In this document: positions 1 through 41,802 of the stretch, one piece after another | Layout of the letters: every line of letters starts with the position of its first letter | How positions within the stretch are numbered: position 1 is the stretch's first letter | Source of the DNA: a virus | Taxonomy: Duplodnaviria; Heunggongvirae; Uroviricota; Caudoviricetes | IMG/VR virus record: IMGVR_UViG_2541047852_000009 | Direction: 5' to 3' (one strand) | DNA length: 41,802 nt | The notes under the pieces: model-generated | The model's database searches: none | What the model was told of the DNA's origin: nothing | Seen by the model: the letters and a program-made list of their open reading frames with translations, nothing else | Program-made: the position numbers and the translations under genes

Positions 1-192
1 CATCCAACCGCAGCACGTTCTTGCTTAAGACGTGCTGCGGCATAATCCCAATGATTACTCCCTGACAGGGTTCGTAGGCCACTCAATATCAGGTGCAGTT
101 GATGTATCAACACGGTTCAGCAACACCCTGCATGCCTTCCATGCCGCCAGCAATGATGTTTCCTCCTTCGTTGCATATACTGCTCACCTTTT

Positions 193-486
193 TCACCCAC
201 GATTAACCAACAGCCAGACCAGCAGACACGCCACCACCGGCACAGCAAAATCCATCAGGCTTGCCACATCCCATGCACGTGGATCAAAACCGCCCCACCA
301 CGGCATGTTAATCCGCTTGCCATGCCCGAACATTTCAATCCAGCGATATTCTGCCTGGGTGTGTTCACGCGCAATGAAGAACGTACAACCGGCTATCGCC
401 CCGTAAGCCCAGTTTCCGGTAAAAAGACCAGCCAGTACCTGCACCGCCACGGCACAAAGCGCATGAAGTATCGACGTGATATCCAT
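193..486 (-). CDS. Small hydrophobic (membrane) protein, unknown function, translationally coupled downstream of the tail fibre
   Basis: 97-aa ORF with hydrophobic N- and C-terminal segments; AGGA 8 nt upstream of ATG at 486; 9 nt after the stop of the upstream ORF. Confidence 0.5.
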   Translation of the reverse strand: MDITSILHALCAVAVQVLAGLFTGNWAYGAIAGCTFFIAREHTQAEYRWIEMFGHGKRINMPWWGGFDPRAWDVASLMDFAVPVVACLLVWLLVNRG

Positions 487-495
487 CTGCTATCC

Positions 496-774
496 TTAAA
501 ACCACTCCCTGAGCGGGCGCTCTGGTGTAACCACCCACTCACGGAACACGGAATCATCAAATCCATCGTCAAGAAGACGGATATTAACAAAGTACCCTTC
601 GTTTCGCGTGTATTCTGGTTCTCCGTCATCAGAAACATCTGTCTCCCTGAACGTAAAACCAATCTCATCAACCAGAACGGCATTCTGCAGCTCTTCGTCC
701 TCTTCCCAGTTAAGTTTCCTGAGAAATGCCCTGAAATCTGCTTTATCACTGAAACGCAACGTGAAATCTCTCAC
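496..774 (-). CDS. Small acidic protein, unknown function, coupled to stf (possible fibre accessory/chaperone)
   Basis: 92-aa ORF; its start overlaps the stf stop by 4 nt (ATGA); highly acidic composition. Confidence 0.5.
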   Translation of the reverse strand: MRDFTLRFSDKADFRAFLRKLNWEEDEELQNAVLVDEIGFTFRETDVSDDGEPEYTRNEGYFVNIRLLDDGFDDSVFREWVVTPERPLREWF

Positions 775-2840
775 TCCACAACCTCCCCAAGCTGCGCATC
801 TGTTAGCTCTTTATGCCAGAGACGAAAATTCCTCACATGCCCAAATAAATGGCGTAATCCTGCTGTAGTTTGTCCACCAATGCGAATGGTTGCTGTACTC
901 CGGATATATTCCCATGTGTTTTTTGTTTCGCTGGATATACGCCCGTTACTTACTGCACATGTAGACTGATCTGACTTTACACGCATCCCCATAACCATTT
1001 TTTTCAACGATGCGTTTTCGTTAACACGTCTATTTGATCCACCAATATCGCAATAAGGAAATCCGTCTGGCCCATCTGCCGAAGATCCGAAGCCAAGAAT
1101 AATAGCCGCTCCGGTTTGATGACCGCCGGTATCAAAAACACGTGGCGCTGCATTTGGCGTTTTATACCAGTTCTTATGTACCTCACAAAGAACCGTAAAA
1201 GGAAGATTATAAAGATTATTCTTAATCGGAACTGTAACCATATCGCTTGCGCGCGTCGCCGCCGTCGTTCCTGATATAATAAAAGATGATACACACGAAC
1301 CATCCTCAACCTGAGGGGTGGCCAGATAAATATAGTCACCAGATTCAACGACACCACCTTTTTTTGGTGCGTATTGTATTGCAGAGGTTATGTAAGTTTC
1401 TTTACTTGCTTGAATCGTTGCCTCTACAAAAATCCAGCCCGTAGCTTCATCTTTGTTAACTCGTGCGGTGAGCCTGTCGGCAGCTACACCGGTGATTTCA
1501 ACCAATAAAGACCGCGTATTAACAATGGCATATCCAAGATTAGATGAAGCGCTGCCATCGAAGGCTTCAAACCTGATCCTTAACAGGAGTTCCAAATCCG
1601 TTTTAAATCTGCACGATGTCGTCACACACTTATTATCGCCTGATACATCGACAGCCCCCGAGGTTGAAACTACTGCCATATTAAGGGTTGTACTTTGCCC
1701 AATTAATGATTCATTACAAACAAACTTTCCATAAGTAAAACCAAAACTATCAGTTCCAACCTCAGCGACATTCATATTTGCAGATTTACCCCAAGAAGCT
1801 GGAGTTGCTGAATTCAACATGTAGTTGGTTCGCTGACCTTCAATCAATAAACCTTCTTTTTCAAATCGTGGCTCATTAATTTCCGCCGTTTTCAGTTCGC
1901 CAGATTTATTGATATATGTTGCCGTTGATGCGCGACTGAAATTAACCTGTTTATCACTGGCAACCTGAACCACATTATCACCAATCTTCACTTTTTTATA
2001 ACCCGGAGAATAGCCCGTAATCATATCCAGCGAATCATTAAAGGGTATCCACACATCCGGCAGCGGCTGTAAAACATATCTGTACGGCTCTGCTGTCTGG
2101 TTTGCGTATTCTCTGGCAGCATCTTCACTTGCTTTTGCTGCCGTCTGGCTTGCTGCCGATGCTTTCGCCGAGTTCGCCGCCGCTGTTTCGCTCACCTTTG
2201 CGTTGGCTTCACTGTCTTTGGCATTCGTCTCACTGGTTTTCGCTGCCGTCTGGCTGGATTTTGCGTTTTTTTCGCTGGCCTTTGTGGCTGTCTCGCTATT
2301 TTTCGCGTTGGTTTCTGATTTTTTGGCTGCTGTCGCGGAGTTTGCCGATGCAGTCTGCGAGGCCGCTGCCGCCTGTGCGCTGTTAGCTGCATTCGTTTCT
2401 GAGGTTTTCGCCGCGTTCTTCGATGATGCCGCTGCAGTTTCGGATTTCTTTGCTGCCGCTGCGCTCTGTGATGATGCTCCGGCATGACGTGCCACTTCAT
2501 TCACCATCAGCTCAAAACGGCGCAGTGCCTCCGGACGAACATCATCCTCCGTCATGGCGCCGAGAAAATCATTCAGCGTACCTGGTCTGGAACCTTCATA
2601 GACGGTAATGGTCCCGGCATGTGAAGGTGGAAAACCTTCAACCAGCAGGGTGACGCTGTACTGGCCATACTCAACATCCATGCTGTAACGCCCGGCTTCA
2701 TCAGGATTTTCAGAGGCCACCGTGTTCACCAGTACCGTGGTGCTGTTACGCTTTGCCTTCAGTTGAATAGTGCAGTTCTGTATTGGTTTTCCCGCACCAT
2801 CTTTCAGCACACCTGAGATTTTTACTGCTGCCATATCCAC
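771..2840 (-). CDS. stf: Side tail fibre protein (lambda Stf-like N-terminus, Ala/Ser/Thr-rich repeat shaft, divergent C-terminal domain)
   Basis: N-terminal ~110 aa closely match lambda Stf as recalled (MAVKISGVLKDG...GRYSMDVEYGQYSV...FPPSHAGTITVYE); probable true start at the second Met (2834); central AKxSETNA repeats. Confidence 0.85.
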   Translation of the reverse strand: MDMAAVKISGVLKDGAGKPIQNCTIQLKAKRNSTTVLVNTVASENPDEAGRYSMDVEYGQYSVTLLVEGFPPSHAGTITVYEGSRPGTLNDFLGAMTEDDVRPEALRRFELMVNEVARHAGASSQSAAAAKKSETAAASSKNAAKTSETNAANSAQAAAASQTASANSATAAKKSETNAKNSETATKASEKNAKSSQTAAKTSETNAKDSEANAKVSETAAANSAKASAASQTAAKASEDAAREYANQTAEPYRYVLQPLPDVWIPFNDSLDMITGYSPGYKKVKIGDNVVQVASDKQVNFSRASTATYINKSGELKTAEINEPRFEKEGLLIEGQRTNYMLNSATPASWGKSANMNVAEVGTDSFGFTYGKFVCNESLIGQSTTLNMAVVSTSGAVDVSGDNKCVTTSCRFKTDLELLLRIRFEAFDGSASSNLGYAIVNTRSLLVEITGVAADRLTARVNKDEATGWIFVEATIQASKETYITSAIQYAPKKGGVVESGDYIYLATPQVEDGSCVSSFIISGTTAATRASDMVTVPIKNNLYNLPFTVLCEVHKNWYKTPNAAPRVFDTGGHQTGAAIILGFGSSADGPDGFPYCDIGGSNRRVNENASLKKMVMGMRVKSDQSTCAVSNGRISSETKNTWEYIRSTATIRIGGQTTAGLRHLFGHVRNFRLWHKELTDAQLGEVVE
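2100..2480. repeat. Imperfect tandem coding repeats inside stf (Ala-rich shaft)
   Basis: Reiterated gctgccgtctggct / ttcgctggc-type units visible in the DNA; they generate several spurious ORFs on both strands. Confidence 0.5.
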
Positions 2841-2845
2841 TCCAC

Positions 2846-2877
2846 AAAAAAGCCCGCCTGAACCGGCGGGCTGTCAT
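2846..2877 (-). terminator. Rho-independent terminator downstream of lom
   Basis: Minus strand reads agcccgccggttcaggcgggc followed by TTTTTT; 8-bp GC stem. Confidence 0.5.
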
Positions 2878-2898
2878 AACACTGTGTTACCTGGCTAA

Positions 2899-3498
2899 TC
2901 AGAATTTATAACCGACACCCACGATGAAACCGTCAGTGCGCCAGTCGCCACTGCCGGAGCCTTCATAAGCAATATCAATGGTCACGGATTCGGTCGGGTT
3001 AAACTGCACGCCAGCTCCCCACGCCAGAGACGTGTTGCTGTGGCGATCGTCATCACTTCCGGTCAGCACATCGTGCGTTTTCCCCTTGTTGTCAGTTACG
3101 CGGAGATAATCCCCGGAGAACGTCGACACACGGCTGTAAGCCACACCTGCCATCGCATAAGCACTGAACCATTCATTCACGCGTACAGATGGCCCCGCCA
3201 TCACGCTGAACCAGCGGTTACGCACGGAATCTTCATGCCAGCGGGTATCGCTGTAGTGCGTTTTTTGCTCATCCTCAGCATTGGCATAACTGAAGGACGT
3301 AATCAGCCCCAGCGCGTCCGTAAACTCATAACGGTATTTCACGTTAATCCCGTTCAGATTATCGCTGCCTGGCATATCAGTGTGGGTCTGAAGATACCCG
3401 GCGCTTAGTGTGGACTGATGCTCTGCTGCGCTCGCTGGCGTACCAGCGGCAACCAGCCAGACTACTGCGGACAGAATAACAGCACATAATTTACGCAT
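2899..3498 (-). CDS. lom: Lom outer-membrane protein (Ail/Lom family)
   Basis: 199 aa; near-identical over long stretches to lambda Lom as recalled (MRKL...AAEHQSTLSAGY...GFIVGVGYKF); signal peptide; GAGG RBS. Confidence 0.9.
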   Translation of the reverse strand: MRKLCAVILSAVVWLVAAGTPASAAEHQSTLSAGYLQTHTDMPGSDNLNGINVKYRYEFTDALGLITSFSYANAEDEQKTHYSDTRWHEDSVRNRWFSVMAGPSVRVNEWFSAYAMAGVAYSRVSTFSGDYLRVTDNKGKTHDVLTGSDDDRHSNTSLAWGAGVQFNPTESVTIDIAYEGSGSGDWRTDGFIVGVGYKF

Positions 3499-3518
3499 AA
3501 TTACCTCTCGCTTTTCTG

Positions 3519-3547
3519 CAATAAAAAAGGCGCCATTTCTGGCGCCC
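3519..3547 (-). terminator. Rho-independent terminator after J
   Basis: Inverted repeat ggcgcca/tggcgcc (3529-3546) followed on the minus strand by TTTTTTAT. Confidence 0.5.
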
Positions 3548-3565
3548 GTATTGGGGTTATAAAAT

Positions 3566-6500
3566 TCAGCTAATCGTGATGCCTGCAGTGGCTTTCTTCA
3601 TCACAACAACCAGCAAATCGCTGATACTTGCTGTGGGATACCAGCCATTTACCCACCATGCTGATACAGAAAACTCCAGCGTCATGTGGCCGCGACCAGC
3701 AGGCATATCAATAACACCACTGTAAACCAGCGTATTATCCAGCGCGGTACGGTTATAAATTTCAGCACCGTTTTTCCGTACTATCAGGCGGCATGACGAA
3801 TAAATATCGTTATTCTCCCGCTCATGTCTGGCACCGCTGAATGCCACCGCCGGAATAACAATTTGCCGGTCAAACGGCTGATCGTCATAAACCCTGACGG
3901 TAATGGTCCCTGATGGCCACCTCTCCGGTGCACGGGAGTCACGGGGGAAAGCCTTACCCACTGTTTTAACGAGATCGCCTTCAATCTGGTTTGCAGACAG
4001 TTTCCCTCTGATGACACAGTTCTCGTTAATGGTGACATTATTGAGCGTGCCGGTATTCGCCGTGATGGCTCCACTGATATCCGCATTGCGGGCTGTCAGC
4101 CTGCCATCCGGCGTCAGGGAAAACGTAGGAGGATTGCCGGATGACGTGATGCTCACCGCAAACAGTCGCTTCAGGAACACGTCGTTCATGAACAGCTGAT
4201 TCCCCTGCGCCACAAACAGCGGCGTGGTGTTGCCGTTCTCCGGGGTAATCATCGCGATACGGTCCGCCTGCAGCAGAATACTGCTCAGCGTCTGACCATC
4301 AACATCCTCAATCCCCGCGCCAATCCCGGCCACATAGGGAATACCGTTTTTTGTTTTCTGCACCTTCAGCATATACATGGCATTCAGCTCATTGCGCGTG
4401 TCTGACTGAACCCGCTGGATTTGCTGTATGGTCACGGCCTGGTCACCCAGTTTTTTATCCGTGGTCGAGGTAATTTCACTCCCTTTTTTATCCACGTACT
4501 GGCGGACCTGTGCTATCTGTCGGGCATTTTCTGACTGCCCCTGGCTGACAGTCTGTGAGATTTCACTGCTCACCCGGTCCACTTTCTGGCTCACCTGCGC
4601 GATGGCCAGTGTCTGGTCCTCATTCTTTTTCGCAACCAGCTGCGTGAGGCTGTTTTCCGCCTCCCCGATTTTCCGGGTCACTTCTGCGATATCCGTGTCC
4701 ATCCGCTGACGGATGTCTTCTTCCAGTTGCGTGACCTCCGTACGCAGCGCTGAAGCATCAATGCGCTCTTTCAGTGCCTGGCCCAGAAGCGTCTCATCTA
4801 TCAGCCCCCGGAAAATTTCCAGATACCCTTCACCATCATTGCTGGGCTGCCCGCTGGCTTCCACAAAAGCAGATTTTCCCACCAGGTTGACGCTTCGCAC
4901 GTAAAACCAGAAATCCGTCCCCGGCTTAATCCGGCTCCCCTGGACAGTCCACTGACTGCCGGTCCCCAGATAACGGGCAGATTTTTCCACCTGTGCCGTG
5001 TTCGTGATGCGTTTTTCTGAGAACCAGAATTCAAACTGTACCGTCGGGTCATACACCGCAAGACGCGGGACCGCCGTTATCTGAAAATACCCCGGCGTCA
5101 GCTCAATGGTGGCAGGTTTTGCAGGTGCGTTAATCCTGAACGTGGTGGTGGCCGGTTCGCCCTGCTGGCCATAACTGTTAATCGCCCTGACCGTCAGGGT
5201 GTATTCCCCCAGTGGCAGGCCGCTGAAACGGTGCTCCGTGTCTGCGGTGATGGCGGTGGTCACCAGTCTGGCATCCGTTCCCTTACCACTGGTCAGGCGC
5301 AGACTGAAGCGCACGCCCTTCACCACCCGCGGCGTGTCCCATTTAGCCTGCGCCAGATACTGGCCGTCAGCTGCACTCACCTCCACCGTCAGGTGCTGTA
5401 CTGCCGGTGGGATGACGCTGTTCAGGGAACCTGACTGCAGCTCAAAGCGGGCACCGTTATCCACGATGGCTTCTTTTTCCGGTACGTGCTGCACCGCCGT
5501 GATGGCAAAGGTGCCGTCCGTGTTTTCCCGGACGGAGACACAGCGGAACAGGCGACGGCGCAGTGACGGCAGGGAGAGTCCCCACACCCCGTATGTCTCC
5601 ACACCATCAGGCAGGGTACTGACCTGTATCCGGTCCGGCGCGGGGTGTGCGGTGATGTCCACACTCACCGGCTTACCGCTGCCGTTAATCAGGTTCACCG
5701 CCGATGTACCTGTCTCCGGCAGGGTAACCTCACGGTCCAGCGTCAGGGTGCGGGTGGCAGCATCAATGGACAGGACACGTCCGCCGGTCAGGGTCCCGGC
5801 ATAGTCATTATCACAGATTTCAATAATGTCACCGGGTGTGTGCCGCAGCCCCTGAGACCCGAGCGTGAAATCCACCGTCTGCGTTTCCAGCAGTTCGGTC
5901 TTTATCACCCACAGTCCGGCACGGTGGGCCTGACCGCGGCTGGTACAGCCGAACGCGTCCATCTTCAGCAGGTTGCGTCCGTAGCGCAGTATGGCTTCCG
6001 GGTCTTCCACCAGTTCCGTGGAGGTCTGCCAGCCGTTCTGCGGGTCGGTGTAATTCACCTCCACCGCCGTGTGCCGGTCCTTCAGGGCACTGAAGCTGTA
6101 GCGGAATCCCACGCCGTTATCATCCACCACCACATCGCTGTTGGTGTACGGCCACACCACATCCGACGGGCGGTCCTGAACGAACGTCAGCGTCTGACCG
6201 TTCCATACCGGCATACAGCGCATCGCAGAGCAGAAATCACTGAGAACGTCCCACGCCTTACGCTGTTGTGCCAGGTACGCATTAAAGGTCATCCGCGGCT
6301 CGGTCCCCCCGAAACCATCCGGGACCGTCTGGTCGCAGTACTGCCCGATGGCATACAGCGCCCACTTGTCCACATCCGCCGCCCCCAGACGTTTTCCCAT
6401 GCCGTAGCGCGGGTGAGTCAGCATGTCCCACAGGCACCAGGCCGGGTTGTTGCTGTATGCCGGTTTCAGACTGCCGTCCCAGATACCACTGTACGTGCGT

Positions 6501-7258
6501 TTTACCGGGTCATAGTTTGACGGCACCTGGATGATGCGACCGCGGATATGGTAGTTCACCGTCATCTGCTGGCCGCCGAACTGCTCCGCATCCACCTGCA
6601 GCCCCACAATGGCCGTGTTCGGGTAGCACTGTTTCACATCGATGATTTCAGTGTATGACGACCACAGCGTCTTATTCTGCAGCTGGTCCGTGGTGCTGTC
6701 CGCCGTCTCCCTGACCATCCGGATGTTAAAGGGCCGGGGAGGCAGATTATCCAGAATCACCGAGGCCAGGAACTGTGAGGTGGTCTTGCCGTTAATGGTG
6801 ACGTCCTTTTCCGTCACCCAGCGGCCATTACGCTGTAACTGAATCAGAATCCGGACAGAGGAAGGATTACGGTCGCCCTTTGACGTGGTCTGCACCAGTG
6901 ACTGCACTCCGAAGGTAACCCGCAGGAGGTCAATGTTCGCGGACGTAATGGTGCGCGTCACCGGTTTTGCCTTCGTCACTTCCACGCCCAGTCCGGTTTC
7001 AGCTCCGGAGGACTCAAAGCCTTCCGGTGGTGTCTGCTCCTGCTCCCCGGCACGCCAGACCGCGGTCACACCGTGTATCACGGGATTACCGTCCGTGTCC
7101 GTCAGCGGGGTTTTGTTCACCAGGATACTCTGCAGTCCCTTCACCGGGCCTTCTATCGGTCCCTCACCAATCGCATCAATCACACTCATCATCTGCGTGG
7201 ATTTGAGATTATCCTTCGCCTCGCGCGGTGTGTGCGCCTTACCGCCACCTTTACCCAC
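3566..7258 (-). CDS. J: Tail tip / host-specificity protein J
   Basis: Collinear with lambda J over ~1200 aa; likely GTG start at 7258 ([19 protein letters not shown], preceded by GGAGAGGGGGA); the listed ORF extends to an in-frame TTG at 7303. Confidence 0.9.
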
Positions 7259-7370
7259 TCGATCCCCCTCTCCTGTCTGATGTCTGAATCTGTTTATGCC
7301 CAAAAAACAACAGGCACCCCGGAGGATGCCTGTATCATGACTGAATAAAAATTCTGAATATCTTCACATT

Positions 7371-7398
7371 TTCACAAACTGACTGTGGCGCGTATAAT
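7371..7398 (+). promoter_or_regulatory. Sigma70-like promoter (TTCACA - 16 nt - TATAAT) in the I-J intergenic insert
   Basis: -35 at 7371-7376, consensus -10 TATAAT at 7393-7398, 16-nt spacer; opposite in orientation to the flanking tail genes. Confidence 0.45.
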
Positions 7399-7404
7399 TT
7401 CGCT

Positions 7405-7498
7405 GCGTTAGTGTTTTTTGCCCGAGTAACAAAAACAACTCCTTAACTCTAATCTTTGTCTGTCCCCGCAGCTCCGCGATCACTGCGGGATTTTTTTA
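7405..7498 (+). ncRNA. Candidate small RNA (~95 nt) between tail genes I and J
   Basis: Promoter followed ~60 nt later by an intrinsic terminator; contains CA-rich stretch AACAAAAACAAC; no ORF. Confidence 0.4.
7465..7498 (+). terminator. Rho-independent terminator of the candidate sRNA
   Basis: Stem cccgcag/ctgcggg (7465-7471 / 7483-7489) followed by ATTTTTTTATT. Confidence 0.6.
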
Positions 7499-7504
7499 TT
7501 CTTT

Positions 7505-8185
7505 TTACCCCTGCCGCCCGATAACCACGACCTTTCCGCCCCCGCCTTCATCACGGGTGCTGATGTCCTGGGATATACGGCGGGAGCCAACCAGCATTTC
7601 CCCGTAAGGCACCGGCATCGGGTTCCCCTGGGCAATCATGTTATCCAGCGAGGAAAAGTAGGTGTTCTGTTTACCGTTATCCGTGCTTTTGTACTCCGGT
7701 GTTTTTGCCTTCGGGGCCAGCATCTGGGCCACACCGCCCAGTATCATGCTGGCCCCCAGTGAAAACAGCATCGTGGTGGCAGAAAAACCGCCGGCACTCA
7801 GGGCTGTACCCCATAACGCCATCGAGCCTCCGGCCGTGAAGAAAGAGCCCACGATGGCTGCCGCCCCCAGCACAATCTGCAGTCCGCCCTTTCCGGCTCC
7901 GGCCAGTCGCGGCACAATGTGGATGACCGTTCCCTCACCCAGCTGTTCGTGAAGACGGGCGTACACCGCCTCCGGTGCCGTGTCATCACCGGCAATACGT
8001 ATCTGGTACCAGCCTTCGTTCATCTGACGGCGAAAGCCCGGCACCTGTAACGACAGGGCACGGATGGCTTCCGCTGCCGTGTTCACATACAGGCTGAGGC
8101 GGCGGCCAAATCGTTGCAAATCCCCGTGAAGGCAGATGCGTGCCAGTGGCGGTGACGCCAGACAGAATGCGTTCGTCGTTGCCAT
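7505..8185 (-). CDS. I: Tail assembly protein I
   Basis: 226 aa; strong match to lambda I as recalled (ARICL.GDLQRFGRR, GKQNTYFSSLDNM). Confidence 0.85.
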   Translation of the reverse strand: MATTNAFCLASPPLARICLHGDLQRFGRRLSLYVNTAAEAIRALSLQVPGFRRQMNEGWYQIRIAGDDTAPEAVYARLHEQLGEGTVIHIVPRLAGAGKGGLQIVLGAAAIVGSFFTAGGSMALWGTALSAGGFSATTMLFSLGASMILGGVAQMLAPKAKTPEYKSTDNGKQNTYFSSLDNMIAQGNPMPVPYGEMLVGSRRISQDISTRDEGGGGKVVVIGRQG

Positions 8186-8826
8186 TTTTCGGAATACCTC
8201 TCCCGTTTACTCAGTTGTTCAGGAATATGGTGCAGCAGCTCGCCGTCACCACAGTAAATGGCGGCATGATTCGGCACCGATGAACCAAAACAGCACAGCA
8301 GCACATCGCCCGGCTGCGCCGCTGACAACGGCACCTGATACAGCCCTGTGGCCTCCAGATTATCCAGATAGAGATTCTGACCGTGACGCCACCAGTCATC
8401 CTCGCGATGAAAATCCGGCATCTCAGTCCCCGCCAGATGGTATGCATCCCGGAACAGGGTGTAACAGTCCGTCACCCCGTGCTCAAAGCGCCGTCCCGTC
8501 AGATGTGGCACACAGCGGAATTTGTGAATATCACCCCGGCAGACCAGCCACCAGGGCAGTGCGCTTTTTATCTGCAGCCGCCGGTCAGCCTCGCTCAGCC
8601 AGGGCAGCCCACCGGGATGACTGTGGACCAGCGCCACAATCTCCCCCTGCATCTCTGCCCGCAGCCAGTCTTCCGGTGCGATACGAAAATACGCCTCCGG
8701 CTCCGCGGAAATATTCACACAAGGGATATACCGCTCCCCCTCCGGCGTGCTTATCACGAAGCCGCACGACTCCGCAGGCGCACACCGCCGGGCATGTGCC
8801 AGAATCGCTGATTCAGTCTGTGTCAT
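8083..8826 (-). CDS. K: Tail assembly protein K (NlpC/P60 plus JAB/MPN-type)
   Basis: Internal ATG at 8826 gives MTQTESAILAHARRCAPAESCGF..., matching lambda K; the longer listed ORF (to 9087) is an in-frame extension; overlaps I by ~100 nt as in lambda. Confidence 0.85.
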   Translation of the reverse strand: MTQTESAILAHARRCAPAESCGFVISTPEGERYIPCVNISAEPEAYFRIAPEDWLRAEMQGEIVALVHSHPGGLPWLSEADRRLQIKSALPWWLVCRGDIHKFRCVPHLTGRRFEHGVTDCYTLFRDAYHLAGTEMPDFHREDDWWRHGQNLYLDNLEATGLYQVPLSAAQPGDVLLCCFGSSVPNHAAIYCGDGELLHHIPEQLSKRERYSEKWQRRTHSVWRHRHWHASAFTGICNDLAAASACM

Positions 8827-8836
8827 AAACCGGGAT

Positions 8837-9535
8837 TTACTGCGAAAGTTTATTAATGGAAAGGAAACCGCCAAAATTGCCGACATTCCTGCGCAGTTCA
8901 CACCCGCGCATGCACTTGCTGCATCTGTCCTTACGGATATCCGTGGTGGGTTTATCGAACTCATCCGCCACAGCCCCACCCGTGTAACCACACTCATCAG
9001 AGCGGTAGGTCCACATACAGGTGTTCGCCAGCATGATACGACCGGGAAACAGCGCCCCGTCCGTCTCGGTCGGTGTGGCCAGCACAAACGAGGCCGTCAT
9101 GGCTGTCAGCTGCGACATCTGCTCCACCACCCAGCGGTCACTCAGCTCCTGCTCCGGGTCCGCCTCCGGATTGCCCGCAACGAAATTCACCGCATCCAGA
9201 AAACGGGCATACACCCGGCGGCGGACCACCGTGGCCCCCACCAGACTCTGCAGGTCCTCCGCCATCCCGGTGACAAGGCCAAACAGATTGGACACCGTCA
9301 GCGACGGGCGGGCACTGCTGCCCCGACCGTTCATCTCAAAGCCGCTGCCGTCAATCGGGTATGCCTCATACTTACGCCCCTGCCAGGTGACCGGCTCCCC
9401 TTTTTCATTCAGCTCATTACAGAAAAAATACCGCTCACCGCCCTGTACCGTCAGGTCGATTTCCCAGAGTACCACCCGCGGTGACTGCTCTGATTTAACC
9501 GACTCGTTCAGGCTTTCTTCATGAATATCCTGCAT
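8837..9535 (-). CDS. L: Minor tail protein L
   Basis: 232 aa; near-collinear with lambda L (MQDI...VVLWEIDLT...GNFGGFLSINKLSQ). Confidence 0.9.
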   Translation of the reverse strand: MQDIHEESLNESVKSEQSPRVVLWEIDLTVQGGERYFFCNELNEKGEPVTWQGRKYEAYPIDGSGFEMNGRGSSARPSLTVSNLFGLVTGMAEDLQSLVGATVVRRRVYARFLDAVNFVAGNPEADPEQELSDRWVVEQMSQLTAMTASFVLATPTETDGALFPGRIMLANTCMWTYRSDECGYTGGAVADEFDKPTTDIRKDRCSKCMRGCELRRNVGNFGGFLSINKLSQ

Positions 9536-9864
9536 CAGTTCACCACCTGCTTAAACTCCGCGCTGAACTCAACGCGCAACATCCCGACCCGCGCAGACCA
9601 CCCGGCACAGGTCACCTTTATCTGCCGGTATGCATAGGGTGGCTTCCACAAAAATGCCTTCCAGCCACCGTGCTCTGCCAGGAACGCTTCCAGATGCCGG
9701 GCCTCCTCCCGGGTCACGGAAAGCGTCACCCTGTATGTTTTCAGGTCAGCATTCAGCCCTGCCGCCATACGCTGTGAGTACCCGTCACCAAAACGCACTT
9801 CACGCACCGATGGCTGCGAGTTCACCTCCATATCCGGTTTCACTTTCCAGCGAAAGGTTTTCAT
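9535..9864 (-). CDS. M: Minor tail protein M
   Basis: 109 aa; matches lambda M (MKTFRWKVKP...RVEFSAEF.QVVN). Confidence 0.9.
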   Translation of the reverse strand: MKTFRWKVKPDMEVNSQPSVREVRFGDGYSQRMAAGLNADLKTYRVTLSVTREEARHLEAFLAEHGGWKAFLWKPPYAYRQIKVTCAGWSARVGMLRVEFSAEFKQVVN

Positions 9865-12482
9865 CGCCTGCCTCCGGAAAATACGCCGCCATCACGCATC
9901 TGCGCCTGAATCTCATCCTGCGCACCTTTACGGGCCATCTCATACACCGCTTTCATCAGCTGCGGCCCGGCCTGTCCGTTGATACCGTCGTTCTGAATCA
10001 CCACGTGATTGTTCTGATTAAAATTAATACCTTCGGCCCGCCGCATCTGCGCCGGACTTCCGGCACCGCCGACATAACCACCTTCCGCATACCCGCGCAT
10101 CAGACGATACAGGTTGCCGACACCAATCCGGCTGGTCGCCTCCTTCGTGAAGACAAATTCACCACGGTGAACAATCCCCGCTGGCTCATATTTGCCGCCG
10201 GTTCCCGTAAATCCTCCGGTCGCAAAATGGAATTTCGCCGCAGCTGCCTGAATGGCTGTACCGCCTGACGCGGATGCGCCGCCACCAACAGCCCCGCCAA
10301 TAGCGCTGCCGATACTCCCGACAATCCCCACCATTGCCTGCTTAAGCAGAATTTCTGTCATCATGGACAGCACGGAGCGGGTGAAGCTGCGCCAGTTCTG
10401 CTCACTGCCGGTCAGCATCGCCGCCATATTCTGTGCAATACCATCAAAGGTCTGCGTGGCAGCACTTTTTACCTGCGACATACTGTCCGTGGCACTCTCT
10501 TCCCACTCACTCCAGCCGGACCTGAGGCCTGCCATCCAGTTCCCGCGAAGCAGGTCTTCAGCCGCCCAGGTCTTTTTCTGCTCTGACATGACGTTATTCA
10601 GCGCCAGCGGATTATCGCCATACTGTTCCTTCAGGCGCTGTTCCGTGGCTTCCCGTTCTGCCTGCCGGTCAGTCAGCCCCCGGCTTTTCGCATCAATGGC
10701 GGCCCGTTTTGCCCGTTGCTGCTGTGCGAATTTATCCGCCTGCTGCGCCAGCGCGTTCAGGCGCTCCTGATACGTAACCTTGTCGCCAAGTGCAGCCAGC
10801 TGGCGTTTGTACTCCAGCGTCTCATCTTTATGCGCCAGCAGGGATTTCTCCTGTGCAGACAGCTGGCGACGTTGCGCCGCCTCCTCCAGTACCGCGAACT
10901 GACTCTCCGCCTTCCACAAATCCCGGCGCTGCTGGCTGATTTTCTCATTTGCTCCGGCATGCTTCTCCAGCGTCCGGAGTTCAGTCTGAAGCGTCAGCAG
11001 GGCAGCATGAGCACTGTCTTCCTGACGATCGCCCGCAGACACCTTCACGCCGGACTGTTTCGGCTTTTTCAGCGTCGCTTCATAGTCCTTTTTCGCCGAC
11101 GCCATCAGCGTGTTGTAATCCGCCTGCAGGATTTTCCCGTCTTTCAGGGCCTTATTCAGCTCTTCCTGCCGGGCGGTATATTTCTCCAGTGGCGTCAGCA
11201 GGCGCTCATACGCCTTCTGCGCCTCTCCGGTATACTTCAGCTGTGACGACTCACGCTCAGCCCTGTCCCTTGCCGCCAGTTCACCGGCTTTTTCCATATC
11301 CGACTGCAGCGTTGCCGCTGCCAGACCCAGACGGGCATTTTCCCGGTCATCCCATGCGCCCTGAAGGTTGGCACGAAAAGAGGCGGTTTTTCCCCGGCGC
11401 TGGCTCCGGCTCTGGTACCACTGCCATTTTTTATCCGCCTCATCAAATGCCTTCTGTGCACTGGCGAGCATATCCGCTGAGGACTCAGGACGACCGATAT
11501 CCAGAATGGCATCCCACATCGATTTGAATGCCTTCCCTGTTTTATCCGCCCAGGTCTCCAGTGTCCCCATGTTTTCTTTCAGGCGACGGGTCTGCTCATC
11601 AAAGCCTTTCGTGGCGATATCGTTCGCCGCCTGTAAGGCCCCGGCCTCGTCTCCGGAACGCTGCAGCTGTGCGACATACGCAATCTGCTCTGCCGTCACG
11701 TTACGGAACTGGCGCGCCATTGCAGTCAGCCCCGACGTCGGGTCGGTGGTCAGTTTTCCGAAAGCCTCTGCAACCTTGTCCACCTCCACACCGGATGCAG
11801 ACGCAAAACGCGCGACACTCTGGTTGATGGCATCAAACTGTTCACCACCACGCACACCGGCATTCACCAGGGCTGCCAGTGACTCTCTCGCCTGGTTAAA
11901 CGTCAGCCCTGCTGCCTGCCCGGCTCTGGAGAGCGTCAGCATACGATCGGCAGTCAGTCCGGACTGATTGCCGGAAAGGACCAGGGTTTTATTAAACTCT
12001 GAAAGCGTGGCGTCGCCCTGGTACCAGGCGTACGCCAGCGCACCTGTCGCCACCGCCAGCGAGGTGACCCCGACCATCGGCAGGGTGATCGCACCGGCAA
12101 GCCCCCGGAACATGGGGATCATCCCGCCGAAGGAGTCCTTCACCTGACCGCCCTGTTGCAGCAGGATGAGCCAGGGATTCTGACCACCGGCAAGCTGCGT
12201 GGCGATATCCGTAAACTGTGCGGGCAGGGTTCGCATGGCCGCTTTATACTGCCCGACGGAAATCCCGGCTTTTTGTGCAGCCAGCGCCTGGCGGCTCAGG
12301 CCCTGCTCAACAGCAGCGGCCTGTTTCTTAAAAGACTGGCTGACACGCCCGGCCATCAAATCCGCAAGGTCACTGGTTTCACCCAGTTCTTTCTTTACCC
12401 GTGCAGCCTCTTCAGAAAAACGGGTTGAATCCAGTGTAAGAACAGCTGTCAGATCGGCAAAATTACCCGCCATAGCGTACAC
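9861..12482 (-). CDS. H: Tail tape-measure protein H
   Basis: 873 aa; long stretches identical to lambda H as recalled (SRQALAAQKAGISVGQYKAAMR..., C-terminal MRDGG.FSGG). Confidence 0.9.
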   Translation of the reverse strand: MYAMAGNFADLTAVLTLDSTRFSEEAARVKKELGETSDLADLMAGRVSQSFKKQAAAVEQGLSRQALAAQKAGISVGQYKAAMRTLPAQFTDIATQLAGGQNPWLILLQQGGQVKDSFGGMIPMFRGLAGAITLPMVGVTSLAVATGALAYAWYQGDATLSEFNKTLVLSGNQSGLTADRMLTLSRAGQAAGLTFNQARESLAALVNAGVRGGEQFDAINQSVARFASASGVEVDKVAEAFGKLTTDPTSGLTAMARQFRNVTAEQIAYVAQLQRSGDEAGALQAANDIATKGFDEQTRRLKENMGTLETWADKTGKAFKSMWDAILDIGRPESSADMLASAQKAFDEADKKWQWYQSRSQRRGKTASFRANLQGAWDDRENARLGLAAATLQSDMEKAGELAARDRAERESSQLKYTGEAQKAYERLLTPLEKYTARQEELNKALKDGKILQADYNTLMASAKKDYEATLKKPKQSGVKVSAGDRQEDSAHAALLTLQTELRTLEKHAGANEKISQQRRDLWKAESQFAVLEEAAQRRQLSAQEKSLLAHKDETLEYKRQLAALGDKVTYQERLNALAQQADKFAQQQRAKRAAIDAKSRGLTDRQAEREATEQRLKEQYGDNPLALNNVMSEQKKTWAAEDLLRGNWMAGLRSGWSEWEESATDSMSQVKSAATQTFDGIAQNMAAMLTGSEQNWRSFTRSVLSMMTEILLKQAMVGIVGSIGSAIGGAVGGGASASGGTAIQAAAAKFHFATGGFTGTGGKYEPAGIVHRGEFVFTKEATSRIGVGNLYRLMRGYAEGGYVGGAGSPAQMRRAEGINFNQNNHVVIQNDGINGQAGPQLMKAVYEMARKGAQDEIQAQMRDGGVFSGGRR

Positions 12483-13325
12483 CTCCTGGAATTCCCTCAG
12501 ACACCATCATCAGCATGGCTTCATCCTCTGTACTGCTCCGCATGTCATCACTGACCATAACGATTTCCTTCCCGTCAGCCCCAAAGCGGACACCACCAGA
12601 AAGACCTGCCGCTTTCCGCATCAGCATATCGTCCTCATCCGGCATCTCCGTCTGCTCATCATCACGTCGGGGTGCCAGCAGACTGAAATCAGAGGGATGC
12701 ATATCCGGATCGCAAAAAAACAGGCTGAGTACAGCGTACGTCAGCCCGGAAAAATGCATATCCAGCTGGGTATCCTGAAAATAATGCGTGCGGTAAAAAC
12801 GGTGCCAGTCGGCATATTCGGTGGATGTCATCCCGGCAAGCATGGCGCGCCAGTCGGGTCTCCCCATCTCACGCGCCAGTCTGAGGGCAAAGTTCAGCTC
12901 ACCGTCGAAGACTTTCCCGCAGAAAAATCATCATCAGTCAGCGTGTTATTTTTCGCCACTTCAGTAATATCAGTATCCGGACGAACAGCTTCGATCATCC
13001 CGGACAGGCACAACACCACGTCTTCCGCCCGGGCAATGGCATCGGCAGGCCAGGTGGTGAGCACTTCCTGCTCTATCTTCATCACGGCCTCATTCATTGA
13101 CGGTGACTGCGTTTTCTGTGGATGGTTATGCCACAGGGACATCGCCACCAGAAACGCGCCGGTTCTGACAAGATCTTCCACACTCACCTGCAGGTTGCCG
13201 GTGGCTTCAGCCTCTTCTGCCCGCCGTTTCAGGAGGGCAAGATGCTCAATACGCTGCAGCGCAGACAGCTCAGAAAGCGTGACGGATACACCGTTATATT
13301 CAAATTGTTCTGTTTTCAGGAACAT
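12463..13325 (-). CDS. T: Tail assembly chaperone G-T fusion made by programmed -1 frameshift
   Basis: T-frame ORF (stop at 12463) lies in the -1 frame relative to G; slippery heptamer GGGAAAG at 12912-12918 (minus strand) just before the G stop, as in lambda. Confidence 0.6.
12894..13325 (-). CDS. G: Tail assembly chaperone G
   Basis: 143 aa; matches lambda G (MFLKTE.FE.NGV.VTLSELSALQRIEHLAL...). Confidence 0.85.
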   Translation of the reverse strand: MFLKTEQFEYNGVSVTLSELSALQRIEHLALLKRRAEEAEATGNLQVSVEDLVRTGAFLVAMSLWHNHPQKTQSPSMNEAVMKIEQEVLTTWPADAIARAEDVVLCLSGMIEAVRPDTDITEVAKNNTLTDDDFSAGKSSTVS

Positions 13326-13343
13326 CGCTTATCTCTCAGCTCT

Positions 13344-14090
13344 TTAGCCACCCGGCACATTATTAACGGTAATTTCAGCCACCGCAGCAAACTGACCATT
13401 ACCGGAAATCACAGGGATGCTGACTTTTCCATCCTTAACCCCCGTCACAGTAATCGTCATATCTTTCACGCTAATGGTGGCTTTCGATGGATCGGCGGAA
13501 ATCGCCCTGAATGTCTTATCCGTTGCATTTTCCGGTTCCACAGTAACGGTCAGGGTGGTTGTTTTCCCTTTTTCAACCGTACCTGTCGGCGTTACCTTAA
13601 TCGCAGTGACCGGCGTAATTTTGCTGCGTTCTTCCGCTACAGAAGGTTTACCCACGTTAGTGACTTTCACCGTGCGGGTGATCACTTCTTTCGCCGTCAC
13701 GGCCTTACCGATACTGCTGACCCAGCCACGAAACACATCCACCGTGCCATTCGGAAAACGGATTTTATAGGCCCGGACATCGCCGCTTTCAAACCAGCCT
13801 ATAAGCCCTTTCTGACCTTCCTCTCCCGGTTTCCAGGCCAGCGTAAAACTGGTATCACCTGCAGATTTCTGTCCCTGCCCGGTCGCGGTCCAGTCCGCGT
13901 CTTCATCATCCAGGTAGTTATCATCGTAGGGTTCAGCCGTCATCTCGCCCGGCGTCAGATCCTTCACCTTAGCCAGTCGCTGCCAGTCATCGTCTGACAA
14001 CGGGTTTGCATAAGCATCAGCCTTGCCGTTGTAAACCCACAGAGTGGTACCGGCACCTTTTACCGGCTCCAGGGGATTTGGTGTTGCCAT
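13344..14090 (-). CDS. V: Major tail protein V (with C-terminal Ig-like domain)
   Basis: 248 aa; strong match to lambda V ([11 protein letters not shown]...[25 protein letters not shown]...). Confidence 0.9.
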
Positions 14091-14097
14091 ATCGTCC

Positions 14098-14496
14098 TCA
14101 CATCTCGTAGGTAATTTTCCACAGGAGATCTGCCGATCCCCACATCATAAACTCATCATCCCGGCGGTAGTCATACCCCTGAAGATTCATCTTCAGCAGT
14201 AACGCACTGAGGCCGGGAACCGCCTCCAGCGCAGGAAGGATTTTCTCTTCCATCCACATATCCAGTGCCGAGTCCGGTTCTTTTGCCCTGAGAAAAACTT
14301 CAATATGCAGTGTCGCCTCCCAGGTCCCCTCATCAACGAACTCGTCAGCAGCAGACGCATCAGTCAGGTAAACAGCAACAGCAGGCAGTTCCTGTTCATC
14401 AATAAAAACCGGGCGGCCGTCAAACCAGCTCACCCGCTCAGAAATATTGTCTTTCAGGGCAGACAGAACTGCCGCCCGTATTTCACGGTGTTTCAT
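14098..14496 (-). CDS. U: Tail terminator protein U
   Basis: 132 aa; matches lambda U (MKH.E.RAAVL...GYDYRRDD...ITYEM). Confidence 0.85.
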
Positions 14497-14508
14497 ACAC
14501 CCTCCCTG

Positions 14509-15138
14509 TCATTTTCTTTTCAGCACCAGGCGTAACTGATGCGTCATGGCTTTCATCATCTGCACTGGTAATTTTTCCCGGTACATCCGGTCCCGTTCAC
14601 GTTCAAAGGTTTCTGCCAGCGGTCCGGCAGTCGGAATTTTCACCACTTCAATTGGCAGACGGTGGCGTTTCGGCCTCCCTTTGCTGTCAGCGCCGGTGGA
14701 CGATGGTGCCCACGGCATACGCTGCATCACATGCCAGCGTCCGTTAGCCAGCCGGGTGATAAAGGCGTCCGGGATCCGTCTTTTCCCCACAATCAGCACA
14801 CTGCCTCCCCCTTTCAGGGCCGCACGCTGTCCTTTCTTTCTCCGTTTTCTGCGGGAAAGTCGAACGCGGGCCTCCCCCAGTTTGATGGCAGGCAGGTTGC
14901 CGGTATTGATGTAAACCTTTGCATAAACCTTATCCGGTCGTGCCGGACTTAACCGGATGCGGGCACGGATAAGACGGCGGGGAACGGCCAGCTCCCTGGC
15001 AACTGAAGTGGCCGTTTTCGCAATGATGGCCCCCGCCACGCGGTTCAGTGTCGTGGCAGAGGCCCGGGGAACGGCACGGCGGTCAATTGCATCCAGATTT
15101 TTCATGGCCTGCGCCAGACCTTTTATTGCCATGCTCAT
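14509..15138 (-). CDS. Z: Tail completion protein Z
   Basis: Matches lambda Z (MAIKGL...SRR.RRKKGQR..LKGGGSVL.VG.RRIP.AFI..L.NGRWHVMQR); true start probably the second Met. Confidence 0.85.
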   Translation of the reverse strand: MSMAIKGLAQAMKNLDAIDRRAVPRASATTLNRVAGAIIAKTATSVARELAVPRRLIRARIRLSPARPDKVYAKVYINTGNLPAIKLGEARVRLSRRKRRKKGQRAALKGGGSVLIVGKRRIPDAFITRLANGRWHVMQRMPWAPSSTGADSKGRPKRHRLPIEVVKIPTAGPLAETFERERDRMYREKLPVQMMKAMTHQLRLVLKRK

Positions 15139-15416
15139 TCCTGTTCGACAAAAATCCGGGGTTTACCGTTGTACGTGTCATAACGGGTCACCGTCAGTGT
15201 ACGGCCCTCAAACACAACAACATCATGACGGGCCGGACGGTACCGGGCTGAAAACACCACCAGTGACAACTGGCTGCCCGAAAGCGCCCCCATCTCCGCG
15301 GACTCTTCCTCAGGCATCACGTCATACACGACGCCGTTAATCTCCGCCTGTTTGCCCATCACCCGAACGGTCGCCCCGTCCATCCGGCAACACATTCGCG
15401 TAAACAGATCAGACAT
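15135..15416 (-). CDS. Putative head-tail joining / head completion protein (FII-position)
   Basis: 93-aa ORF between the capsid genes and Z, overlapping Z start by 4 nt; assignment by position only. Confidence 0.4.
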   Translation of the reverse strand: MSDLFTRMCCRMDGATVRVMGKQAEINGVVYDVMPEEESAEMGALSGSQLSLVVFSARYRPARHDVVVFEGRTLTVTRYDTYNGKPRIFVEQE

Positions 15417-15735
15417 TGATTTTTACCGCCACAGTGGCGCTGTTTGCAGGAGCATTTTCCCAGGCTACCCCCGCGGCCACCGCACCCTCTGCAGCCAGCT
15501 GCACAACCCCGTCCTTCAGATAAACCACCGCGCCGGACTGAATGTCGTCAGCAGACTGTTTGGGCAGAAGGAACACGCCTTCGGCAAAACCGTCACCGGC
15601 ATCACCGGCAGGAATATCGGTAATGGCCACGGCCACCATACTGCCGACCACCACCGCAGCACCGCTCAGGATGGTCTGATCTCCGGCATTCACCAGTTCA
15701 ATGGTGGTACCGTCCTGTACAAAATTTTTCGCCAT
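15409..15735 (-). CDS. Small Gly/Ala/Val-rich head protein (DUF2190-like), possible decoration/stabilisation protein
   Basis: 108 aa, composition and position immediately downstream of the capsid gene. Confidence 0.45.
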   Translation of the reverse strand: MAKNFVQDGTTIELVNAGDQTILSGAAVVVGSMVAVAITDIPAGDAGDGFAEGVFLLPKQSADDIQSGAVVYLKDGVVQLAAEGAVAAGVAWENAPANSATVAVKINV

Positions 15736-15822
15736 AATGCTGTTTCTCCGGACAGCCCCTGTGGGGCTGTTTTTCAGGCATAAAAAAAGCCCTTTCGGGC
15801 AGTGATTGTGATAACTCGGTTA

Positions 15823-17802
15823 TCAGGCCACCGACGAACGCACCAGCCCGCGCCAGTCAAGTGGTGCCACTCCGGCATCAATACGGATTTTTGTGGCAAT
15901 GCCGTCAGTGGTGAAACCTTCCTGCTGATCAATGTATGGAGTGTCCACACCATCCAGCCAGGCCACTTCAATGGTGTCAGTGCCCTGTGCCGCCGCCAGA
16001 TACCAGGTTTTCGGATCTGCCGCATCAAGACGCGCTTCTGCAATCACCTCAGCAAAGTTCTGGATGGGGTTAATGACACCGGCGTTTGCATCCGCCCCTT
16101 TCACACTGGCCGATTTGATGGTCTGGTTCGCCACCGTCTCCAGTGCCACCGGTACCAGCATAAAGGCCGGACGGATATTCAGGGCGCGATCGCCTTCTTT
16201 CTGCAGGCGCATCATCTGACGGGCCGCATCCAGTCCGGAAACGGAAATCCCACCGGTGGCAATATTTTTGTGATCGGCATGGAACAGCGCCTTACCGTCT
16301 GACAGTTTCGGGTTATCCGTCAGCACCTTGTAAACCAGGTCACCAATCGTTGCCTTCGCCGCACGCCCCATCTTCATCGGCACGTCCACCAGCATATTCA
16401 GATCATCATTGATAATGGCCTGGCGGGTGATGGAGAAAATCTCCCCGTAAGTGGCCAGTGCAATGGTCTCCTTGCGATCTGAGGTGGTGATGTATTTATA
16501 CTCCGCCCCCTCACGAACCTGGCGCAGAGAACCAAAACCGCCCATCCCCACGCGATACGCTGTTTTGAAGTCTGACAGGCGTCCCTTACGGGTCCACTTC
16601 TGGAAGGTTTCTTCTGATTCCTCCCAGCCCTGGATCAGCCCCTTGTTCGACACATCCAGCAGAATATTGCCAAAATCAGAGGTGCTGTGCGTCAGCGCCA
16701 GCCCGACCATCTGCATGGGGTTATAACTGGCCACCCCAATACCGCGCTCCGTCAGTGACATGCGAGCCCATTCACGCAGGGTCATCCCGTTATAGGCGTT
16801 ATCCTTCTCGACATTTTCAAATCCGGCACGGGCCAGCATCGCCTGGCGGATCCCGTCCCCCACAAAATTGCCGTTTCCGGCATAAATATGGGCCGGTGTG
16901 TTTTTGTTGGTCGGCGATGACTCCTTGCCCATTTCATTCAGCAGACGTTCACGGGCCATTTCCAGCGAACAGTCAGGATCAGCCACACACTGCGCCTGAA
17001 GCGCCTGATAGCGACCGCCAAACATGGCAAACAGATCGTTAATGCCTGACATGCGGGCTTTCTGCTCAGCCATAACGCGGGCGCGAATGGTCGCCTCATC
17101 AGACACTGCCGGTACCGGTGATGGTTCTGTTACCGCCGGTGCAGGGATTGTCACTGTGGTATCACGCGGGGCACTGTTGTATGGCTGCGTGATCATATTT
17201 CGGATGGATTCCGGCATCTTTTTAAATTCCTCTGTACGTTTTGACTGAATACATGCCATTGCCTTAACGGCTGGCGTCACCTGGTCTGCAAATCCGTGTG
17301 CCAGACACTCGGCACCGGACATCCAGGTCTCATCCGCCAGCATGGCGGCAATTTCATCGGTAGTTTTTCCGGTTTTCTGCGCATATACCGGCACCATAAC
17401 CGACTCAAGTTTGTCCAGACGTTCGGCATAAGTGCGCATTTCCTCCGCATCACCACCGCTGATCCCCCAGGGTTTATGGATCATCATGAAGGCATTTTCC
17501 GGCATAATGACCGTGTCACCGGCCATCGCAATCAGGGATGCCATCGAGGCGGCAACGCCATCCACATACACGGTAATGGCCGCACCGTGATTTTTCAGGG
17601 CATTAAAAATGGCGATGCCTTCAAAAACATCGCCACCCGGTGAGTTGATGTGGAGATTAATGTGGGTGATATCACCCATGGCATTCATATCGCTGACAAA
17701 CTGCTTCGCGGTAACTCCCCAGAAACCAATCTCGTCATAAATATAAATATCCGCCTCACCCTGACCACCCGCCTGCATCCTGAACCAGGATTTATTCTTC
17801 AT
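15823..17802 (-). CDS. Prohead protease (ClpP/S14-like) fused to HK97-fold major capsid protein
   Basis: N-terminal region carries ClpP-like motifs (INSPGGDV, MASLIAMAGD); long C-terminal capsid-like region; likely start at ATG 17802 (MKNKSWF), 8 nt after the portal stop; listed ORF extends to 17994. Confidence 0.75.
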   Translation of the reverse strand: MKNKSWFRMQAGGQGEADIYIYDEIGFWGVTAKQFVSDMNAMGDITHINLHINSPGGDVFEGIAIFNALKNHGAAITVYVDGVAASMASLIAMAGDTVIMPENAFMMIHKPWGISGGDAEEMRTYAERLDKLESVMVPVYAQKTGKTTDEIAAMLADETWMSGAECLAHGFADQVTPAVKAMACIQSKRTEEFKKMPESIRNMITQPYNSAPRDTTVTIPAPAVTEPSPVPAVSDEATIRARVMAEQKARMSGINDLFAMFGGRYQALQAQCVADPDCSLEMARERLLNEMGKESSPTNKNTPAHIYAGNGNFVGDGIRQAMLARAGFENVEKDNAYNGMTLREWARMSLTERGIGVASYNPMQMVGLALTHSTSDFGNILLDVSNKGLIQGWEESEETFQKWTRKGRLSDFKTAYRVGMGGFGSLRQVREGAEYKYITTSDRKETIALATYGEIFSITRQAIINDDLNMLVDVPMKMGRAAKATIGDLVYKVLTDNPKLSDGKALFHADHKNIATGGISVSGLDAARQMMRLQKEGDRALNIRPAFMLVPVALETVANQTIKSASVKGADANAGVINPIQNFAEVIAEARLDAADPKTWYLAAAQGTDTIEVAWLDGVDTPYIDQQEGFTTDGIATKIRIDAGVAPLDWRGLVRSSVA

Positions 17803-19294
17803 GCTGGCTGTCGGTGGCCTGCTGACGCTGTTGTTCAGTTCCGGCACTGTTGCCTCCTTTGTCGTTGACGGGGTCAGTATCAAAGACCAGCCCCAGTCTG
17901 CTGTTTTCATCAATTTCAGCCTTGCGGCGACGTTTGACCTCATCCGGATTGCGCCCGCCGGCACGCACCCAGTCAGATTCTGTCGCTGCACCACCCCGGA
18001 TCTGAATTCTCCAGGCTTCAGCTTCCTTAACCGGGTCGATCCACGGCATCACCGGACCGGAATACGTCGCGTTATATAGCGTTTTCATCTCCACATCCGC
18101 CGGAATTTTCAGCAGACCTGCCGCAACCACCATATTCAGCCATGTCCGGTACACCGGGCGGGTTACCGCGCCAATAAAACAGTCCTGCAGGATCAGGTAA
18201 CCATCCGTGGACTCGACCAGCTCCTGCCGCTGGGCACTGTAGGTGCCGTTATAGTTACGCGCCGCACTGGAAAAACTCAGACGACTGCCCGCTGCCACTG
18301 CACGCAACTGGCCGTTGCGGAAAGTTTCAAGGTTGGGATTGGGACGGTCTGATTTGACCATGCCGATATCCTCGCCCTTGCGCAAATCGTCATAAATAAT
18401 ACCCGGGGTGATATGGACTTCCCGGTCGGTATCTTTGATCCCCGGATCTTCATAGTCCTGTCCGTCCCCTTTACGGATATACAGTCCCAGCGCCGCGGCA
18501 ATACGCGCAGCCGTCAGTTCCGCATCCTCATATTCCTTAAGGGCACTGATCCGCATCAGCACCCCCGATAACATGGATGAGCCTCGCGTCTGATGCAGAC
18601 GGCGTATGAACTTCAGGTGGATCATTTTTCCGGCAGCGATTTCTTTCGTATCACTCTGCCGACCGCTGACCGGATAATTTTTATAAACCAGATATTTTTT
18701 CGGTCTTCCCCACTCATCAAGAAAAACCCCCTGATTCAGCCCGGCGGATTCATCAGTGCGCATGGGAACAAAATCCGGCTCCATCGCCTCAAGCCAGAAT
18801 GGCACTCCCGCCGTCCGTTCCAGACCGTTTCCCGCACCACTGACCATCTGCGCAAACACTTCACCATCCCGCAGCCAGGTCCGCAGCAGTAAACGTTCAA
18901 GCACGGGACGGGTATACTGCCCTGTCACATCCGGACTCACGGACCATTCAGCCCACAACCGGCGGATATCCGCAGCCAGCTCTGCCGCCATTTCCCCGTT
19001 TTTTCGTAATGGCTGAGGCTCCACAATAATTCCCCTGGCACCAATCACCCGCTCTTCCAGCTTGTCAAACACACCAATCACCAGGTCATGATTGATATCC
19101 AGAAAACGGGCCTGCTCCCGCAGGGAAACCGCACCGTATTTACTGAGCTGATCAGCAGAGCGATTTTCCCGCCGGGCTTTATGTGTCCGGGTCGGTTTCA
19201 CCGCCTCATAGGCCATGATTAACGCCCTTGAACGCAGTCTGGCTGCTTTCCACCCGGGGGAAAACACGCCTATCACATCATCAATAATTGCCAT
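17792..19294 (-). CDS. Portal protein (lambda B-like)
   Basis: 500 aa, positioned between gpW and the protease-capsid gene; family assignment from size, position and overall similarity. Confidence 0.85.
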   Translation of the reverse strand: MAIIDDVIGVFSPGWKAARLRSRALIMAYEAVKPTRTHKARRENRSADQLSKYGAVSLREQARFLDINHDLVIGVFDKLEERVIGARGIIVEPQPLRKNGEMAAELAADIRRLWAEWSVSPDVTGQYTRPVLERLLLRTWLRDGEVFAQMVSGAGNGLERTAGVPFWLEAMEPDFVPMRTDESAGLNQGVFLDEWGRPKKYLVYKNYPVSGRQSDTKEIAAGKMIHLKFIRRLHQTRGSSMLSGVLMRISALKEYEDAELTAARIAAALGLYIRKGDGQDYEDPGIKDTDREVHITPGIIYDDLRKGEDIGMVKSDRPNPNLETFRNGQLRAVAAGSRLSFSSAARNYNGTYSAQRQELVESTDGYLILQDCFIGAVTRPVYRTWLNMVVAAGLLKIPADVEMKTLYNATYSGPVMPWIDPVKEAEAWRIQIRGGAATESDWVRAGGRNPDEVKRRRKAEIDENSRLGLVFDTDPVNDKGGNSAGTEQQRQQATDSQHEE

Positions 19295-19530
19295 TAAAAC
19301 CTCGCCAGTTTAAATCCTGGTTTTCCCCGCCTGCGGCTCACCATCGCGGCAAGCCTGCGTTCCCACTCCTGACGTCCGGCGCGGATCTGAGAAAGGCTTT
19401 CCAGCGTCAGTTGCTGTCCGTTGAAGGTGACAGACTTCCCCTCCAGTACGGCCATTTCCGCTTCACGGTACCGCTGTATCATTTCTCTGGCTTCTTCTGT
19501 GCTCACAACCAGCCTCCTGATGTTATCCAT
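19294..19530 (-). CDS. W: Head-tail joining protein gpW-like
   Basis: 78 aa between terminase large subunit and portal; C-terminus RRRGKPGF resembles lambda W. Confidence 0.6.
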   Translation of the reverse strand: MDNIRRLVVSTEEAREMIQRYREAEMAVLEGKSVTFNGQQLTLESLSQIRAGRQEWERRLAAMVSRRRGKPGFKLARF

Positions 19531-21626
19531 GGATTATCTTCCGCACGCTCCGTCCGCAGTTTTTTCTTCCGGCGACGGCGTTTTTCTGCCCCGGCCGTCA
19601 GTTCCGGGGATACCGTTTCACCAGAACGCTCCTGCGGGAAGACGAGCCACGTTTCCCGCTGTGCCCAGTCCGGTGCGGAGGGCCAGCGGATCTTTTCGTA
19701 ACCATGCAGAACGGCAAGCGCATCCGCATAAACCAGCAGGTCAAACGCCTCGTTAGCTCCCCTGCCCGGTTTTCGCCATTTTCCGTCACTGCCGCGCTCT
19801 TCATAGGTCAGCTCATCGTAAAACCATCGCCCCAGCCAGTCGGGAAAGTGGATATAGTTCGGCCCTGGTGTGTCACGCCACAGGGCATTATTTACACGGT
19901 CCTTAAACGCATCCGTCTGAACCAGCCACAGCGCGACATCGCCACTGGCTCTGGCACGGCGGGCACTTCTGCCGGTATTATCCGGGAAGGTACGGTTAAT
20001 CAGCCTGTCACGGCGAAGTCCATCCCCCTTGAACAGAAACACCCTGTTGCCCAGTCCGTCACTCCGGCAACGACGCCAGAAACGATAGGCGTTATCTGTC
20101 ACCCCGGCTTCCCCTCCCGTATCCACCGCCATGGCCATCAGACGCATGCGCACATCCGGATCAGAAGCCAGCGGCCATGTTTTATGGAACACATCCGTCA
20201 GCAACAAATCCCAGTCCTCCGGATATGCCGCCGGATCAACCGGCAGACTTTCACCGTTGGGACTGCAGCGCAGTGAATGCCGGATGTTATAGCGATCAAC
20301 AATCCAGCGTTCCCCCTGCTCTCCGTATCCGGTGATCTGCACAACAAAACGGCGATTTTTACCGCCCTGTACGTCAACCGTTGCCTCAATAAAACGCACA
20401 CCATCCGGCACAGATCGCCGGGGAAACGGCTCGGCACGCTGTTCAAGCAGTTCACTTTTACGCTGTTCCGTGGCTGAACGGGGCAGATAGGGGCGTCCGA
20501 TATCGGTGTTCACCACCGCTTTCAGGGTCTCTTCACTGCCGGTTCGCTCATACTCTTCTTCTGCCGCCAGCAGTTTAAAAATCAGTTGTTCCCAGGTCTG
20601 AAACGCCGCAGCCGGCCCCTCCATCCAGAATGACGCAATCCGGGAATTTCGTGGCGTTCCGGTGATACTGCCGTCCGCCACCGCCCGTTCACCTTCACGA
20701 AGCCAGATCCCTTTGTTATTCAGTTCGCGTTTCTGCTCAGGGGCAATCAGCCCGCGACAATGCGGACACATCAGACGGGCAGCCTGACCGGCAGCCACAA
20801 AATCCGGGTTATTCCGGTATCCGGTCATGTTATCCATCACCGGCTGAAAATATTCCCCGCAGTGCGGACACGGCCAGTACCACCGGCGGCGGTCTCCCCG
20901 GTTATACAGTGACAGGATCCCCGTTGTTGGCGGTGCCTCATGTGCGCCGCCACAGCGCCATTTGGTGTCAGTGATATCCCGCCCCGGCGAACTCTCGACC
21001 AGGGTCATCCCCGAGGACATAAAGGTGGTGGTACGCTTTGATGCCAGGGTGAAGGCATCCCCTTCCCCGTCCACGTTTTCAGGGAAACGGTCATAATCCG
21101 TCAGCGCCACACGACGGTAATCCGAAGAAGAAAATACAGTGATCGACGGCCAGCCAATCTTCAGGAAGGAGCCGTCAAGAAACATTTTATCGTGGACGTT
21201 GTTGTCATTACGGGAAGGACTGAGACGCTTACTGACCTCCGGGCTGTGACGAAACGTTCTGGAAAGACGCGTTCTGGAGTGTTCCCGCGCCTTCGTCTCG
21301 GTCATTTGCACCACCAGCATATCCGCCGGATCACAGATGATGCCGTACACAATCCAGCCGTCAATCAGCCCTTCGGTTTTCCCGGTTCGCGCAGGTCCCA
21401 CAAACACCACCGCGTCATATTCACGGGCTGATAATGTATTAATAGGGTCAATCATATAGGGCGTCAGCGATGACTCCCACGGACCGGAAGTATTGGCTCC
21501 CCGTGGTACCCGCATATAACGCCTGATGGCTTCCGCTACTGGTAACCGGCTGGGCGGGCGAAACAGCGAGGCCACTTCGCGCCAGATATCGGATGCGCGG
21601 CTATGGCTCTCGTTCACCTGATTCAC
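19503..21626 (-). CDS. A: Terminase large subunit (lambda A family)
   Basis: 707 aa; ATPase Walker-like GPARTGKT; size and position typical of GpA. Confidence 0.9.
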   Translation of the reverse strand: MNQVNESHSRASDIWREVASLFRPPSRLPVAEAIRRYMRVPRGANTSGPWESSLTPYMIDPINTLSAREYDAVVFVGPARTGKTEGLIDGWIVYGIICDPADMLVVQMTETKAREHSRTRLSRTFRHSPEVSKRLSPSRNDNNVHDKMFLDGSFLKIGWPSITVFSSSDYRRVALTDYDRFPENVDGEGDAFTLASKRTTTFMSSGMTLVESSPGRDITDTKWRCGGAHEAPPTTGILSLYNRGDRRRWYWPCPHCGEYFQPVMDNMTGYRNNPDFVAAGQAARLMCPHCRGLIAPEQKRELNNKGIWLREGERAVADGSITGTPRNSRIASFWMEGPAAAFQTWEQLIFKLLAAEEEYERTGSEETLKAVVNTDIGRPYLPRSATEQRKSELLEQRAEPFPRRSVPDGVRFIEATVDVQGGKNRRFVVQITGYGEQGERWIVDRYNIRHSLRCSPNGESLPVDPAAYPEDWDLLLTDVFHKTWPLASDPDVRMRLMAMAVDTGGEAGVTDNAYRFWRRCRSDGLGNRVFLFKGDGLRRDRLINRTFPDNTGRSARRARASGDVALWLVQTDAFKDRVNNALWRDTPGPNYIHFPDWLGRWFYDELTYEERGSDGKWRKPGRGANEAFDLLVYADALAVLHGYEKIRWPSAPDWAQRETWLVFPQERSGETVSPELTAGAEKRRRRKKKLRTERAEDNPWITSGGWL

Positions 21627-22078
21627 ATATCGGCCTCATCACAACAGTCAATGACTGCCTTTTCCAGTGTGTCGCGGATCTCATCAACCACAATCTGTAC
21701 TTCATTCAGTTGTGATGCGGTCCACCCTCTGTCCCTTTCCAGCCGGTCAGGCCAGGTTTCCAGTACCTGAACTATCGCTTTCACCACGACAGAAAAGGAC
21801 CGCCTGACATCACTGACAGGCACAAGCTGAACAGTTTCATGCTGAAATTTAAGACGCTCGCGCTCGGACTGATACCATGCCTTCCGATCATGTGGGTTCA
21901 TCTCTTCATCTTCGGAAGTCGGTGGTTTTTCCAGCAACGAAATAATCAAATCCGTCAGGAGATACAGTTTTTTCTTTTCATTACTGCCTGGTGCAAGAGG
22001 AACATCCGCCATTCTGGCGGCAACAGTCTGCCGGTGCAGACCTGAAAGGGCTGCCAGTTGATTAATATTTAACTTCAT
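21623..22078 (-). CDS. Terminase small subunit (Nu1-like, HTH)
   Basis: N-terminal HTH KLNINQLAALSGLHRQTVAARM; stop overlaps terminase large start; start probably the internal Met (listed ORF to 22099). Confidence 0.65.
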   Translation of the reverse strand: MKLNINQLAALSGLHRQTVAARMADVPLAPGSNEKKKLYLLTDLIISLLEKPPTSEDEEMNPHDRKAWYQSERERLKFQHETVQLVPVSDVRRSFSVVVKAIVQVLETWPDRLERDRGWTASQLNEVQIVVDEIRDTLEKAVIDCCDEADM

Positions 22079-22460
22079 ATTTTTCAGCTCGCCGTCCATT
22101 TACATCCCTCCACATAAACCGCTGAACAAAAGTGGCTCTTTTTTTGTAAAGAAATGCCGCCATATAAAGATGTCGAACAAAAATCAACCGCAATCATCAT
22201 CTTTTTAATGCTAAACACATTAAAAACAATAAGTTACCATTATGATGATGATGACGATAAAATCACAAAAATGCGCCTTTTTCCGCGCCGTCCGCCCCGT
22301 GTTCAGGCCCACCCCACCAGGAGGACCCGCAAAAATGATAATGGTTATCATTTTCAATGTAGTCCGGTTTCTTCCACCATCGCACCGGACAGGCGACTAT
22401 GAGGGGACAACGCCGCGCTCCGTTAACGCGGTAAACCCCGGTGTGTATCGTTTTTGATTA

Positions 22461-22540
22461 TCCCCGCACACTCGCGCAGAGGAGTCTCCCTGTCGGGCTG
22501 CGGTCTCTGTTAATGCGGGGATACGGCGACAATACCGCGC
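22461..22540. other. Candidate cos region
   Basis: Non-coding stretch between Rz and the terminase small subunit; GGGGATACGGCGAC resembles the lambda cosN core GGGCGGCGACCT; flanked by a 10-bp perfect inverted repeat tatccccgca / tgcggggata. Confidence 0.25.
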
Positions 22541-22551
22541 ATCAGCAAAAC

Positions 22552-23019
22552 TTATTTCAGGCACTGAGTGCGGATATATTCCTGCGCCACTTCCAGCTGC
22601 TTCTGCATCAGCATCAACCGCTCTCTGAGAGTGAAATAATCCCGTTCAGCGGTGTCTGCCAGTCGGGGGCCGGTTGCATTATCCACGCCGGAGGTGGTGG
22701 GGGCTTCACGCACGGTACCGGGGCAGGTGGCGTTGATCCGCAGGCGCTTACGACCAGCGGCAACGTCAGCGCGCAGAGTTTCATTTTCAGTTCTCGCATC
22801 GGCTAATTCCCTCGAGTATCTGGCATCAAGTGCAGCAACATCACGCTGGCGCTGCTGCATATCAGTAATGGTTGCATTTGCCTGCTCCAGCTCACTGACT
22901 TTTTTATCGCGCTGCTCTTTGTAGGTTATGGCGTTATCACGGTAATGATTCAGCCCCAGACTAAGCGCACCACAGGCCACCAGCAGGGCAATGATGACCA
23001 CGCACAGTACGCGGTTCAT
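22552..23019 (-). CDS. Rz: Spanin, inner-membrane subunit (Rz)
   Basis: 155 aa; matches lambda Rz (NHYRDNAITYK.QRDK...RDVAALDA.Y..ELADA...). Confidence 0.85.
   Translation of the reverse strand: MNRVLCVVIIALLVACGALSLGLNHYRDNAITYKEQRDKKVSELEQANATITDMQQRQRDVAALDARYSRELADARTENETLRADVAAGRKRLRINATCPGTVREAPTTSGVDNATGPRLADTAERDYFTLRERLMLMQKQLEVAQEYIRTQCLK
22614..22784 (-). CDS. Rz1: Spanin, outer-membrane lipoprotein subunit (Rz1), embedded in Rz in the +1 frame
   Basis: Lipobox LVVSAC, then CVKPPPPPAWIMQP.PDWQTPLNGIIS, matching lambda Rz1. Confidence 0.75.
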   Translation of the reverse strand: MKLCALTLPLVVSACGSTPPAPVPCVKPPPPPAWIMQPAPDWQTPLNGIISLSESG

Positions 23020-23020
23020 T

Positions 23021-23119
23021 TCACCACCAGCGTATCTGACCGATGAAATAACCGGAGGCCATAATCACAAACACCAGCCAGATAAGAATGAACTTCCAGG
23101 TGGATAATTTTTCAGCCAT
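23021..23119 (-). CDS. Candidate 32-aa hydrophobic peptide between R and Rz
   Basis: ATG at 23119 preceded by GGGAGA (8-nt spacing); translation MAEKLSTWKFILIWLVFVIMASGYFIGQIRWW; stop TGA overlaps the Rz start (TGAaATG). Below the ORF-track size cutoff. Confidence 0.3.
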   Translation of the reverse strand: MAEKLSTWKFILIWLVFVIMASGYFIGQIRWW

Positions 23120-23194
23120 CACTCGAATCTCCCGAATCAGTTTGCTAAAATCAAACACACTTTCTCCTTTGACTTTTCCAGAGTCAGGAAACAC

Positions 23195-23228
23195 AAAACC
23201 CCGCTTGCAGCCAACAAACGGGGTTTTT
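23195..23228. terminator. Bidirectional terminator-like hairpin in the R-Rz gap
   Basis: aaaaccccg ... cggggttttt: GC stem flanked by an A-run and a T-run. Confidence 0.4.
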
Positions 23229-23317
23229 ACTTTTATTCACTTAGTTTTTGTCAGTTCGCAGGATTTCGTGTTATCCGTCCGTGTAAGCAAACCGCATTTT
23301 TCAGCACAATATTCTGC

Positions 23318-23851
23318 TTATCTGTCGATACCCCAGCACGCCAGCGCGCTCTCCTGGTCACGACGGGATACCTGACCGTAGCAGTTGTTTGAACGAATAC
23401 GGCAGTCTCTGCCACCGTCCTTAATCCACCAGCGAATCGCCTCACACGCTCCCCTGCGATCACCTGCATTAATTCGTTTATAAAACGTCGACGGGAAACA
23501 CTTACCGGGACCAATGTTGTACGGACAGAATGACGCGATCCCCGCTTTCTGGGGTTCGCTCAATGGCACTTTGATGTTTTTCTCCACCCATGCCAGCGCC
23601 TTATCACGCTCAATGGCGTTAACCCGGTCGCATTTTTCCTTCGACAACTTCATGCCCGGAACGACAGGTTTGCCATCCACCAGGATGGCACCGCGGCAGA
23701 TGGTCCAGATACCCGCACCATCACGGTATGCCGTGGTGTGGTTACCTTCCTTTTCATCCAGAAACTGGTCGAGAATGTCAGGCGCAGGCGCACCAGCGGC
23801 AATCAGCGCCAGAACGGCAGCCGACAGGCCGTATCTGATTTTTGCGTTCAT
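23318..23851 (-). CDS. R: Endolysin, phage lysozyme with N-terminal SAR (signal-anchor-release) segment
   Basis: 177 aa; hydrophobic Gly/Ala-rich N-terminus (GLSAAVLALIAAGAPAP); lysozyme-like core; pairs with a pinholin. Confidence 0.85.
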   Translation of the reverse strand: MNAKIRYGLSAAVLALIAAGAPAPDILDQFLDEKEGNHTTAYRDGAGIWTICRGAILVDGKPVVPGMKLSKEKCDRVNAIERDKALAWVEKNIKVPLSEPQKAGIASFCPYNIGPGKCFPSTFYKRINAGDRRGACEAIRWWIKDGGRDCRIRSNNCYGQVSRRDQESALACWGIDR

Positions 23852-23956
23852 GGATATTTATCAGGATTTATCGGTTTCTGAGCCCTGGATATGTTTATCA
23901 GTTCCAGCCTGTTGCCTCAGGCTGCTAACAGGTCAATACAATCATGAGGATTATTT

Positions 23957-24229
23957 ATGGACAATAACACCATTTCTCTACAGGAGTTGCTCGACAGCAT
24001 TTCCAGGCTTCGGGAAGACGTGAATACCCTTACCGTCGCCTTCTCATATCTGGCATTCTCAATTCCAAGGGAACAGATGCAATCAACGCTGGCATCAATC
24101 CAGTTTGAATCATGCAATCCCAAATGGTCTCAGGAACAACAAGACTCTTTCAGGCGGCTTGCTGTATTACTGGATGAAAAATATGCTGGTAAAATTACCA
24201 TTTCGGTGGAGTCTTCAGAGAACCAGTAA
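23957..24229 (+). CDS. Hypothetical 90-aa protein, opposite strand, inserted in the lysis cassette
   Basis: ATG 23957 with GAGGA 6 nt upstream; 3' end overlaps the convergent 114-aa ORF by 35 nt. Confidence 0.45.
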   Translation: MDNNTISLQELLDSISRLREDVNTLTVAFSYLAFSIPREQMQSTLASIQFESCNPKWSQEQQDSFRRLAVLLDEKYAGKITISVESSENQ

Positions 24230-24539
24230 TTCTTCCCGGTAGCTTTCCTTTGTAGGTTATCCATACATTCTGCGCCTCTAAAATTACGGGGCGCTTTTCC
24301 GGCGACTGCTCATCCCCTTCACATAACCCGGCAGCAACATCCAGGAAGACCTGTCTGATGCTCATTCTGGCTGCTGCCTCATAAAACTCCAGCGCGGCAC
24401 CTTCAACACGGTCCAGCGAGATGTCCAGGTCAAAAATTTCACCGTCAAAGCGTTTTTTGTCCCGTAACGCTAAAGTTACCGTAACTTTATTCTCAAAATT
24501 GCGGATCCCTTTCACAATCAGTTCATAGTTTTGAGTCAT
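24195..24539 (-). CDS. Small protein between holin and endolysin (DUF1327/YdfR-like, tentative)
   Basis: 114-aa ORF directly downstream of the holin; family assignment from memory only. Confidence 0.4.
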   Translation of the reverse strand: MTQNYELIVKGIRNFENKVTVTLALRDKKRFDGEIFDLDISLDRVEGAALEFYEAAARMSIRQVFLDVAAGLCEGDEQSPEKRPVILEAQNVWITYKGKLPGRITGSLKTPPKW

Positions 24540-24543
24540 TGAA

Positions 24544-24759
24544 TTACTCTCCCCGTGCCGCCTTACGACGGTCCTCTCTGATTTTGAAATACAGGTTAGT
24601 CAGATATGTCAGCAGCCCAAACAGCAGACTCCCCAGCACGCCTATTGCCGCCCACTGAGACGGGGAAACCCTGTCCAGCAACTGCAGGAACCAGTAGCCC
24701 GTTCCCACCGCTGACGTGGTGTATGACACACCTGTTGTGATTTTTTCCATCTGGTACAT
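24544..24759 (-). CDS. S: Holin, S21-like class II pinholin
   Basis: 71 aa; two TM segments; C-terminus [15 protein letters not shown] matches phage 21 / Stx-phage S as recalled. Confidence 0.85.
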
Positions 24760-24834
24760 ACCCCGTCTCCCGCAATCCGGAAGCTCACAACAACAAGTGG
24801 GGCATCAGCTCACACCGACACCCCCTGCGCATGG

Positions 24835-25104
24835 TTACATCATCATTTCGCCGTCAGGCTGAGGCTCTTCACTACCGTCAGGCTGAGACCCGACGCCATC
24901 TGAAACAGTACTGTCATCCGCAATGCCTTCCGGCTCCGGAACCGCTGGTACGCCCAGCAGCTCATCCAGAATGGCATCCACTTCTGCATCAAGACGCGCC
25001 TCAAGGTTCTGGCGGAGTTTCTGTTTCAGTGCACTCCGGACTTCTTCAGAGCGCAGGACTTCCTTCACTGCCTCAGCAGTGACCAGGGATGTGATTTCTG
25101 ACAT
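24835..25104 (-). CDS. Hypothetical acidic protein upstream of the holin
   Basis: 89 aa from internal ATG 25104 (MSEITSLV...); listed ORF extends to 25278; weak RBS. Confidence 0.35.
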   Translation of the reverse strand: MSEITSLVTAEAVKEVLRSEEVRSALKQKLRQNLEARLDAEVDAILDELLGVPAVPEPEGIADDSTVSDGVGSQPDGSEEPQPDGEMMM

Positions 25105-25141
25105 GGGATTTTCTCGTTGAAAGGTGTTGTCAAGAAAGTGA

Positions 25142-25324
25142 CTACGGAATGAGCGGATCTTCGGGTTTGCTTCCGGCTGACTGACTGGCGCTGATTCTCT
25201 CAGCGGCCCTTTTATCAATCTGCCTGCGCCAGAAATCGCGCACTGCCCTGTACCCACCCGAAAGAAGATACATAACACAGACTGCCGTACAGAAGTACAG
25301 CATCACCTGATGAATAAATGTCAT
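25142..25324 (-). CDS. Small membrane protein (60 aa)
   Basis: Single hydrophobic segment then basic tail; ATG 25324. Confidence 0.4.
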   Translation of the reverse strand: MTFIHQVMLYFCTAVCVMYLLSGGYRAVRDFWRRQIDKRAAERISASQSAGSKPEDPLIP

Positions 25325-25421
25325 AATTTCTTACCGTTATGGTTGACAATGAGAACTGTTTTCATTTAAAAAACCGATATACGAAAGCATCTTTTCTTTA
25401 CATTCTCCATTGGGATTACCT

Positions 25422-25459
25422 CCGCCAGCTTCCATTCCTGCCGCTGGCGGCCTTTTTTT
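25422..25459 (+). terminator. Plus-strand rho-independent terminator immediately 3' of the NanS-p-like gene
   Basis: 8-bp stem ccgccagc/gctggcgg (25422-25429 / 25443-25450) followed by TTTTTTT (25453-25459). Confidence 0.45.
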
Positions 25460-25460
25460 A

Positions 25461-27431
25461 TCATGCCGCAGCATCCGCGTTGTTCACTTCCACCTTCACA
25501 CTGTCAATCAGCAGCGTATATGTCGCCGCCTTTGATATGCCTGTCAGTTGCAGTTTGTCCGCCGCCCCTGATGCCGGAGATTTCACCAGTGTGAACGGCG
25601 TCCCCCGTTTCTCATCCAGTACCGGCGTCACCTGAATGCTGTTGTTTCCGGCAAACTCAAAAGCCAGTGTGTGCCATCCGTTATCAAAGACCCCGAACGT
25701 ATCCAGCTTCGCATTCGGCTTCTTGTGGTGCATCGCGTTCAGGTTCGTCGCATCCGTCTGCAGGAAGAAGGACATCAGCATGTCGTTGCCTTCCTCTGCC
25801 AGCGTCACTCCCTCCGGCAGGGACGACAACTGCCAGTAAATGCCCAGGGCAAACTGATTCGGCACCAGTGAACCCGGCAACTTAAACCGTACGCTCACAC
25901 GTCCCCCCTTCTTCAGTAACTCCACTCCCTGTCCGGCTGCATCATGCTCCAGAAACCAGATGTGGTTTTCCGGTTTATTCAGTTGCAGGGCCTTACCTCC
26001 CGTAGCCCCCGCATCACTGACCACCGCTTCAGCAATGTTTTTGTTAACATTGTCTCCGCTCGCCGGTTTGTGATAATAGCGCCAGCCCTGTGATGCCAGG
26101 TCTTCGCCGGACGCCAGCAGACTCATCAGGGTTCGGTTACTGACCGGGGCTTCCGGCTCTCTCTCCGTACCTTCACCGGAAGGTCCGGTGGGCTTCACCG
26201 TATCAGGCTGTTTTCCGGTAATGAATTCAGCGTTTCTCCCGGCATGCACAAGAATCGCCGTTGCCAGACGGTCGGAAATAATCCCACGACGTGCCCATGA
26301 TCCAAAATGCGTTTTACGGTCAGCCGTCGTCCAGGTTTTGGCGTCCGTTCGACCACCGGCTCCGTAATACCCAATATCCGCAACATCCGGATCTTCTGAC
26401 GGCTCGTTGGTACCCACATTTCGCCCGTTTTCATCCGTCATAAACGGCACAAAGAAGATTTTTTTTGCGGATTTCGTCTTGTATGCACCATACACCGCAT
26501 CGTATTGCGAAGAATAAGTCTGCTTCCAGTAGTAGGTCGTGTCGCCACAAATCCAGGGAACTGATGACGGAGAGCCCCCGAGACACTGACCTCCGAATTC
26601 CGACAGGTCAGAACGATATTTTTCCACCATGGAATCAAACAGCCCCGGCTGAGTGGCGTATGCACCCTGTTTCAAATCAAACTCGCCCTGCATCCAGACC
26701 ACTGCAAGCAGAATATTTTTAGGGTTGGCCTTCAGTGCGGCCTGAGTACGGGTAAGCAGGTCCTTGTACAGTGGCTTATCTACACCCCAGCGTGCCGAGG
26801 TCTCGCTTGCGCCGGTGGATTCGCTGAAGGTACCTTCATCGCCCGCCAAAAATGCAGAACCACCACGGCAGCACGGAACCAGAAGAATACCGGCATTCGC
26901 CGGAATAAACGGCAACAATTTCTTCGCGATATGTAATCCCTGCCCCACGCATCCATACTGAGCTGCGCTGGCTTTCGGGTGTGAAAACTTACTCAAATCC
27001 TGAACATCATGCAGGCAGTGGTCCGCAGGAATAATGTCATTGTAGTTACAGGACGCACCACCCGGCGTGACAGTGCTGCGACGCGCCAGCTGTTTAATAC
27101 GCGGGTCCGGACGGTCATATGTCTCCGGCAGCGGAAGCCCTTCACCATACGCCATACCGTTTGACTGCCCGGCCAGGGCAACAACAAAGTAATACTCCGG
27201 GTTGCTGGTGGTGCTGATAACTGCGCCTTCTCCATCCGACGGCTTCACCACCACAGGTGTGGTGACATTACCTTCTGCGACAATCGCCTGAATAAGTGCT
27301 GCGCCATCATCCGTATACGAAGAAAACGGCCCGCCGTATGGTTGCCATCCTTCACGAATTTTTTGAGCAAGCGCATCCGCAAGGTCTGACGGCGATGCCG
27401 CCCTGACCACGTCATAGTGTTTAAATGCCAT
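25461..27431 (-). CDS. Prophage NanS-p-like sialate O-acetylesterase (DUF1737 N-terminus plus SGNH/esterase domain)
   Basis: 656 aa; position between the tRNA cluster and the holin is where 933W-type phages carry this gene; strong RBS GGAGGA. Confidence 0.7.
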   Translation of the reverse strand: MAFKHYDVVRAASPSDLADALAQKIREGWQPYGGPFSSYTDDGAALIQAIVAEGNVTTPVVVKPSDGEGAVISTTSNPEYYFVVALAGQSNGMAYGEGLPLPETYDRPDPRIKQLARRSTVTPGGASCNYNDIIPADHCLHDVQDLSKFSHPKASAAQYGCVGQGLHIAKKLLPFIPANAGILLVPCCRGGSAFLAGDEGTFSESTGASETSARWGVDKPLYKDLLTRTQAALKANPKNILLAVVWMQGEFDLKQGAYATQPGLFDSMVEKYRSDLSEFGGQCLGGSPSSVPWICGDTTYYWKQTYSSQYDAVYGAYKTKSAKKIFFVPFMTDENGRNVGTNEPSEDPDVADIGYYGAGGRTDAKTWTTADRKTHFGSWARRGIISDRLATAILVHAGRNAEFITGKQPDTVKPTGPSGEGTEREPEAPVSNRTLMSLLASGEDLASQGWRYYHKPASGDNVNKNIAEAVVSDAGATGGKALQLNKPENHIWFLEHDAAGQGVELLKKGGRVSVRFKLPGSLVPNQFALGIYWQLSSLPEGVTLAEEGNDMLMSFFLQTDATNLNAMHHKKPNAKLDTFGVFDNGWHTLAFEFAGNNSIQVTPVLDEKRGTPFTLVKSPASGAADKLQLTGISKAATYTLLIDSVKVEVNNADAAA

Positions 27432-27922
27432 GAATCCTCCCGGCCGGGATAATATTGTGAGTAAAATAAGGAGCGGGCTGAAGTCCGGAAGTTACAGGAC
27501 AATGGCAGAAGAGAGACGACAGCCCGCAATTCGAAAAAGGCCACGCAGTTGCGCAGCCTTATGAATTCTGGTTAAAATCCATTCGATTATAAAAATGTAT
27601 ATCTCATGCTGTTGCCCGAACCCACTCGGTTTTTTTTTGCCCACAAGAAAGCCCCTCCGGAGAGGGGCTAAAGCCGCGTATCTGTATCATCATGCACATG
27701 GTGCCGGGTGCCTCCCGGTGAGTTCAGTATCAGCACCTGAACCCGCACAGAAAGGATAAGGGTCGGTGACAAAACACCAGTCGCTGATTGCCCCTCCGCA
27801 CAGGGGGATTCACCATGCCAGTTTCTTTTAACAAACTCCCCGCAAAACAGACAACTGTCAACCGTCTGAATTGTGAGACATTTAAAAAAAAGCCCGCAAA
27901 AGCGAGCCGGGAAAAATAAGTC

Positions 27923-27999
27923 TGGCGCGTTGTACTGGATTCGAACCAGTGACCGATTGCTTAGAAGGCAATTGCTCTGTCCGGCTGAGCTAATAACGC
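27923..27999 (-). tRNA. tRNA-Arg (anticodon TCT), phage-encoded
   Basis: Hand-folded cloverleaf, 77 nt: anticodon loop cTTCTAa, T-loop TTCGAAT, 3' CCA encoded; one A-C mismatch in the acceptor stem. Confidence 0.75.
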
Positions 28000-28012
28000 A
28001 GGGTACAGATAA

Positions 28013-28089
28013 TGGACCGCCATCGAGGACTCGAACCCCGCGCAACCAGCTTCGAAGGCTGGCGCTCTATCCTGATGAGCTAATGGCGG
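28013..28089 (-). tRNA. tRNA-Arg-like (anticodon TCG by hand fold)
   Basis: 77 nt: acceptor ccgccat/atggcgg, anticodon stem ccagc/gctgg with loop cTTCGAa, T-loop TTCGAGT, CCA encoded; unusual C1 start. Confidence 0.6.
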
Positions 28090-28096
28090 TATGTGA

Positions 28097-28172
28097 TGGT
28101 GGCCCTTGCTGGATTTGAACCAGCGACCTAGCGATTATGAATCGCTCGCTCTCACCACTGAGCTAAAGGGCC
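28097..28172 (-). tRNA. tRNA-Ile2/Met (anticodon CAT), ileX/ileZ-like
   Basis: 76 nt: acceptor ggccctt/aagggcc, anticodon loop tTCATAa, T-loop TTCAAAT, CCA encoded; closely resembles E. coli tRNA-Ile(LAU). Confidence 0.8.
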
Positions 28173-28212
28173 GGGAGCCGCATAATAACGACGCGTAATT
28201 AATTCTTCAATA

Positions 28213-28491
28213 TCATCCGTTCTGGCTGACTAAATCCTGTACTTCCCGAACCGTCTGCTCAAAACGTTCAGTCTCCAGCTCAACGCCAATTGCACGACGC
28301 CCGAGCGCCAGTGCCGCTTTCACTGTCGAACCCGACCCCATGAAAAAATCTGCAATCAGGTCACCCGGACGACTGCTAGCGCTGATTATCTGCTGCAGCA
28401 TTTCTGCCGGTTTTTCGCACGGATGTTTCCCGGGATAGAACTGCACCGGTTTATGCGTCCAGACATCGGTATACGGCACCTGCGCCGTCAC
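28213..28491 (-). pseudogene. Remnant of a DNA methyltransferase (C-terminal ~92 aa only)
   Basis: Translation contains the methyltransferase motif DLIADFFMGSGSTVKAALALGRRAIGVE; no N-terminal domain; a terminator hairpin lies in the upstream in-frame region. Confidence 0.45.
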
Positions 28492-28549
28492 GCCAAAATA
28501 CCGCCGCAGTCGGCATTCACAACCACCAGCGCATTTAACGTTCAGCCAT

Positions 28550-28574
28550 AAAAAAACCCGCTCGCGGCGGGTTT
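28550..28574 (-). terminator. Rho-independent terminator ~70-90 nt downstream of Q (tR'-like)
   Basis: Minus strand reads aaacccgccgcgagcgggttttttta; fits the short terminated late-leader transcript of lambdoid phages. Confidence 0.55.
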
Positions 28575-28642
28575 AAGCTGTGTGGCGAAGTAACCACTCT
28601 TAACATACTGACATACTTTTTGCGGACCGCACTAATCATTTT

Positions 28643-29023
28643 TTACTTTTTTAGCAGCCAGTCGTCCATCTCCAGTCTTACCCCCAGCACAGACAAACAT
28701 CCGTCAATAAACCCTTCGGCTATCTGCATCTCAATTCGTATTGCTTTTTCGCTTTTCTTTCTCGTCCTGGCTATCTGTCTTTTTGATATTCGCAACAAAT
28801 AATGAGCAATGAGAAGCGAATACTCCTCAGGTTTTTTCTGCTTCAGACGAGCAAGACAGTTTTCAATGATAAGTCCGTCATCATCGCAGCAGGCCGGACG
28901 TGGTTTAGTGGCAGATGGTAAAAGTCCTTTGAATCCGGCAGCGATCGGAGAATAGTCCACCCCGGTGTTACCACTTGCCGCCCATGCCCCCCAGCGTTCA
29001 AGAACCATCTGAATATCACGCAT
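28643..29023 (-). CDS. Q: Late antiterminator Q (phage 21 / 933W type)
   Basis: Starts MRDIQMVLERWGAWAA...IAAGFKGL...CCDDD, matching Stx-phage Q as recalled; start at internal Met 29023. Confidence 0.8.
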   Translation of the reverse strand: MRDIQMVLERWGAWAASGNTGVDYSPIAAGFKGLLPSATKPRPACCDDDGLIIENCLARLKQKKPEEYSLLIAHYLLRISKRQIARTRKKSEKAIRIEMQIAEGFIDGCLSVLGVRLEMDDWLLKK

Positions 29024-29040
29024 CAACTTTCTCCACAAAA

Positions 29041-30030
29041 TCAGGACAGCACACCAATCGCCAGCGCGCGATCGATAAAACGAAATATCAGCTCCAGTTG
29101 GGAACCATACTTCTCTTCAAATGCCACGGTATCCGCATGCAGTTCGTCATGGTGTTTTCTGCACAAAGGCAACACAAAAAGGTCATGCGCTTTTGTACCC
29201 ATTCCACCCTGACCATGACCAATCAGGTGATGAGGATCGTCGGCTGGCTTACCACAACATGCACACGGCTGCGTCTTAACCCAGCGCGTGTACTTTTCAT
29301 TAACCCAGCGACGACGTTTTGGGCGTAACATAAAAGACTCCGGCGACTCCGGATCCACTTTCAGCGCCAGCACCTTTTTCGCCTTATCCTGGATGATGCT
29401 GGTGGCAGTAACCGAAGGCACAAGGTCACTTTCCCGGGTGACAGACGGCACAACAGGCTTCGGTAATCTCAGTGCCTTACGGGCTGCACTTTCCGGTAAG
29501 GCATCCGCCAGGTCATTACGAATCAGCCACCAGCACAGTTCCGGCATTGTCACAACGTGACTGTCATCAAAACCAAGATCACAGCGCACAACAGATAACA
29601 CCCAGCGGGCACAGTTATCCGTTGCCATTGATTCCAGCCGTTCCGTGAACTGGTCACGGAGAAGATTGTCACAGTGCCAGCACAGACGGATTGCGCCTGG
29701 CGCGTGCCGCATTGTGGTCATGTTCTCGCTGTGCCAGTCGGAATGAGGCCACTGACAGCCCTTTTCACGAAGTAACCAGCTCTCAAGGCATTCCACGCCA
29801 CCAGCACGACGGATCACCGCCTCATGGCGGAACACGGCCCGAACGGCAGGATCATCCGCCAGCGGTTGTGATGCTGCCGGAACGGCACCACTGGCAAAAG
29901 ATGAATAACGTTCCGGCTCAGGCTCCAGCAGGACACGCCCCTGCATAAACAGGGGCATCAGCTCTGAACCGGGTCTGAACAAGACGATCCCCATACGCGG
30001 GGCTATTTCAGGGGTCAGCAGTGCTCTCAA
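29041..30030 (-). CDS. DUF968-type protein (Cys/His-rich C-terminal domain)
   Basis: 329 aa; C-terminus CACCGK...HHLIGHGQGGMGTKAHD...CRKHHDELH; found upstream of Q in lambdoid phages. Confidence 0.55.
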   Translation of the reverse strand: MRALLTPEIAPRMGIVLFRPGSELMPLFMQGRVLLEPEPERYSSFASGAVPAASQPLADDPAVRAVFRHEAVIRRAGGVECLESWLLREKGCQWPHSDWHSENMTTMRHAPGAIRLCWHCDNLLRDQFTERLESMATDNCARWVLSVVRCDLGFDDSHVVTMPELCWWLIRNDLADALPESAARKALRLPKPVVPSVTRESDLVPSVTATSIIQDKAKKVLALKVDPESPESFMLRPKRRRWVNEKYTRWVKTQPCACCGKPADDPHHLIGHGQGGMGTKAHDLFVLPLCRKHHDELHADTVAFEEKYGSQLELIFRFIDRALAIGVLS

Positions 30031-30039
30031 CGTAGAACC

Positions 30040-30555
30040 TCACAGCACAATCTGTTTCAGTTTCTGTACCGCTTTCCCCATATCCGCCATAGCATCAACA
30101 AACTCATCAAATTTACGACTTGCCATTCCATACGCCTGGAGGATTTCCAGTTTCAGAGGATCCAGTTGCTTTTTAATTTCCGCACGATCATTAAATTTCT
30201 TCTCTGCTTCTTCCGCAGCCCTGATCAGCTCCTCAGCATGCCTGCGTAATTCATCCGGAGTAACGGTCTTTTTAATCACAACGGGTTCCTCTGTTTTTAC
30301 TGGTATTTCACTATTTACTGCCTGATGTCCAAATTTAGGATGATGTAACGTTGTAGTTCTTCCATCATTCGCAACGACCAGAAGTCCACTGTCGCGGATA
30401 ATGCCAATGAGTATCTCCTTATCCCTTTTATTCAGTAGACTGTACGCCTGCACTTTCTGTGATATCTGGGTCAGTGTTGCGCCTTCCGGCATTCGTTCAA
30501 CAAAACGTTTAACCCTGGATAAAACTGGCTGCAGATGGGGTGGTGTAATTCTCAT
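30040..30555 (-). CDS. Hypothetical protein (N-terminal wHTH-like, C-terminal coiled coil)
   Basis: 171-aa ORF; composition only. Confidence 0.4.
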   Translation of the reverse strand: MRITPPHLQPVLSRVKRFVERMPEGATLTQISQKVQAYSLLNKRDKEILIGIIRDSGLLVVANDGRTTTLHHPKFGHQAVNSEIPVKTEEPVVIKKTVTPDELRRHAEELIRAAEEAEKKFNDRAEIKKQLDPLKLEILQAYGMASRKFDEFVDAMADMGKAVQKLKQIVL

Positions 30556-30570
30556 GCTCCACGCCTCCCA

Positions 30571-31368
30571 TCAGTGAACGGTATCGAGCAGCTTTAACAG
30601 CTCAGGGAATCGGGATTCGAAGAAATGCGGCTGCGTCTCGCGCGGATTTGCAGGACTGGTGATGTTCTTGCCGAACATGCAGCCTTTCGCCGTCAGCGAC
30701 CAGAATTTTTTGATGTTGTTAATCCCGGTACGGCTGTATCGTTCGCGCTGCTCGACGATCCCCAGCTTCACCATCTGGTGATATGCCTGATTAGCCGTCA
30801 GGCGGATACCATACTGCTTCAGCAGTGCACTCAGTGACAGCGTAGGGCGACTTGAGCCATCGGGTGCATCGGCAGGAGCATCAATGGCATAGCGCGGTGC
30901 CAGATTCGGTAAGCCAACAGCCTCCTGGAGTTTCTGACAGGCACCAAGCACAGATGAGTTAGACAGGTTTAACTCCCGACGCATAAAGTCCAGCAGAATC
31001 ACACCAGCCTGCATCTTGTCAGCAGCCTGCCCGGATAATTTTTCCGGTGCGCTGGTTACCGTATCGAAAGTACGGATCACCTTCAGATGGAATGACGGAC
31101 TGATCCACATTGCATAGGCATACACCAGTTCTTTGCAGACATACGTCCCCTGGTTATTTCCGCCACGAATAACGTTAACTGGCTCTATATTGACCGAGTT
31201 GCAAATCTGCAACTCGCTTATTAAATGTTCAGTTTGCTCATTGCGGAGCCAGAATGCAGGCTTATGCTTATCCAGAGAACCGGCAGCCCTGTGAAGATCG
31301 TTCAGGCTGTAACGACCATAAGCATCACGACGAACTTCAATACCATCAATGACCATCAGATTATTCAT
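30571..31368 (-). CDS. KilA-N domain protein (antirepressor-like)
   Basis: N-terminus MNNLMVIDGIEVRRDAYGRYSLNDLHRAAG...KPAFWL typical of the KilA-N domain. Confidence 0.6.
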   Translation of the reverse strand: MNNLMVIDGIEVRRDAYGRYSLNDLHRAAGSLDKHKPAFWLRNEQTEHLISELQICNSVNIEPVNVIRGGNNQGTYVCKELVYAYAMWISPSFHLKVIRTFDTVTSAPEKLSGQAADKMQAGVILLDFMRRELNLSNSSVLGACQKLQEAVGLPNLAPRYAIDAPADAPDGSSRPTLSLSALLKQYGIRLTANQAYHQMVKLGIVEQRERYSRTGINNIKKFWSLTAKGCMFGKNITSPANPRETQPHFFESRFPELLKLLDTVH

Positions 31369-31387
31369 ACTTCGTTTCTCCTCTTAA

Positions 31388-31777
31388 TCAGGCGGCTGCA
31401 CCCGCCGGTTTCTCATACTTACTGATAGTGATCTCGACCTTCCCTTTCGGGATAACCGGTCCCCACTCAACCAGCATTCTTTTCACCTGACTGTCGTCCT
31501 CCCACACACCCGCGTGGGTCAGGGCGTCAAACAGCGCCTTGTTATAGTTGTCCAGATCGCGGATCCGGTTATCCGGAGGAAACAACACGATCTCCACTGA
31601 AGCAGGTGCCGACGTTGGTTTTGGCAGACGACGTAACTGCTCAACTATTGCTGCACACGCCGCGCTCTGGAATTTTCGCCCCGCCGCGCTTATCAGGCTC
31701 TTACCAGCAAACGCCCCTTTGTTGGGGTGTCGCCAGTACGTGTTCACGCTGGGCGGGAAAGGCAGGATCAGCTTCAT
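31388..31777 (-). CDS. rusA: Holliday-junction resolvase RusA
   Basis: 129 aa; PPSVNTYWRH and DLDNYNKALFDALTHAGVWEDDSQV resemble the RusA family. Confidence 0.75.
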   Translation of the reverse strand: MKLILPFPPSVNTYWRHPNKGAFAGKSLISAAGRKFQSAACAAIVEQLRRLPKPTSAPASVEIVLFPPDNRIRDLDNYNKALFDALTHAGVWEDDSQVKRMLVEWGPVIPKGKVEITISKYEKPAGAAA

Positions 31778-32100
31778 ACTTTCAGGCCTCTCTCATGTAA
31801 CCAGTGAGTTGCACACAGCCTTGCGTTTTCCTCACCGGCAAGCAGTGAGCGGATAATCCCGACCGCCTCGCTGTCGTCGTCCTTCACCGCGGTATGAAGC
31901 GTGATCCCCCGGGCCACACCACGCTTTATCGTGATGACGCCTTTTTTCTCCAGTGCGCGAAGATGCTCCACCGCTGCATTCACCGAACGGTATCCCAGCA
32001 TGGTTGCCACCTCCTGATTGGTTGGCGGGAAGCCACGTTCTTTCTGATAAGAAATCAGCATATCCAGCACCTGCTGCTGGCATTGAGTTAACGTCGTCAT
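31774..32100 (-). CDS. LexA-type DNA-binding domain protein lacking the S24 autopeptidase domain
   Basis: 108 aa; clear similarity to the LexA N-terminal wHTH (LT..QQ.V.D.I......G.PPT..E.A..LG.RS.NAA.EHL.AL..KGVI.I..G..RGI.L); no Ala-Gly cleavage site or Ser/Lys dyad region. Confidence 0.55.
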   Translation of the reverse strand: MTTLTQCQQQVLDMLISYQKERGFPPTNQEVATMLGYRSVNAAVEHLRALEKKGVITIKRGVARGITLHTAVKDDDSEAVGIIRSLLAGEENARLCATHWLHERGLKV

Positions 32101-32750
32101 GCCGCCATCTCCCTGACCAGTTTTTCCGCCTGCTGGCGAACCTGCGCCAGAAACGCCTCACCACATGCCTCAAGTTCATCGCGCCCGATGTAGCTGATTG
32201 CCGGTCCCTTCCAGGTCTTGTCGAAAACAGCAATAGCACCAGCGAAGAAAGCGCCTGTCGGCACCTGCTTCTCATCCTTCGGGATAAACCAGGCAGGCAG
32301 TTCAAAACCAATACGCCCGCGAATAAAAGCAATATGATCTGCATCTTCCGGCCACCACACTTCGCTGGTGGCAGCTTTGATCAGGAAAACATAGCGCCCG
32401 CCTTTATCACGCATGGCACTGGCATGCTTCATGATGTAACGCATGCCGGTGATGTATTGCCCCTCATGCTGACTGGCGCGGCTGTATGGGGGATTACCAA
32501 AGGCAGCACCTTTAAGCTCCGCAAGGCGTTCTGACCAGTCATGCGCCAACGCGTTGTCTTCCGCCGTGTAATACGCAGCACATTTGGCGTTATCACCGTC
32601 AGTAAACAGATCCAGAACAAACGGGCCAAACAGAGTGTTAATTCCCCAGAAAATGTTGTCCGGCGTGCGCCACTGATCGCCCGCTTCCTTCAGTTCATGG
32701 GCTGGTTTGTTCCGCAGTTCCGCCAGCGCCTGGCAATATTTATTACTCAT
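32097..32750 (-). CDS. Phage N6-adenine DNA methyltransferase (orphan)
   Basis: Catalytic motif FGNPPYS; start ATG 32750 overlaps the upstream stop (TAATG); the listed ORF has an 11-aa N-terminal extension. Confidence 0.7.
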   Translation of the reverse strand: MSNKYCQALAELRNKPAHELKEAGDQWRTPDNIFWGINTLFGPFVLDLFTDGDNAKCAAYYTAEDNALAHDWSERLAELKGAAFGNPPYSRASQHEGQYITGMRYIMKHASAMRDKGGRYVFLIKAATSEVWWPEDADHIAFIRGRIGFELPAWFIPKDEKQVPTGAFFAGAIAVFDKTWKGPAISYIGRDELEACGEAFLAQVRQQAEKLVREMAA

Positions 32751-33244
32751 TAAGCCCCCACGTAATTCCCTGAGAGATACCACTCTTCACCTGATGCAGC
32801 CCGCTTACTGCTTTTCCGTAAACACCGTTCACGACGCGCCAGAAAATTGTTTCGTTCTGGCTGGGAGTGGCTTTCACGGAATGCCGCCATCCACACCGTT
32901 GCAGCACGACGGTATAAGCCCCTGGACTCCAGTTCTTCCGCCTGGCGGGTCAGGCACAAAATCACCCGCGGGTCGTTAGTGCCGACATAGAAATTGCGCA
33001 CAGGTCTGGTTTCACGAACTGGTTGTGGTTCCGGATCCTGCGCTCTCTCAGTCAGGCGTGGGAAATGTCTGCGTGTATCTCCTTCACAACGGTGAGCCAC
33101 ACGCCCACTCTGACGTAACTTGCTTGCTGACTGCAGAACGCGCTGCCGTGAGTAACCAGCAAAAGCATCCGCAATGTCTCCGGAAGTACACCCCGGATGG
33201 GCTTCAATGAATTTCTGAACGTCATTCAAAAGACTCATGCTCAC
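32750..33244 (-). CDS. PerC-like transcriptional regulator (tentative)
   Basis: C-terminal AEELESRGLYRRAATVWMAAF resembles the PerC/Pch signature as recalled. Confidence 0.35.
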   Translation of the reverse strand: MSMSLLNDVQKFIEAHPGCTSGDIADAFAGYSRQRVLQSASKLRQSGRVAHRCEGDTRRHFPRLTERAQDPEPQPVRETRPVRNFYVGTNDPRVILCLTRQAEELESRGLYRRAATVWMAAFRESHSQPERNNFLARRERCLRKSSKRAASGEEWYLSGNYVGA

Positions 33245-34236
33245 CCCCTGAATCCTGCCGGGATCTGGCTGTAGTCCACGTTGTCGTAACTGGCTTTGAA
33301 GTACGGGTCCTCGCGTCTGACTGCAGATACCGCAGGAACTTCCCAGGATTCTTCGAAATGACGATCCGGACCAAAGAACGTCGACGCCTGCTTCACGAAC
33401 TGGGTACCGGTATTTCCAGAGACACGCACCCAGGCGGCATAGCGTTTCACACCGTCGAGCATGGTTTCGGGTGTCACACCTTCCCTGATTCGGGCTTTCC
33501 AGGCTTTAAAAGCGGCGGATTTTGAATTACCACCAGCACGTTTGGGATATTCCTGCCAGGCCTGTTCAAATTCCGGTGAATATTCCTGTCTGGCAGAACG
33601 CGCTGGTGCAGACGCGTCAGCGGATGCGCCAATAGTGTTTTTAGTCTCCGTTGTAATCTCTGTAGTAATCTCTGTAGTAATCTCTGTATTTGTATCAACA
33701 TTCGGCGTATCCCCTGTTCCGTTATGACGTCGGGGGGTGTTCCGTTTTAACGTAATAGCTGTATCGCTGATTGCATTATTGCTGTTACTTTCTGGCGAAA
33801 CAGAAGAAGGTGTGGTGATGGCCGCAATTGCCTGTGGGTTGATCCCGACAAACAAAATATTGCTGCATTTCACCCCATCGAGCATTTCCACCGTGCGTAA
33901 ATCCAGAGTAATAAACCCTGCATCGCGCAGACGCTTCAGCGCATCTGCGGTTTCCCTTTTCCCGAAACCAAACTGCTCAGCAAACGCCTGGTAGCTTCTT
34001 TGCAGTTTGTCGCCCTGAAAACGCTTGCGATATCCCAGCAACGCTCCGGTGTGCTCATCCCTGACCTCTGTCGGGCGGTACCAGTAAACGATCTCTGAAA
34101 GCAGAGCGATAGCCGTCGCATCCGGACGCCCACTGGGTAGTCGAATATATTTCCACCAGGTCGCAGGTGTAACATTGCCGGAAATATTAATTTGACCAAT
34201 AGCCATAACTTCCGGTGTGGGGGCGTAACGGCTCAT
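33241..34236 (-). CDS. Replication initiation protein, O-like (replisome organiser), with internal origin iterons
   Basis: 331 aa; central EITT x4 repeat encoded by tandem 12-bp DNA repeats; C-terminal domain typical of phage replication proteins. Confidence 0.6.
   Translation of the reverse strand: MSRYAPTPEVMAIGQINISGNVTPATWWKYIRLPSGRPDATAIALLSEIVYWYRPTEVRDEHTGALLGYRKRFQGDKLQRSYQAFAEQFGFGKRETADALKRLRDAGFITLDLRTVEMLDGVKCSNILFVGINPQAIAAITTPSSVSPESNSNNAISDTAITLKRNTPRRHNGTGDTPNVDTNTEITTEITTEITTETKNTIGASADASAPARSARQEYSPEFEQAWQEYPKRAGGNSKSAAFKAWKARIREGVTPETMLDGVKRYAAWVRVSGNTGTQFVKQASTFFGPDRHFEESWEVPAVSAVRREDPYFKASYDNVDYSQIPAGFRG
33661..33696. repeat. Three perfect tandem copies of GTAATCTCTGTA inside the O-like gene (candidate ori iterons)
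   Basis: Direct reading: gtaatctctgta x3, preceded by a partial copy and followed by an AT-richer stretch. Confidence 0.55.
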
Positions 34237-34532
34237 ACAACCTCCTTCCGCAGCATGAGAATTGTGTAGCCACGCGCAGGTTGTAGTCTGGCTTTTGCAT
34301 CAATAGTAAGCGTTGCAATTTTTCGGATATGAAGATAACCAGCTCTTTCCAGTGCCAGGGTTTCCCTGAATATCGCTTGCTTAGAACAACAGCAGAAATC
34401 AGCAAGCACCTGATGATCAATAACTCTCTCGCCTTCACCGTCTGAAGAACCCGACATCAAAACACGCAACATAATCAGGCGCTGAATCGGGTTATCGAAA
34501 GCACATCCGCACACAAACTGAAAACAGTTCAC
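34233..34532 (-). CDS. Hypothetical protein (possible wHTH)
   Basis: 99-aa ORF with 4-nt overlaps to both neighbours. Confidence 0.35.
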   Translation of the reverse strand: MNCFQFVCGCAFDNPIQRLIMLRVLMSGSSDGEGERVIDHQVLADFCCCSKQAIFRETLALERAGYLHIRKIATLTIDAKARLQPARGYTILMLRKEVV

Positions 34533-34765
34533 GCCACACCTCCCAGACGCTTAAACATTTTTCCGGAGCAAAAGGCTATAAGCGGCATACTGACGCGGTA
34601 ATTACGGCCCAGCGGTTCACAAACCACCTTCTGACATTCACGGTCAACCAGGCTAACACGTAGAACATGCCCTGCAGGCGTGGTGTACCACTGCCCAACT
34701 GTAGGAATTGATGTTTTTTTACGCTGAAGAAAACGGCAAATATTGAGAATCAACGGATTAAGCAT
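34529..34765 (-). CDS. Hypothetical protein
   Basis: 78-aa ORF, translationally coupled within the early-right operon. Confidence 0.35.
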   Translation of the reverse strand: MLNPLILNICRFLQRKKTSIPTVGQWYTTPAGHVLRVSLVDRECQKVVCEPLGRNYRVSMPLIAFCSGKMFKRLGGVA

Positions 34766-35594
34766 GACGATGCCCTCCGCTGATATTAAGGAGACGGTGA
34801 ATATGAAAATTAGCCTTATCCGCCAGACGAATACGTTCAGCCTGCAAGTTAAGAAGGGTTTCTACCAGAACCTGATGTGCCTGCGGATCCGAAAGAGTTA
34901 CCTTGCGCAGAGCACGTAGTGCAGTTGTTACATAACTGAGTTTATGTAAGTCGTCATCATTCAGACGAGAGAGGGCTGGGACAGTAGCCATGATGGCAGC
35001 CTCCGTATGCAATGGATAACTTCCACCACCGGAAACGCCAATTTCGCTGGTGGTGAACTGAGCAGGGTTGGCGTAACCGGCGCATACGGAAACCGGCGCA
35101 CCTTTCGGTGCCCCCACCCAGCCCACCATAATTTGGGTATAGCTGAGTTGTAGCAACAAAAAAGACGCTAACGCGCCAATTGTCGCCGTATGCAATTCCA
35201 GGACGCCAATCCCGGCACCCGCTTTATAAGGTGCCTGAACAGTGTAACGTCCCGGAATGGCAGAATCAATGTGCTGGTGGTCCTTCACACTCAACAAAAT
35301 CACGCCTGAATTTCCACAAAGGACTAAAGCACTCATGCGGGTAGTCTTTGCGAAGATAGATAACGCGCTGTGTTTCTGGCTCCCAACGAATAACATGGAC
35401 ATAAAGCCCTCTTCCGTCACGAAACCAGCGGTTAAGTTCCTGCACAACTCGCCCCCCACAGTCAGGTAAAGTTCTCTGTGGTTACTTACAGCCAGGTGAT
35501 TTGGTAATCTGCATTCATGCCGTAACAACAGGTGTTCAGCGACACTGACCACCAGCTGTTGCGACAAACGATTATTTGCCGTTAAACTGTTCAT
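34758..35594 (-). CDS. Conserved prophage protein (YdaU-like, tentative)
   Basis: 278-aa ORF directly downstream of the cII/YdaT-like gene, the position YdaU holds in Rac; no recognisable motif. Confidence 0.35.
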   Translation of the reverse strand: MNSLTANNRLSQQLVVSVAEHLLLRHECRLPNHLAVSNHRELYLTVGGELCRNLTAGFVTEEGFMSMLFVGSQKHSALSIFAKTTRMSALVLCGNSGVILLSVKDHQHIDSAIPGRYTVQAPYKAGAGIGVLELHTATIGALASFLLLQLSYTQIMVGWVGAPKGAPVSVCAGYANPAQFTTSEIGVSGGGSYPLHTEAAIMATVPALSRLNDDDLHKLSYVTTALRALRKVTLSDPQAHQVLVETLLNLQAERIRLADKANFHIHRLLNISGGHRHA

Positions 35595-36154
35595 GCGTTA
35601 GTTTCTCCACAGACACAAAACGCCACGACGCCCGGAGCTGCACACTCGCGGGCGTCACTCTTTTCTGGAGCGCAAAAGATTTTGTAGACCAGTGCTGCAT
35701 GCTCCTGGAGCTTCGAAATTGACAGATACAACTCATCATTAATTGCTGTCTGCTCGTGTGGCTCCACTACCCCATCTTCGATTGCCGAACGAATCTGCTT
35801 TGAGTAACTCCCGATCTGTTCGATGACTTCCAGCAGGCGCTGGTTTATATCGGCGTTCTCTACTTCCTCAATTTCAGGAAGCGATACAAACACCCCACCA
35901 GCAGACTGTGCGACAGCATCCGCAATGTAGTGAGTGCCAGCCGCGCGCTGTAAAATCATTGCCCATCCCAGCGGGAAAATCTGATCGCCATCTGCACGAA
36001 GGCGGTTGAATAAAGCGTTCTCTGTTACATCCAGCCACTCAGCAGCTTCAGCGTACCCCCCCGGCAACGCCGCGATAGTTTTTCTGACAGCTTTCACGTA
36101 CCACTCAGGCTGTTTTTCTACTTTCCAGTGATGCTTACCCACGGTTAGCCTCAT
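35591..36154 (-). CDS. cII-like / YdaT-like regulatory protein (tentative)
   Basis: 187-aa ORF immediately downstream of cro; positional analogue of cII. Confidence 0.35.
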   Translation of the reverse strand: MRLTVGKHHWKVEKQPEWYVKAVRKTIAALPGGYAEAAEWLDVTENALFNRLRADGDQIFPLGWAMILQRAAGTHYIADAVAQSAGGVFVSLPEIEEVENADINQRLLEVIEQIGSYSKQIRSAIEDGVVEPHEQTAINDELYLSISKLQEHAALVYKIFCAPEKSDARECAAPGVVAFCVCGETNA

Positions 36155-36185
36155 CGTTCTGTGGTTAAAAATTGAAGGTGTTCTG

Positions 36186-36386
36186 TTAATCTTTCGGATA
36201 GATATCCGGTCTTAAGTCAGATTTCGTAATTGCACCTGACGTGCATTGCTCAAGTTTTTTAGCCAGCACAAAACTGGCTTTTTTATAACCATTGAAAACC
36301 AGCCGTAAGTAGCCTGGTGTTGAGCCAACTTTTCCGGCCAACTCGCCCTGCTGTTCTTTGGTTAAAGAGTCCCAATACGCTTTCAT
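36186..36386 (-). CDS. cro: Cro-like HTH repressor (YdaS-like)
   Basis: 66 aa from ATG 36386 (MKAYWDSLTKEQQGELAGKVGSTPGYL...); divergent from cI; the listed ORF start at 36410 would cover an operator palindrome. Confidence 0.6.
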   Translation of the reverse strand: MKAYWDSLTKEQQGELAGKVGSTPGYLRLVFNGYKKASFVLAKKLEQCTSGAITKSDLRPDIYPKD

Positions 36387-36402
36387 ACAATATGTACCTC
36401 CG

Positions 36403-36460
36403 ATGTACATATTACATGATTAAAATGAACCTTCAAGATACTTGTACCTTAACGGTACAA
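36403..36460. promoter_or_regulatory. Immunity-region operators and divergent promoters
   Basis: Palindromes ATGTAcatatTACAT (36403-36417) and TTGTACCttaacGGTACAA (36442-36460) between the cro and cI starts; outer inverted repeat AATGAA...TTCATT. Confidence 0.45.
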
Positions 36461-36476
36461 GGGTTTTAATTTCATT

Positions 36477-37151
36477 ATGAAAACAGTCCATGACATCCGG
36501 CGGTCTAACGCCAGAAAACTGAGAGATGGTGTTGGCGGGAATTCTTCCTTTGCCACCATGATTGATCGCGAGCCAACCCAGACCAGCAGGTTTATGGGAG
36601 ATGGTGCTACTAAAAATATCGGTGACAGCATGGCACGGCACATCGAAAAATGTTTCGACCTGCCTGTCGGATGGCTTGATCAAGAACACCAGACAACAAA
36701 CATCACAAAAAAACCTGATGTTTCAATTACTAACAAACAAATAACGTTAGTCCCTGTCATATCATGGGTACAGGCCGGAGCATGGAAAGAAGTTGGCTAT
36801 TCTGAGGTTGATTTGAGCACAGCAGAAACTTATCCCTGCCCTGTACCCTGTGGCGAAATGACTTATATCTTGCGGGTGATTGGTGATTCAATGATTGATG
36901 AGTACCGCCCGGGAGACATGATTTTTGTAGATCCTGAAGTCCCTGCCTGCCACGGTGACGACGTTATTGCATTGATGCACGATACAGGCGAAACCACCTT
37001 TAAGCGGTTGATAGAAGATGGAACACAGCGTTACCTCAAAGCATTAAACCCAAACTGGCCTGAACCTTACATTAAGATCAACGGTAATTGCTCTATAATT
37101 GGTACAGTAATTTTCTCAGGAAAACCAAGAAGATACAAAATAAAGGCCTAA
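36477..37151 (+). CDS. cI: cI-type repressor (N-terminal HTH, C-terminal S24 LexA-like autopeptidase)
   Basis: 224 aa; Ala-Gly cleavage site in VQAGAW; catalytic Ser in GDSM and Lys in TFKRL. Confidence 0.85.
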   Translation: MKTVHDIRRSNARKLRDGVGGNSSFATMIDREPTQTSRFMGDGATKNIGDSMARHIEKCFDLPVGWLDQEHQTTNITKKPDVSITNKQITLVPVISWVQAGAWKEVGYSEVDLSTAETYPCPVPCGEMTYILRVIGDSMIDEYRPGDMIFVDPEVPACHGDDVIALMHDTGETTFKRLIEDGTQRYLKALNPNWPEPYIKINGNCSIIGTVIFSGKPRRYKIKA

Positions 37152-37162
37152 TCAATATTTAT

Positions 37163-37186
37163 AACCTGCTTCGGCAGGTTTTTTTA
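37163..37186 (+). terminator. Rho-independent terminator after cI
   Basis: cctgc ttcg gcagg followed by TTTTTTT. Confidence 0.6.
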
Positions 37187-37189
37187 TAC

Positions 37190-37222
37190 TTGACAATGTA
37201 CCCTTGAGATACATAATGTATC
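37190..37222 (+). promoter_or_regulatory. Early-left (pL-analogue) promoter with overlapping operator palindrome
   Basis: Consensus -35 TTGACA (37190-37195), 16-nt spacer, -10 CATAAT (37212-37217); perfect palindrome GATACATAATGTATC (37208-37222) over the -10. Confidence 0.5.
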
Positions 37223-37223
37223 T

Positions 37224-37700
37224 AAAAGAAACATGTCACAGGCAAGATTAAACAAAATTTGGTTGTAACACGGCGTATGGCACATGCGTCGTTAGCGGTC
37301 TGGGGACGTTAAAGGGGACAATCCACTCCTTGCTCGGGCAAACAAACCAGGTAGCCGGAATGTGCAAGTCAATGATGATGCTGATAAGACGCCTAACCAG
37401 CGTGGCGGTTCGGTTTGACACCTGGGAAGAGACCAGGGTGCAACGATGAGGGCATTTATGGAACCGCGACAAAGTGTGGTGCCGTAACTGGCTAAGTGCT
37501 CTCAGCGTTGTGGTGAATGCGCAGGCTGATGCGCGAAAGACATTGCAGCTATTGCGGAAAAGAGCTGTTCGGCGGGGCAATTAAACGCCCGTGAGAGTCT
37601 GAAATAACCGCAAGCCGGAGATCAGCACCGGTCACCACAACAGCCACTGCTTTGGCGGTACCAGTTTGTACACTTGCTTCCGGCTGGTACCGCTCTTTTT
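37224..37700 (+). ncRNA. Candidate long untranslated leader / ncRNA (~480 nt) ending at an internal intrinsic terminator
   Basis: No plausible ORF on either strand; extensive inverted repeats; ends at the terminator 37655-37700. Confidence 0.3.
37655..37700 (+). terminator. Strong intrinsic terminator inside the early-left leader
   Basis: Perfect 10-bp inverted repeat GCGGTACCAG (37655-37664) / CTGGTACCGC (37684-37693), 19-nt loop, then TCTTTTT. Confidence 0.55.
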
Positions 37701-37837
37701 ACAAAACAGAGAAGAGCATCACCGGACGACGGGCTCATAACCCAATCCATCCGGGCGGCTGCCACCGCAGGTGTTCTTCTCTGTTTTGTGGAGAAACTAA
37801 CCGACCTTACAGGGTCGATATGATGAGGAGCAGCAAA

Positions 37838-38200
37838 ATGGCTAGCGAACGCAGTACTGATGTGCAGGCATTTATCGGGGAGCTGGACGGCGGCGTATTT
37901 GAAACCAAAATCGGCGCAGTTCTCAGTGAAGTCGCTTCCGGTGTGATGAACACGAAAACCAAAGGTAAGGTCTCACTCAACCTGGAAATCGAACCATTTG
38001 ATGAGAACCGTGTGAAAATCAAACACAAACTCTCATATGTTCGCCCGACTAACCGCGGGAAAATTTCCGAAGAAGACACCACCGAAACGCCGATGTATGT
38101 CAATCGCGGTGGTCGCCTGACTATTCTGCAGGAAGACCAGGGACAATTACTGACTCTTGCCGGTGAACCTGACGGAAAACTCCGCGCAGCAGGTCATTAA
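37838..38200 (+). CDS. YfdP-like early protein
   Basis: 120 aa from ATG 37838 with GAGGAG RBS; first gene of the early-left operon; resembles the CPS-53/KplE1 yfdP position. Confidence 0.55.
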   Translation: MASERSTDVQAFIGELDGGVFETKIGAVLSEVASGVMNTKTKGKVSLNLEIEPFDENRVKIKHKLSYVRPTNRGKISEEDTTETPMYVNRGGRLTILQEDQGQLLTLAGEPDGKLRAAGH

Positions 38201-38265
38201 TATCGTTCTTAATTAACTGATTATTTATCTCATCACTGAATATCTTTATATAGTGAGGACTTATT

Positions 38266-39090
38266 ATGTCTCAGAACTTAGACGCAACCGCAATTAATCA
38301 AATCCATGCCCTTATTTCTGCTCAGGGTGTTAATGAAATTATCAGTAAGATTGGTGCCGATGCTGTGGCATTGCCTGAGAATTTCCGCATTCATGATCTG
38401 GAAAAATTTAATTTAAATCGCTTCCGTTTCCGTGGTGCGCTTTCCACTGCCAGCATCGATGACTTTACCCGTTATTCTAAAGATCTTGCAGATGAAGGCA
38501 CCCGCTGCTTTATCGATGCTGATAATATGCGAGCCGTCAGTGTGCTTAACCTAGGTACTATTGATGAACCAGGTCACGCAGATAACACCGCCACTCTCAA
38601 ACTGAAAAAGACAGCACCGTTCTCTGCCCTGTTGTCTGTTAACGGCGAGCGTAACTCCCAGAAGTCACTGGCAGAATGGATTGAAGACTGGGCCGACTAC
38701 CTTGTGGGCTTTGATGCTAATGGTGACGCCATTCAGGCAACAAAAGCGGCTGCGGCGGTCCGTAAAATCACGATTGAAGCAAACCAGACCGCTGATTTTG
38801 AAGACAATGACTTCAGCGGCAAACGCTCTCTGATGGAGTCTGTCGAAGCGAAAACCAAAGACATTATGCCAGTAGCATTTGAGTTTAAATGCGTTCCGTT
38901 TGAAGGCCTGAAAGAACGTCCGTTTAAATTACGCCTCAGCATTATCACTGGTGATCGCCCTGTACTGGTTCTGCGCATTATTCAGCTGGAAGCAGTACAG
39001 GAAGAAATGGCTAACGAATTTCGTGATCTGCTTGTTGAAAAATTCAAAGACAGCAAAGTAGAAACCTTTATTGGTACTTTCACCGCCTGA
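38266..39090 (+). CDS. YfdQ-like protein (DUF2303-type)
   Basis: 274 aa; good RBS (GTGAGGA); size and order match the yfdP-Q-R-S-T cluster of E. coli cryptic prophage CPS-53 as recalled. Confidence 0.55.
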
Positions 39091-39217
39091 TTTCATTACT
39101 GCAAATGCCCCTGCGGGGGCATTTATGGAAACGTAATTAACTCAATAATCGCCTGATGGCGAGGGTTTTCTTTAACCAAAATTCAGCGCGGTGCAGCGCA
39201 TATACGTGGAGAACAAA

Positions 39218-39754
39218 ATGTCATTTATTAAAACTTTTTCCGGGAAGCATTTTTATTATGACAGGATAAATAAAGACGACATCGATATTAACGATATCGC
39301 GGTTTCCCTTTCAAATATCTGTCGCTTTGCCGGTCATCTTTCGCACTTCTACAGCGTCGCCCAACATGCGGTTCTTTGCAGCCAGTTGGTGCCGCAGGAA
39401 TTTGCTTTTGAAGCGTTAATGCATGATGCAACAGAAGCGTATTGCCAGGACATTCCCGCACCACTGAAACGCCTTCTTCCTGACTATAAACAAATGGAAG
39501 AAAAAATAGACGCCGTAATCCGTGAGAAATACGGGTTACCCCCAGTTATGAGTACGCCCGTGAAATATGCCGATCTCATCATGCTGGCAACCGAACGCCG
39601 CGATCTCGGGCTTGATGATGGCTCTTTCTGGCCTGTACTGGAAGGTATCCCGGCAACAGAGATGTTCAACGTGATTCCACTGGCACCGGGCCATGCCTAC
39701 GGGATGTTTATGGAACGCTTTAACGAGTTATCGGAGTTACGCAAATGCGCATGA
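39218..39754 (+). CDS. HD-domain phosphohydrolase (YfdR-like 5'-deoxynucleotidase)
   Basis: HD signature (H...HD: VAQHAV ... LMHDATEAY); start ATG 39218 with GGAG RBS. Confidence 0.7.
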   Translation: MSFIKTFSGKHFYYDRINKDDIDINDIAVSLSNICRFAGHLSHFYSVAQHAVLCSQLVPQEFAFEALMHDATEAYCQDIPAPLKRLLPDYKQMEEKIDAVIREKYGLPPVMSTPVKYADLIMLATERRDLGLDDGSFWPVLEGIPATEMFNVIPLAPGHAYGMFMERFNELSELRKCA

Positions 39755-40107
39755 ATGTTTTCGAAATGGAAGGGTTTCTTCGTGGGAGATGTGTACCGCG
39801 AGATCTGAAAGTAAATGAAACAGATGCTGAATACCTGGTGCGTAAATTCGATGCGCTTGAAGCTAAATGTGCAGCACAGGAAAACAAAGTAATACCAGTG
39901 TCAACTGAACTGCCACCAGCAAATGAAAGTGTTTTGTTATTCGATGCTAACGGAGAAGGCTGGCTAATTGGCTGGCGTTCTCTCTGGTACACCTGGGGAC
40001 AAAAAGAAACCGGAGAATGGCAGTGGACATTTCAGGTCGGGGACCTTGAAAACGTCAATATCACTCACTGGGCAGTAATGCCAAAAGCACCGGAGGCTGG
40101 AGCATAA
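39745..40107 (+). CDS. YfdS-like protein (DUF551-type)
   Basis: 120 aa; start overlaps the stop of the HD-domain gene. Confidence 0.5.
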   Translation: MRMNVFEMEGFLRGRCVPRDLKVNETDAEYLVRKFDALEAKCAAQENKVIPVSTELPPANESVLLFDANGEGWLIGWRSLWYTWGQKETGEWQWTFQVGDLENVNITHWAVMPKAPEAGA

Positions 40108-40412
40108 TGACCACTTTTACCGACAAAGAACTGATTAAAGAAATTAAAGAGCGTATCAGCAGCCTTGACGTGCGAGACGATATTGAGCGCCGTGCTTATG
40201 AAATCGCACTCCTATCTCTGGAAGTAGAACCAGATGAACGCGAATCTTATGAATTATTCATGGAAAAGCGTTTCGGTAACTTAGTAGATCGTCGGAGAGC
40301 AAAAAACGGCGATAACGAATACATGGCATGGGATATGACTCTCGGTTGGATCGTCTGGCAGCAACGAGCTGGTATCCATTTTTCAACAATGTCACAGCAA
40401 GAGGTGAAATAA
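40107..40412 (+). CDS. YfdT-like protein
   Basis: 101 aa; start overlaps the upstream stop; stop overlaps the xis start. Confidence 0.5.
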   Translation: MTTFTDKELIKEIKERISSLDVRDDIERRAYEIALLSLEVEPDERESYELFMEKRFGNLVDRRRAKNGDNEYMAWDMTLGWIVWQQRAGIHFSTMSQQEVK

Positions 40413-40783
40413 TGGAGCCATACAGCCTCACACTCGATGAGGCCTGTCAGTTTCTTAAGATATCCAGACCAACCGCCACCAACTGGATACGAACAGGCCG
40501 CCTACAGGCAACACGTAAAGATCCAACCAAGCCAAAATCTCCTTACCTCACAACACGGCAAGCTTGCATTGCGGCGCTTCAGTCTCCGCTGCATACTGTC
40601 CAGGTGAGCGCGGGTGATGGCATAACAGAGGAAAGAAAATGTCACTCTTCCGCAGAAATGAAATATGGTATGCCTCGTATTCGCTCCCGGGCGGGAAACG
40701 AATTAAGGAATCTCTTGGCACAAAGGACAAGCGGCAAGCTCAGGAGTTGCACGACAAGCGAAAAGCAGAACTCTGGCGAGTAG
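40412..40783 (+). CDS. xis: Excisionase (P22-type Xis, HTH)
   Basis: ATG 40412 with strong RBS GAGGTGA; N-terminal [28 protein letters not shown] typical of phage excisionase HTH; overlaps int by ~145 nt in another frame. Confidence 0.5.
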
Positions 40784-41802
40784 AAAAGCTAGGGGATTTA
40801 CCTGATGTCACTTTTGAAGAGGCCTGCCTAAGATGGCTTGAGGAAAAAGCTGATAAAAAATCTCTCGATTCAGATAAAAGCCGGATTGAGTTCTGGCTTG
40901 AACATTTTGAGGGTATAAGGCTTAAAGATATCTCGGAGGCAAAGATTTACTCTGCTGTAAGCAGAATGCATAACAGAAAGACGAAAGAAATATGGAAACA
41001 GAAAGTTCAGGCCGCCATCAGGAAAGGTAAAGAACCGCCTGTTTATGAACCAAAGCCAGTATCAACTCAGACAAAGGCAAAGCATCTTGCCATGATAAAG
41101 GCCATTCTCCGTGCTGCAGAACGCGACTGGAAGTGGCTGGAAAAAGCGCCTGTCATCAAGATACCAGCGGTCAGAAACAAGCGAGTCAGATGGCTGGAAA
41201 AGGAGGAAGCAAAACGCCTTATTGATGAGTGCCCCGAACCACTGAAATCTGTCGTCAAGTTTGCGCTGGCAACTGGTCTGAGAAAGTCGAACATCATAAA
41301 TCTGGAATGGCAACAAATCGACATGCAGCGACGAGTTGCCTGGGTGAATCCAGAAGAGAGCAAATCAAACCGCGCCATTGGTGTGGCGCTGAACGATACC
41401 GCCTGTAAAGTGTTGCGTGATCAAATAGGCAAGCATCACAAATGGGTGTTTGTACATACCAAGGCGGCTAAGCGAGCAGATGGAACATCAACGCCTGCGG
41501 TCAGGAAGATGCGCATCGACAGCAAGACATCATGGCTATCAGCTTGTCGTCGTGCAGGAATTGAAGATTTCCGTTTCCATGACCTCAGACACACCTGGGC
41601 AAGCTGGCTGATCCAGTCAGGCGTCCCATTATCTGTGCTTCAGGAAATGGGCGGATGGGAGTCCATAGAAATGGTTCGTAGGTATGCTCACCTTGCGCCT
41701 AATCATTTGACAGAGCATGCAAGGAAAATAGACGACATTTTTGGTGATAATGTCCCAAATATGTCCCACTGTGGAATTATGGAGGATATAAAGAAGGCGT
41801 AA
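40639..41802 (+). CDS. int: Tyrosine integrase, P22-Int-like
   Basis: 387 aa; very similar to P22 integrase as recalled (MSLFRR...WYAS..LP.GKR...[15 protein letters not shown], catalytic [35 protein letters not shown]); RBS GAGGAAAG. Confidence 0.9.

Follow-up and report, generated by a model that had tools for sequence, protein, structure and literature searches.

Introduction

Three sRNAs of E. coli O157:H7 Sakai are the closest described relatives of the locus reported here. EcOnc22, from prophage Sp15, was crosslinked to Hfq, ran at ~85 nt on a Northern blot and was destabilised in a Δhfq strain (Tree et al. 2014, Table S2, PMC4104026), and EcOnc23 (Sp14) and EcOnc24 (Sp11) are copies of it (PMC4104026). 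They were found in 2014 by Hfq crosslinking and have been uncharacterised since; a 2021 review gives their targets as 'unknown' (PMC7873438). Our search for literature on the RNA or its site found only Tree et al. 2014, supplements of the CLASH follow-up and one review table. The label 'asxR2' that stands at the EcOnc22 position in the supplement of Waters et al. was rejected as a text-replacement artefact (EcOnc2 to asxR), with no link to AsxR.

Other prophage sRNAs are better understood. AgvB carries the consensus target of GcvB R1, CACAACA, as its seed complement, and a ~42-nt 3' region is shared by RNAs of the AgvB/AsxR type (PMC4104026). HnrS, the 66-nt RNA of EcOnc10/11/12, has hha as its target (bioRxiv 10.1101/2025.11.27.690950; PLoS Pathog 2026), which shows that such late-gene prophage sRNAs can have a defined host target. 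Cargo genes of prophages are covered by the phage moron concept (Juhala et al. 2000, as cited in PMC4104026), of which prophage sodC is an example.

The window, the whole 41,802-nucleotide stretch of Caudoviricetes DNA that was analysed, holds a predicted sRNA unit between tail genes I and J. It is like EcOnc22/23/24 in its I-J site, orientation, promoter block, A-R-N run, UAAUCUU motif, terminator stem and U7 tail, and it differs from them in a stronger -35/-10 pair (11/12 matches) and in host background, which is ExPEC/B2 for the window and EHEC for Sakai. The likeness to AgvB and AsxR lies in a short, prophage-borne RNA, Hfq-bound in their case and predicted to be so here, that is antisense to the late operon and joins a scaffold to an A-R-N variable region. 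AgvB and AsxR differ in site (downstream of Q/PR'), in length (51-60 nt) and in their unrelated sequence; they also have a variable region that fits the seed of a core sRNA, and for the window RNA no match to GcvB R1 was obtained. The hallmarks of the AgvB/AsxR type (the 3' region and the Q/PR' location) are absent from the I-J unit of the window, as is any similarity to AgvB1; the AgvB/AsxR-type gene of this prophage lies elsewhere, at ~27575-27640.

HnrS is likewise multicopy and Hfq-associated, and lambdoid prophages carry it among their late genes. It is another RNA at another locus and is enriched in LEE+ strains, whereas the EcOnc22 family is common in ExPEC too; as EcOnc10-12 is a separate RNA, HnrS was rejected as the identity of the window RNA. 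As in a moron, extra DNA with its own promoter and terminator lies between genes that are near-adjacent in lambda; unlike the usual protein cargo, the cargo here is non-coding and antisense to the flanking operon.

Core Hfq sRNAs of the class II-like kind, such as ChiX and CyaR, combine a U-tailed terminator with an A-R-N distal-face motif, as the predicted window RNA does. CyaR is under CRP-type control, which is possible for the window RNA too. Neither ChiX nor CyaR is known to be related to it in sequence.

Results

The I-J gap and its flanks

The positions of all features are given in Table 1. Because the stop codon of I (7505-7507, minus strand) and the GTG start codon of J at 7258 bound the gap, it spans 7259-7504, or 246 bp, compared to 60 bp in lambda. 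These gene boundaries bear out the 246-bp insert between tail genes I and J that the earlier note had described, as does the PGAP annotation of identical ExPEC genomes, in which the same two genes flank the gap with nothing annotated in between. PGAP places the start of gene I at 8086. The J start codon was read directly from the sequence, with a Shine-Dalgarno (SD) sequence, GGAGAGGGGG, at 7273..7264. In late-operon sense, gene I is the upstream flank of the gap.

Table 1. Features of the I-J gap and the flanking tail genes, in window positions.
Feature	Position	Strand	Details
Tail tip / host specificity gene J	3566..7258	-	Pfam GpJ FNIII-A and Phage-tail_3; gpJ in PGAP
Late-operon-sense terminator-like hairpin	7300..7333	-	Stem 7333..7310, then UGUUUUUUGG; ~50 nt upstream of J
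CRP-like site	7350..7371	+	AATTCTGAATATCTTCACATTT; core TCTGA-N6-TCACA 7353-7368, centre 7360.5
Promoter P1	7371..7398	+	-35 TTCACA 7371-7376, 16-nt spacer, -10 TATAAT 7393-7398; 11/12 matches
Predicted sRNA, EcOnc22-family variant	7405..7498	+	Covariance model R1, 71.9 bits, E 4e-12
Candidate second -10 (P2)	7409..7414	+	TAGTGT; TANNNT in all variants; RNA start near G7420
(A-R-N)x5 run	7425..7439	+	AGT AAC AAA AAC AAC; unpaired in consensus fold
Single-stranded motif TAATCTT (UAAUCUU)	7450..7456	+	(Nearly) invariant alignment columns, hypervariable flanks
Intrinsic terminator	7465..7497	+	Stem CCCGCAG/CTGCGGG 7465-7471/7483-7489, loop 7472-7482 (11 nt), A7490, U-run 7491-7497
Late-sense ORF	7483..7364	-	39 aa from GTG, or 22 aa from TTG after AAGGAG
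Tail assembly gene I	7505..8185	-	Pfam Lambda_tail_I, E 6.9e-16; PGAP 'tail assembly protein' in identical genomes

The gap is mosaic among relatives and prone to recombination; it comes in several length classes, and an IS insertion occurs in it. Some relatives carry sodC in the gap, in the same orientation; in these the sRNA promoter is absent and both I and J are present. The space between I and J thus serves as a cargo site, and it is used by sodC too.

The terminator scan also returned a hairpin in late-operon sense that is missing from the earlier note; its stem precedes TGTTTTTTGG. Other variants show a compensatory C-G to U-A change in this hairpin, and the window copy has a pair that is U.G in the late sense and C.A in the plus sense (-18.2 vs -12.2 kcal/mol). 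At the corresponding I-J place lambda has a different hairpin, which the scan did not flag. The late-sense hairpin lies outside the sRNA and probably originates from the ancestral I-J junction.

Match to the EcOnc22/23/24 family

The covariance model R1 was made from variants of the Sakai type and others, none of them of the window type. When the window was searched with R1, a single match was obtained, at 7405-7498 on the plus strand, covering model positions 1-95 of 95. At 71.9 bits this match identifies the unit as a variant of the EcOnc22/23/24 sRNA family, and so supplies the name of which the earlier note had been unsure. The Rfam search suggested there as a check found no family covering the gap: there was no match at gathering thresholds, and the best permissive hits were at chance level (14-21 bits).

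EcOnc22/23/24 map to the I-J gaps of Sp15, Sp14 and Sp11, where the tail genes lie on the other strand. The coordinates of the paper differ from NC_002695.2 by an offset of +135 to +137, which was fixed by the EcOnc22-assigned CLASH read GCCTGAAAAATAACTCCATAACGTTAATCTTCA and also anchored on AgvB1 and StxS. After this correction the Hfq peak lies over the body of the predicted RNA and its terminator. The Table S2 coordinates as printed were rejected, since they would misplace the peak within the gap. The Sakai gap and the window gap have 88% aligned identity, and within the transcribed region identity to Sakai EcOnc22 is 75%; it is at this distance that the evidence for expression, Hfq binding and Hfq-dependent stability, obtained on the Sakai copy, bears on the window variant.

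Promoter and CRP-like site

The plus-strand TTCACA-16-TATAAT promoter of the earlier note was recovered by the promoter scan as P1. Counting both strands, the window has two sites as good as P1, where shuffles give an expectation of 0.41. The variants keep the -10 pattern nATnAT and its 24-nt distance from the CRP-like site, and in nearly all of them the stretch from that site to the -10 is free of indels. The P1 -35 is not kept (TTCTGT and TTCCGG occur in its place).

The CRP-like site had gone unmentioned in the earlier note. Its core, TCTGA-ATATCT-TCACA, agrees with TGTGA-N6-TCACA at 9 of 10 core positions and is flanked by AAT and TTT. It is the sole match in the window to TGTGA-N6-TCACA with no more than one mismatch, where 1.5 matches would be expected by chance in 41.8 kb. 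Across 17 diverse variants neither half-site changed, whereas the N6 spacer did. In the 340-bp class of gaps, homology starts only at ATAAAAATTCTGAAT, and the CRP-like site is the upstream edge of the mobile sRNA unit.

CRP sites are centred near -41.5 at class II promoters and at -61.5 or -71.5 at class I promoters. The centre of the CRP-like site is ~-44.5 from the P1 start at 7405, which is non-canonical for class II, and ~-60.5/-61.5 from the candidate P2 start at 7420/21, so that a class I fit is obtained only with the weaker P2. In the Sakai homologue, GCCTGAAAAATAAC stands at the 5' boundary of the fragment in 4/4 of the CLASH reads that contain it, a boundary that is ambiguous because RNase trimming could yield the same end. 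The invariant TCTGA-N6-TCACA is probably where an activator of the promoter binds, most simply cAMP-CRP; it is from the site that we infer CRP control.

Structure and Hfq motifs of the predicted RNA

An independent sRNA unit that runs from promoter to terminator against the late operon, as the earlier note proposed, is supported by the anatomy of the locus together with the transcribed, Hfq-bound Sakai homologues. The predicted length is 94 nt from P1, with the start 7 nt past the -10, or ~78-79 nt if the RNA starts at 7420/7421. For the Sakai RNA, a length of 91 nt is predicted from P1 and one of 75 nt is suggested by where the CLASH reads end, and the Northern blot gave ~85 nt.

The canonical intrinsic terminator claimed downstream of the promoter is present, as a 7-bp GC-rich stem followed by an A and then U7. 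It was the sole structure in the RNAalifold consensus of the variants, and its stem is supported by conservation, with no covariation because the stem never varies. The fold of the whole RNA was not better than that of shuffles (z -0.88), as expected of an open sRNA; beyond the terminator the predicted RNA has little structure.

The CA-rich stretch noticed earlier, AACAAAAACAAC at 7428-7439, is likewise present and lies inside the (A-R-N)x5 run. Between 3 and 7 consecutive A-R-N triplets occur at the corresponding position in 26/26 variants (shuffle P <0.0005 to 0.03), and the Hfq crosslink peak of EcOnc22 begins at the position of the run, which is probably an Hfq distal-face site. The UAAUCUU motif is a candidate for a conserved seed or an Hfq rim contact. 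Two sequence characters of Hfq-dependent sRNAs are found together in the predicted RNA: a terminator with a U-run of at least 6, and single-stranded A-R-N repeats.

Variation and distribution

Over 28 distinct loci, block identity was 0.94 for the CRP-like site and 0.98-0.99 for the terminator stems, compared to 0.64 for the promoter spacer next to the CRP-like site, 0.63 for the RNA body and 0.54 for the terminator loop; the coding flanks in I and J had 0.92-0.93. What is conserved across variants is the CRP-like site, the -10, the (A-R-N)3-7 run and the terminator, and what is hypervariable is the RNA body and the terminator loop.

The unit is carried by 1813 of 5426 complete E. coli genomes (33%), at 5540 places and in up to 11 copies per genome, with CFT073 and ST131 among the ExPEC genomes that have it. 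It was also found in 149 phage records, including Stx converting phages. A pattern scan of one genome per species, covering 185,579 bacterial and archaeal species, found it beyond E. coli in E. albertii. The remaining matches were two, each on one short contig in unrelated genera, and are probably contamination.

Pairing with GcvB, yjbJ and the window

GcvB was the core sRNA used for comparison, with 16-nt windows paired against its R1 region. The CA stretch gave -9.4 kcal/mol, a value equalled by 61% of shuffles, while the positive control AgvB1 gave -18.7 kcal/mol with 0/200 shuffles as good. An unrestricted duplex search against GcvB was discarded as uninformative because it returned long floppy duplexes. 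Other variants have the CA sequence replaced (AAAAATAAC, AAGAATAAT, AATAAAAACAAA), with the A-R-N periodicity alone retained. The GcvB target mimic suggested in the earlier note did not hold, the pairing with R1 being at shuffle level and the CA sequence not conserved; as a predicted binding element, the CA stretch is a better fit to the Hfq distal-face motif.

In Sakai, CLASH hybrids link EcOnc22/23 with yjbJ mRNA. The yjbJ fragment pairs with the Sakai variant at -22.7 kcal/mol (0/300 shuffles as good) and with the window variant at -11.1 kcal/mol (51% of shuffles as good). The single-stranded body of Sakai EcOnc22 is GCCUGAAAAAUAACUCCAUAACGUUAAUCUUCAUCGUUCUC and that of the window variant is GCCCGAGUAACAAAAACAACUCCUUAACUCUAAUCUUUGUCUG, a difference through which Sakai-type pairing with yjbJ is lost. 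As the CLASH hybrids are few, with 1-2 reads each and listed p values of 0.1-0.37, yjbJ is not established as a target. Within the window, the longest run complementary to the RNA was 11 nt against a shuffle mean of 10.2, and no target stood above chance.

Discussion

The anatomy of the unit, its membership of the EcOnc22/23/24 family and its conservation pattern are established in the window. We think it likely that the unit is a non-coding moron, which would encode an Hfq-dependent, trans-acting sRNA that is expressed in the lysogen and has a variant-specific seed. A transcription unit of ~150 bp (7350-7498) would have entered on the I side of the old I-J junction hairpin, opposing the late operon. 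The resident prophage would make the RNA in the lysogen, and Hfq would stabilise it through two handles, the 3' hairpin with its U7 tail on the proximal face and the A-R-N triplet run on the distal face. Between these handles the single-stranded stretch, with its variant-specific sequence, would base-pair in trans with host (or phage) mRNAs. Pairing through this variable stretch would mean that the variants hit different targets. Trans action and variant-specific targeting are inferred.

A more far-reaching proposal is offered tentatively, since we consider it possible rather than likely: that the unit is a 'cassette' sRNA, with a hypervariable seed swapped on a fixed scaffold by recombination among lambdoid prophages, each variant rewiring different host or rival-phage mRNAs under carbon-limitation control. 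The parts of such a scaffold would be the CRP-like activator site, the promoter spacing, the Hfq distal-face run, UAAUCUU and the U-tailed terminator.

The position of the unit also invites a reading in cis, in which the RNA or its transcription would act on the late operon by RNase III cleavage or transcriptional collision and may set the I:J ratio, silence leaky tail transcription in the lysogen or hinder superinfecting relatives with the same gap. The unit is invariably convergent with the late operon, at one site, and its position means that the RNA would match, base for base, the stretch of late mRNA between the I and J cistrons (7498..7405). The late-sense terminator-like hairpin lies just past the sRNA gene, so that un-antiterminated transcripts crossing that gene would end before J. 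We nevertheless regard a cis role as rather unlikely. The paired region stops 147 nt short of the J start codon, clear of the J SD; a role in cis alone has no need of conserved Hfq motifs or Hfq-dependent stability, and it leaves the hypervariable body unexplained because any sequence complements its own antisense. Moreover, the sodC-bearing relatives retain I and J without the sRNA promoter, lambda manages without the unit, and CLASH recovered partners in trans. Another reading is that of an anti-sRNA sponge, in which the CA-rich or another stretch would mimic a target of GcvB or of another core sRNA and titrate that sRNA. Precedents exist in O157 prophages, with AgvB for GcvB and AsxR for FnrS, A-R-N motifs being common to the 5' variable region of both (PMC4104026), and the layout of a scaffold plus a variable region is alike. 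Yet in the retrieved RNase E-CLASH hybrids of EcOnc22-24 the partners are mRNA, antisense RNA and rRNA, with no sRNA among them. For GcvB, the core sRNA compared, the R1 pairing of -9.4 kcal/mol (61% of shuffles) compares poorly with the -18.7 kcal/mol of AgvB1 (0/200), the CA sequence is not kept among variants, and the RNA is unrelated in sequence to AgvB (52% when a global alignment was forced), which together make a sponge improbable.

The gap could also encode a late-sense small protein, or a type I toxin-antitoxin pair with the plus-strand RNA as the antisense regulator. An ORF does exist, with a strong SD-like AAGGAG, and in two phage records the gap carries a 'hypothetical protein' annotation. 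Against this, the ORF is absent in 8 of the 26 variants, and in the others its frames, starts and lengths differ, and indels in the T-run shift the frame; the peptide predicted from the window lacks hydrophobic character, and AAGGAG is simply what stands opposite the CUCC conserved in the sRNA. We give such a product very little credence. Hardly any is left for an inert recombination scar or repeat with promoter- and terminator-like strings arising by chance, even though the gap is mosaic and recombinogenic, with its length classes and IS insertion, and neither PGAP nor Rfam has anything there. Published Northern and CRAC data contradict inertness, the Sakai homologue being transcribed and Hfq-bound (PMC4104026); functional blocks have identities of 0.94-0.99 beside neighbouring bases at 0.54-0.64, spacing is conserved, and the unit is retained in one third of E. 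coli genomes.

A lysogen-expressed, trans-acting sRNA carried as a moron is therefore the reading that we prefer. What is new here is the spread of the family, the annotation gap, the scaffold/variable-seed design, the CRP-like regulatory input and the I-J cargo slot shared with sodC. The family is no EHEC curiosity: its unit is among the commonest prophage sRNA units of E. coli, often multicopy and present in ExPEC lineages, and it is invisible to PGAP and Rfam. If the variants truly differ in their targets, prophage content would alter the post-transcriptional wiring of the host strain by strain, and if the cassette proposal is true, phages would diversify a regulatory RNA much as they do tail fibres.

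The sRNA unit between tail genes I and J

PGAP annotation of identical genomes placed the gap in a minus-strand, lambda-type tail module (tape measure, M, L, K, I, J). The earlier note had reported a non-coding insert between I and J with a promoter, an intrinsic terminator and a CA-rich string on the opposite strand, and the coordinates and the promoter and terminator scans showed that all of these features were present. Sites as good as promoter P1 occurred twice across both strands of the 41.8-kb window versus 0.41 times in shuffled sequence. Besides P1, the window held a single sigma-70 match of at least 11/12. Two features had been overlooked: a CRP-type site, which was the window's only match with one mismatch or fewer, and a hairpin in the sense of the late operon. 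A minus-strand ORF was rejected as a gene; it was missing in eight variants, and its frame, start and length differed among the others.

Positions of the features in the window
Feature	Position	Strand	Remarks
I	7505-8185	minus	Pfam Lambda_tail_I; stop codon 7505-7507
J	start GTG 7258	minus	Pfam GpJ domains in the ORF ending at 7258
I-J gap	7259-7504		Non-coding, 246 bp; lambda counterpart 60 bp
Late-operon-sense hairpin	7333..7300	minus	ACAGGCAUCCUCCGGGGUGCCUGU plus UGUUUUUUGG; ~50 nt upstream of J
CRP-type site	7353-7368	plus	TCTGA-ATATCT-TCACA; almost perfect; abuts the -35
Promoter P1	7371-7398	plus	TTCACA-16-TATAAT; promoter scan, 11/12 matches
CA-rich string	7428-7439	plus	
sRNA terminator	7465-7471/7483-7489	plus	Stem CCCGCAG/CTGCGGG, 11-nt loop, A + U7; ~65 nt downstream of the promoter
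Covariance-model match	7405-7498	plus	Full length; 71.9 bits, E 4e-12
Rejected ORF	7483..7364	minus	39 aa from GTG, or 22 aa behind AAGGAG
AsxR/AgvB-family anti-sRNA-like gene	~27575-27640	plus	Q/PR' moron site
STnc100	27639-27847	minus	Rfam, 136.6 bits; convergent with the AsxR/AgvB-family gene
Three tRNA genes	27926-28172	minus	
C4 antisense RNA	35046-35133	minus	Rfam, 80.7 bits
isrK	35158-35234	minus	Rfam, 61.2 bits
Other sigma-70 match	37190	plus	TTGACA-16-CATAAT

Identification of the locus as an EcOnc22 variant

No Rfam family matched the I-J gap. In DNA searches, ExPEC/B2 genomes such as APEC O2:K1 and O18 carried the gap at 100% identity; 149 phage records, with Stx1a, Stx2a and Stx2c converting phages among them, matched it at 83-94%. 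AgvB and AsxR are placed downstream of Q/PR', elsewhere than the I-J gap (Tree et al. 2014, PMC4104026). HnrS, an sRNA characterised recently, was rejected as the identity; it corresponds to EcOnc10-12, a different RNA. Table S2 of PMC4104026 lists EcOnc22 of Sakai prophage Sp15, which measured ~85 nt on a Northern blot and was 'Destabilised' in Δhfq, and identical copies EcOnc23 (Sp14) and EcOnc24 (Sp11). The coordinates in that study are based on an older genome version and, if unshifted, land on the wrong features. Their offset to NC_002695.2 was fixed at +135 to +137 nt because RNase E-CLASH reads give the EcOnc22 sequence (positions 2902717-2902749, GCCTGAAAAATAACTCCATAACGTTAATCTTCA; Waters et al., PMC5286369 supplement). 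The offset held for all three copies, and the AgvB1 and StxS anchors agreed with it; it applies to the published EcOnc coordinates between 1.94 and 2.93 Mb.

In NC_002695.2, where I and J are the annotated 'tail assembly' and 'host specificity' genes, EcOnc22, EcOnc23 and EcOnc24 all lay within the 240-bp I-J gaps of their prophages, on the strand opposite the tail genes. With the offset applied, the Hfq peak spanned the A-rich run to the terminator loop of the RNA predicted from promoter and terminator. The Sakai and window gaps showed 88% aligned identity, and their transcribed parts 75%. Eleven variants, none of them of the window type, were used to build a covariance model, which gave a single match in the window. 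At the level of sequence, the Sakai alignment and this match identify the window locus as a variant of the EcOnc22 family, and the observation in the earlier note is confirmed. In supplementary file 4 of PMC5286369, EcOnc22 is labelled 'asxR2' (Sakai 2902729-2902766), apparently because the string 'EcOnc2' was replaced with 'asxR'; the label might mislead table miners.

The 156-bp unit was present at 5540 places in 1813 of 5426 complete E. coli genomes (up to 11 in one genome, median 2). The matches included CFT073 and ST131, and PGAP annotated no RNA gene at any of them. A pattern scan that took one genome from each of 185,579 species of bacteria and archaea detected the unit in E. albertii alone, apart from one short contig each of a Parendozoicomonas assembly (L087, 460 bp) and a Streptomyces assembly (L089, 3.4 kb). 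Both contigs matched the unit exactly and are probably E. coli contamination.

Conservation and arrangement of the gap

Among the 80 IMG/VR loci encoding close relatives of I, 45 gaps were distinct and fell into several length classes; the distinct promoter-to-terminator units numbered 26. Among the 28 distinct loci of the 240-bp class, identity was 0.92 and 0.93 in the flanking I and J coding sequences, 0.90 in the late-sense hairpin, 0.94 in the CRP-like block, 0.64 in the promoter spacer, 0.82 in the -10, 0.83 in the GCGUUA leader, 0.63 in the RNA body, 0.98-0.99 in the terminator stems and 0.54 in the terminator loop. The variant alignment showed invariant CRP half-sites around a varying central N6 (ATATCT, ATTTCT, AACTCT), a -10 that retained nATnAT, and no conservation of the window copy's good -35 (TTCTGT, TTCCGG). 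Almost all variants were free of indels from the CRP-like site to the -10, despite scrambled bases between them. A UAAUCUU motif was fixed amid variable sequence. RNAalifold returned the terminator as the sole common structure, with the remaining RNA open. Every variant carried 3-7 consecutive A-R-N triplets at one position; none of 2000 shuffles was as good as the window run, AGU AAC AAA AAC AAC (P<0.0005), and runs elsewhere in the family were AAG AAU AAU, AAU AAA AAC AAA and AAA AAU AAC.

Other length classes showed different contents. Homology of the 340-bp class to the window starts at ATAAAAATTCTGAAT and runs rightwards only, covering the CRP-like site, promoter, RNA and terminator, and the J side has a different hairpin module. 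The 848-851-bp class (the locus L003 and five further IMG/VR loci) contains the Cu/Zn superoxide dismutase gene sodC (Pfam Sod_Cu, E 7e-32). This moron lies in the same orientation, stands where the sRNA promoter would be and has its own terminator, after which the final ~100 nt of the sRNA are retained. The locus L032 (1599-bp gap) has the 340-bp type of gap with an insertion sequence of ~1.25 kb upstream of the sRNA promoter, comprising two overlapping transposase ORFs in an IS3-family layout.

The lambda gap contains a hairpin and then TTTGTCATTT just before J, which the terminator scan did not flag; it is unrelated to the late-sense hairpin of the window but equivalent in position. Because lambda has a hairpin there, the window hairpin (7333..7310) probably belongs to the old I-J junction rather than to the insert. 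Its variants included one compensatory pair (C-G to U-A), and a U.G in the late sense of the window hairpin is C.A in the plus sense (-18.2 versus -12.2 kcal/mol); one minor variant argues for the opposite sense. The hairpin resembles an intrinsic terminator although it lies inside the late operon, and in the lysogen it may halt transcripts that are not antiterminated.

Possible function of the RNA

The proposal in the earlier note that the CA stretch mimics a GcvB target was not supported. Its best pairing with GcvB R1 (-9.4 kcal/mol) was equalled by 61% of shuffles; AgvB1 gave -18.7 kcal/mol in the same test, with 0 of 200 shuffles as good. The stretch varies in sequence among variants, which keep the A-R-N rhythm alone, and no sRNA partner of an EcOnc22-family RNA was found among the retrieved CLASH hybrids. 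The real AgvB/AsxR-family gene of this prophage is the one at the Q/PR' site. It has a promoter block, CTGGTTAAAAT, in common with Sakai AsxR and AgvB1, as well as the 3' region, and its variable 5' part, GATTATAAAAATGTATATC, is AsxR-like and without the GcvB motif CACAACA. Its terminator may be impaired, since the stem is shortened (CTCGG-T9 versus CTCGGGC-T6). The tRNA genes occupy the prophage's late-promoter region, immediately upstream of STnc100. The C4 antisense RNA adjoins isrK, a side-by-side layout found in P1/P7-type c4-ant immunity and at the Gifsy-1 IsrK locus.

A trans-acting base-pairing sRNA, which would be produced in the lysogen, is the most likely reading: the RNA has two Hfq handles and a body that is both open and variable, and the Sakai copy depends on Hfq for its stability. 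The targets of the EcOnc22 family were given as 'unknown' in a 2021 review (PMC7873438). The retrieved CLASH hybrids joined EcOnc22/23 to the yjbJ coding region in three reads, and single reads joined family members to ECs5349, ECs4701, an antisense RNA and rRNA. These partners are leads only, given their low counts and listed p-values of 0.1-0.37. In pairing with the yjbJ fragment, the Sakai body reached -22.7 kcal/mol, a value equalled by 0 of 300 shuffles, whereas the window body reached only -11.1 kcal/mol (51% of shuffles as good), so specificity would be variant-dependent if the family acts in trans.

Initiation at P1 predicts an RNA of 94 nt in the window and 91 nt in Sakai. In CLASH reads with GCCTGAAAAATAAC, this sequence lay at a fragment boundary in 4 of 4, and one read had ...CUGCGGGAUUUUUUU directly joined to GCCUG. 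Such boundaries would fit a 75-nt RNA starting 6-7 nt past a conserved TANNNT (7409-7414 in the window), although trimming by RNase A/T1 where a protein footprint ends could leave the same boundary; the Northern size from Sakai lies between the P1-predicted and CLASH-suggested lengths. Relative to the P1 start, the CRP-like site lies at ~-44.5, a non-canonical position; relative to the alternative start (~7420/7421) it lies at ~-60.5/-61.5, which is class I-like. We infer that CRP may control the sRNA promoter.

New here are the link of the EcOnc22 family to the I-J moron slot, the prevalence figures for the unit, the conserved CRP-like site and the pattern of scaffold and variable seed. The window locus adds a new sequence variant to a known, very widespread and uncharacterised family of prophage sRNAs.

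What the first reader, a model, noticed from the sequence alone, without database searches (positions are those of the whole stretch)
23020..23317. 300-bp insertion between endolysin and Rz with a 32-aa hydrophobic ORF and a bidirectional terminator
R and Rz are normally adjacent. Here the gap contains a short ORF with a reasonable RBS encoding a single-TM-like peptide (MAEKLSTWKFILIWLVFVIMASGYFIGQIRWW) whose stop overlaps the Rz start codon, plus an A-run/GC-hairpin/T-run element (23195-23228). A small membrane peptide coupled to the spanin gene could be a lysis modulator or a type I-toxin-like moron.
Basis: seen in the sequence. Interest (0 to 1): 0.45.

Follow-up and report, generated by a model that had tools for sequence, protein, structure and literature searches.

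The report
Mobile small-membrane-protein cassette before Rz
The 298-bp gap between the endolysin and spanin genes is a widespread, self-contained mobile cassette (two-way terminator, structured leader, conserved 45-residue membrane protein gene, probably a small antisense RNA) whose job is unknown and which nobody seems to have studied, although it sits in one of the best-known phage gene clusters.

Summary
The lysis genes are on the minus strand, R 23851-23318 and Rz 23019-22552, 298 bp apart. The hairpin at 23195-23228 has A/T runs on both sides.

Corrections: the 32-codon ORF is the C-terminal part of a conserved 45-codon ORF (GTG 23158, stop 23021). It matches PHROG 6632 (unknown function) over its full length. 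Its stop lies 1 nt before the Rz ATG and does not overlap it.

The ORF is coding: dN/dS is 0.09-0.15 in frame and at least 0.75 off frame. Homologues occur in Escherichia, Salmonella, Citrobacter, Enterobacter, Klebsiella and Pseudomonas aeruginosa.

Terminator, a second hairpin over the ribosome-binding site, and ORF travel together as one module. It lies behind five endolysin types and before three i-spanin families, but also inside tail and baseplate operons. It is therefore a moron, not a spanin-specific lysis gene.

Synonymous sites of codons 3-12 are frozen. On the opposite strand they spell an extended -10 (TGnTAnnnT, 22/22 variants). This predicts a ~75-80-nt antisense RNA covering the ribosome-binding site and ending at the terminator, a hok/sok- or symE/symR-like layout.

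No expression data were available. Protein function is unknown.

The parts
23318..23851 (-). Endolysin R (177 aa, R21-like with a hydrophobic N-terminal signal-anchor); upstream neighbour of the cassette
   Evidence: ORF list; annotated as lysozyme/endolysin in matching records
23229..23317 (-). Conserved ~90-nt 'leader' between the R stop and the terminator; function unexplained. It is not part of the minimal mobile module: it is absent in Citrobacter, Enterobacter and E. fergusonii copies.
   Evidence: Shared by 2024/5426 E. coli genomes, by Sakai Sp10 where ant is inserted after it, and by Salmonella L128/SPN3UB. Absent.
23195..23228 (.). Bidirectional intrinsic-terminator-like hairpin: A-run 23195-98, stem 23199-23207 / 23215-23223, loop 23208-14, T-run 23224-28
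   Evidence: Scan tool hit on the minus strand. Folds on both strands. 90.9% of cells paired with compensatory changes across 11 lineages. Sense-strand hairpin more stable in most lineages.
23170..23186 (.). Second small hairpin (TGACT/AGTCA) directly 5' of the ribosome-binding site. In most relatives its 3' arm overlaps the ribosome-binding site (CCTTG..CAAGGgag).
   Evidence: Each lineage forms a hairpin here with a different sequence. Partial counts on the MAFFT alignment.
23164..23168 (-). Shine-Dalgarno AAGGAG for the GTG start (5-nt spacing)
   Evidence: Sequence; the equivalent AAGGGAGAA is conserved in all lineages
23021..23158 (-). 45-codon ORF: GTG start 23158-56, TGA 23023-21. Product: VFDFSKLIREIRVMAEKLSTWKFILIWLVFVIMASGYFIGQIRWW. 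N-terminal amphipathic/charged part, transmembrane residues ~24-42 (23089-23033), C-terminal RWW. PHROG 6632.
   Evidence: phrog_6632 positions 1-45/45, E 1.2e-29. 45-aa homologues in many genera. dN/dS 0.085-0.15 in frame versus 0.75 or more off frame. Hydropathy.
23021..23119 (-).
   Evidence: GGAG and ATG invariant in 22/22 distinct variants even where residue 9 changes. Some databases annotate 32-aa forms.
23123..23151 (+). Predicted antisense promoter embedded in codons 3-12: -35-like TCGAAT 23123-28, 17-nt spacer, extended -10 TGCTAAAAT 23143-51
   Evidence: TGnTAnnnT at this position in 22/22 distinct family variants; third-codon positions inside it never vary. Only 2 TGnTAAAAT on the whole plus strand of the window. 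NOT reported by the sigma-70 scan tool, because the -35 matches only 3/6.
23158..23237 (+). Predicted cis-antisense small RNA (~75-80 nt): 5' anti-SD CUUUCUCCUUU, hairpin, A-rich linker AGGAAACACAAAA, terminator hairpin, U-tail
   Evidence: MFE -21.9 kcal/mol, z -3.5. The same architecture is predicted in 10 lineages. No Rfam family. No expression data.
23020..23020 (-). 1-nt spacer in the TGA-A-ATG junction between the small ORF and Rz
   Evidence: Sequence. The same TGGTGGTGA-N-ATG junction occurs before three different i-spanin families.
22552..23019 (-). Rz i-spanin (155 aa) with embedded Rz1 o-spanin (22614-22799); downstream neighbour
   Evidence: ORF list; annotation in relatives

Best explanation
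The gap is a self-contained mobile cassette (a moron) inserted into the late operon exactly between the endolysin stop and the i-spanin start.

On the late-gene (minus) strand it contains:
(i) a GC hairpin flanked by an A-run and a U-run, which can terminate transcription in both directions;
(ii) a second small hairpin that abuts or occludes a strong Shine-Dalgarno sequence;
(iii) a GTG-initiated 45-codon gene for a single-pass inner-membrane protein (N-in amphipathic segment, one transmembrane helix, periplasmic RWW end), with a possible second start at Met14;
(iv) a stop placed 1 nt before the Rz ATG.

Shown: the protein gene is real and under purifying selection. The two hairpins are conserved as structures. 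The whole unit moves as one piece between unrelated late-operon sites.

Inferred:
- No promoter precedes the gene and a terminator does. The protein can therefore be made only from read-through late transcripts (Q-antiterminated in lambdoid phages).
- The opposite strand of codons 3-12 carries a conserved extended -10 promoter. From it a ~75-80-nt antisense RNA would start at the complement of the start codon, cover the ribosome-binding site and end at the same hairpin.
- That RNA, together with the occluded ribosome-binding site and the weak start codon, would keep the membrane protein off until late transcription swamps it. This is the logic of hok/mok/sok and symE/symR.
- It could also damp translation of the abutting Rz gene.

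What the membrane protein does in the envelope is unknown. The regulatory locks suggest it is harmful if made at the wrong time.
For: Coding:
- Full-length match to PHROG 6632.
- 45-48-aa homologues in at least 8 genera.
- dN/dS 0.085-0.152 in frame versus 0.75-8 in the other frames.
- Hydrophobic second-codon-position periodicity also holds in codons 2-13.
- Transmembrane segment predicted.

Module and mobility. The same hairpin, second hairpin, ribosome-binding site and ORF are found:
- behind R21-type, PF00959, GH19, M15 and a fifth endolysin type, and in front of PF03245, DUF2514 and DUF2570 i-spanins;
- between baseplate genes (SEN34, K. grimontii) and in a P. aeruginosa tail-gene moron cluster.

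Structures:
- Terminator helix: 90.9% of cells paired, only 1/500 shuffles reach the observed covariation.
- The second hairpin is formed by six different sequence pairs.

Antisense promoter:
- Synonymous diversity is 0.17 in codons 2-13 versus 0.535 in codons 14-45. It is 0/100 same-residue pairs in codons 3-5, and the rare CGA codon 12 is invariant.
- TGnTAnnnT occurs in 22/22 variants, even where residues change.
- Unrelated ORFs attached to the same 5' module carry TATACT/TACACT, TAGACT or TAATAT at the same +8..+14.
- The A-tract AAAAGCAAAA (an antisense U-tail) is conserved within the module in all contexts.
- The predicted RNA folds the same way in 10 lineages.

Precedent. The Hfq-bound, Northern-verified sRNA EcOnc22 (Tree et al. 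2014, PMC4104026, Table S2) maps opposite the 5' end and ribosome-binding site of a small moron ORF in the Sakai Sp15 tail I-J gap. It ends at a hairpin upstream of that ORF.
Against: - I could obtain no transcript or ribosome data for this module.
- The sigma-70 scan tool finds no promoter there, because the -35 matches only 3/6.
- The terminator hairpin is more stable on the sense strand in 11 of 14 copies. Its G.U pairs become C.A mismatches on the antisense strand: 9 versus 16 unpaired cells of 99. Selection therefore acts at least on the sense RNA.
- Tree et al.'s list of 63 orphan Hfq peaks has none at the related module in Sakai Sp4. That copy carries a rearranged ORF start.
- Frozen synonymous sites near a start codon can also reflect translation-initiation constraints or the internal GGAG.
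- Some variants behind the same 5' module lack a -10-like hexamer at that place (MGREVLSL type, L259, L261).
- In P2/Mu-like tail operons a strong sense terminator should hurt the downstream essential genes. This is unexplained.
- Frameshifted copies exist.
Confidence: 0.5

Rival explanations
1. A dedicated lysis accessory protein. A small membrane protein co-translated with the i-spanin tunes lysis: an antiholin-like or pinholin/SAR-endolysin modulator, or a spanin chaperone or inhibitor. The long and short forms made from two starts would have opposing activity, as in holin/antiholin pairs.
For: - In enterobacterial prophages the gene lies between endolysin and i-spanin in every lysis cassette examined.
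- The junction TGGTGGTGA-N-ATG is identical before three different i-spanin families.
- Other small single-transmembrane ORFs occupy the same slot: PHROGs 1115, 4493, 4906, some also ending in RWW.
- Even when ant is inserted, a small transmembrane ORF still directly precedes Rz.
- Met14 and the GGAG 9 nt before it are invariant.
Against: - Homologous cassettes sit in baseplate and tail operons far from any lysis gene.
- The association is independent of holin and endolysin type.
- The protein has no charged cytoplasmic C-terminal domain as holins do.
- The shared RWW-stop may only reflect the Rz ribosome-binding site and a recombination joint.
Confidence: 0.2
2. An ordinary lysogenic-conversion moron. 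The small inner-membrane protein is made in the lysogen and benefits the host or prophage, for example by blocking DNA injection of superinfecting phages as HK97 gp15 does. The hairpin is simply an insulator or terminator.
For: - Found only in temperate phages and prophages, at classical moron sites, in many contexts.
- Small single-pass membrane proteins are a known moron cargo (HK97 gp15; review PMC3594210, listed; details from my own knowledge).
Against: - No promoter-like sequence precedes the ORF.
- A terminator lies ~35 nt upstream of its ribosome-binding site, the ribosome-binding site is structurally occluded, and the start is GTG/TTG. This argues against constitutive expression in lysogens.
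- No PADLOC match.
Confidence: 0.15
3. The functional element is RNA only: a terminator or mRNA-stabilising hairpin, or a small RNA gene. The ORF is then incidental, a short upstream reading frame that merely delivers ribosomes to Rz.
For: - The 5' module (terminator, second hairpin, ribosome-binding site) is shared by several unrelated downstream ORFs and by 8-codon mini-ORFs.
- Frameshifted ORF copies exist.
Against: - Strong purifying selection on the protein sequence across genera, with near-saturated synonymous change in the transmembrane part.
- Constant 45-codon length.
- In tail and baseplate contexts the downstream gene has its own ribosome-binding site.
Confidence: 0.07

Closest known systems
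PHROG 6632 (phage orthologous group, function unknown)
   Same: Full-length match of the 45-aa product (profile positions 1-45 of 45, E 1.2e-29). The Salmonella homologue also matches.
   Different: The group only catalogues sequences. No function, regulation or genomic logic is attached to it.
Morons of lambdoid phages (Juhala/Hendrix definition; e.g. HK97 gp15, lambda bor/lom)
   Same: Extra DNA between genes that are adjacent in relatives. It carries its own terminator, occurs in many unrelated late-operon positions, and encodes a small membrane protein.
   Different: Classical morons are promoter-gene-terminator units. Here the terminator precedes the gene and no sense promoter is found. 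The promoter-body-terminator order exists only on the opposite strand, for the predicted small RNA.
hok/mok/sok and symE/symR (type I toxin-antitoxin loci of E. coli; from my own knowledge of these systems)
   Same: - A small hydrophobic protein (hok).
- An antisense RNA whose promoter lies inside the 5' end of the reading frame.
- That RNA covers the ribosome-binding site and start codon and ends upstream of it.
- A structured, ribosome-binding-site-occluding leader.
- Translational coupling to the next reading frame (mok to hok; here small ORF to Rz).
   Different: No sequence similarity and no Rfam hit. There is no own promoter for the protein-coding RNA, and a terminator stands in its place. 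Toxicity and the antisense RNA itself are unproven.
EcOnc22/23/24 of E. coli O157 Sakai (Hfq-bound prophage sRNA, ~85 nt; Tree et al. 2014)
   Same: It lies opposite the 5' end and ribosome-binding site of a small moron ORF inside a prophage late operon (tail I-J gap). It ends at a hairpin with a T-run placed just upstream of that ORF. A homologous gap is present in this window at 7227-7537.
   Different: The sequence is different, there is a single hairpin, and the ORF (39 aa) is not hydrophobic. My mapping rests on a coordinate shift of +128 to +143 between two versions of the Sakai record.
Phage antisense regulators of phage genes (P22 sar/ant, P1 C4, lambda OOP; from my own knowledge. A C4 RNA is found elsewhere in this window)
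   Same: A short phage-encoded antisense RNA pairs with the translation-initiation region of a phage gene.
   Different: Those control immunity or lysogeny genes, not a small membrane protein in the lysis or tail operon.

Membership tests
PHROG 6632 | Significant full-length match to the family profile | tested here: met
   E 1.2e-29, residues 1-45 on profile positions 1-45/45
Moron | Extra DNA between two genes that are adjacent in related phages | tested here: met
   rrrQ/rzpQ overlap in K-12 Qin. The gap is present in 871-2024 of 5426 E. coli genomes.
Moron | Same unit found in unrelated genomic contexts (horizontal mobility) | tested here: met
   Five endolysin types, three i-spanin families, baseplate and tail operons
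Moron | Own promoter upstream and terminator downstream of the gene | tested here: not met
   On the gene's strand the terminator is upstream and no promoter-like site is found. That order is met only on the opposite strand, for the predicted small RNA.
Moron | Expression from the repressed prophage | not testable with these tools
   No transcriptome data accessible
Type I toxin-antitoxin | Small (<60 aa) hydrophobic protein with one transmembrane helix | tested here: met
   45 aa; Kyte-Doolittle mean 2.13 over residues 24-42
Type I toxin-antitoxin | Antisense RNA pairing with the toxin's translation-initiation region | tested here: inconclusive
   Conserved TGnTAnnnT in 22/22 variants, frozen synonymous sites and a terminator on the opposite strand. 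There is no transcript evidence, the scan tool is negative and there is no Rfam family.
Type I toxin-antitoxin | Toxin mRNA made from its own promoter | tested here: not met
   No promoter-like site. An intrinsic terminator lies ~35 nt before the ribosome-binding site in all lineages.
Type I toxin-antitoxin | Ribosome-binding site sequestered in leader structure | tested here: met
   The second hairpin overlaps or abuts the ribosome-binding site in all lineages, with different sequences
Type I toxin-antitoxin | Toxicity on over-expression, relieved by the RNA | not testable with these tools
   Needs experiment
Holin/antiholin | Membrane protein of the lysis cassette with a charged cytoplasmic C-terminal domain | tested here: not met
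   The C-terminus after the transmembrane segment is only RWW. No holin Pfam or NCBIfam hit. Homologues occur outside lysis cassettes.
Holin/antiholin | Dual-start motif giving two products | tested here: inconclusive
   GTG start, plus invariant Met14 with invariant GGAG 9 nt upstream. No translation data.
Spanin system component | Obligate linkage to i-/o-spanin genes | tested here: not met
   Linked in enterobacterial lysis cassettes but not in SEN34, K. grimontii or P. aeruginosa
Intrinsic (Rho-independent) terminator | GC-rich hairpin followed by a U-run | tested here: met
   Both strands. The helix is conserved with covariation. Termination efficiency was not testable.

The most novel reading that the evidence does not exclude
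The cassette is a new family of antisense-RNA-gated small membrane proteins of temperate phages, a 'late-operon type I-like' system.
- A prophage-expressed ~75-80-nt RNA, promoted from inside the first codons of the gene, silences a potentially membrane-damaging 45/32-aa protein pair made from two starts.
- Through the TGA-N-ATG junction it also throttles i-spanin translation.
- Envelope disruption would then be licensed only when Q-antiterminated late transcription outruns the RNA.
- The RNA gene, not the ORF, would be the conserved mobile core, since several unrelated small ORFs overlap it.
Probability: 0.2. Interest if true: 0.75.

Novelty: new variant of a known kind. Interest (0 to 1): 0.6.

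Why it matters
- **Well-studied setting.** The lambdoid lysis cassette (holin, endolysin, Rz/Rz1) is a textbook system and the exit route for Shiga toxin. Yet about one in six complete E. coli genomes, and many Stx1/Stx2 phages, carry this uncharacterised, selectively maintained gene with its RNA structures in the middle of it.
- **If the antisense RNA exists.** It would add a new prophage small RNA and a new way of gating late and lysis functions. It would also explain why a terminator sits in front of the gene rather than behind it.
- **If the protein affects the membrane or lysis timing.** It would bear on toxin and phage release in Shiga-toxin-producing E. coli.
- **Practical point.** Most annotations skip the gene or give it the wrong start (32, 57, 65 or 72 aa).

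Tried and rejected
- **RNA families.** Rfam on the window, on the gap at E up to 10, and on ten related loci gave no family. The only match was a sub-threshold rimP-leader resemblance at 23162-23251(+), 29.9 bits against a cut-off of 47.
- **Protein libraries.** Pfam, NCBIfam, PADLOC and PDB sequence searches found nothing.
- **Literature.** Full-text searches for the peptide strings gave no paper. Searches on lysis cassettes, Stx phage genomics and antisense RNA near Rz found no description of the gap genes.
- **Anti-sRNAs AgvB/AsxR/EcOnc10-12.** I first suspected the terminator was the 3' end of one of these. Rejected: AgvB/AsxR lie at the stx/moron site. EcOnc10-12 (HnrS) lies downstream of Rz in Sakai Sp10 and has no match in this window.
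- **Hfq peaks.** No orphan Hfq peak is listed at the related module in Sakai Sp4.
- **dRNA-seq / Term-seq.** The supplement of the Sakai paper (PMC7547250) is not held.
- **Alternative plus-strand promoter.** The tool reports CTGACC-18-CATAAT at 23036-23065. I rejected it as the conserved promoter because that part of the ORF is saturated with synonymous changes in relatives.
- **Mini-ORF in the leader.** ATG CGG TTT GCT TAC ACG GAC GGA TAA is not kept in frame in Salmonella L128.
- **Longer annotated ORFs.** The 57/65/72-aa versions start inside or upstream of the terminator hairpin and are not conserved.
- **Long-range sense-strand fold.** The fold pairing codons 2-4 with the leader is not supported in other lineages.
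- **Species-representative genome scan.** It returned only two loci. Breadth came from the protein searches instead.
Full report
**1. What is in the sequence**

The lysis genes lie on the minus strand:
- holin 24759-24544;
- a YdfR-like gene 24539-24195;
- endolysin R 23851-23318;
- Rz 23019-22552, with Rz1 embedded at 22799-22614.

R and Rz are separated by 298 nt (23020-23317). In the K-12 Qin prophage the corresponding genes overlap, so the gap is indeed extra DNA.

Read on the minus strand, the gap contains in order:
- a ~90-nt stretch (23317-23229);
- an A-run / GC hairpin / T-run (23228-23195);
- a second small hairpin (23186-23170);
- AAAGGAGAAAGT, then GTG (23158-56);
- an open frame of 45 codons ending TGA (23023-21);
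- one base (23020), then the Rz ATG.

The stop is adjacent to the Rz start but does not overlap it.

**2. It is common, and catalogued but unnamed**

- The gap is 96-98% identical in H-19B, CP-1639, TL-2011c and many Stx1a, Stx2a and Stx2c phages.
- The complete gap is in 871 of 5426 complete E. coli genomes.
- The R-proximal part, down to the ribosome-binding site at about 23162, is in 2024 genomes.
- Annotators mostly skip the ORF, or call it 45, 57, 65 or 72 aa.
- The 45-aa product matches PHROG 6632 (function unknown) over the whole profile, E 1.2e-29.
- Pfam, NCBIfam, PADLOC and the PDB give nothing.
- Rfam gives nothing for the RNA elements.
- I found no paper that discusses these genes.

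**3. The ORF is a real gene of 45 codons**

- Homologues of 45-48 aa occur in E. coli, E. albertii, E. fergusonii, Salmonella, Citrobacter, Enterobacter, Klebsiella, Trabulsiella, Providencia and P. aeruginosa.
- Between the window, E. fergusonii and Salmonella copies, dN/dS is 0.085-0.152 in the reading frame and 0.75-8 in the other two frames. Differences are concentrated at third codon positions.
- The start is always GTG or TTG, 5-6 nt after a strong AAGG(G)AGAA.
- In the N-terminal 13 codons the second positions of the hydrophobic codons are invariant T while first and third positions vary. This extension therefore also looks translated.
- Hydropathy gives one transmembrane segment (residues ~24-42, mean 2.13). 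Five K/R lie on the N-side and only RWW follows the segment, which fits N-in / C-out topology.
- Met14 and a GGAG 9 nt before it are invariant in 22/22 distinct variants, even where residue 9 changes. This is untested.
- A minority of copies are frameshifted, as expected in decaying prophages.

**4. Terminator, leader and ORF form one mobile module**

The decisive observation came from the genomic contexts.

The unit is: A-tract, GC hairpin, U-tract, ~20 nt, small hairpin at the ribosome-binding site, GTG/TTG, 45 codons. It is found:
- behind an R21-type endolysin (this window);
- behind a PF00959 lysozyme (Salmonella);
- behind a GH19 enzyme (E. fergusonii, Enterobacter);
- behind an M15 peptidase (another E. 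coli prophage);
- behind a fifth endolysin type (Citrobacter braakii).

It lies in front of i-spanins of three different families: PF03245, DUF2514 and DUF2570. The junction is the same each time, TGGTGGTGA-N-ATG.

The same unit also sits:
- between the baseplate spike and wedge genes of Salmonella phage SEN34 and a Klebsiella grimontii prophage;
- in the moron cluster between tail genes K and I of P. aeruginosa prophages.

The left border of the unit is about 20 nt upstream of the hairpin. The right border is the stop codon.

The ~90-nt stretch 23317-23229 is not part of the minimal unit. It is absent in Citrobacter, Enterobacter and E. fergusonii. It is independently conserved, including where an ant gene is inserted after it. 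I cannot explain it.

So the cassette is a moron. A function tied specifically to spanins is unlikely, although the lysis cassette is its commonest home.

**5. The slot is a hot spot for small membrane ORFs**

- Other E. coli prophages keep the same terminator and leader but continue with different small single-transmembrane ORFs: PHROGs 1115, 4493 and 4906. There can be up to four in a row. Some also end in RWW-stop directly before Rz.
- Hybrids exist between the PHROG 6632 N-terminus and the PHROG 1115 C-terminus.
- E. fergusonii has two terminator-plus-ORF modules in tandem.

**6. The RNA structures are conserved**

*Terminator helix.*
- On an 11-lineage alignment, 90.9% of cells pair.
- Three of nine pairs show changes on both sides.
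- Only 1 of 500 shuffles reaches the observed covariation or pairing. Slid registers drop to 32-61% pairing.

*Second hairpin.* It is formed by different sequences in different lineages (MAFFT-based counts under-count this because of indels):
- TGACT/AGTCA here;
- CCTTG/CAAGG, CCTG/CAGG, CGTT/AACG, GGCAG/CTGCC and CCTCATG/CATGGGG elsewhere.

In most lineages its 3' arm is part of the Shine-Dalgarno sequence.

*Which strand.* The hairpin is the more stable on the late-gene strand in 11 of 14 copies. G.U pairs there become C.A mismatches on the other strand: 9 versus 16 unpaired cells of 99. The other strand still folds at -9 to -16 kcal/mol and carries an equally good U-run. 'Bidirectional' is therefore a fair description.

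**7. A predicted antisense RNA**

*Frozen synonymous sites.*
- Synonymous sites are not uniformly free. Among nine lineages the fraction of same-residue pairs that use different codons is 0.535 in codons 14-45 but 0.17 in codons 2-13.
- It is zero for codons 3, 4, 5, 10, 11 and 12. These include Ser as AGC and Arg as the rare CGA in every lineage, even in GC-rich Pseudomonas.

*What the opposite strand spells.*
- The frozen blocks read TCG(C/A)A(A/T), a 17-nt spacer, then TGnTA(A)(A/T/G)AT. This is a weak -35 plus an extended -10.
- In the window these are at 23123-28 and 23143-51.
- TGnTAnnnT is present in 22 of 22 distinct variants, including ones where residues 3, 4 or 5 differ.
- TGnTAAAAT occurs only twice on the whole plus strand of the window.

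*The predicted transcript.*
- Transcription would start at about the complement of the start codon (about 23158).
- It would run through the anti-Shine-Dalgarno CUUUCUCCUUU, the small hairpin and an A-rich linker (AGGAAACACAAAA).
- It would stop at the hairpin and U-run (about 23229-23237), giving 75-80 nt.
- It folds at -21.9 kcal/mol with z = -3.5, with the same architecture in ten lineages.

*Other ORFs on the same leader.* Unrelated ORFs attached to the same leader carry a -10-like hexamer at the same +8..+14:
- TATACT/TACACT in PHROG 1115;
- TAGACT in the first E. fergusonii module;
- TAATAT in a mini-ORF variant.

Three other variants do not.

This model explains three things: why a terminator precedes the gene, why the A-tract belongs to the module, and why those codons are frozen.

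*What counts against it.* It remains a prediction.
- The consensus scan tool does not call the promoter, because the -35 matches only 3/6.
- I could get no transcript data.
- No orphan Hfq peak is listed at the related, rearranged module in Sakai Sp4.

**8. A precedent with experimental support**

Tree et al. (2014, PMC4104026, Table S2) list EcOnc22/23/24. It is Hfq-bound, ~85 nt on Northern blots, and destabilised without Hfq.

I allowed for the +128 to +143 shift between the two versions of the Sakai record. EcOnc22 then falls in the Sp15 tail I-J gap, on the strand opposite the late operon. It lies across the 5' end and ribosome-binding site of a 39-codon moron ORF. It ends at a hairpin with T7 run that sits just upstream of that ORF. 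That is the geometry I predict for the R-Rz module.

The window itself has an 81%-identical copy of that gap at 7227-7537. There the ORF start is lost but the hairpin is kept.

**9. How it most likely works**

*Shown:*
- a conserved membrane-protein gene;
- two conserved hairpins;
- a mobile unit;
- abutment to the next gene.

*Inferred:*
- The gene has no promoter of its own and lies behind a terminator. It can therefore be expressed only from terminator-resistant or read-through late transcripts.
- Its ribosome-binding site is occluded and its start codon is weak.
- A cis-antisense RNA made from the prophage probably blocks residual translation. Through the TGA-N-ATG junction it may lower Rz translation as well.
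- Such stacked locks are typical of membrane-toxic peptides, as in hok/mok/sok and symE/symR (my knowledge of those systems). I therefore think the protein is deleterious when made early and acts on the inner membrane late in infection.
- What it does there is unknown. Possibilities are lysis timing, depolarisation, exclusion, or something else.

*Confidence:*
- about 0.9 for 'mobile cassette with a real 45-aa membrane protein';
- about 0.5 for the antisense RNA;
- about 0.3 for a toxin-like or late membrane role.

**10. Unresolved difficulties**

- A competent sense-strand terminator inside baseplate or tail operons of phages that are not known to use antitermination should reduce expression of essential downstream genes.
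- The sense-strand bias of G.U pairs says the hairpin matters in the late mRNA too, as an insulator, stabiliser or attenuator.
- The function of the 23317-23229 stretch is open.

**11. Verdict**

The finding is real, and more interesting than a one-off insertion. It is a widespread, selectively maintained, mobile cassette in the middle of a textbook gene cluster. Its odd 'terminator-first' layout is best explained by an overlapping antisense small-RNA gene.

In kind it belongs with morons and antisense-gated small membrane proteins. It matches none of the defined families in all defining features. I rate it a new variant of a known kind, interest 0.6.

Noticed in passing
window 7227-7537 (sense on the minus strand; tail I-J intergenic gap): 81% identical to the Sakai Sp15 I-J gap, where the Hfq-bound sRNA EcOnc22 (~85 nt) maps opposite a 39-codon moron ORF. 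In the window the ORF start is lost, but the A-run/hairpin (CCCGCAG..CTGCGGG) and the T-run on the plus strand are kept. An EcOnc22-like small RNA may therefore be encoded here. No Rfam family matches.
   Followed up: partly
window 23229-23317: A ~90-nt stretch between the R stop and the terminator is conserved in 2024/5426 E. coli genomes, including prophages with ant inserted after it, and in Salmonella. It is not part of the mobile module. It contains ...GGATAACACGAAATCC... No conserved ORF, promoter or Rfam match was found. Unexplained.
   Followed up: partly
window 22399-22507: 97% identical to the Rz-distal flank of Sakai prophage Sp10. In Sp10 the sRNA HnrS (EcOnc10-12; PLoS Pathog 2026, PMC13502914) lies a little further on. 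HnrS itself has no match in the window; a different AT-rich hairpin (about 22330-22356) occupies that place.
   Followed up: partly
window 27639-27847, 27926-28172, 35046-35133, 35158-35234 (all minus strand): Rfam gathering-score hits: STnc100 sRNA, three tRNA genes (the usual lambdoid/Stx-phage tRNA cluster after Q), a C4 antisense RNA and isrK. No stx genes follow the tRNAs. A 656-aa NanS-like esterase gene (25461-27431) does.
   Followed up: no
window 23957-24229 (+) and 24195-24539 (-): The lysis cassette is interrupted a second time. A YdfR-family gene follows the holin. A 90-codon ORF on the opposite strand lies between it and R; it is annotated as hypothetical in O157 strains. This is another moron-like insertion.
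   Followed up: no
L132 2650-3000 (E. fergusonii), L141 ~1740-1850 (Salmonella phage SPN3UB), L135 (Sakai Sp10 ECs_1966): Further small single-transmembrane ORFs in the endolysin-to-Rz slot:
- a second terminator-plus-ORF module in tandem (MKESSNKTNL...WVKWW);
- a 36-aa ORF overlapping the SPN3UB endolysin stop;
- a 48-aa PHROG 4906 ORF between ant and Rz.
The slot collects small membrane genes of several families, with mosaic C-termini.
   Followed up: partly
window 23036-23065 (+): The scan tool reports a promoter-like site (CTGACC-18-CATAAT) on the strand opposite the 3' half of the small ORF. It is specific to the E. coli lineage, since synonymous sites there are saturated in relatives. 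It could give a longer antisense transcript in this phage.
   Followed up: partly

Follow-up and report, generated by a model that had tools for sequence, protein, structure and literature searches.

A candidate Esr41-like small RNA gene between the esterase and lysis genes of a lambdoid Escherichia coli prophage

The DNA at positions 25325-25460 of the window (the whole analysed stretch of 41,802 nucleotides) probably contains an unannotated and diverged sRNA gene of the Esr41 family, located at the site that PasC and EcOnc52 occupy in other prophages, whose product would act in trans together with Hfq. The sequence features of the unit, its conservation, its homology to Esr41 and its positional equivalence to PasC and EcOnc52 were established in this work. 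A preliminary description of this DNA had proposed a short plus-strand RNA gene with its own promoter and terminator, convergent with the late operon, and with the conservation and the Esr41 homology presented below this is the best reading of the unit.

The source DNA is a lambdoid, Stx-phage-like E. coli prophage, and the queried stretch is 100 % identical to strain HS13-1. The late region lies on the minus strand and comprises, in this order, Q, three tRNAs, an STnc100/PasD-type RNA (27639-27847), the esterase gene, DUF1378, DUF826, a P21-type holin, DUF1327, lysozyme and Rz. The gene of the NanS-p-like sialate O-acetylesterase (25461-27431, minus strand) was recognized by the Pfam domains DUF1737, SASA and DUF6645 and by the RefSeq annotation. 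Its stop codon (TCA at 25461-25463, TGA on the minus strand) is separated from the terminator of the putative sRNA by a single base (A, 25460). The DUF1378 gene (25142-25324, minus strand; Pfam PF07125, E 2e-36) encodes a protein of 60 aa with one predicted transmembrane helix, and a literature search returned no description of DUF1378 function. The DNA of the DUF1378 ribosome-binding site overlaps the sRNA promoter; the predicted sRNA itself does not overlap it. VT2-Sakai, VT1-Sakai and some 300 further phage records, most of them of Stx-converting phages, show a matching arrangement with approximately 84 % DNA identity. On the other side of the esterase gene Rfam matched an AsxR/AgvB-type unit at 27584-27636.

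The -35 hexamer TTGACA (25343-25348, plus strand) was read directly from the sequence and corresponds in the alignments to the TTGACA in the promoter of Esr41. The -10 region TTTAAAAA (25365-25372, plus strand) is weak, with no T at -7, and offers two candidates, TTTAAA at 25365-25370 with a 16-nt spacer and TAAAAA at 25367-25372 with an 18-nt spacer; both promoter elements are present as originally described. The predicted Esr41-like sRNA of about 81-84 nt (25376-25459, plus strand) was delimited with the use of Rfam, nhmmer and pairwise alignment. Its 5' end was placed according to the 5' end of Esr41, taken from the primer of an expression construct, and the promoter geometry, and its 3' end was placed in the U-run.

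The predicted RNA begins with a 5' stem-loop region GATATACGAAAGCATC (25376-25391), with a conserved CGAAAG, which the alignments identify as the counterpart of the Esr41 5' hairpin. The stem-loop is weaker in the window variant because of an A-C mismatch, and covariation gave no support for a structure in this part. It is followed by a U-rich stretch TTTTCTTTAC (25392-25401) that has no counterpart in Esr41 when the two are aligned and may possibly serve as an Hfq contact. U-rich single-stranded stretches and U7 tails are usual for Hfq-dependent sRNAs. Further on lie a seed-1-like segment TTCTCCATTGGG (25403-25414), corresponding to the Esr41 seed TTCTCCATGGGG, and a seed-2-like segment TTACCTCCGCC (25416-25426), at which Esr41 has TTCCCTCCGCC and which overlaps the 5' arm of the terminator; all these elements are on the plus strand.

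The intrinsic terminator (25422-25459, plus strand) consists of an 8-bp stem with the arms CCGCCAGC (25422-25429) and GCTGGCGG (25443-25450), a long loop of 13 nt, CC and T7 at 25453-25459. RNAfold retained the 8-bp hairpin in the MFE as well as in the centroid structure. The earlier observation of a GC-rich 8-bp stem with T7 ending one base before the esterase stop is confirmed. The spacing of approximately 80 nt reported between the -10 region and the terminator has to be corrected, as the stem begins about 50 nt after the -10; the figure does correspond to the length of the whole predicted RNA, about 82 nt. Only in the plus-strand orientation does a T-run come after the hairpin; read on the late strand, the hairpin has A7 in front of it and no U-run behind it.

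Consensus scans by themselves do not place the unit above chance. The promoter scan omitted the window promoter because its -10 lacks T at position 6, and the terminator scan saw just a 5-bp version of the window hairpin. Terminator-like sites were in excess in the 12-kb neighbourhood (26 found vs 11.7 ± 4.4 expected), and the folding of the whole region was unremarkable (z = -1.8). The unit is considered more than a chance arrangement because of the comparative evidence and the homology to a known sRNA.

When the region 25250-25520 was scanned permissively with Rfam, the full Esr41 model (RF02676, positions 1-74) matched 25384-25458 on the plus strand with 18.2 bits and an E value of 0.29 over 4,227 families, a score far under the Esr41 gathering score of 102 bits, so that the threshold was not reached. 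The VT2-Sakai orthologue scored 30.9 bits against the same model (E 0.057 in a 52-kb search), and authentic Esr41 in SpLE1 of Sakai (L089, 2548-2621) scored 108.6 bits. A more extended similarity was found by nhmmer, with which the profile of the window family matched the promoter (TTGACA-N17-TTATAT), the body and the terminator of Esr41 in this order, with an E value of 3.5e-4 in a 5.5-Mb search space; HMM positions 22-138 were aligned with L089 2509-2618. In a shuffle-controlled global alignment of the predicted RNA with Esr41 z reached 9.6 and none of 2000 shuffles aligned as well. The same control gave z = 5.0 for the body without the terminator and z = 3.5 for the promoter.

The TTTTTTTATCA junction is kept after Esr41, and no esterase homology extends beyond it there, which suggests that Esr41 is a stranded copy of the phage module. 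The reviewed literature describes Esr41 solely as an sRNA of OI-43/SpLE1, with no link to the window family. Such a link was presumably not reported because blastn cannot connect the two families: a blastn search with Esr41 against phages and E. coli genomes returned near-identical Esr41 copies only.

The site itself is known to carry sRNA genes. PasA and PasC of EPEC E2348/69 were found by RIL-seq, confirmed by Northern blot and are Hfq-dependent; they lie between the esterase gene and the next gene on the opposite strand ("> < >"). Equivalent units of EHEC Sakai, EcOnc51 (Sp12) and EcOnc52 (Sp4), were revealed as Hfq-CRAC peaks. All four RNAs are bound by Hfq, act in trans and are expressed in lysogens. 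The 3' end of PasC is 2 nt from the esterase stop, and a minor 3' end of PasA as well as EcOnc52 abut the stop. The geometry seen in the window is thus that of a known class, since validated sRNAs occupy the same position in the same orientation.

Sequence homology to PasA and PasC, a family that was delimited by means of blastn, was considered and rejected. A MAFFT alignment was suggestive, but blastn, nhmmer and the shuffle-controlled alignment found only generic promoter and terminator cores. No blastn match to PasA or PasC was obtained at the window locus, a profile of the window type run with nhmmer against the Pas loci gave E > 3 over the terminator only, and the bodies of PasC and the window RNA aligned with z = -0.7. 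Judged by sequence, PasA and PasC are positional analogues of the window unit and not its homologues.

Conservation was assessed with 80 IMG/VR loci encoding relatives of the C-terminal half of the esterase, from each of which the DNA downstream of the stop codon was extracted. Together with the reference loci of E2348/69, Sakai and VT2-Sakai these yielded 39 distinct modules, and the counts below refer to the 29 that were of the window type and short enough to be aligned. Five of the six positions of TTGACA are invariant in these distinct relatives and the sixth is kept in 28 of 29. The -10 is TAAAAA, TAGAAA or TGAAAA, located 17-18 nt from the -35 behind a variable spacer. CGAAA is nearly invariant, and no variation at all was seen in TCCAT, in the stem core CCGCCA/TGGCGG or in the T-run. 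The RNA body between the conserved elements diverges and in places is swapped wholesale, so that several module types could be told apart (window, "W2", Sakai, L061, L070, L072/L086 and a long-loop type), and in some phages two modules stand in tandem. Fixed -35, -10, CGAAA, TCCAT, stem core and T-run combined with a variable body form the pattern of a promoter, seed and terminator rather than that of a coding region, and the two seed-like segments are the best-conserved parts of the window family outside the terminator.

The signals that are specific for one strand are the conserved upstream -35 and the conserved downstream T-run. The stability of the hairpin was also considered as strand evidence and was discarded as not discriminating, the late-sense hairpin being slightly more stable in 33 of 38 variants. 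A G-U pair considered as evidence in this connection was likewise given up. RNAalifold predicted only the six invariant stem pairs, with no compensatory changes. The eighth pair of the stem is C-G, U-G or U-A depending on the variant. Compensatory variation across variants is seen at one stem position alone.

Esr41 is an Hfq-dependent EHEC sRNA of approximately 70 nt that targets ribosome-binding sites. Compensatory mutations have demonstrated that it pairs directly with the chuA, cirA and bfr messages and thereby represses them; it also affects motility and LEE. Its seed 1, UUCUCCAUGGGG (UUCUCCAU-GGG-G), was validated on chuA and cirA and is defined by the Esr41-M1 and chuA-M1 primers; seed 2, UCCCUCCGCC (UCC-CU-CCGCC), was validated on bfr and is defined by the Esr41-M2 and bfr-M1 primers. 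The corresponding segments of the window RNA, UUCUCCAUUGGG and UACCUCCGCC, each differ from the Esr41 seed at one position. The duplex predicted for the window RNA with the validated chuA site had an energy of -19.5 kcal/mol, compared with -23.2 kcal/mol for Esr41, and none of 300 shuffles was as good. The predicted bfr duplex (-15.4 kcal/mol) was no better than shuffles, 99 of 300 of which were as good. An RNAduplex scan of the whole window for targets in trans brought out only the cis site, the remaining hits being GC-driven noise, and a seed-motif scan of one genome per species gave a single match, in a probably contaminated MAG.

Mechanistically, the unit most likely encodes an Hfq-type sRNA that is expressed in the lysogen and acts in trans. 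Transcription would start near 25376-25379 from a sigma-70 promoter whose -35 is perfect and whose TAAAAA-type -10 is weak, and the intrinsic terminator abutting the esterase stop would release a product of approximately 82 nt. This RNA would begin with a 5' stem-loop, contain a single-stranded stretch rich in U and end in the long U tail that is typical of Hfq-binding sRNAs, and would carry two C/U-rich anti-Shine-Dalgarno seeds, UUCUCCAUUGGG and UUACCUCCGCC. It would be produced in the lysogen, when the Q-dependent late operon is silent, and with Hfq it could pair in trans with ribosome-binding sites of host or prophage messages and repress them, as Esr41 does at chuA, cirA and bfr. We infer transcription, Hfq dependence, trans action and targets of the window RNA in this sense.

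The 125-nt module is widespread. Of 5,426 complete E. coli genomes 956 carry it, at 2,007 places altogether, with a median of 2 and a maximum of 7 per genome, and a 98.4 % identical copy is present in the chromosome of the O104:H4 strain 2009EL-2071. No RNA feature was annotated under the module among the matches listed, and the RefSeq annotation of the fully identical HS13-1 record has none in this intergenic region. Most Stx phages, both Stx1 and Stx2, carry the module, including the Sakai prophages Sp5 (NC_002695.2, intergenic region 1272086-1272219, minus strand) and Sp15 (2922031-2922167, plus strand). The list of 63 Hfq-CRAC sRNA candidates, which includes EcOnc51/52 and Esr41, does not contain these two Sakai copies. 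The ranked Hfq-bound intergenic regions in the supplement of Tree et al. 2014, in which EcOnc51/52 and Esr41 appear, contain no ECs2971 entry; the Sp15 copy would be the ECs2971...ECs2972 intergenic row. A literature search for a transcript at the Sp5 and Sp15 copies found nothing. The expression of the unit can be checked at once in existing EHEC datasets.

By geometry the window RNA is fully complementary to the late transcript. This had been stated correctly in the preliminary description, which had likened the arrangement to type I toxin-antitoxin systems or to cis control of lysis timing. In such a scheme the plus-strand RNA would pair with the late mRNA and block a leader ORF coupled to DUF1378, in the manner of hok/mok/sok, or trigger RNase III cleavage, or else convergent transcription would interfere, with the result that leaky lysis genes are silenced or the timing of lysis is tuned. 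The late strand does contain suitable elements: the conserved seed reads there as a strong SD-ATG (GGAGG-N8-ATG), the TAA of a 14-aa ORF (25410 to 25366) abuts the ATG of a second ORF of 14 codons (25365 to 25321), the TGA of the latter overlaps the ATG of DUF1378, and DUF1378 is a 60-aa single-pass membrane protein. Moreover, in 14 of the 34 variants compared for their ORFs (a set including five long-loop variants outside the profile of 29 relatives) the first ORF extends over 23-25 codons and terminates 12-15 nt ahead of the DUF1378 ATG. However, the predicted RNA stays at least 52 nt upstream of the start codon of DUF1378 (25324) and so leaves the ribosome-binding site and the holin gene uncovered. 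The leader ORF is not conserved, being of 4 aa in VT2-Sakai and L084 and different or missing in the L061, L072 and L086 types; the changes observed in it either replace amino acids or lie in the promoter spacer, and the peptide FLNEN..CQ coincides with the -10 and -35 read backwards. The -10 in this direction (TTTAAATGA) supplies stops in two frames automatically. The module also occurs where DUF1378 is missing (at Esr41, in tandem units and at the PasA/PasC loci), a promoter for a toxin is not apparent and DUF1378 is part of the Q-dependent late operon, Rfam Sok gave no match at the window unit (25250-25520), and the relatives for which data are available act in trans. With this gap, the independence from DUF1378 and the trans-acting relatives, the toxin-antitoxin or lysis-timing role is not supported, and a regulator dedicated to cis-antisense action is unlikely. 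An effect in cis by interference, by sponging of the sRNA by the late mRNA or by RNase III cleavage is retained as a minority possibility. The small ORFs could also constrain the conserved elements by themselves, as a translational relay bringing ribosomes to DUF1378, with no sRNA gene involved. The strong SD before the first ORF, the stop-start junctions of the TAAATG and ATGA type and the fact that each of the three frames terminates at the second ATG or 12 nt ahead of the ATG of DUF1378 would suit a relay, but its frame and length vary (4, 10, 13-15 or 23-25 aa), the second ORF has no SD, the promoter block is kept where DUF1378 does not follow (L072-L081, L086, Esr41), and the conservation of the plus-strand T-run and the homology to a known sRNA are left unexplained, which makes this explanation highly improbable. 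A conserved small protein encoded on the late strand was rejected as well, since its reading frame lacks conservation and what seemed to be conserved coincides with the promoter hexamers.

Alternatively, no functional plus-strand RNA might be made. The hairpin could stabilise the 3' end of the esterase message, serve there as a processing site or be the scar of a recombination event, and the TTGACA could be due to chance or be what is left of a decayed Esr41-like gene. The failure of the scan to call the promoter, the regional excess of terminator-like motifs, the slightly higher stability of the hairpin in the late-mRNA sense and the lack of an Hfq-CRAC peak at the Sakai copies are in line with this. 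On the other hand, the -35 and the T-run are essentially invariant though the bodies have diverged or been swapped, the T-run is of use on the plus strand only, the homology to Esr41 is colinear through promoter, body and terminator, and PasC and EcOnc52, which have the same layout, are transcribed. The absence of a functional RNA was for these reasons judged quite improbable, and an Esr41-family sRNA gene acting in trans is preferred.

If the unit is expressed, Esr41 gains a large family of unannotated, seed-diverged paralogues, present in about one-sixth of complete E. coli genomes and often in several copies, whereas the reviewed literature treats Esr41 as a single-copy sRNA of an EHEC-specific island, involved in haem and iron uptake, colicin sensitivity, motility and LEE. 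The finding opens no new mechanism. In a recent blastn survey Pas homologues were found in seven phage genomes only, most related phages being without them. The present data suggest that the site is occupied in those phages by the Esr41-like sRNA family instead, which, if the unit is expressed, would account for most Stx phages being Pas-negative by blastn.

A wider interpretation, which we put forward as speculative and rather unlikely, is the following. The esterase-lysis junction of lambdoid and Stx prophages could be a cassette site, at which a fixed promoter and terminator frame interchangeable bodies (Esr41-like, PasC-like, PasA-like, long-loop or tandem arrays). In the lysogen the Esr41-like RNA would act in trans to repress host genes such as the haem receptor gene chuA. 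Once the prophage is induced, late transcription antiterminated by Q would occlude the promoter and supply a perfectly complementary sponge, so that the regulon would be switched by the lysogeny-lysis decision. Esr41 of SpLE1 would then be a stranded copy.

Among the known systems PasC and EcOnc52 share site, orientation and promoter layout with the window unit. They are convergent with the late genes, the U-run of their terminator abuts the esterase stop (...GCTGGC..TTTTTTTAT(C/T)A), TTGACA is followed after 17-18 nt by an A-rich -10, and their length of 65-79 nt is similar to that of the window RNA. The stem is AGCCAGCG in place of CCGCCAGC, and in their prophages a holin gene or an IS element follows, not DUF1378. 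Like the window unit, PasA and EcOnc51 lie between the esterase and lysis genes in antisense orientation to the late operon, here directly with a holin as neighbour; they are Hfq-dependent, and their seed overlaps the terminator stem, a parallel to seed 2 of the window RNA. Unlike the window unit, they are the distal members of a tandem pair, approximately 150 nt from the esterase stop, and are unrelated in sequence.

AsxR and AgvB, too, are short sRNAs of prophages that run convergently to the late operon; their 3' part is conserved and their 5' part variable. However, they occupy another moron site (stx or tRNAs to esterase), belong to another sequence family and are sponges of core sRNAs; the Rfam models RF02703 and RF02702 (AsxR/AgvB) gave no match at 25250-25520 even at E ≤ 10. 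HnrS (EcOnc10-12) was dismissed as a counterpart since it is located elsewhere, approximately 2 kb past the lysis genes. Unlike the hok/mok/sok system, the window unit has a leader ORF that lacks conservation, an RNA lying outside the membrane-protein gene, no promoter dedicated to a toxin, and no strict co-occurrence of the two genes.

The closest relative in sequence is Esr41 (EcOnc14). The window unit differs from it in the U-rich insertion of about 10 nt, in one change per seed, in the longer terminator loop and in the weaker -10. It is located in a lambdoid late region beside the esterase gene and often in several copies per genome, whereas Esr41 lies beside iha in SpLE1/OI-43 and occurs at a median of 1 place (at most 2) per genome in 695 genomes. 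Both have a colinear TTGACA promoter, 5' hairpin, U-run and ATCA junction, and share the segments UUCUCCAU(G/U)GGG, UCC(C/A)UCCGCC and the CCGCC(G/A)GC...GCUGGCG terminator. They are similar in size and the same in overall layout, and both end in a GC-rich terminator hairpin with a long poly-U tail, which in the window is made up of the 8-bp stem and U7.

The Esr41-like sRNA gene predicted at 25343-25459 (+) is opposed on the late strand by a relay of two tiny ORFs leading into DUF1378 (25321-25410, -). ORF-A (25410 to 25366, 14 aa), preceded by the Shine-Dalgarno sequence GGAGG, ends with a TAA that directly abuts the ATG of ORF-C (25365 to 25321, also 14 aa), whose TGA in turn overlaps the DUF1378 ATG. 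Among relatives the length of ORF-A ranges from 4 to 25 aa. The relay possibly arises as a side effect of the sequence of the sRNA promoter.

Upstream of the NanS-p-like esterase gene, an AsxR/AgvB-like anti-sRNA at 27584-27636 (+; Rfam AsxR, 51.2 bits, E 3.9e-7, the gathering score of 63 not being reached) adjoins and converges with an STnc100/PasD/StxS-type RNA at 27639-27847 (-; 136.6 bits). The two constitute a classic moron-site convergent sRNA pair, which is probably what the preliminary description had counted as its first sRNA-like unit. Matches to C4 antisense RNA (35046-35133, -; 80.7 bits) and isrK (35158-35234, -; 61.2 bits), both over the Rfam gathering score, adjoin each other, and a truncated DNA methyltransferase pseudogene lies between Q and the tRNAs (28213-28491, -). 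The hairpin AGCCAG-cacaaaa-CTGGCT followed by T6 (36256-36285, +) is similar to the Pas-type terminators and is located elsewhere in the prophage.

The exact seed-to-stem motif was found in only one species-representative genome, at 5784-5808 of locus L090 (JAFDDH010000157.1). This contig belongs to a 'Deltaproteobacteria' MAG, into which it was probably mis-binned from an E. coli phage.

In the Sp5 prophage of the RIMD Sakai chromosome (NC_002695.2 1268834-1272085, comparison locus L088) an IS629 element interrupts the esterase gene; the VT2-Sakai phage record does not show this interruption.

Tandem pairs of sRNA modules were present at the comparison loci L072-L075, L077-L081 and L086, 3' of the esterase stop, and also at L003 and L005. 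A separate TTGACA promoter and a separate terminator of the form CCxCCAG...CTGGxGG belong to each module, and the module bodies are shuffled among phages. The same tandem layout is seen in E2348/69 PP2 and Sakai Sp12, where PasA is accompanied by an esterase-proximal unit.

The peak coordinates of EcOnc14 (Esr41) given by Tree et al. are approximately 100-200 nt off Esr41 in record version.2. In Sakai SpLE1 (L089 2610-2625) the junction TTTTTTTATCA follows the Esr41 terminator, and no esterase homology was found after it at this locus. TTTTTTTATCA is common to the Esr41 locus and to the prophages, in which the junction abuts the esterase stop. Esr41 thus has the look of a phage module that was left stranded.

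Follow-up and report, generated by a model that had tools for sequence, protein, structure and literature searches.

Late-gene control region of a putative stx-negative lambdoid prophage: a small RNA module and a 4-bp cargo junction where a toxin slot had been proposed

In the late region of Stx-converting phages stxA and stxB are located between a Q/tRNA module and nanS-p. The stretch of phage DNA analyzed here (the window, 41,802 nucleotides) displays the same neighbors without a toxin, and raises the question of whether the ∼490 bp between its tRNA genes and its esterase gene (27432-27922) are an empty toxin slot, as the first-pass annotation had it, or a region with contents of its own. 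On the evidence, this part of the window very probably serves as the late-gene control region in a long-tailed, stx-negative lambdoid prophage and shares its scaffold with Stx-converting phages. The architecture is not new but was already known from Tree et al. 2014 (PMC4104026), since both small RNA genes in the 490-bp gap have been described before. Identical copies of the region are present in ExPEC/APEC genomes; SF-468, HS13-1 and PU-1 carry the identical prophage, and roughly 225 genomes match at ≥95% identity.

The order read initially from the letters alone, with Q followed by a terminated leader, three tRNAs, a NanS-p-type esterase, a P21-type holin and a lysozyme, is real and lies on the minus strand. 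It holds for the elements named, but a methylase pseudogene between the leader and the tRNAs had been overlooked. The leader elements and protein genes are:

28643-29023, minus strand: late antiterminator Q, 126 aa from the RefSeq start (PF06530 Phage_antitermQ, 177 bits)
28554-28574, minus strand: intrinsic terminator resembling tR', in the short late leader (8-bp stem and U7 tail, -11.7 kcal/mol)
28213-28509, minus strand: pseudogene of a DNA methylase that keeps just the C-terminal third (PF01555, covering 135-220 of the 221 profile positions)
27537-27560, minus strand: conserved 10-bp hairpin with U5 in the esterase 5' leader, on the late strand (-15.7 kcal/mol, z -3.8)
25461-27431, minus strand: homologue of NanS-p-type prophage sialate O-acetylesterases, 656 aa (DUF1737, SASA and DUF6645)
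24544-24759, minus strand: P21 S-type holin, class II, pinholin family (PF04971, 112.5 bits)
23318-23851, minus strand: lysozyme with a SAR-like N-terminus, YGLSAAVLALIAAGAPAP (PF00959, 85.3 bits)

Q has an alternative TTG start at 29038, carries the label antiterminator Q family protein in the identical locus of SF-468, and lies in DNA 97.7% identical to the Q region of the Stx2d phage LC567830. The leader terminator follows ∼70-90 nt downstream of the Q stop, within a block that is 97.7% identical to the Stx2d phage leader. A consensus search for the PR' promoter gave no convincing match. The methylase remnant was left by a 1.2-kb deletion (positions 2062-3285 of L001 are missing in the window), and RefSeq describes it as “incomplete; missing N-terminus”. 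In the esterase, a SASA domain is flanked by phage-specific N- and C-terminal domains and the gene lies upstream of the lysis genes, by which sequence criterion the product is a predicted sialate O-acetylesterase of the NanS-p type. The holin is a “class II holin family protein” in RefSeq, and the translated N-terminus of the lysozyme, MNAKIRYGLSAAVLALIAAGAPAP, is Ala/Gly-rich and hydrophobic; the two have the sequence features of a pinholin/SAR-endolysin pair, with SAR behavior predicted. The hairpin in the esterase leader, which none of 200 shuffles equaled in stability and which is kept in all aligned relatives, is the fourth terminator-like element on the way from PR' to the esterase.

The tRNA genes form a unit with its own boundaries:

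28182-28210, minus strand: promoter-like site upstream of the cluster, at the position of “pT” in 933W (TTGAAG-17-TATTAT, 9/12 matches, consensus only)
28097-28172, minus strand: tRNA-Ile2 type, anticodon CAT, orthologue of 933W ileZ (ARAGORN; Rfam tRNA 76.4 bits)
28013-28089, minus strand: tRNA-Arg, anticodon TCG, orthologue of 933W argN (ARAGORN; Rfam 56.0 bits; alignment with argN)
27923-27999, minus strand: tRNA-Arg, anticodon TCT, orthologue of 933W argO (ARAGORN; Rfam 64.4 bits; alignment with argO)
27884-27908, minus strand: intrinsic terminator at the end of the tRNA unit (U8 tail after a stem at 27908-27891; -11.5 kcal/mol, z -2.8)

ARAGORN returned the anticodons CAT, TCG and TCT, so that the hand-folded TCG of the middle gene was correct, and all three Rfam scores exceed the tRNA gathering score of 29 bits. 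In the 933W record the putative tRNA promoter pT is annotated 10 bp upstream of ileZ, and the hairpin homologous to our post-tRNA terminator is marked there as a terminator ahead of stx. In the literature collection consulted, no paper matched ileZ/argN/argO in combination with stx; the names are those of the GenBank record of 933W.

The CAT tRNA is named tRNA-Met, after its anticodon, by ARAGORN and by RefSeq, the latter in the genomes with the identical locus. That it should be an elongator tRNA-Met is nevertheless very unlikely, given how it departs from metT/metU all along the acceptor stem, the anticodon stem and the T stem. Its sequence is 2 nt away from that of 933W ileZ and identical to K-12 ileX at 68/76 positions in the alignment, and copies in close relatives, such as an 89%-identical locus, are labelled tRNA-Ile in RefSeq. 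Moreover, its acceptor stem (GGCCCTT/AAGGGCC) keeps C4:G69 and C5:G68, the TilS identity elements reportedly described by Ikeuchi et al. in 2005. By these sequence features it is a predicted tRNA-Ile2 of the ileX/ileZ type, a class with lysidine at position 34 of the CAU anticodon and isoleucine charging, and not a tRNA-Met.

The expectation that late genes would be enriched for the codons read by the trio was not borne out, as ATA and CGA are not raised in them. Per 1000 codons, the late block from the esterase to TerL has 3.5 ATA, 8.6 AGA, 6.9 AGG and 5.2 CGA, early genes have 8.0, 10.2, 5.8 and 4.4, and structural ORFs 5.4, 3.3, 4.9 and 3.1, respectively. The E. coli average is about 2 AGA and about 1.2 AGG per 1000 codons; both codons are several-fold above these averages, and to an equal extent in early genes. 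With 15 ATA and 6 AGA among 320 codons, stx2A is the strongest consumer of the trio's codons, and it is the gene missing from the window.

What, then, does the 490-bp interval contain? The statement that it lacks toxin genes was accurate, as there is no stx ORF, and the 9-T run reported at 27630-27638 is there. The description of an empty slot with only hairpins and that run, however, did not stand, as almost the whole interval is a conserved sRNA module, found behind stxB in Stx phages as well and made up of a full-length STnc100 gene and a convergent anti-sRNA of the AsxR/AgvB type:

27639-27847, minus strand: STnc100-family sRNA gene (EcOnc27/sRNA103 of EHEC; related to PasD; RF02076)
27584-27638, plus strand: anti-sRNA gene of the AsxR/AgvB family, convergent to STnc100, its terminator mutated (sub-gathering scores for RF02703 and RF02702)
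27549-27578, plus strand: candidate anti-sRNA promoter, proposed from sequence (TTGCGC-18-TAAAAT)

The STnc100 match covers model positions 1-206 of 206 at 136.6 bits (gathering score 47, E 5e-31), and the gene has its own terminator at 27669-27650 (-17.2 kcal/mol). Its helices are conserved, with double changes in 6/37 pairs across 7 relatives. Folded as a single sequence, it shows no significant gain in stability over shuffles (z -1.3), and membership was therefore rested on the covariance-model score and the conserved helices in the alignment. A consensus search for its promoter gave no convincing match; a perfect TTGACA is present at 27861-27856 without a good -10 hexamer. The sRNA EcOnc27 binds Hfq, overlaps in part with the STnc100 prediction and is named sRNA103 in EDL933 (PMC12711010), the EHEC homologues have been detected as Hfq-bound transcripts (PMC4104026; PMC12711010), and STnc100 has been quantified via RT-PCR in STEC vesicles (PMC12370729). 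The gene in the window is thus a predicted sRNA gene, Hfq-bound expression being known for the EHEC homologues only.

It could be argued that the interval is protein-coding, or acts merely in cis as the 5' leader of the esterase, without any trans-acting sRNA. In many relatives RefSeq places a small “hypothetical protein” at the STnc100 region, ORFs of 43-54 aa occur in the interval, and late read-through transcripts must contain it as esterase leader. The RefSeq ORFs, however, are flagged partial or pseudo and run antisense to the late direction, and neither the end-to-end RF02076 match with its own terminator nor the Hfq-bound and RT-PCR-quantified homologues fit such a reading, which we regard as highly improbable.

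The anti-sRNA gene is less well preserved. It scores below both gathering scores (51.2 vs 63 bits for AsxR, RF02703; 31.8 vs 56 for AgvB, RF02702), and the 9-T run is its terminator tail, lengthened by a GC-to-TT change. In sister alleles of CE10, G6/7, SCU-204 and STEC1585 the intact terminator GCCCGA/UCGGGC is kept (-11.1 kcal/mol), whereas in the window the sequence reads UCGGUU, the stem is down to 4 bp before the U9 tail, and stability is reduced to -4.2 kcal/mol. With the stem crippled in this way, the anti-sRNA of the window is probably poorly terminated or decaying and, considering the sub-gathering scores as well, may be non-functional. Its family affiliation rests on a ∼40-nt conserved 3' part, a variable 5' part and a convergent arrangement with a second sRNA 3' of the moron site; at positions 17-46 only 2 sites differ from AsxR, and placement and orientation are as in 933W. 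The -10 hexamer of the candidate promoter ends 6 nt ahead of the Rfam model start, and the promoter columns are invariant in seven alleles, 933W AsxR included.

The 5' region of the anti-sRNA, CGAUUAUAAAAAUGUA, matches the allele of neither AsxR nor AgvB, and occurs with an intact terminator in roughly 160 E. coli genomes, mostly extraintestinal. AsxR proper is characterized by a 5' region that can pair with the terminator loop of FnrS. When the 5' 22 nt were paired with K-12 FnrS by RNAduplex, a weak test with such short A/U-rich seeds, 933W AsxR paired at the FnrS terminator (-10.4 kcal/mol), and by the same weak test the window allele paired at an unrelated site (-6.7 kcal/mol). One could speculate, with a low expectation of being right, that the allele belongs to a further specificity class of prophage anti-sRNAs, acting in ExPEC as a sponge for a core sRNA other than FnrS or GcvB, and that the window copy is undergoing inactivation. 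If this were true, the window would represent a lineage that is losing the regulator via a terminator mutation.

The true site of toxin or other cargo is not the 490-bp interval but a junction of 4 bp:

27881-27884, no strand assigned: cargo (moron) junction (the BLAST alignment breaks off at 27885 and picks up again at 27880)

It is located between the T-run of the post-tRNA terminator and an A/T-rich stretch upstream of STnc100. At this point the Stx2d phage LC567830 has 1335 bp that consist of the stx2 promoter, stx2A, stx2B and 41 bp. In the alignment the right-hand boundary, TTAAAT..TCACAATTCAG..TTGAC, is the same at stx1, stx2, DUF3927 and empty loci, and relatives carry at the junction nothing, DUF3927, TerB+DUF3927, a tolA-like gene, stx1 or stx2. 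The position of stx is thus a sharply defined junction common to several alternative morons. The tRNA-Arg and STnc100 are joined in one place in 1609/5426 complete E. coli genomes (∼30%), and about 1/3 of the sampled records, O157:H7 non-Stx prophages included, have no insert at all.

Was stx the cargo that is missing here? Relative to LC567830, what is missing from the window is precisely the stx2 promoter with stx2AB and the 41 bp, the flanks are collinear, short T-run and ATCTG microhomologies occur at the junctions, and the prophage backbone resembles Stx1/Stx2 phages (∼92-94% identical over ∼75% of the length to VT1-Sakai, Stx2a/2d and Stx2c phages). All of this could be read as a recent derivative of a Stx-converting phage from which stxAB was deleted. 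However, comparison of the BLAST blocks and junction sequences with LC567830 revealed only 4 unaligned bases and no stx remnant of whatever length, and the flanks are just 92.8% (left) and 79.9% (right) identical to that phage. Stx phages and stx-bearing genome loci reach at most about 85% over the region, a TerB/DUF3927-bearing locus is closer (93-97%), and cargo-free junctions of the same form are found in >1000 genomes. In a search for a near-identical Stx phage or stx-bearing locus the best were about 80-93% identical to the window, and recent stx loss was rejected on that ground; we hold it to be most improbable. The nearest occupied relative, MS10860, instead carries TerB+DUF3927, with 93% identity in the left flank and 97% in the right. 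As stx-bearing loci are only ∼80-93% identical, stx is not likely to be the lost cargo.

The STnc100 gene itself bears on the origin of the cargo-free state. It is chimeric, with a 5' half 95.8% identical to copy 1 of MS10860 and 3' 60 nt 100% identical to copy 2. With moderate confidence we place the window in a lineage whose occupied members have TerB+DUF3927 and two tandem STnc100 copies, and with similar confidence we attribute the cargo-free state to recombination at T-runs and between the two STnc100 copies. A competing explanation, with a substantial though less than even chance in our estimate, is that the junction was never occupied: the tRNA/terminator and sRNA/esterase modules would have been joined directly, the hybrid STnc100 would stem from two single-copy phages, and the occupied tandem-copy loci would be derived. 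The same cargo-free junction (T-run, AAATG/AAATA, then TCACAATTCAG) indeed occurs in diverse backgrounds, including O157:H7 and phage PhiR12, and in mosaic lambdoid phages crossovers commonly fall within conserved stretches, of which the 28-45-nt identical core of STnc100 is an example. Against it, the closest relative by identity is an occupied locus with tandem copies, and a single intramolecular crossover between the two copies of MS10860 would give the STnc100 3' end of the window exactly (100%, 60 nt). The direction of the cargo and tandem-copy events is not readable from the junctions, as recombination of two single-copy cargo-free phages gives the same sequences.

From the families named, a mechanism can be proposed for the region. 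PR' is always active and is terminated during lysogeny (PMC7547250). In a lysogen of this prophage, PR' transcripts would end at the leader terminator. Upon induction, Q would drive RNA polymerase past four terminators (leader, post-tRNA, STnc100 and esterase-leader hairpin) so that read-through would reach the esterase, the holin, the endolysin and the structural genes. In the lysogen, three small units insulated by terminators might be expressed independently: the ileZ/argN/argO trio from the pT-like promoter, the Hfq-binding sRNA STnc100/EcOnc27, and the convergent AsxR/AgvB-type anti-sRNA in its probably poorly terminated or decaying form.

There is little new in the locus. Its interest lies in that the scaffold of Q, tRNAs, sRNA pair and esterase found in Stx phages is common without the toxin. 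Annotation pipelines leave STnc100 and the anti-sRNA unmarked and label the ileZ-type tRNA as tRNA-Met, and consequently the gap looks “empty” to readers. Furthermore, ExPEC lineages have AsxR-family anti-sRNAs but no toxin, which weakens the idea of a functional tie between this RNA and stx.

The proposal of a toxin-free relative of Stx phages is supported by comparison with known systems. In Stx1 and Stx2 phages, the spacer that runs from stxB to nanS-p is collinear with the interval. Of the parts of a Stx-converting late region, Q, the terminated leader, esterase, holin and endolysin are present, and the toxin pair stxA/stxB that separates the Q/tRNA module from nanS-p in those phages is absent. 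With 933W/Sp5, order and orientation match for every element but stx. The tRNA genes hardly differ (by 2 nt in ileZ), argO is followed by a homologous terminator, the convergent pair occupies the same positions between stxB2 and L0105 (STnc100 207.7 bits, AsxR 88.1 bits), and esterase, P21-type holin and lysozyme follow. The window differs from 933W in lacking stx2AB and the stx promoter, in a methylase pseudogene where 933W has none, in its proteins (Q 49% aa identity; esterase 60% full-length to L0105), in an STnc100 5' half of another sequence type, in the 5' region and weakened terminator of its anti-sRNA, and in a prophage remainder that is long-tailed and lambda-like, unlike that of 933W.

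In Sakai, convergent sRNAs (AsxR/EcOnc02 and EcOnc27) lie 3' of the moron site downstream of PR' in Sp5, and also in Sp3, 4, 9, 10, 11, 15 and 17, which are mostly non-Stx (PMC4104026). The window fits these lambdoid pairs, with convergent sRNAs between the moron position and a conserved downstream ORF and with the conserved ∼40-nt 3' and variable 5' parts of the anti-sRNA, but its background is ExPEC/APEC and not EHEC, its 5' allele is another one, and its terminator is mutated. The Pas RNA preprint describes an arrangement also present in the window, in which an STnc100-family RNA immediately precedes a SASA esterase, holin and lysozyme come next, and Q is close by. Adjacent tRNA matches are interpreted there as integration-site remnants, whereas in the window and in 933W the tRNA genes are carried by the phage and have a promoter-like site and a terminator of their own. 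Finally, the long-tailed Stx phages VT1-Sakai (Sp15), Stx2_95/Stx2_112808/ASU11 and Stx2c match the structural half of the window at 92-94% over ∼75% and the early half at ∼91.5% over 73%, and the Q region is 97.7% identical to Stx2_112808; at the junction the long-tailed Stx phages hold stx1 or stx2, and their methylase is intact, whereas the window has neither.

The interval between the third tRNA gene and the esterase gene (27432-27922) is, by alignment, conserved sequence that Stx phages possess too. A BLASTN search of this stretch against 50,697 phage records matched 334 of them, mostly Stx1- and Stx2-converting phages, in which the matched stretch lies between stxB and the esterase gene. 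The first-pass annotation was largely right in what it observed, and right to read this as a toxin-free relative of Stx phages. Its "empty slot" of ~490 bp, however, is a misreading, because a known convergent sRNA module fills the gap. Against locus L001, from Stx2d phage LC567830, the region aligns as follows:

28509-27885, L001 3286-3911: 92.8% identity; methylase 3' end, tRNAs, terminator
27884-27881 (4 bp), L001 3912-5246 (1335 bp): unaligned; stx2 promoter, stx2A, stx2B, 41 bp
27880-27300, L001 5247-5847: 79.9% identity; stxB-to-esterase spacer and esterase start

The cargo site is therefore a point and not a 490-bp gap. At this junction relatives carry DUF3927 with or without IraM, TerB plus DUF3927, a tolA-like gene, stx1 or stx2. 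The right-hand boundary, TTAAAT..TCACAATTCAG..TTGAC, is common to all cargo states in the alignment of occupied and empty loci (A3), and the cargo-free junction consists of the terminator T-run joined to the TTTTTAAAT stretch, which precedes STnc100 in occupied loci.

The late region is on the minus strand and contains the following features, with one RNA opposing them:

upstream of tRNAs, minus: DUF968 gene and Q antiterminator (PF06530, 177 bits)
28574-28554, minus: strong leader terminator ~70-90 nt past Q, U7 tail, -11.7 kcal/mol
28509-28213, minus: DNA-methylase pseudogene, profile positions 135-220 of 221 left
28210-28182, minus: promoter-like site upstream of tRNAs
28172-28097, minus: tRNA, anticodon CAT (ARAGORN; Rfam tRNA model 76.4 bits)
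28089-28013, minus: tRNA-Arg, anticodon TCG (ARAGORN; 56.0 bits)
27999-27923, minus: tRNA-Arg, anticodon TCT (ARAGORN; 64.4 bits)
27908-27891, minus: post-tRNA terminator, U8 tail, homologous to the 933W terminator
27847-27639, minus: full-length STnc100 sRNA (RF02076; 136.6 bits, gathering 47, E 5e-31)
27669-27650, minus: STnc100's own terminator, -17.2 kcal/mol
27584-27638, plus: AsxR/AgvB-type anti-sRNA (Rfam models AsxR, AgvB), convergent to STnc100
27560-27537, minus: conserved esterase-leader hairpin plus U5, 10-bp stem, -15.7 kcal/mol, z -3.8
downstream of tRNAs, minus: esterase, 656 aa (DUF1737, SASA, DUF6645)
downstream of tRNAs, minus: DUF1378 and DUF826 genes
downstream of tRNAs, minus: P21 S-type holin (PF04971)
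downstream of tRNAs, minus: YdfR gene
downstream of tRNAs, minus: lysozyme with an Ala/Gly-rich hydrophobic N-terminus

The methylase pseudogene, absent from the first-pass annotation and marked by RefSeq as missing its N-terminus, sits between the leader and the tRNAs. Relative to LC567830, a 1.2-kb deletion (junction 28510-28540) has removed two thirds of the methylase, from its N-terminal side, along with a small hypothetical gene. In lysogens PR' is active all the time and its transcription is terminated (PMC7547250), and nanS-p is also known from non-Stx prophages (PMC10462455).

Across the whole 41.8-kb window ARAGORN calls three tRNA genes and no more, the three that had been claimed; all score above the Rfam gathering of 29, and the hand-folded TCG anticodon of the middle one is correct. 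The CAT tRNA is predicted to be Ile2-type because it is near-identical to 933W ileZ (2 positions differ), resembles K-12 ileX (68/76 identical) and is unlike metT/metU in every stem. The tRNA-Met label of ARAGORN and RefSeq was rejected as the usual anticodon-based mislabel of an ileZ/ileX-like body; close relatives, such as an 89%-identical locus, are labelled tRNA-Ile by RefSeq. In L001 (3708-3784) the middle anticodon is TCT, against TCG in the window and 933W, and the argN position therefore switches between AGA/AGG and CGA/CGG reading among relatives.

A check of the late genes for enrichment in tRNA-read codons had also been suggested. Per 1000 codons, ATA, AGA, AGG and CGA number 3.5, 8.6, 6.9 and 5.2 in esterase-to-TerL genes, 8.0, 10.2, 5.8 and 4.4 in early genes, and 5.4, 3.3, 4.9 and 3.1 in structural ORFs. 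AGA and AGG in the prophage genes exceed E. coli averages, though this is not specific to late genes. The 320 codons of stx2A include 15 ATA and 6 AGA.

Seven STnc100 relatives have a consensus fold in common, with double changes in 6 of 37 pairs. The convergent anti-sRNA, CGAUUAUAAAAAUGUAUAUCUCAUGCUGUUGCCCGAACCCACUCGGUUUUUUUUU, scores below both gatherings (AsxR 51.2 bits, gathering 63; AgvB 31.8, gathering 56), and shows four changes from 933W AsxR in the first 16 nt and two in the linker, while in the terminator 3' arm GC has become UU. This last mutation makes the hairpin less stable (-4.2 kcal/mol, against -11.1 when intact) and extends the U7 tail to a U9 run, the 9-T run of the first-pass annotation. 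Alleles of CE10 (O7:K1), G6/7, SCU-204 and STEC1585 combine the same 5' region with an intact GCCCGA/UCGGGC stem; the window allele is matched in 158 complete genomes at 95-99% identity and in 23 at at least 99%. In a weak test, given short A/U-rich seeds, the window allele did not clearly keep the FnrS pairing of AsxR: the 5' region of 933W AsxR pairs with its target FnrS at the FnrS terminator (-10.4 kcal/mol), and that of the window at a different site (-6.7 kcal/mol). In L008 (O157 F8492), L009 (GN04979), L001 and L002, an unrelated second allele, whose terminator reads GCCCGCG...CGCGGGC and whose 5' part is G/U-rich (GUUUUGUUGUUUAUUCC), replaces the AsxR-type RNA at the equivalent of 27584-27638; this allele has no Rfam match.

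The esterase-leader hairpin (27537-27560, minus) overlaps the -35 hexamer of a candidate anti-sRNA promoter (27549-27554, plus), so that one sequence seems to serve both strands. Beyond it, two elements of the 5' leader (27432-27536, minus) are kept in every aligned relative: GCGGGCTG ... CAGCCCGC, which form a long-range inverted repeat, and the palindrome CCCGGCCGGG, directly beside the Shine-Dalgarno GGGAGGA.

A 100% identical 1-kb segment occurs in ExPEC/APEC genomes (e.g. HS13-1, SF-468, PU-1, APEC O2:K1:H7). tRNA-Arg and STnc100 are joined at one place in 1609 of 5426 complete E. coli genomes, and an even sample of the ranking puts records with no insert at all, O157:H7 included, at ~1/3. 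The nearest non-identical locus, UPEC MS10860 (left flank 93.2%, right 97.0% identical), has TerB+DUF3927 as its junction cargo and STnc100 in two tandem copies (L016 3178-3415 and ~3672-3905); GN04979 likewise has the tandem copies. The ~250-bp element dividing the copies has its own terminator (GGCCCATCCGCTCCGGTGGGCC plus T-run) and is possibly another sRNA. The STnc100 of the window is chimeric: the 5' half matches MS10860 copy 1 at 95.8% identity and the last 60 nt match copy 2 at 100%, with the crossover within their identical core. Cargo loss from an MS10860-like ancestor, in two recombination steps, fits the window; confidence in it is moderate, because the same sequences would result if the events had run the other way or if single-copy phages had recombined with each other. 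Recent loss of stx is disfavoured, since the junction is without remnants and stx-bearing loci are just ~80-93% identical.

The whole prophage is a long-tailed lambda-like phage. Its structural half (1-25000) has 92-94% identity over ~75% to VT1-Sakai, Stx2_95, Stx2_112808 and ASU11 (O80:H2), and its early half (25000-41802) ~91.5% over 73% to Stx2c phages. In the early region two RNAs lie side by side, adjoining DUF4222/ash-family genes:

35046-35133, minus: C4 antisense RNA (RF01695, 80.7 bits)
35158-35234, minus: isrK (RF01394, 61.2 bits)

This pair, also present in phage PhiR12_2_star, is a P1/P7-type C4/IsrK immunity-RNA module.

The whole arrangement of Q, tRNAs, sRNA pair and esterase is already described; mild novelty is confined to the anti-sRNA, for its ExPEC allele and mutated terminator, and to the chimeric STnc100. 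Tree et al. 2014 reported convergent EcOnc02 (= AsxR) and EcOnc27 3' of stx2B in Sp5, at a "moron" site downstream of PR', with comparable pairs in prophages Sp3, 4, 9, 10, 11, 15 and 17; among the anti-sRNAs a ~42-nt 3' part is conserved, and a 5' part of 14-18 nt varies (PMC4104026). EcOnc27 (EDL933 sRNA103), an sRNA that binds Hfq, coincides in part with the STnc100 prediction (PMC12711010), and in STEC STnc100 lies 75 nt past the stx2 operon (PMC12370729). In 933W, STnc100 (207.7 bits) and AsxR (88.1 bits) lie between stxB2 and L0105, both RNAs as in the window, and the window tRNAs are orthologues of ileZ, argN and argO, which in the 933W record are preceded by a putative promoter, pT, and followed by a terminator.

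Follow-up and report, generated by a model that had tools for sequence, protein, structure and literature searches.

Background

Cleavage of LexA is the switch for the SOS response, prophage induction and Shiga-toxin release. The N-terminal domain of LexA by itself binds DNA weakly. Five residues of Escherichia coli LexA contact the DNA, namely, Ser39, Asn41, Ala42, Glu44 and Glu45 (PMC3091678). The wing has been credited with the fixed spacing of LexA sites. The closest studied analogue of the LexA-like protein described here is gp6 of the Bacillus thuringiensis tectivirus GIL01; this shortened LexA homologue recognises a palindrome of its own and switches on the late promoter (Fornelos et al. 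2018, PMC6182141). Our literature search found no functional study of the enterobacterial LexA-like protein, and the related finds were only GIL01 gp6, papers on the Pch regulators and a YfdM/SW1 preprint.

The order of the genes around this protein has been on record since phage SfV, whose authors listed orf40 and orf42 as 'unknown' and predicted a promoter inside orf40. Among PerC-type regulators, PchA-C switch on ler, a virulence regulator gene; PchD and PchE, which are longer or divergent, lack this activity and show no LEE activation. For methyltransferases of this kind, a GATC target has been reported for VT2-Sa Dam (M.EcoVT2Dam). In this study, three adjoining genes that encode a PerC-like protein, a DNA methyltransferase (MTase) and a LexA-like protein were analysed in a sequence of 41,802 nucleotides from a common E. 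coli prophage (the whole stretch of DNA, hereafter the window) and compared with related loci.

Gene order and operon packing

The three overlapping genes lie on the minus strand from 33244 to 31774 according to the open reading frame read-out. A preliminary description of this DNA had reported them as translationally coupled, and the same three frames were recovered at the same positions, with TAATG at the PerC/MTase junction and ATGA at the MTase/LexA-like junction read directly from the sequence. The genes concerned and their neighbours are as follows.

30571-31368, minus strand: KilA-N domain protein (PF04383, 92.8 bits), in the slot of antirepressor-type genes in relatives, with no SOS box here
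31388-31777, minus strand: RusA-family Holliday-junction resolvase (PF05866, 56 bits), with an ATGA overlap with the LexA-like gene
31774-32100, minus strand: LexA-like protein, 108 aa, DNA-binding domain only (PF01726, part match to TIGR00498, full-length match to PHROG 362)
32097-32750, minus strand: orphan phage N6-adenine DNA MTase, 217 aa (PF05869, TIGR01712, NPPY motif)
32750-33244, minus strand: PerC-family protein, 164 aa from GTG 33244 or 162 aa from ATG 33238 (PF06069, PHROG 1324)
33241-34236, minus strand: replication initiation protein (PHROG 270 'replication initiation protein', E=7e-77), whose stop overlaps or abuts the PerC-like start
36477-37151, plus strand: YmfK-type CI repressor with an S24 peptidase domain (PF00717, 92.8 bits; RefSeq annotation ymfK)

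The replication gene ends in GTGA/TGAgcATG at the PerC-like start, and the unbroken chain of overlaps spans at least 34532 to 31388. Because the overlaps reach both of these genes, the packing is that of an early-right operon of the ordinary kind. The three genes are accessory, already annotated in databases and not a fixed unit. Thus, of the 'module' in the preliminary description, the accessory character stands, as the genes are variably present among relatives; a dedicated unit does not, since the overlaps run on to the replication gene and RusA, and the MTase and PerC-like genes are missing in part of the relatives.

A promoter scan of the operon gave no excess of promoter-like sites or terminators and no internal lysogenic promoter, and the counterpart of the promoter predicted in SfV orf40 was weak in the window sequence. 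As the scan found no promoter for expression in the lysogen, there is no sign in this prophage of the suggested regulation of the host by a lysogen. The prophage has a Q antiterminator, and its real, cleavable LexA-family repressor is YmfK.

The LexA-like protein

Profile searches agreed with the domain calls made earlier for all three proteins. In the LexA-like protein, the LexA DNA-binding domain (PF01726) was matched at 69 bits over residues 1-65. The match to TIGR00498 reached 70.7 bits, below the cut-off of 110.95, and covered only model positions 1-91. The protein comprises a winged helix-turn-helix (residues 1-69) joined by a linker to a helical hairpin at the C-terminus (residues 74-103), and its identity to the N-terminus of E. 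coli LexA is 43-50% (43% over LexA residues 1-86). The RefSeq name for this domain-only protein is 'LexA repressor'.

The reported lack of an autocleavage domain was borne out: the profile search found no S24 peptidase domain (PF00717) in the protein, and the chain stops at residue 108, short of Ser119 and Lys156. An 'AG' at residues 88-89 aligns with the LexA cleavage site Ala84-Gly85, and BLAST pairs residues 79-90 (VGIIRSLLAGE) with the cleavage-site region of LexA (VGRVAAGE). The cleavage site is not conserved, as relatives show VG, AN, RE or other pairs at this position. We also considered a decoy that another S24 protease would cleave in trans; since homologues do not keep the AG pair, this was rejected as a conserved feature.

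Four of the five DNA contacts of LexA are kept (S39, N41, A42 and E45), and only E44 is changed, to V; further differences from LexA include R28N and R7C. Across the alignment of the short LexA-like family, S39 is invariant and N41 nearly so, and the wing is well conserved in the protein. An AF2 model (pLDDT 84) found its best Foldseek match in the LexA-DNA complex 3JSO, with an rmsd of 0.9 A over 68 residues. The hairpin was modelled at pLDDT 88-90, and its residues A97 and L101 are invariant in homologues at 40-50% identity.

The methyltransferase and the PerC-like protein

The MTase scored 154.9 bits on PF05869 (Pfam cut-off 28.1) and 253.5 bits, over its full length, on the NCBIfam model TIGR01712 'phage N-6-adenine-methyltransferase' (cut-off 97.05). 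The catalytic NPPY, which conforms to (D/N)PP(Y/F), is intact within AAFGNPPYSRAS (GAAFGNPPYSRAS). Over its first 89 residues, the MTase matches the truncated K-12 YfdM at 98% identity, and no PDB relatives were found by sequence. MTases of the PF05869 type were found in 537 phage records, lytic phages among them. No restriction enzyme is annotated or detectable across the whole prophage, and the neighbours of the MTase are the PerC-like, LexA-like, RusA and replication genes; the enzyme is therefore an orphan, as had been claimed. The identity to the PF05869 MTase of the VT2-Sakai nin region is only 31%, so the GATC specificity is not transferable to the enzyme here.

The PerC-like protein matched PF06069 at 36.1 bits (gathering cut-off 22.6) over residues 98-149, in its C-terminal half, and its match to the ANR family was below threshold. 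Its counterpart in E. coli K-12, with 99% identity, is YfdN, an uncharacterised protein of the cryptic prophage CPS-53; a search by sequence gave no PDB relatives. The host is of a strain type with no known LEE locus.

Distribution and neighbourhood across relatives

The LexA-like gene is present in 2233 of 5426 complete E. coli genomes (~40%), and the PerC-MTase-LexA-like order is shared with SfV, mEp460 and Stx2c phages. The trio also recurs in the P0123 clade at ~47% identity. The MTase is missing between the PerC-like and LexA-like genes in 20-26 of ~81 close relatives and from phages SfIV and 2H10, and both the PerC-like gene and the MTase are missing in all 84 loci of the P0129 sister clade.

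The most constant neighbour of the LexA-like gene is RusA, which comes directly after it in 198 of 221 loci from three clades, within 30 nt and mostly with ATGA shared by the two genes. In the P0140 clade (Klebsiella/Enterobacter, ~40% identical), RusA was not detectable downstream in 24 of 35 loci, where a 67-aa ORF and DUF968 stand instead. In 18 loci of the P0123 clade, the LexA-like gene and RusA are separated by insertions of unrelated genes. A single-protein scan of genome contigs with P0140 returned mostly the host LexA of Vibrio and Photobacterium.

Upstream, the neighbour is a DNA MTase in 119 of the 206 loci with an assignable upstream gene, every locus sampled being one that bears the LexA-like gene. 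These MTases are drawn from at least five unrelated families (PF05869, PF00145, PF01555, PF05063 and PF02086). VT2-Sakai, which is without the LexA-like gene, carries a PF05869 MTase in its nin region, and the nin region thus serves as a general slot for MTases. Between clades, the LexA-like protein is 45-49% identical, whereas the flanking MTase and RusA are 75-78% identical. Divergence of this kind between conserved flanks is seen more typically in a phage-specific specificity determinant than in a reader of a conserved host site.

SOS boxes

No canonical SOS box was found in the prophage by an exact-pattern search or with a consensus position-specific scoring matrix. The highest-scoring site in the window reached 11.9, where real boxes score 18 or more and shuffled sequences give a maximum of 11 on average; these scores measure the match to the consensus only. 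Any SOS-box targets of the LexA-like protein would therefore lie elsewhere in the host. Three CTGT-N8-ACAG sites occur in the window, all with poor spacers, and the remaining matches were not above the shuffled background. One of the three is the only such site in the early region.

35476-35491, no strand assigned: weak match to the SOS-box consensus, in the gap between the cII-like ymfL gene and the DUF4222 gene

This site is conserved in 34 related loci. When CTGT-Nx-ACAG was counted in 259 related loci, only x=8 was enriched, with 122 sites and 31 distinct sequences, compared with 4-14 distinct sequences at other spacings. In five close relatives, the SOS box TACTGTATTTATGAACAGTG precedes the KilA-N gene at the antirepressor-type slot.

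A closer association was observed in the P0140 clade, where a canonical SOS box lies within 1.5 kb upstream of the LexA-like gene in 26 of 35 loci; no SOS-box promoter was associated with the gene in any of the 220 loci of the other three clades. At locus L089, the SOS box and a sigma-70-like promoter overlap, and the promoter faces orf82, which the LexA-like gene follows. Paralogues of DinI (PF06183) and RecA (PF00154) lie inside these SOS-box units, a setting that fits an SOS-related role. The surroundings of the P0140-clade homologue support the view that the LexA-like protein may be an uncleavable SOS-box binder. At locus L250, the 109-aa neighbour that starts GFPSPA was considered as a UmuD'-like protein; it had no Pfam match, and no claim is made.

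Discussion

The explanation that we favour, tentatively and at a little under even chances, is that the three genes are accessory cassettes in a delayed-early operon, which supply a LexA-derived, uncleavable repressor of SOS-type operators, a protective MTase and a PerC-type regulator. Each would be a cassette of its own, in the delayed-early (pR, nin-region) operon of a lambdoid prophage that occupies the argU/folD site, and inactivation of the cleavable CI-type YmfK would start their transcription, together with that of the replication genes and RusA. The LexA-like protein is probably a sequence-specific DNA binder derived from LexA, with the winged helix-turn-helix and recognition helix kept. 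The conserved short hairpin, which replaces the S24 domain responsible for dimerisation and self-cleavage in LexA, may act as an alternative dimerisation element, and this replacement would leave the protein beyond inactivation by RecA*. It most likely sits on CTGT-containing operators of the LexA type in the course of lytic development or DNA damage, and SOS-controlled promoters, whether in the host or in co-resident prophages, would thereby be repressed again. The MTase most likely methylates the replicating phage DNA, and host DNA incidentally, which would protect the phage against restriction, as for other orphan phage MTases of PF05869. The PerC/YfdN protein is presumably a small regulator.

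Several other readings of the LexA-like protein were weighed. It may instead be a transcription factor in the manner of gp6, with a private operator, which activates or represses a phage promoter (e.g. for an antirepressor, DUF968/Q or late-gene timing) and leaves the host SOS regulon untouched. We regard this as unlikely. In its favour, gp6, itself a truncated LexA homologue, binds GaCACAnnTGTGaC and activates the late promoter P3, the LexA-like protein diverges between clades while its flanks are conserved, and the window holds one conserved weak CTGT-N8-ACAG site in an early gap and no canonical box. However, four of the five base-contact residues of LexA are kept, no palindrome besides the N8 spacing is conserved in the 259 loci, late control in these phages belongs to the Q antiterminator, and the gene sits inside a gap-free operon with no regulatory region of its own adjoining. 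The proximity of RusA (79/81, 82/84 and 37/56 loci by clade), which persists even at 45% identity of the LexA-like protein, would agree with a recombination or repair accessory, that is, a DNA-binding partner that targets or regulates RusA. This is improbable, given that RusA acts alone in E. coli, that most P0140-clade loci have no detectable RusA downstream and the P0123-clade insertions split the pair, and that a recognition helix of the LexA type speaks for sequence-specific binding to operators.

A link to the MTases would make the 'epigenetic module' of the preliminary description real, either by control of MTase expression in the manner of a C protein or by countering the SOS induction that foreign methylation provokes via Mrr/McrBC. 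Foreign methylases reportedly induce SOS in E. coli, and both the frequent upstream MTase, from at least five families, and the recurrence of the trio in the P0123 clade would suit this idea; we nevertheless consider it very unlikely because the MTase is absent from the whole P0129 clade and from roughly a quarter of the close relatives, and because VT2-Sakai has the enzyme in its nin region without the LexA-like gene. More far-reaching, and doubtful in our view, is a LexA mimic in the full sense, dimeric via the hairpin and uncleavable, which would re-occupy SOS boxes while RecA* is active. Such a protein would cut short or weaken the SOS response after induction of its own phage, and would also shut off the LexA-controlled antirepressors, bacteriocins and further functions that rival elements express upon SOS induction. 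The SOS-box-driven Klebsiella/Enterobacter version would, together with DinI, amount to damage-induced negative feedback, and the recurrent upstream MTase would be explained if the mimic also buffers the SOS induction that arises from foreign methylation.

If the LexA-like protein binds the same operators as LexA and stays uncleaved, then it would be an unrecognised brake on the SOS switch that is widespread in phages, and its gene in Stx2c phages could help explain the differing inducibility of phage types. If it is a private phage regulator or a helper of RusA, the locus would be a case of ordinary nin-region mosaicism. Because a domain-only protein bears the 'LexA repressor' label in RefSeq, counts of lexA copies based on genomes can mislead.

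Comparison with known systems

The PerC-like protein shares with the PerC/Pch regulators of EPEC and EHEC a PF06069 domain above threshold and a prophage-borne gene (PMC6265319), but it is twice their length and has an extra N-terminal domain. The MTase resembles M.EcoVT2Dam of VT2-Sa in its PF05869 domain, its NPPY motif, its lack of a restriction partner and its nin-region position. In the yfdO-yfdN-yfdM segment of K-12 CPS-53, YfdN and YfdM correspond to the PerC-like protein (99% identity) and the MTase N-terminus (98%), whereas the MTase C-terminus, the LexA-like gene and RusA are lost. The segment orf40-dam-orf42-orf43 of SfV agrees with the prophage here in gene content and order, with 96-97% protein identity.

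The LexA-like protein shares with E. coli LexA (PDB 3JSO, 1JHH) the winged helix-turn-helix, the wing and S39/N41/A42/E45. Unlike LexA, it is without the S24 domain, Ser119/Lys156, a conserved Ala-Gly and the LexA dimer interface, and its gene lies in a phage operon with no SOS box upstream in the window. [quoted passage not shown] It differs from gp6 in its additional conserved C-terminal hairpin, in its four of five E. coli LexA contacts and in the setting of its gene, a lambdoid nin region of phages whose late genes are under Q. The LexA-like protein is an acquisition independent of GIL01 gp6, in phages of Gram-negative hosts.

Gene content of the prophage

The window is a lambdoid prophage of 41.8 kb with most genes on the minus strand. 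A prophage of E. coli HS13-1, whose integration site adjoins tRNA-Arg (argU) and folD, matches it at 99.9% identity over 7.5 kb. The features are listed below in RefSeq order, with window coordinates where these were located.

ymfK, first in the early region: CI-type repressor with an S24 peptidase domain
ymfT (cro-like) and ymfL (cII-like)
35266-35445: DUF4222 (RefSeq and Pfam)
34758-35303: ash, Ash-family protein (RefSeq and Pfam)
two small ORFs, then the replication protein
33244-31774, minus strand: the trio, named 'PerC family transcriptional regulator', 'phage N-6-adenine-methyltransferase' and 'LexA repressor'
RusA, KilA-N protein, hypothetical protein, DUF968 and antiterminator Q
25461-28172: three tRNAs, namely tRNA-Met, tRNA-Arg(tcg) and tRNA-Arg(tct), with a 656-aa DUF1737+SASA+DUF6645 esterase (NanS-p type) directly after them

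The order at 25461-28172 is the arrangement of Stx phages, but without stx genes in between. In the RefSeq record, Q and the tRNAs flank a truncated pseudogene of a site-specific methyltransferase. A 278-aa ORF at 34758-35594 in the mechanical ORF listing was rejected as a gene because RefSeq and Pfam give two genes and an intergenic gap there. The left arm (37800-40412) carries homologues of yfdP, yfdQ, yfdR, yfdS and yfdT of the K-12 prophage CPS-53; the window is thus related to the CPS-53 early region, but is intact and occupies another attachment site. DnaA binding by YfdR and inhibition of replication initiation by yfdQRST overexpression are reported in PMC4776307.

Annotation of the trio

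The three ORFs were found where the preliminary description had placed them, and the TAATG and ATGA junctions were read directly in the sequence. Its domain calls were right, as Pfam profiles matched the PerC-like protein (PF06069, 36.1 bits against a cut-off of 22.6), the methyltransferase (PF05869, 154.9 bits) and residues 1-65 of the 108-aa LexA-like protein (PF01726 LexA_DNA_bind, 69 bits). The methyltransferase also matches TIGR01712 (253.5 bits against a cut-off of 97) and has an intact NPPY motif. The 108-aa protein gave no peptidase domain match, in agreement with the claim that it lacks the autocleavage domain. The NCBI product name of this protein (WP_021524668.1, 31774-32100) is 'LexA repressor', and other records read 'LexA family transcriptional regulator'; the former name is misleading, since the TIGR00498 cut-off is failed and the S24 domain is absent.

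The trio had further been read as a coupled host-regulation or epigenetic module, an idea that is supported only in part. The genes do overlap, but the overlaps are not specific to the trio and the genes are separable among relatives. The PerC start adjoins the stop of the replication gene, the LexA-like gene and RusA share ATGA as overlapping stop and start, and a scan of 30000-37500 gave promoter and terminator sites no commoner than in shuffled sequence, which together make the trio genes part of a long early-right transcript.

Conservation of gene order among related loci

A total of 259 loci with LexA-like homologues were collected, and the neighbours at each locus were classified by script. 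The loci fall into four clades, three of them named after a homologue protein.

LexA-like identity and position of RusA in the four clades (RusA start at most 30 nt from the LexA-like stop, unless stated)
Window's own clade: identity 97-99%; RusA in 79/81 loci
P0129 clade: identity about 45%; RusA in 82/84 loci, the remaining two being truncated
P0123 clade: identity about 47%; RusA in 37/56 loci; a gene inserted before RusA in a further 18
P0140 clade: identity about 40%; RusA within 300 nt in 11/35 loci; a 67-aa ORF and DUF968 downstream in loci without RusA

Of about 81 close relatives, 20-26 lack the methyltransferase and have PerC directly adjacent to the LexA-like gene, as do SfIV and 2H10. 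All 84 loci of the P0129 clade lack it too; there the LexA-like gene is preceded by the replication protein or by a 75-aa ORF. The P0123 clade retains the order of short PerC (78 aa), PF05869 methyltransferase (393 aa) and LexA-like gene. The recurrence of methyltransferases upstream of the LexA-like gene is nevertheless striking: with all clades taken together, the directly upstream gene encodes a DNA methyltransferase in 119 of 206 assignable loci, from at least five unrelated families (PF05869, PF00145, PF01555, PF05063 and PF02086). Members of this slot are usually translationally coupled to the LexA-like gene, and at L003, L088-L091 and L092-L261 they include C5+D12 and PAPS-reductase+D12 fusions. 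VT2-Sakai carries a PF05869 methyltransferase in its nin region and no LexA-like gene, so a general 'methyltransferase slot' remains the simpler reading. On the whole, the three genes behave like mosaic cassettes that can be separated, and RusA is the most constant partner of the LexA-like gene.

In the comparison of the window (31388-32750) with loci L003-L007, which is one between clades, identity is 45-48% for the LexA-like protein, 78% for the methyltransferase and 75-77% for RusA, which suggests that the middle gene evolves fast or undergoes allelic replacement.

Structure of the LexA-like protein

The 108-aa protein shares 43% identity with residues 1-86 of E. coli LexA in a BLAST alignment, and LexA entries are also its best matches in the PDB. 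An AlphaFold2 model was built from 16 family members (mean pLDDT 84). It predicts helices (6-22, 28-35 and 40-52), a wing formed by a beta-hairpin (56-68), a linker of low confidence (71-75) and a confident C-terminal helical hairpin (74-88 and 93-103). The modelled winged HTH and that of E. coli LexA bound to DNA (3JSO) superpose with an rmsd of 0.9 A across 68 residues. The DNA-contacting residues of E. coli LexA are Ser39, Asn41, Ala42, Glu44 and Glu45 (PMC3091678); the 108-aa protein has S39, N41, A42, V44 and E45, and across the short family S39 is invariant and N41 nearly so.

BLAST pairs VGIIRSLLAGE of the protein with the LexA cleavage-site region VGRVAAGE. We take this resemblance as a sign of ancestry rather than of function, because the Ala-Gly pair is not kept in relatives and the catalytic Ser119 and Lys156 of LexA are absent. 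An exhaustive HMMER search recovered homologues of similar length with 40-52% identity, the tail ...EAVxIIRALLAGEENARxRAxxWLxERG... and invariant A97 and L101. The common length and tail indicate a genuine family with the architecture of a LexA N-terminal domain plus a helical hairpin, and we infer that the hairpin may substitute for the LexA dimerisation domain.

SOS boxes in the window and related loci

No canonical SOS box was found in the window; the best consensus-PSSM score was 11.9, where real boxes score at least 18 and shuffles have a mean maximum of about 11. Exact CTGT-N8-ACAG occurs three times against 0.57 expected, including the following site.

35476-35491: CTGTGGTTACTTACAG (minus strand CTGTAAGTAACCACAG), in the 145-nt gap between ymfL and DUF4222

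This site precedes the DUF4222 start by about 30 nt and is kept in 34 related loci, and its spacer fits the SOS consensus poorly; it is either a candidate operator or a chance occurrence.

Among CTGT...ACAG palindromes with spacings of 0-14 in all related loci, only the 8-bp spacing was enriched (122 sites, 31 distinct sequences, against 4-14 distinct sequences at other spacings). Textbook boxes, for example TACTGTATATATATACAGTA, make up many of them. They cluster in the P0140 clade (prophages of Klebsiella, Enterobacter and Buttiauxella), where a good box lies no more than 1.5 kb upstream of the LexA-like gene in 26 of 35 loci, compared with 0 of 220 in the other clades. At L089 of this clade, the box overlaps the -10 of a TTGCAA-17-TAATAAT promoter right after a terminator-like hairpin, and this promoter leads first into an 82-aa ORF and next into the LexA-like gene. 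It is predicted to be sigma-70-dependent and LexA-repressible. In L089 (4530-5408), L236, L238, L250 and L253, such a promoter would drive, in this order, a conserved 82-85-aa ORF of no known family, the LexA-like gene and a conserved 67-aa ORF.

Neighbouring genes under such boxes include those for a homologue of DinI (PF06183, 76.7 bits) and for a full RecA (PF00154, 434 bits). DinI stands just upstream of P0140 units, and in L253 a full RecA paralogue with two overlapping SOS boxes has the same position. The boxes and promoter of this clade indicate that in at least one lineage the LexA-like gene is probably SOS-controlled, as lexA is, beside other SOS modulators. This evidence from distant relatives supports, and does not prove, an SOS-related function of the protein.

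Five close relatives of the window carry the SOS box TACTGTATTTATGAACAGTG between RusA and the KilA-N gene (L029, about 6114-6133; L067, 4765-4784), which suggests a LexA-controlled antirepressor-type gene. Unlike these, the KilA-N gene of the window (30571-31368) starts 19 nt after RusA and has no box.

Distribution of the gene set

The gene set is already catalogued and widespread. SfV carries the same four genes in the same order (orf40, dam, orf42 and orf43), with orf40 and orf42 entered as 'unknown' by its authors, and the order recurs at 95-99% identity in SfII, mEp460, cdtI phage, 1720a-02, many Stx2c phages and some Stx2a phages. The LexA-like gene is present in 2233 of 5426 complete E. 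coli genomes (at least 90% nucleotide identity; at most four copies per genome), and the methyltransferase in 2120 genomes (1725 at 80% coverage or more). The 108-aa protein matches PHROGs family phrog_362 'transcriptional repressor' (profile length 106) end to end, and literature searches found no experimental work on the enterobacterial protein. Copies P0034, P0056, P0070 and P0111 contain frameshifts or fusions with methyltransferase or RusA frames; in some prophages the gene decays.

Uncharacterised K-12 YfdN shares 99% identity with the PerC-like protein, and methyltransferase residues 1-89 are 98% identical to truncated K-12 YfdM; CPS-53, unlike the window, has lost everything downstream of the truncation point. 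Within PF05869 the methyltransferase is a typical orphan enzyme; the family is found in 537 phage records, lytic Chi-like and T1-like phages among them. A GATC target is reported for the member M.EcoVT2Dam, but the window protein shares only 31% identity with the VT2-Sakai protein, so this target is not transferable. By analogy, self-protection of phage DNA would be its default role; truncated YfdM reportedly supports growth of a T1-like phage. The PerC/YfdN protein is characterised by family membership alone, and its longer or divergent EHEC homologues PchD and PchE show no LEE activation.

Possible function of the LexA-like protein

Inactivation of YmfK would permit pR transcription and thereby expression of the replication proteins, the YfdN-like PerC, the methyltransferase, the LexA-like protein, RusA and the downstream genes. 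Once made, the LexA-like protein could bind LexA-type operators as a dimer that RecA* would be unable to remove, and SOS promoters belonging to the host or to rival elements would be repressed anew. We lean tentatively towards this reading, at somewhat short of even odds. A phage-specific regulator comparable to gp6 of the Bacillus tectivirus GIL01 is unlikely by our estimate; it is favoured by the rapid divergence of the LexA-like protein, with 45-49% identity between clades where its flanks have 75-78%, and by the absence of SOS boxes from the phage. That the protein is a helper of RusA appears improbable, and a methyltransferase-linked function slightly more so.

Three features together lift the finding above the routine and pose a clear question that is cheap to address by experiment: the gene is highly prevalent in E. 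coli, Stx phages included; the protein retains the recognition helix of LexA; and some homologues are driven by SOS boxes beside DinI and RecA. Among studied proteins the nearest is GIL01 gp6; this LexA homologue is truncated, binds a palindrome of its own and activates the late promoter (PMC6182141). The 108-aa protein joins such phage-encoded truncated LexA homologues, and its neighbours are ordinary orphan methyltransferase and PerC-family genes.

Follow-up and report, generated by a model that had tools for sequence, protein, structure and literature searches.

Within the window, by which we mean the whole 41,802-nt stretch of viral DNA that was analyzed, a cI-type repressor gene and its terminator are followed by a promoter, an overlapping operator region, and 614 nt (from ~37224 to ATG 37838) that precede the first early-left gene. 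The features that bound this stretch are as follows:

36477-37151: cI gene, encoding a Peptidase_S24 repressor
37163-37186, plus strand: cI terminator, a hairpin AACCTGC-TTCG-GCAGGTT (37163-37180) followed by a T-run, at the end of the immunity transcript
37190-37217, plus strand: pL-type promoter, TTGACA (37190-95), a 16-nt spacer, and CATAAT (37212-17)
37197-37222, no strand assigned: OL operator region, TGTACCCTTGAGATACA (37197-37213) overlapping the palindrome GATACATAATGTATC (37208-22)
37802-37840, plus strand: hairpin (37802-07/37812-17), ribosome-binding site GAGGAG (37825-30), and start codon (ATG 37838) of the first early-left gene

A sequence-only reading of this DNA had placed pL/OL at this position on the basis of a near-consensus promoter overlapped by a perfect 15-bp palindrome, and our analysis bore out that placement. 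The pL-type σ70 promoter matches the consensus at 11 of 12 positions, and its sequence is the same in Ayreon and near-identical in SfV. The palindrome is present as described, but we found a better operator candidate within the promoter spacer, the motif TGTACC-N6-RTACA at 37197-37213. This motif occurs at only three sites in the 41.8-kb window, against 0.03 expected by chance, and none of 100 shuffles reached four matches. The other two sites, at 36393 and 36443, lie in the cI-cro intergenic region. Because the operator motif in the spacer is otherwise found only between cI and cro, we assign 37190-37217 as pL/OL, and the evidence supports identification of the site as the pL/OL of an N-less lambdoid prophage. 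Transcription probably starts near 37224. Since the operator sits inside pL, production of the RNA in lysogens, which had been suggested as one possibility, is unlikely.

We did not find a credible ORF between ~37224 and ATG 37838, in agreement with the sequence-only reading. The sole long ORF (37248-37580, minus strand, 110 aa) has no PHROG family match, and across 103 homologous loci no frame stays open in the majority, the best being open in 36. ORF, protein-family, and PHROG searches revealed no N gene, and related prophages do not carry an N-like gene here either; SfV has an unrelated 98-aa ORF and an STnc100-like RNA. The first early-left gene itself belongs to phrog_204, a family of unknown function. 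These results support a non-coding nature for the stretch that leads from pL to the first early-left gene. Prophages of this type are very common: parts of the stretch are found in 2,947 of 5,426 complete E. coli genomes, and in E. coli HS13-1 it is 100% identical. Literature searches on phage structured RNAs, ymfH, and mEp460/SfV returned nothing on this locus.

When the stretch was folded undivided, the z-score was only -1.6, and folding became informative once it was split into modules. It consists of five RNA modules in series (A, X, B, T, and C), two of which come from widespread phage RNA families that are absent from Rfam:

37271-37437, plus strand: module A, a ~170-nt structured RNA with covariation-supported helices
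37271-76/37286-91, plus strand: module A stem I
37298-303/37347-52, plus strand: module A stem II, enclosing a variable domain and followed by the invariant strand GGUAGCCGGAAUGUGCAAG
37389-92/37400-03, plus strand: module A hairpin III
37421-25/37433-37, plus strand: module A hairpin IV, loop GAAGAGA
37280-85:37360-65 (PK1) and 37395-98:37412-15 (PK2), plus strand: proposed pseudoknots of module A
37441-37510, plus strand: module X, a long stem (CAACGAUGAGGGCAUUU / AAGUGCUCUCAGCGUUG) round a variable insert
37507-37641, plus strand: module B, a kissing-loop cassette scaffold
37507-14/37634-41, plus strand: module B closing stem P1, with GAAU next
37519-23/37530-34, plus strand: module B hairpin H1, GCGCA-GGCUGA-UGCGC, loop GGCUGA
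37535-37613, plus strand: module B variable insert
37614-18/37628-32, plus strand: module B hairpin H2, GCCGG-AGAUCAGCA-CCGG, loop AGAUCAGCA
37654-37700, plus strand: module T, an intrinsic terminator with a 13-bp stem (37654-66/37682-94), a 15-nt loop, and UCUUUUU (37694-37700)
37698-37792, plus strand: module C, a 23-bp helix with a small three-way junction cap, starting within the U-run of T

The modules are conserved as units across many unrelated phages, and comparison of the copies indicates conservation as folded RNA, with covarying helices in A, B, and T and pair-preserving changes in C. Judging by where their sequences occur, modules A, X, B, and T are independently distributed and make up a modular chain. 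The proposal of a discrete ~480-nt non-coding RNA is corrected on two points: the distance from the predicted start to the U-run is ~475 nt, and this is a chain of A, X, B, and T rather than one RNA. Rfam provided no identification: neither the whole window at gathering score nor three sub-windows at E ≤ 5-10 gave a match for A, X, or B, and a search of 19 diverse B loci returned tRNAs only. ARAGORN and the Rfam tRNA model detected no tRNA cloverleaf in 37150-37840, and the exact hairpin sequences appeared in no paper in the literature.

The helices of module A are paired in 97.8% of alignment cells, compared to 26-48% when the partners were slid, and 11 pairs vary on both sides; the observed values were reached in 0 of 500 shuffles. 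One pair of PK2 covaries (CACC/GGUG to AACC/GGUU), and PK1 (GCACAU:AUGUGC) is invariant across copies. On our model of the fold, module A is likely to hold two pseudoknots. The module begins ~47 nt past the predicted start site. Upstream cI-type genes are present at 63 sites, and at 52 of these the distance from the cI-type stop codon to the A motif is 173-235 nt. The repressors upstream of A fall into at least 10 clusters sharing <50% identity, corresponding to at least 10 immunity groups. Module A also adjoins tRNA genes in P1-like and epsilon15-like phages. In P1 it stands alone, directly after trnI, in the middle of an operon and with no following terminator. The epsilon15-like phages have the order promoter, A, tRNA-Arg, terminator, and co-directional gene. 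Copies near a tRNA gene are almost always on the strand of the tRNA (43 of 43 for A and 19 of 20 for B). Such adjacency is limited to a minority of module copies. A terminator scan 3′ of all A copies was positive for 35 of 102, compared to 9 of 102 on the opposite strand, and the former figure is a lower bound only, because the 31 sites with a T motif and the 22 tRNA-Arg sites suggest more; the scan was set aside and carries no weight in what follows.

Module X folds at -25.9 kcal/mol (z = -3.2), and its final four nucleotides (GUUG, 37507-10) double as the first four of the module B closing stem. The X stem is also present around other inserts in L200 and around tRNA-like ones in RCS47 and Magnus. 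In module B, all eight pairs of P1 vary on both sides, with pairing in 94.9% of cells; the H1 stem covaries as well, and the minimum-energy fold recovers P1, H1, and H2. The two hairpin loops are complementary, GCUGA (37525-29) with UCAGC (37622-26). Against the purpose-built model R1, the window's copy scored 74.9 bits. An exact 20-mer of module B recurs in phages and prophages of alpha- to delta-proteobacteria, and full scaffolds are present in alpha-, beta-, gamma-, and delta-proteobacterial genomes; about nine genome matches of the 20-mer, which lie inside a conserved protein gene and do not have the rest of the scaffold, were left out. Module B occurs alone after tRNA genes in the P1-like RCS47 and also in lytic Klebsiella phages, and some scaffolds contain tRNA or tRNA-like inserts. 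No protein family accompanies B across 120 bacterial loci and 136 viral sites, where the largest group was the cI-type repressor. We considered and rejected the idea that B is a tRNA mimic, as a CCA is encoded after the closing stem in just 36 of 85 copies.

Comparison with Ayreon provided a view of cassette exchange. Modules A, X, T, and C are ~99-100% identical between Ayreon and the window, while the interior of B differs in sequence, the difference starting and stopping exactly at the P1 strands. The sequence that takes its place keeps the architecture, and its loops are complementary as well (AUGG with CCAU). As a possible generalization, the covarying closing stem and two near-invariant hairpins with pairing loops would clamp interchangeable inserts, which can be sRNA-like, tRNA, or hammerhead-like ribozyme; swaps between sibling phages would fall at the closing stem; and temperate and lytic phages throughout the Proteobacteria would have the scaffold in common.

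Both inverted repeats noted in the sequence-only reading are real and are somewhat larger than described. The strong intrinsic terminator has the perfect 10-bp stem that had been reported (37655-64/37684-93), and this core extends to 13 bp (-21.2 kcal/mol, z = -4.8). A compensatory change is present in L200, where GGUACC/GGUACC has become GGUGCC/GGCACC. SfV and e14 retain module T, although its loop has diverged, and there it forms the 3′ end of an STnc100-like unit. The second, 13-bp inverted repeat is the perfect core of 25-nt arms (37701-25/37765-89) that form the 23-bp helix C (-59.4 kcal/mol, z = -6.5). Ahead of SfV orf32 and e14 xisE the helix is retained, with sequence changes that preserve its pairs, and in transcripts that read through T it is a candidate for cleavage by RNase III. 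At 31 unique sites that have both A and T, the distance from the end of A to T is 196-216 nt, filled by exchangeable cassettes.

We compared the modules with known RNA systems. STnc100 and PasD are reported to be prophage-encoded small RNAs that act by base pairing and end in Hfq-type terminators (bioRxiv 10.64898/2026.05.13.724894). They share with B and T of the window the layout of closing stem, (G)AAU, hairpin, insert, hairpin, closing stem, spacer, and intrinsic terminator, and module T aligns with the STnc100 terminator. All of these RNAs are prophage-borne and sometimes lie beside tRNA genes. The window has a true STnc100 of its own (RF02076; 27639-27847, 136.6 bits), which adjoins a tRNA gene and whose hairpin loops are complementary too (GUGC with GCAC). 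Module B differs from STnc100 in its hairpin sequences, in its location in the pL leader rather than the late region, and in the conservation of its hairpins far beyond the enterobacteria. No STnc100 or DicF match was obtained for B and T of the window (37490-37705) even at E ≤ 10. In the equivalent slot upstream of T and C, the STnc100 model scored 39.5 bits in SfV and 29.2 bits in e14, both below its gathering score of 47 bits, with matches that include T. The B model scored 20.1 bits (E = 1.4e-3) against the SfV copy, which looks chimeric. On the basis of architecture, synteny, and one bridging sequence, we suggest that B plus T corresponds to STnc100/PasD in position and architecture.

DicF, an sRNA of the Qin prophage, is excised from an early operon. 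Like B plus T, it is a prophage early-operon RNA ending at an intrinsic terminator (predicted only, in the case of the window RNA), but it is 53 nt long and does not have the scaffold. With the DicF model (RF00039, gathering score 48 bits), e14 T scored 28.5 bits and SfV 15.7 bits, both sub-threshold. The N leader of lambda, which contains nutL and an RNase III site, occupies the same map position between pL/OL and the early-left genes, and in both lambda and the window a long helix lies ahead of the first gene; unlike lambda, the window has no N ORF with an arginine-rich motif and no convincing boxA or boxB. A possible rrn/lambda-type boxA in the terminator tail (CGCUCUUUUUACAA) was discarded when its boxA-like appearance was found to be lost in SfV. 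GOLLD, ROOL, and the T4 species 1 and 2 RNAs are likewise phage non-coding RNAs of unknown function that lie beside or enclose tRNA genes, but the window modules are much smaller and have no sequence or model similarity to them. A relationship of B to the T4 species 1/2 RNAs was rejected, the B model having no match to T4 rnaC or rnaD, and RydB has only an H2-like hairpin in common with B.

The put RNAs suppress termination via the zinc-binding domain of the RNA polymerase beta-prime subunit. Module A has the same stem I strands, ACGGCG ... AUGCGUCG, as putL of HK022 and the putL-like RNA of HK639, and put and A agree in position too, each being the first RNA structure downstream of pL in a lambdoid phage that lacks N. 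The sequence-only reading had raised put-like antitermination; membership in the put family is not borne out, since just stem I of A resembles putL. Module A is ~170 nt long with four helices and two likely pseudoknots, compared to ~70 nt and two stems for put (PMC9378689). The put stem II core GGCGGG.UCAGGA.GA.CGGCAAU is absent from A, the second half differs, and, unlike put, A has copies next to tRNA genes in the P1-like and epsilon15-like phages.

The explanation we favor, and to which we give about an even chance of being correct, is that the interval from pL to the early-left genes is a polycistronic array of non-coding RNA modules in which B plus T is a small RNA of the STnc100/PasD/DicF style. 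We infer the transcript ends, processing, abundance, and termination efficiency of this RNA, as well as any trans-acting function. Transcription would start when the cI-type repressor leaves the operator in pL and would proceed through a 47-nt leader, module A, module X, and module B; among the N-less temperate phages of this group, pL transcripts would usually carry A as their first element. Most transcripts would end at T, giving a ~475-nt primary RNA that may be cut at its long stems into stable pieces. The B plus T piece could then act as a trans-acting small RNA, perhaps bound by Hfq or ProQ, with the B insert as the part that bears specificity, either as a base-pairing seed or, in other phages, as cargo (a tRNA or ribozyme). 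Polymerases that pass T would go on to transcribe helix C, then the early-left genes as far as xis and int. Several observations fit this model poorly. The window's B plus T has no STnc100 or DicF match of its own, and the U-run UCUUUUU is short for a classical Hfq-dependent sRNA. Simple seed pairing does not explain hairpins that are near-invariant across proteobacterial classes, a degree of conservation that indicates a conserved partner. The model also gives no role to A, the most conserved part and the one most closely tied to pL. Finally, no separate promoter is apparent for the early-left genes, so some mechanism must pass T, and the model leaves this to leakiness.

Module A could instead be a cis-acting, put-like processive antiterminator that replaces N: folding in the nascent RNA right after pL, it would bind the transcribing RNA polymerase and carry it through T and later terminators, with X and B as passengers. 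N is missing from this phage, a terminator stands between pL and genes that lack promoters, and A is set ~47 nt past the start (173-235 nt past cI-type genes at 52 of 63 sites); its stem I strands are those of HK022 putL and the HK639 putL-like RNA, the epsilon15-like gene order again puts A between a promoter and a terminator with a co-directional gene beyond, and a conserved protein partner such as RNA polymerase would fit its pseudoknots and the single strands that do not vary. We nonetheless consider this unlikely, though by no means negligible, given that the remainder of A is unlike put in length, second half, and stem II core, that SfV and e14 keep T and C before similar genes with no module A, and that the P1 copy is located mid-operon, directly after a tRNA gene. 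A different role for A in passing T, that of an aptamer whose ligand or factor decides whether T forms, would make the leader the conditional attenuator proposed in the sequence-only reading, or a riboswitch. An ornate, pseudoknotted, highly conserved element in a 5′ leader before an intrinsic terminator is what such a switch might look like, but the 196-216 nt from A to T at the 31 unique sites are filled by cassettes swapped between sibling phages, so that no alternative pairing can couple A to T. Together with the presence of A where no terminator follows, as in P1, and the lack of any Rfam riboswitch match, this makes the attenuator very improbable.

A host partner for the modules is suggested by the absence of a consistently linked phage protein gene, and the modules could be decoys or mimics acting on a conserved host or defense component, such as enzymes that process or target tRNAs, RNases, or RNA-sensing immunity. 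Their synthesis would begin immediately upon infection or induction, with the invariant hairpins as bait and the insert secondary. Such a role would be in keeping with exact conservation of the hairpins over alpha- to delta-proteobacterial hosts and unrelated phage types, with the occurrence of modules in tRNA gene arrays, and with the tRNA or tRNA-like inserts within scaffolds. We regard it as quite improbable, since neither ARAGORN nor the Rfam tRNA model recognizes the scaffold as a tRNA, the encoded CCA is inconsistent (36 of 85 copies), and only a minority of copies adjoin tRNA genes. We see virtually no likelihood that the stretch represents either the remains of a coding sequence (a dead N-like gene, for example) or inert spacer DNA. 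Some database records do annotate small hypothetical ORFs here, but there is no conserved frame and no protein family match, the modules recur in unrelated phages, and conservation tracks RNA helices with compensatory changes; the covariation in A and B and the lack of a conserved frame refute this idea.

In a broader context, module A and the kissing-loop scaffold, of which B, STnc100, and the Ayreon type would be sister variants, may constitute two undescribed and widespread classes of phage RNA. The scaffold would be a general cassette holder, and A would be the first RNA in pL transcripts of N-less temperate enterobacterial phages, possibly a new RNA antiterminator. We put the chance that this combined view is correct at slightly below even. 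If true, it would explain what the N-less phages of the SfV/mEp460/cdtI/Stx2c type carry in place of lambda N, and STnc100, PasD, and perhaps DicF-like terminators would belong to a much larger modular RNA system. Module A would offer a candidate, open to direct test, for a second RNA-only class of antiterminators alongside put. The scaffold tolerates inserts of ~25-200 nt, including tRNAs and ribozyme-like sequence, which makes it of interest for RNA engineering. The annotated genes mEp460_037 and e14 ymfH are probably mis-annotated RNA genes, and the same is perhaps true of plp/upl in P1.

The prophage in the window is a lambdoid E. coli element of the SfV/mEp460/cdtI type. The locus and its surroundings are laid out as follows.

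36186-36410, minus strand: cro-like gene
36477-37151: cI (Peptidase_S24)
Left side of the locus: a CII/CP76-type gene and an Ash-family gene
37190-37217: promoter
37271-37437: module A
37441-37510: module X
37507-37641: module B
37654-37700: terminator T
37698-37792: helix C
Right side of the locus: DUF2303, HD-domain gene, DUF551 and integrase

The sequence-only reading had taken the interval from the cI stop codon to the start of the first early-left gene (686 bases) for an N-less pL leader, and the features it described were all present on checking. The promoter, TTGACA-16-CATAAT, matches the consensus at 11 of 12 positions. Across 41.8 kb, three copies of the motif TGTACC-N6-RTACA are present (chance expectation 0.03), two in the cI-cro gap and one in the promoter spacer. 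Because its spacer carries the motif shared with the cI-cro gap, the promoter is under repressor control and is pL/OL, as the earlier reading had placed it. The claim that the interval lacks a credible ORF also held: a 110-aa minus-strand ORF had no PHROG match, and no reading frame remained open in the majority of 103 homologous loci. Small hypothetical proteins are annotated over A, X and B, on either strand, in mEp460 (L002, 2462-2830 and 2872-3015) and Ayreon (L001, 2679-2798 and 2900-3094); none is kept as an ORF in the homologous loci. For the first early-left gene, ATG 37820 or 37823 are possible alternative starts to ATG 37838 (window 37820-37840); the phrog_204 profile alignment begins at residue 57 of the extended ORF, and only ATG 37838 has a good RBS (GAGGAG, 37825-30). 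The strong intrinsic terminator noted earlier folds at -21.2 kcal/mol (z = -4.8), with a compensatory stem change in one relative, and the second inverted repeat proved longer than noted, its 25-nt arms forming a 23-bp helix (-59.4 kcal/mol, z = -6.5).

BLAST against phage records revealed that separate pieces of this "leader" are conserved independently among unrelated phages. Window 37257-37434 has a ~79% match to P1, P7, D6 and SJ46, the P1 copy lying directly 3' of trnI and before ban, while 37270-37513 has a ~82% match to epsilon15-like phages (phiV10, TL-2011b and O157 typing phage 9) that stops exactly at a tRNA-Arg gene. The piece at 37494-37642 is a 96% match to the P1-like RCS47 and JL22, standing in RCS47 just 3' of tRNA-Asn and tRNA-Thr, and a 42-nt core of it is shared, at ~90%, by lytic phages from several families that infect Klebsiella, Erwinia, Cronobacter and Edwardsiella. 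Window 37653-37837 is matched in SfV, SfII and the K-12 e14 element. Part or more of the stretch is present in 2947 of 5426 complete E. coli genomes. The stem of X is kept while its insert varies between relatives, and in RCS47 and Magnus this stem surrounds tRNA-like sequences. X and B share bases (window 37441-37445, 37506-37514, 37634-37641): GUUG at 37507-10 closes X and begins the B closing stem, making the neighboring helices mutually exclusive over 4 bp. The CAAC that ends the B closing stem is also the sequence opening the next X in arrays such as that of RCS47.

We collected copies of A by scanning IMG/VR with its invariant strand GGTAGCCGGAATGTGCAAG. Across 25 diverse copies, the six proposed helices (31 pairs) were 97.8% paired, versus 26-48% when slid; 11 pairs vary on both sides, and none of 500 shuffles attained the observed values. 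Two pseudoknot candidates were seen, CACC:GGUG with one covarying pair (AACC:GGUU in the window's lineage) and GCACAU:AUGUGC, which is invariant and so without covariation. Among the matches listed, 63 of 124 A sites have a same-strand cI-type gene upstream, which ends 173-235 nt before the motif in 52 of them, and the repressors fall into at least 10 clusters with <50% identity between them. Among the same matches, tRNA-Arg(UCU) stands ~165 nt downstream on the same strand in 22 unique sites, tRNA-Ile2(CAU) ends ~95 nt upstream on the same strand in 12 unique sites, and the contigs have an enterobacterial-like G+C content of 40-60%; contigs with B reach 65% or more.

Module B consists of a closing stem (P1), hairpin H1, a variable insert and hairpin H2. 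An IMG/VR scan with the 20-mer GAATGCGCAGGCTGATGCGC gave at least 120 loci. Among the matches listed, 94 unique copies share a constant layout (P1, GAAU, H1, insert, H2, one or two C, other P1 strand), with inserts of ~25-200 nt; P1 has 46 distinct 8-nt sequences and in 85 of the 94 still pairs over 6 or more contiguous bp. In a 50-sequence alignment, all eight P1 pairs vary on both sides and pairing reached 94.9% of cells, versus 24-47% with the partners slid; 0 of 500 shuffles attained the observed scores. When copies were gathered by H2 rather than H1, the H1 stem covaried (GAGCA/UGCUC, GCGUA/UACGC, GCCCA/UGGGC) despite a constant GGCUGA loop. The loops of H1 and H2 contain GCUGA and UCAGC, sequences capable of 5-bp loop-loop pairing; since neither varies, the family offers no covariation here. 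Complementary loops also occur in two sister cassette types, STnc100 (GUGC/GCAC) and the Ayreon cassette (AUGG/CCAU), three coincidences for which a rough post-hoc chance estimate of p ~6e-5 serves as an argument rather than a test.

Full scaffolds with paired P1 were found in gamma-, beta-, alpha- and delta-proteobacterial genomes (for example, Klebsiella, Pseudomonas, Xanthomonas, Burkholderia, Massilia, Rhizobium, Pelagibacterium and Geobacteraceae). A few MAGs of other phyla carry it too, which may reflect binning errors. Comparison of scaffold neighborhoods showed no accompanying protein gene. One insert holds a tRNA (L111, 7101-7176; Rfam tRNA model, 40 bits), another a hammerhead-like core (L012, 3701-3779, minus strand; Hammerhead_HH9, 28.2 bits, under the gathering score), and a third (L098) holds the T-arm-like GGGTTCGAATCCCGCC. 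The B-scaffold model matches the P1 phage locus (L004) at 306-411 and 567-694 on the plus strand (66.7 and 21.8 bits), opposite in strand to the annotated plp and upl and between tRNA genes and tciA; these ORFs may overlap RNA genes or be mis-annotated RNA genes. RCS47 has the same matches (L006, 1941-2046 and 2202-2330). The core sRNA RydB of K-12 (L433, 714-781) contains GCCGGAGAUAAGCGCCGG, near-identical to H2 (window 37614-37631), flanked by CCCC and GGGG and without an H1 counterpart.

The B interior is exchanged as a unit. Ayreon and the window are ~99-100% identical across A, X, T and C, but in Ayreon an unrelated sequence fills exactly the space between the two P1 strands, and this replacement takes on the same layout when folded. 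Of 31 unique sites in the window's lineage, 10 are of the B type and 21 of the Ayreon type.

Between pL and the same T-C module, SfV carries first an unrelated ORF of 98 aa and next a scaffold whose 5' end is as in B and whose 3' hairpin is as in STnc100. With its terminator, this scaffold scores 39.5 bits with Rfam STnc100, below the gathering score of 47 (E = 1.7e-7, small search), and 20.1 bits with our B covariance model. The e14 element (L432, 730-951) has the same arrangement beneath the annotated ORF ymfH, which may not be a protein gene; its STnc100 score is 29.2 bits (sub-threshold), and its terminator gives a weak DicF match (28.5 bits). The window's own B+T matches neither STnc100 nor DicF. 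Since the SfV and e14 counterparts score and the window's B+T does not, B+T is equivalent to an STnc100-type RNA in position and architecture without belonging to the family as the family itself is defined. According to one preprint (bioRxiv 10.64898/2026.05.13.724894), the prophage sRNAs STnc100 and PasD are related, act by base pairing, differ in their seed regions and have terminators of the Hfq type. Elsewhere in the window, within 27639-28172 on the minus strand, a tRNA cluster (Met-CAT, Arg-TCG and Arg-TCT) is followed directly by a bona fide STnc100 scoring 136.6 bits, whose closing stem and two hairpins are arranged as in B, with complementary loops of their own. T4 species 1 RNA (rnaC; L431, 1409-1547), whose 3' end is a perfect T-arm (CCGGGTTCGAATCCCGG), resembles the tRNA-like X inserts of RCS47 and Magnus rather than module B.

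The analysis establishes the promoter and its operator, the absence of coding, the RNA folds, and the modularity and distribution of the locus. For the mechanism, we propose that upon derepression pL would make a ~475-nt non-coding RNA ending at T. Two long helices, X and (in readthrough RNA) C, would be likely nuclease entry sites, releasing stable pieces of which B+T would act like STnc100, PasD or DicF, and readthrough of T would feed the early-left genes, which appear to lack a promoter of their own.

In the main rival explanation, A would be a new RNA antiterminator. Favoring this reading are its location in pL transcripts across many immunity groups, the absence of N and a put-like stem I; against it, SfV and e14 retain T and C without A, and A in P1 stands mid-operon. 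For the put-like RNA suggested earlier, the resemblance is confined to stem I, whose strands are those of HK022 putL and the HK639 putL-like RNA (ACGGCG ... AUGCGUCG); the rest of A has no match to put. A conditional, riboswitch-type attenuator, also raised from the sequence, does not fit because exchangeable cassettes lie between A and T. Covariation of the A and B helices and the lack of a conserved open frame exclude a decayed gene.

Searches of the window and of B loci showed that neither A nor the B scaffold is in Rfam 15, and an incomplete coverage of the literature turned up no paper describing either. We rate the locus as a variant of prophage sRNA units and pL leader RNAs, and there is a fair probability that it contains two new RNA classes.

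On the minus strand at 35046-35234, a C4 antisense RNA (80.7 bits) lies beside isrK (61.2 bits), both within the 278-aa Ash-family "immunity region" ORF annotated at 34758-35594. This region looks like a second immunity or anti-repressor control region resembling P1 immI.
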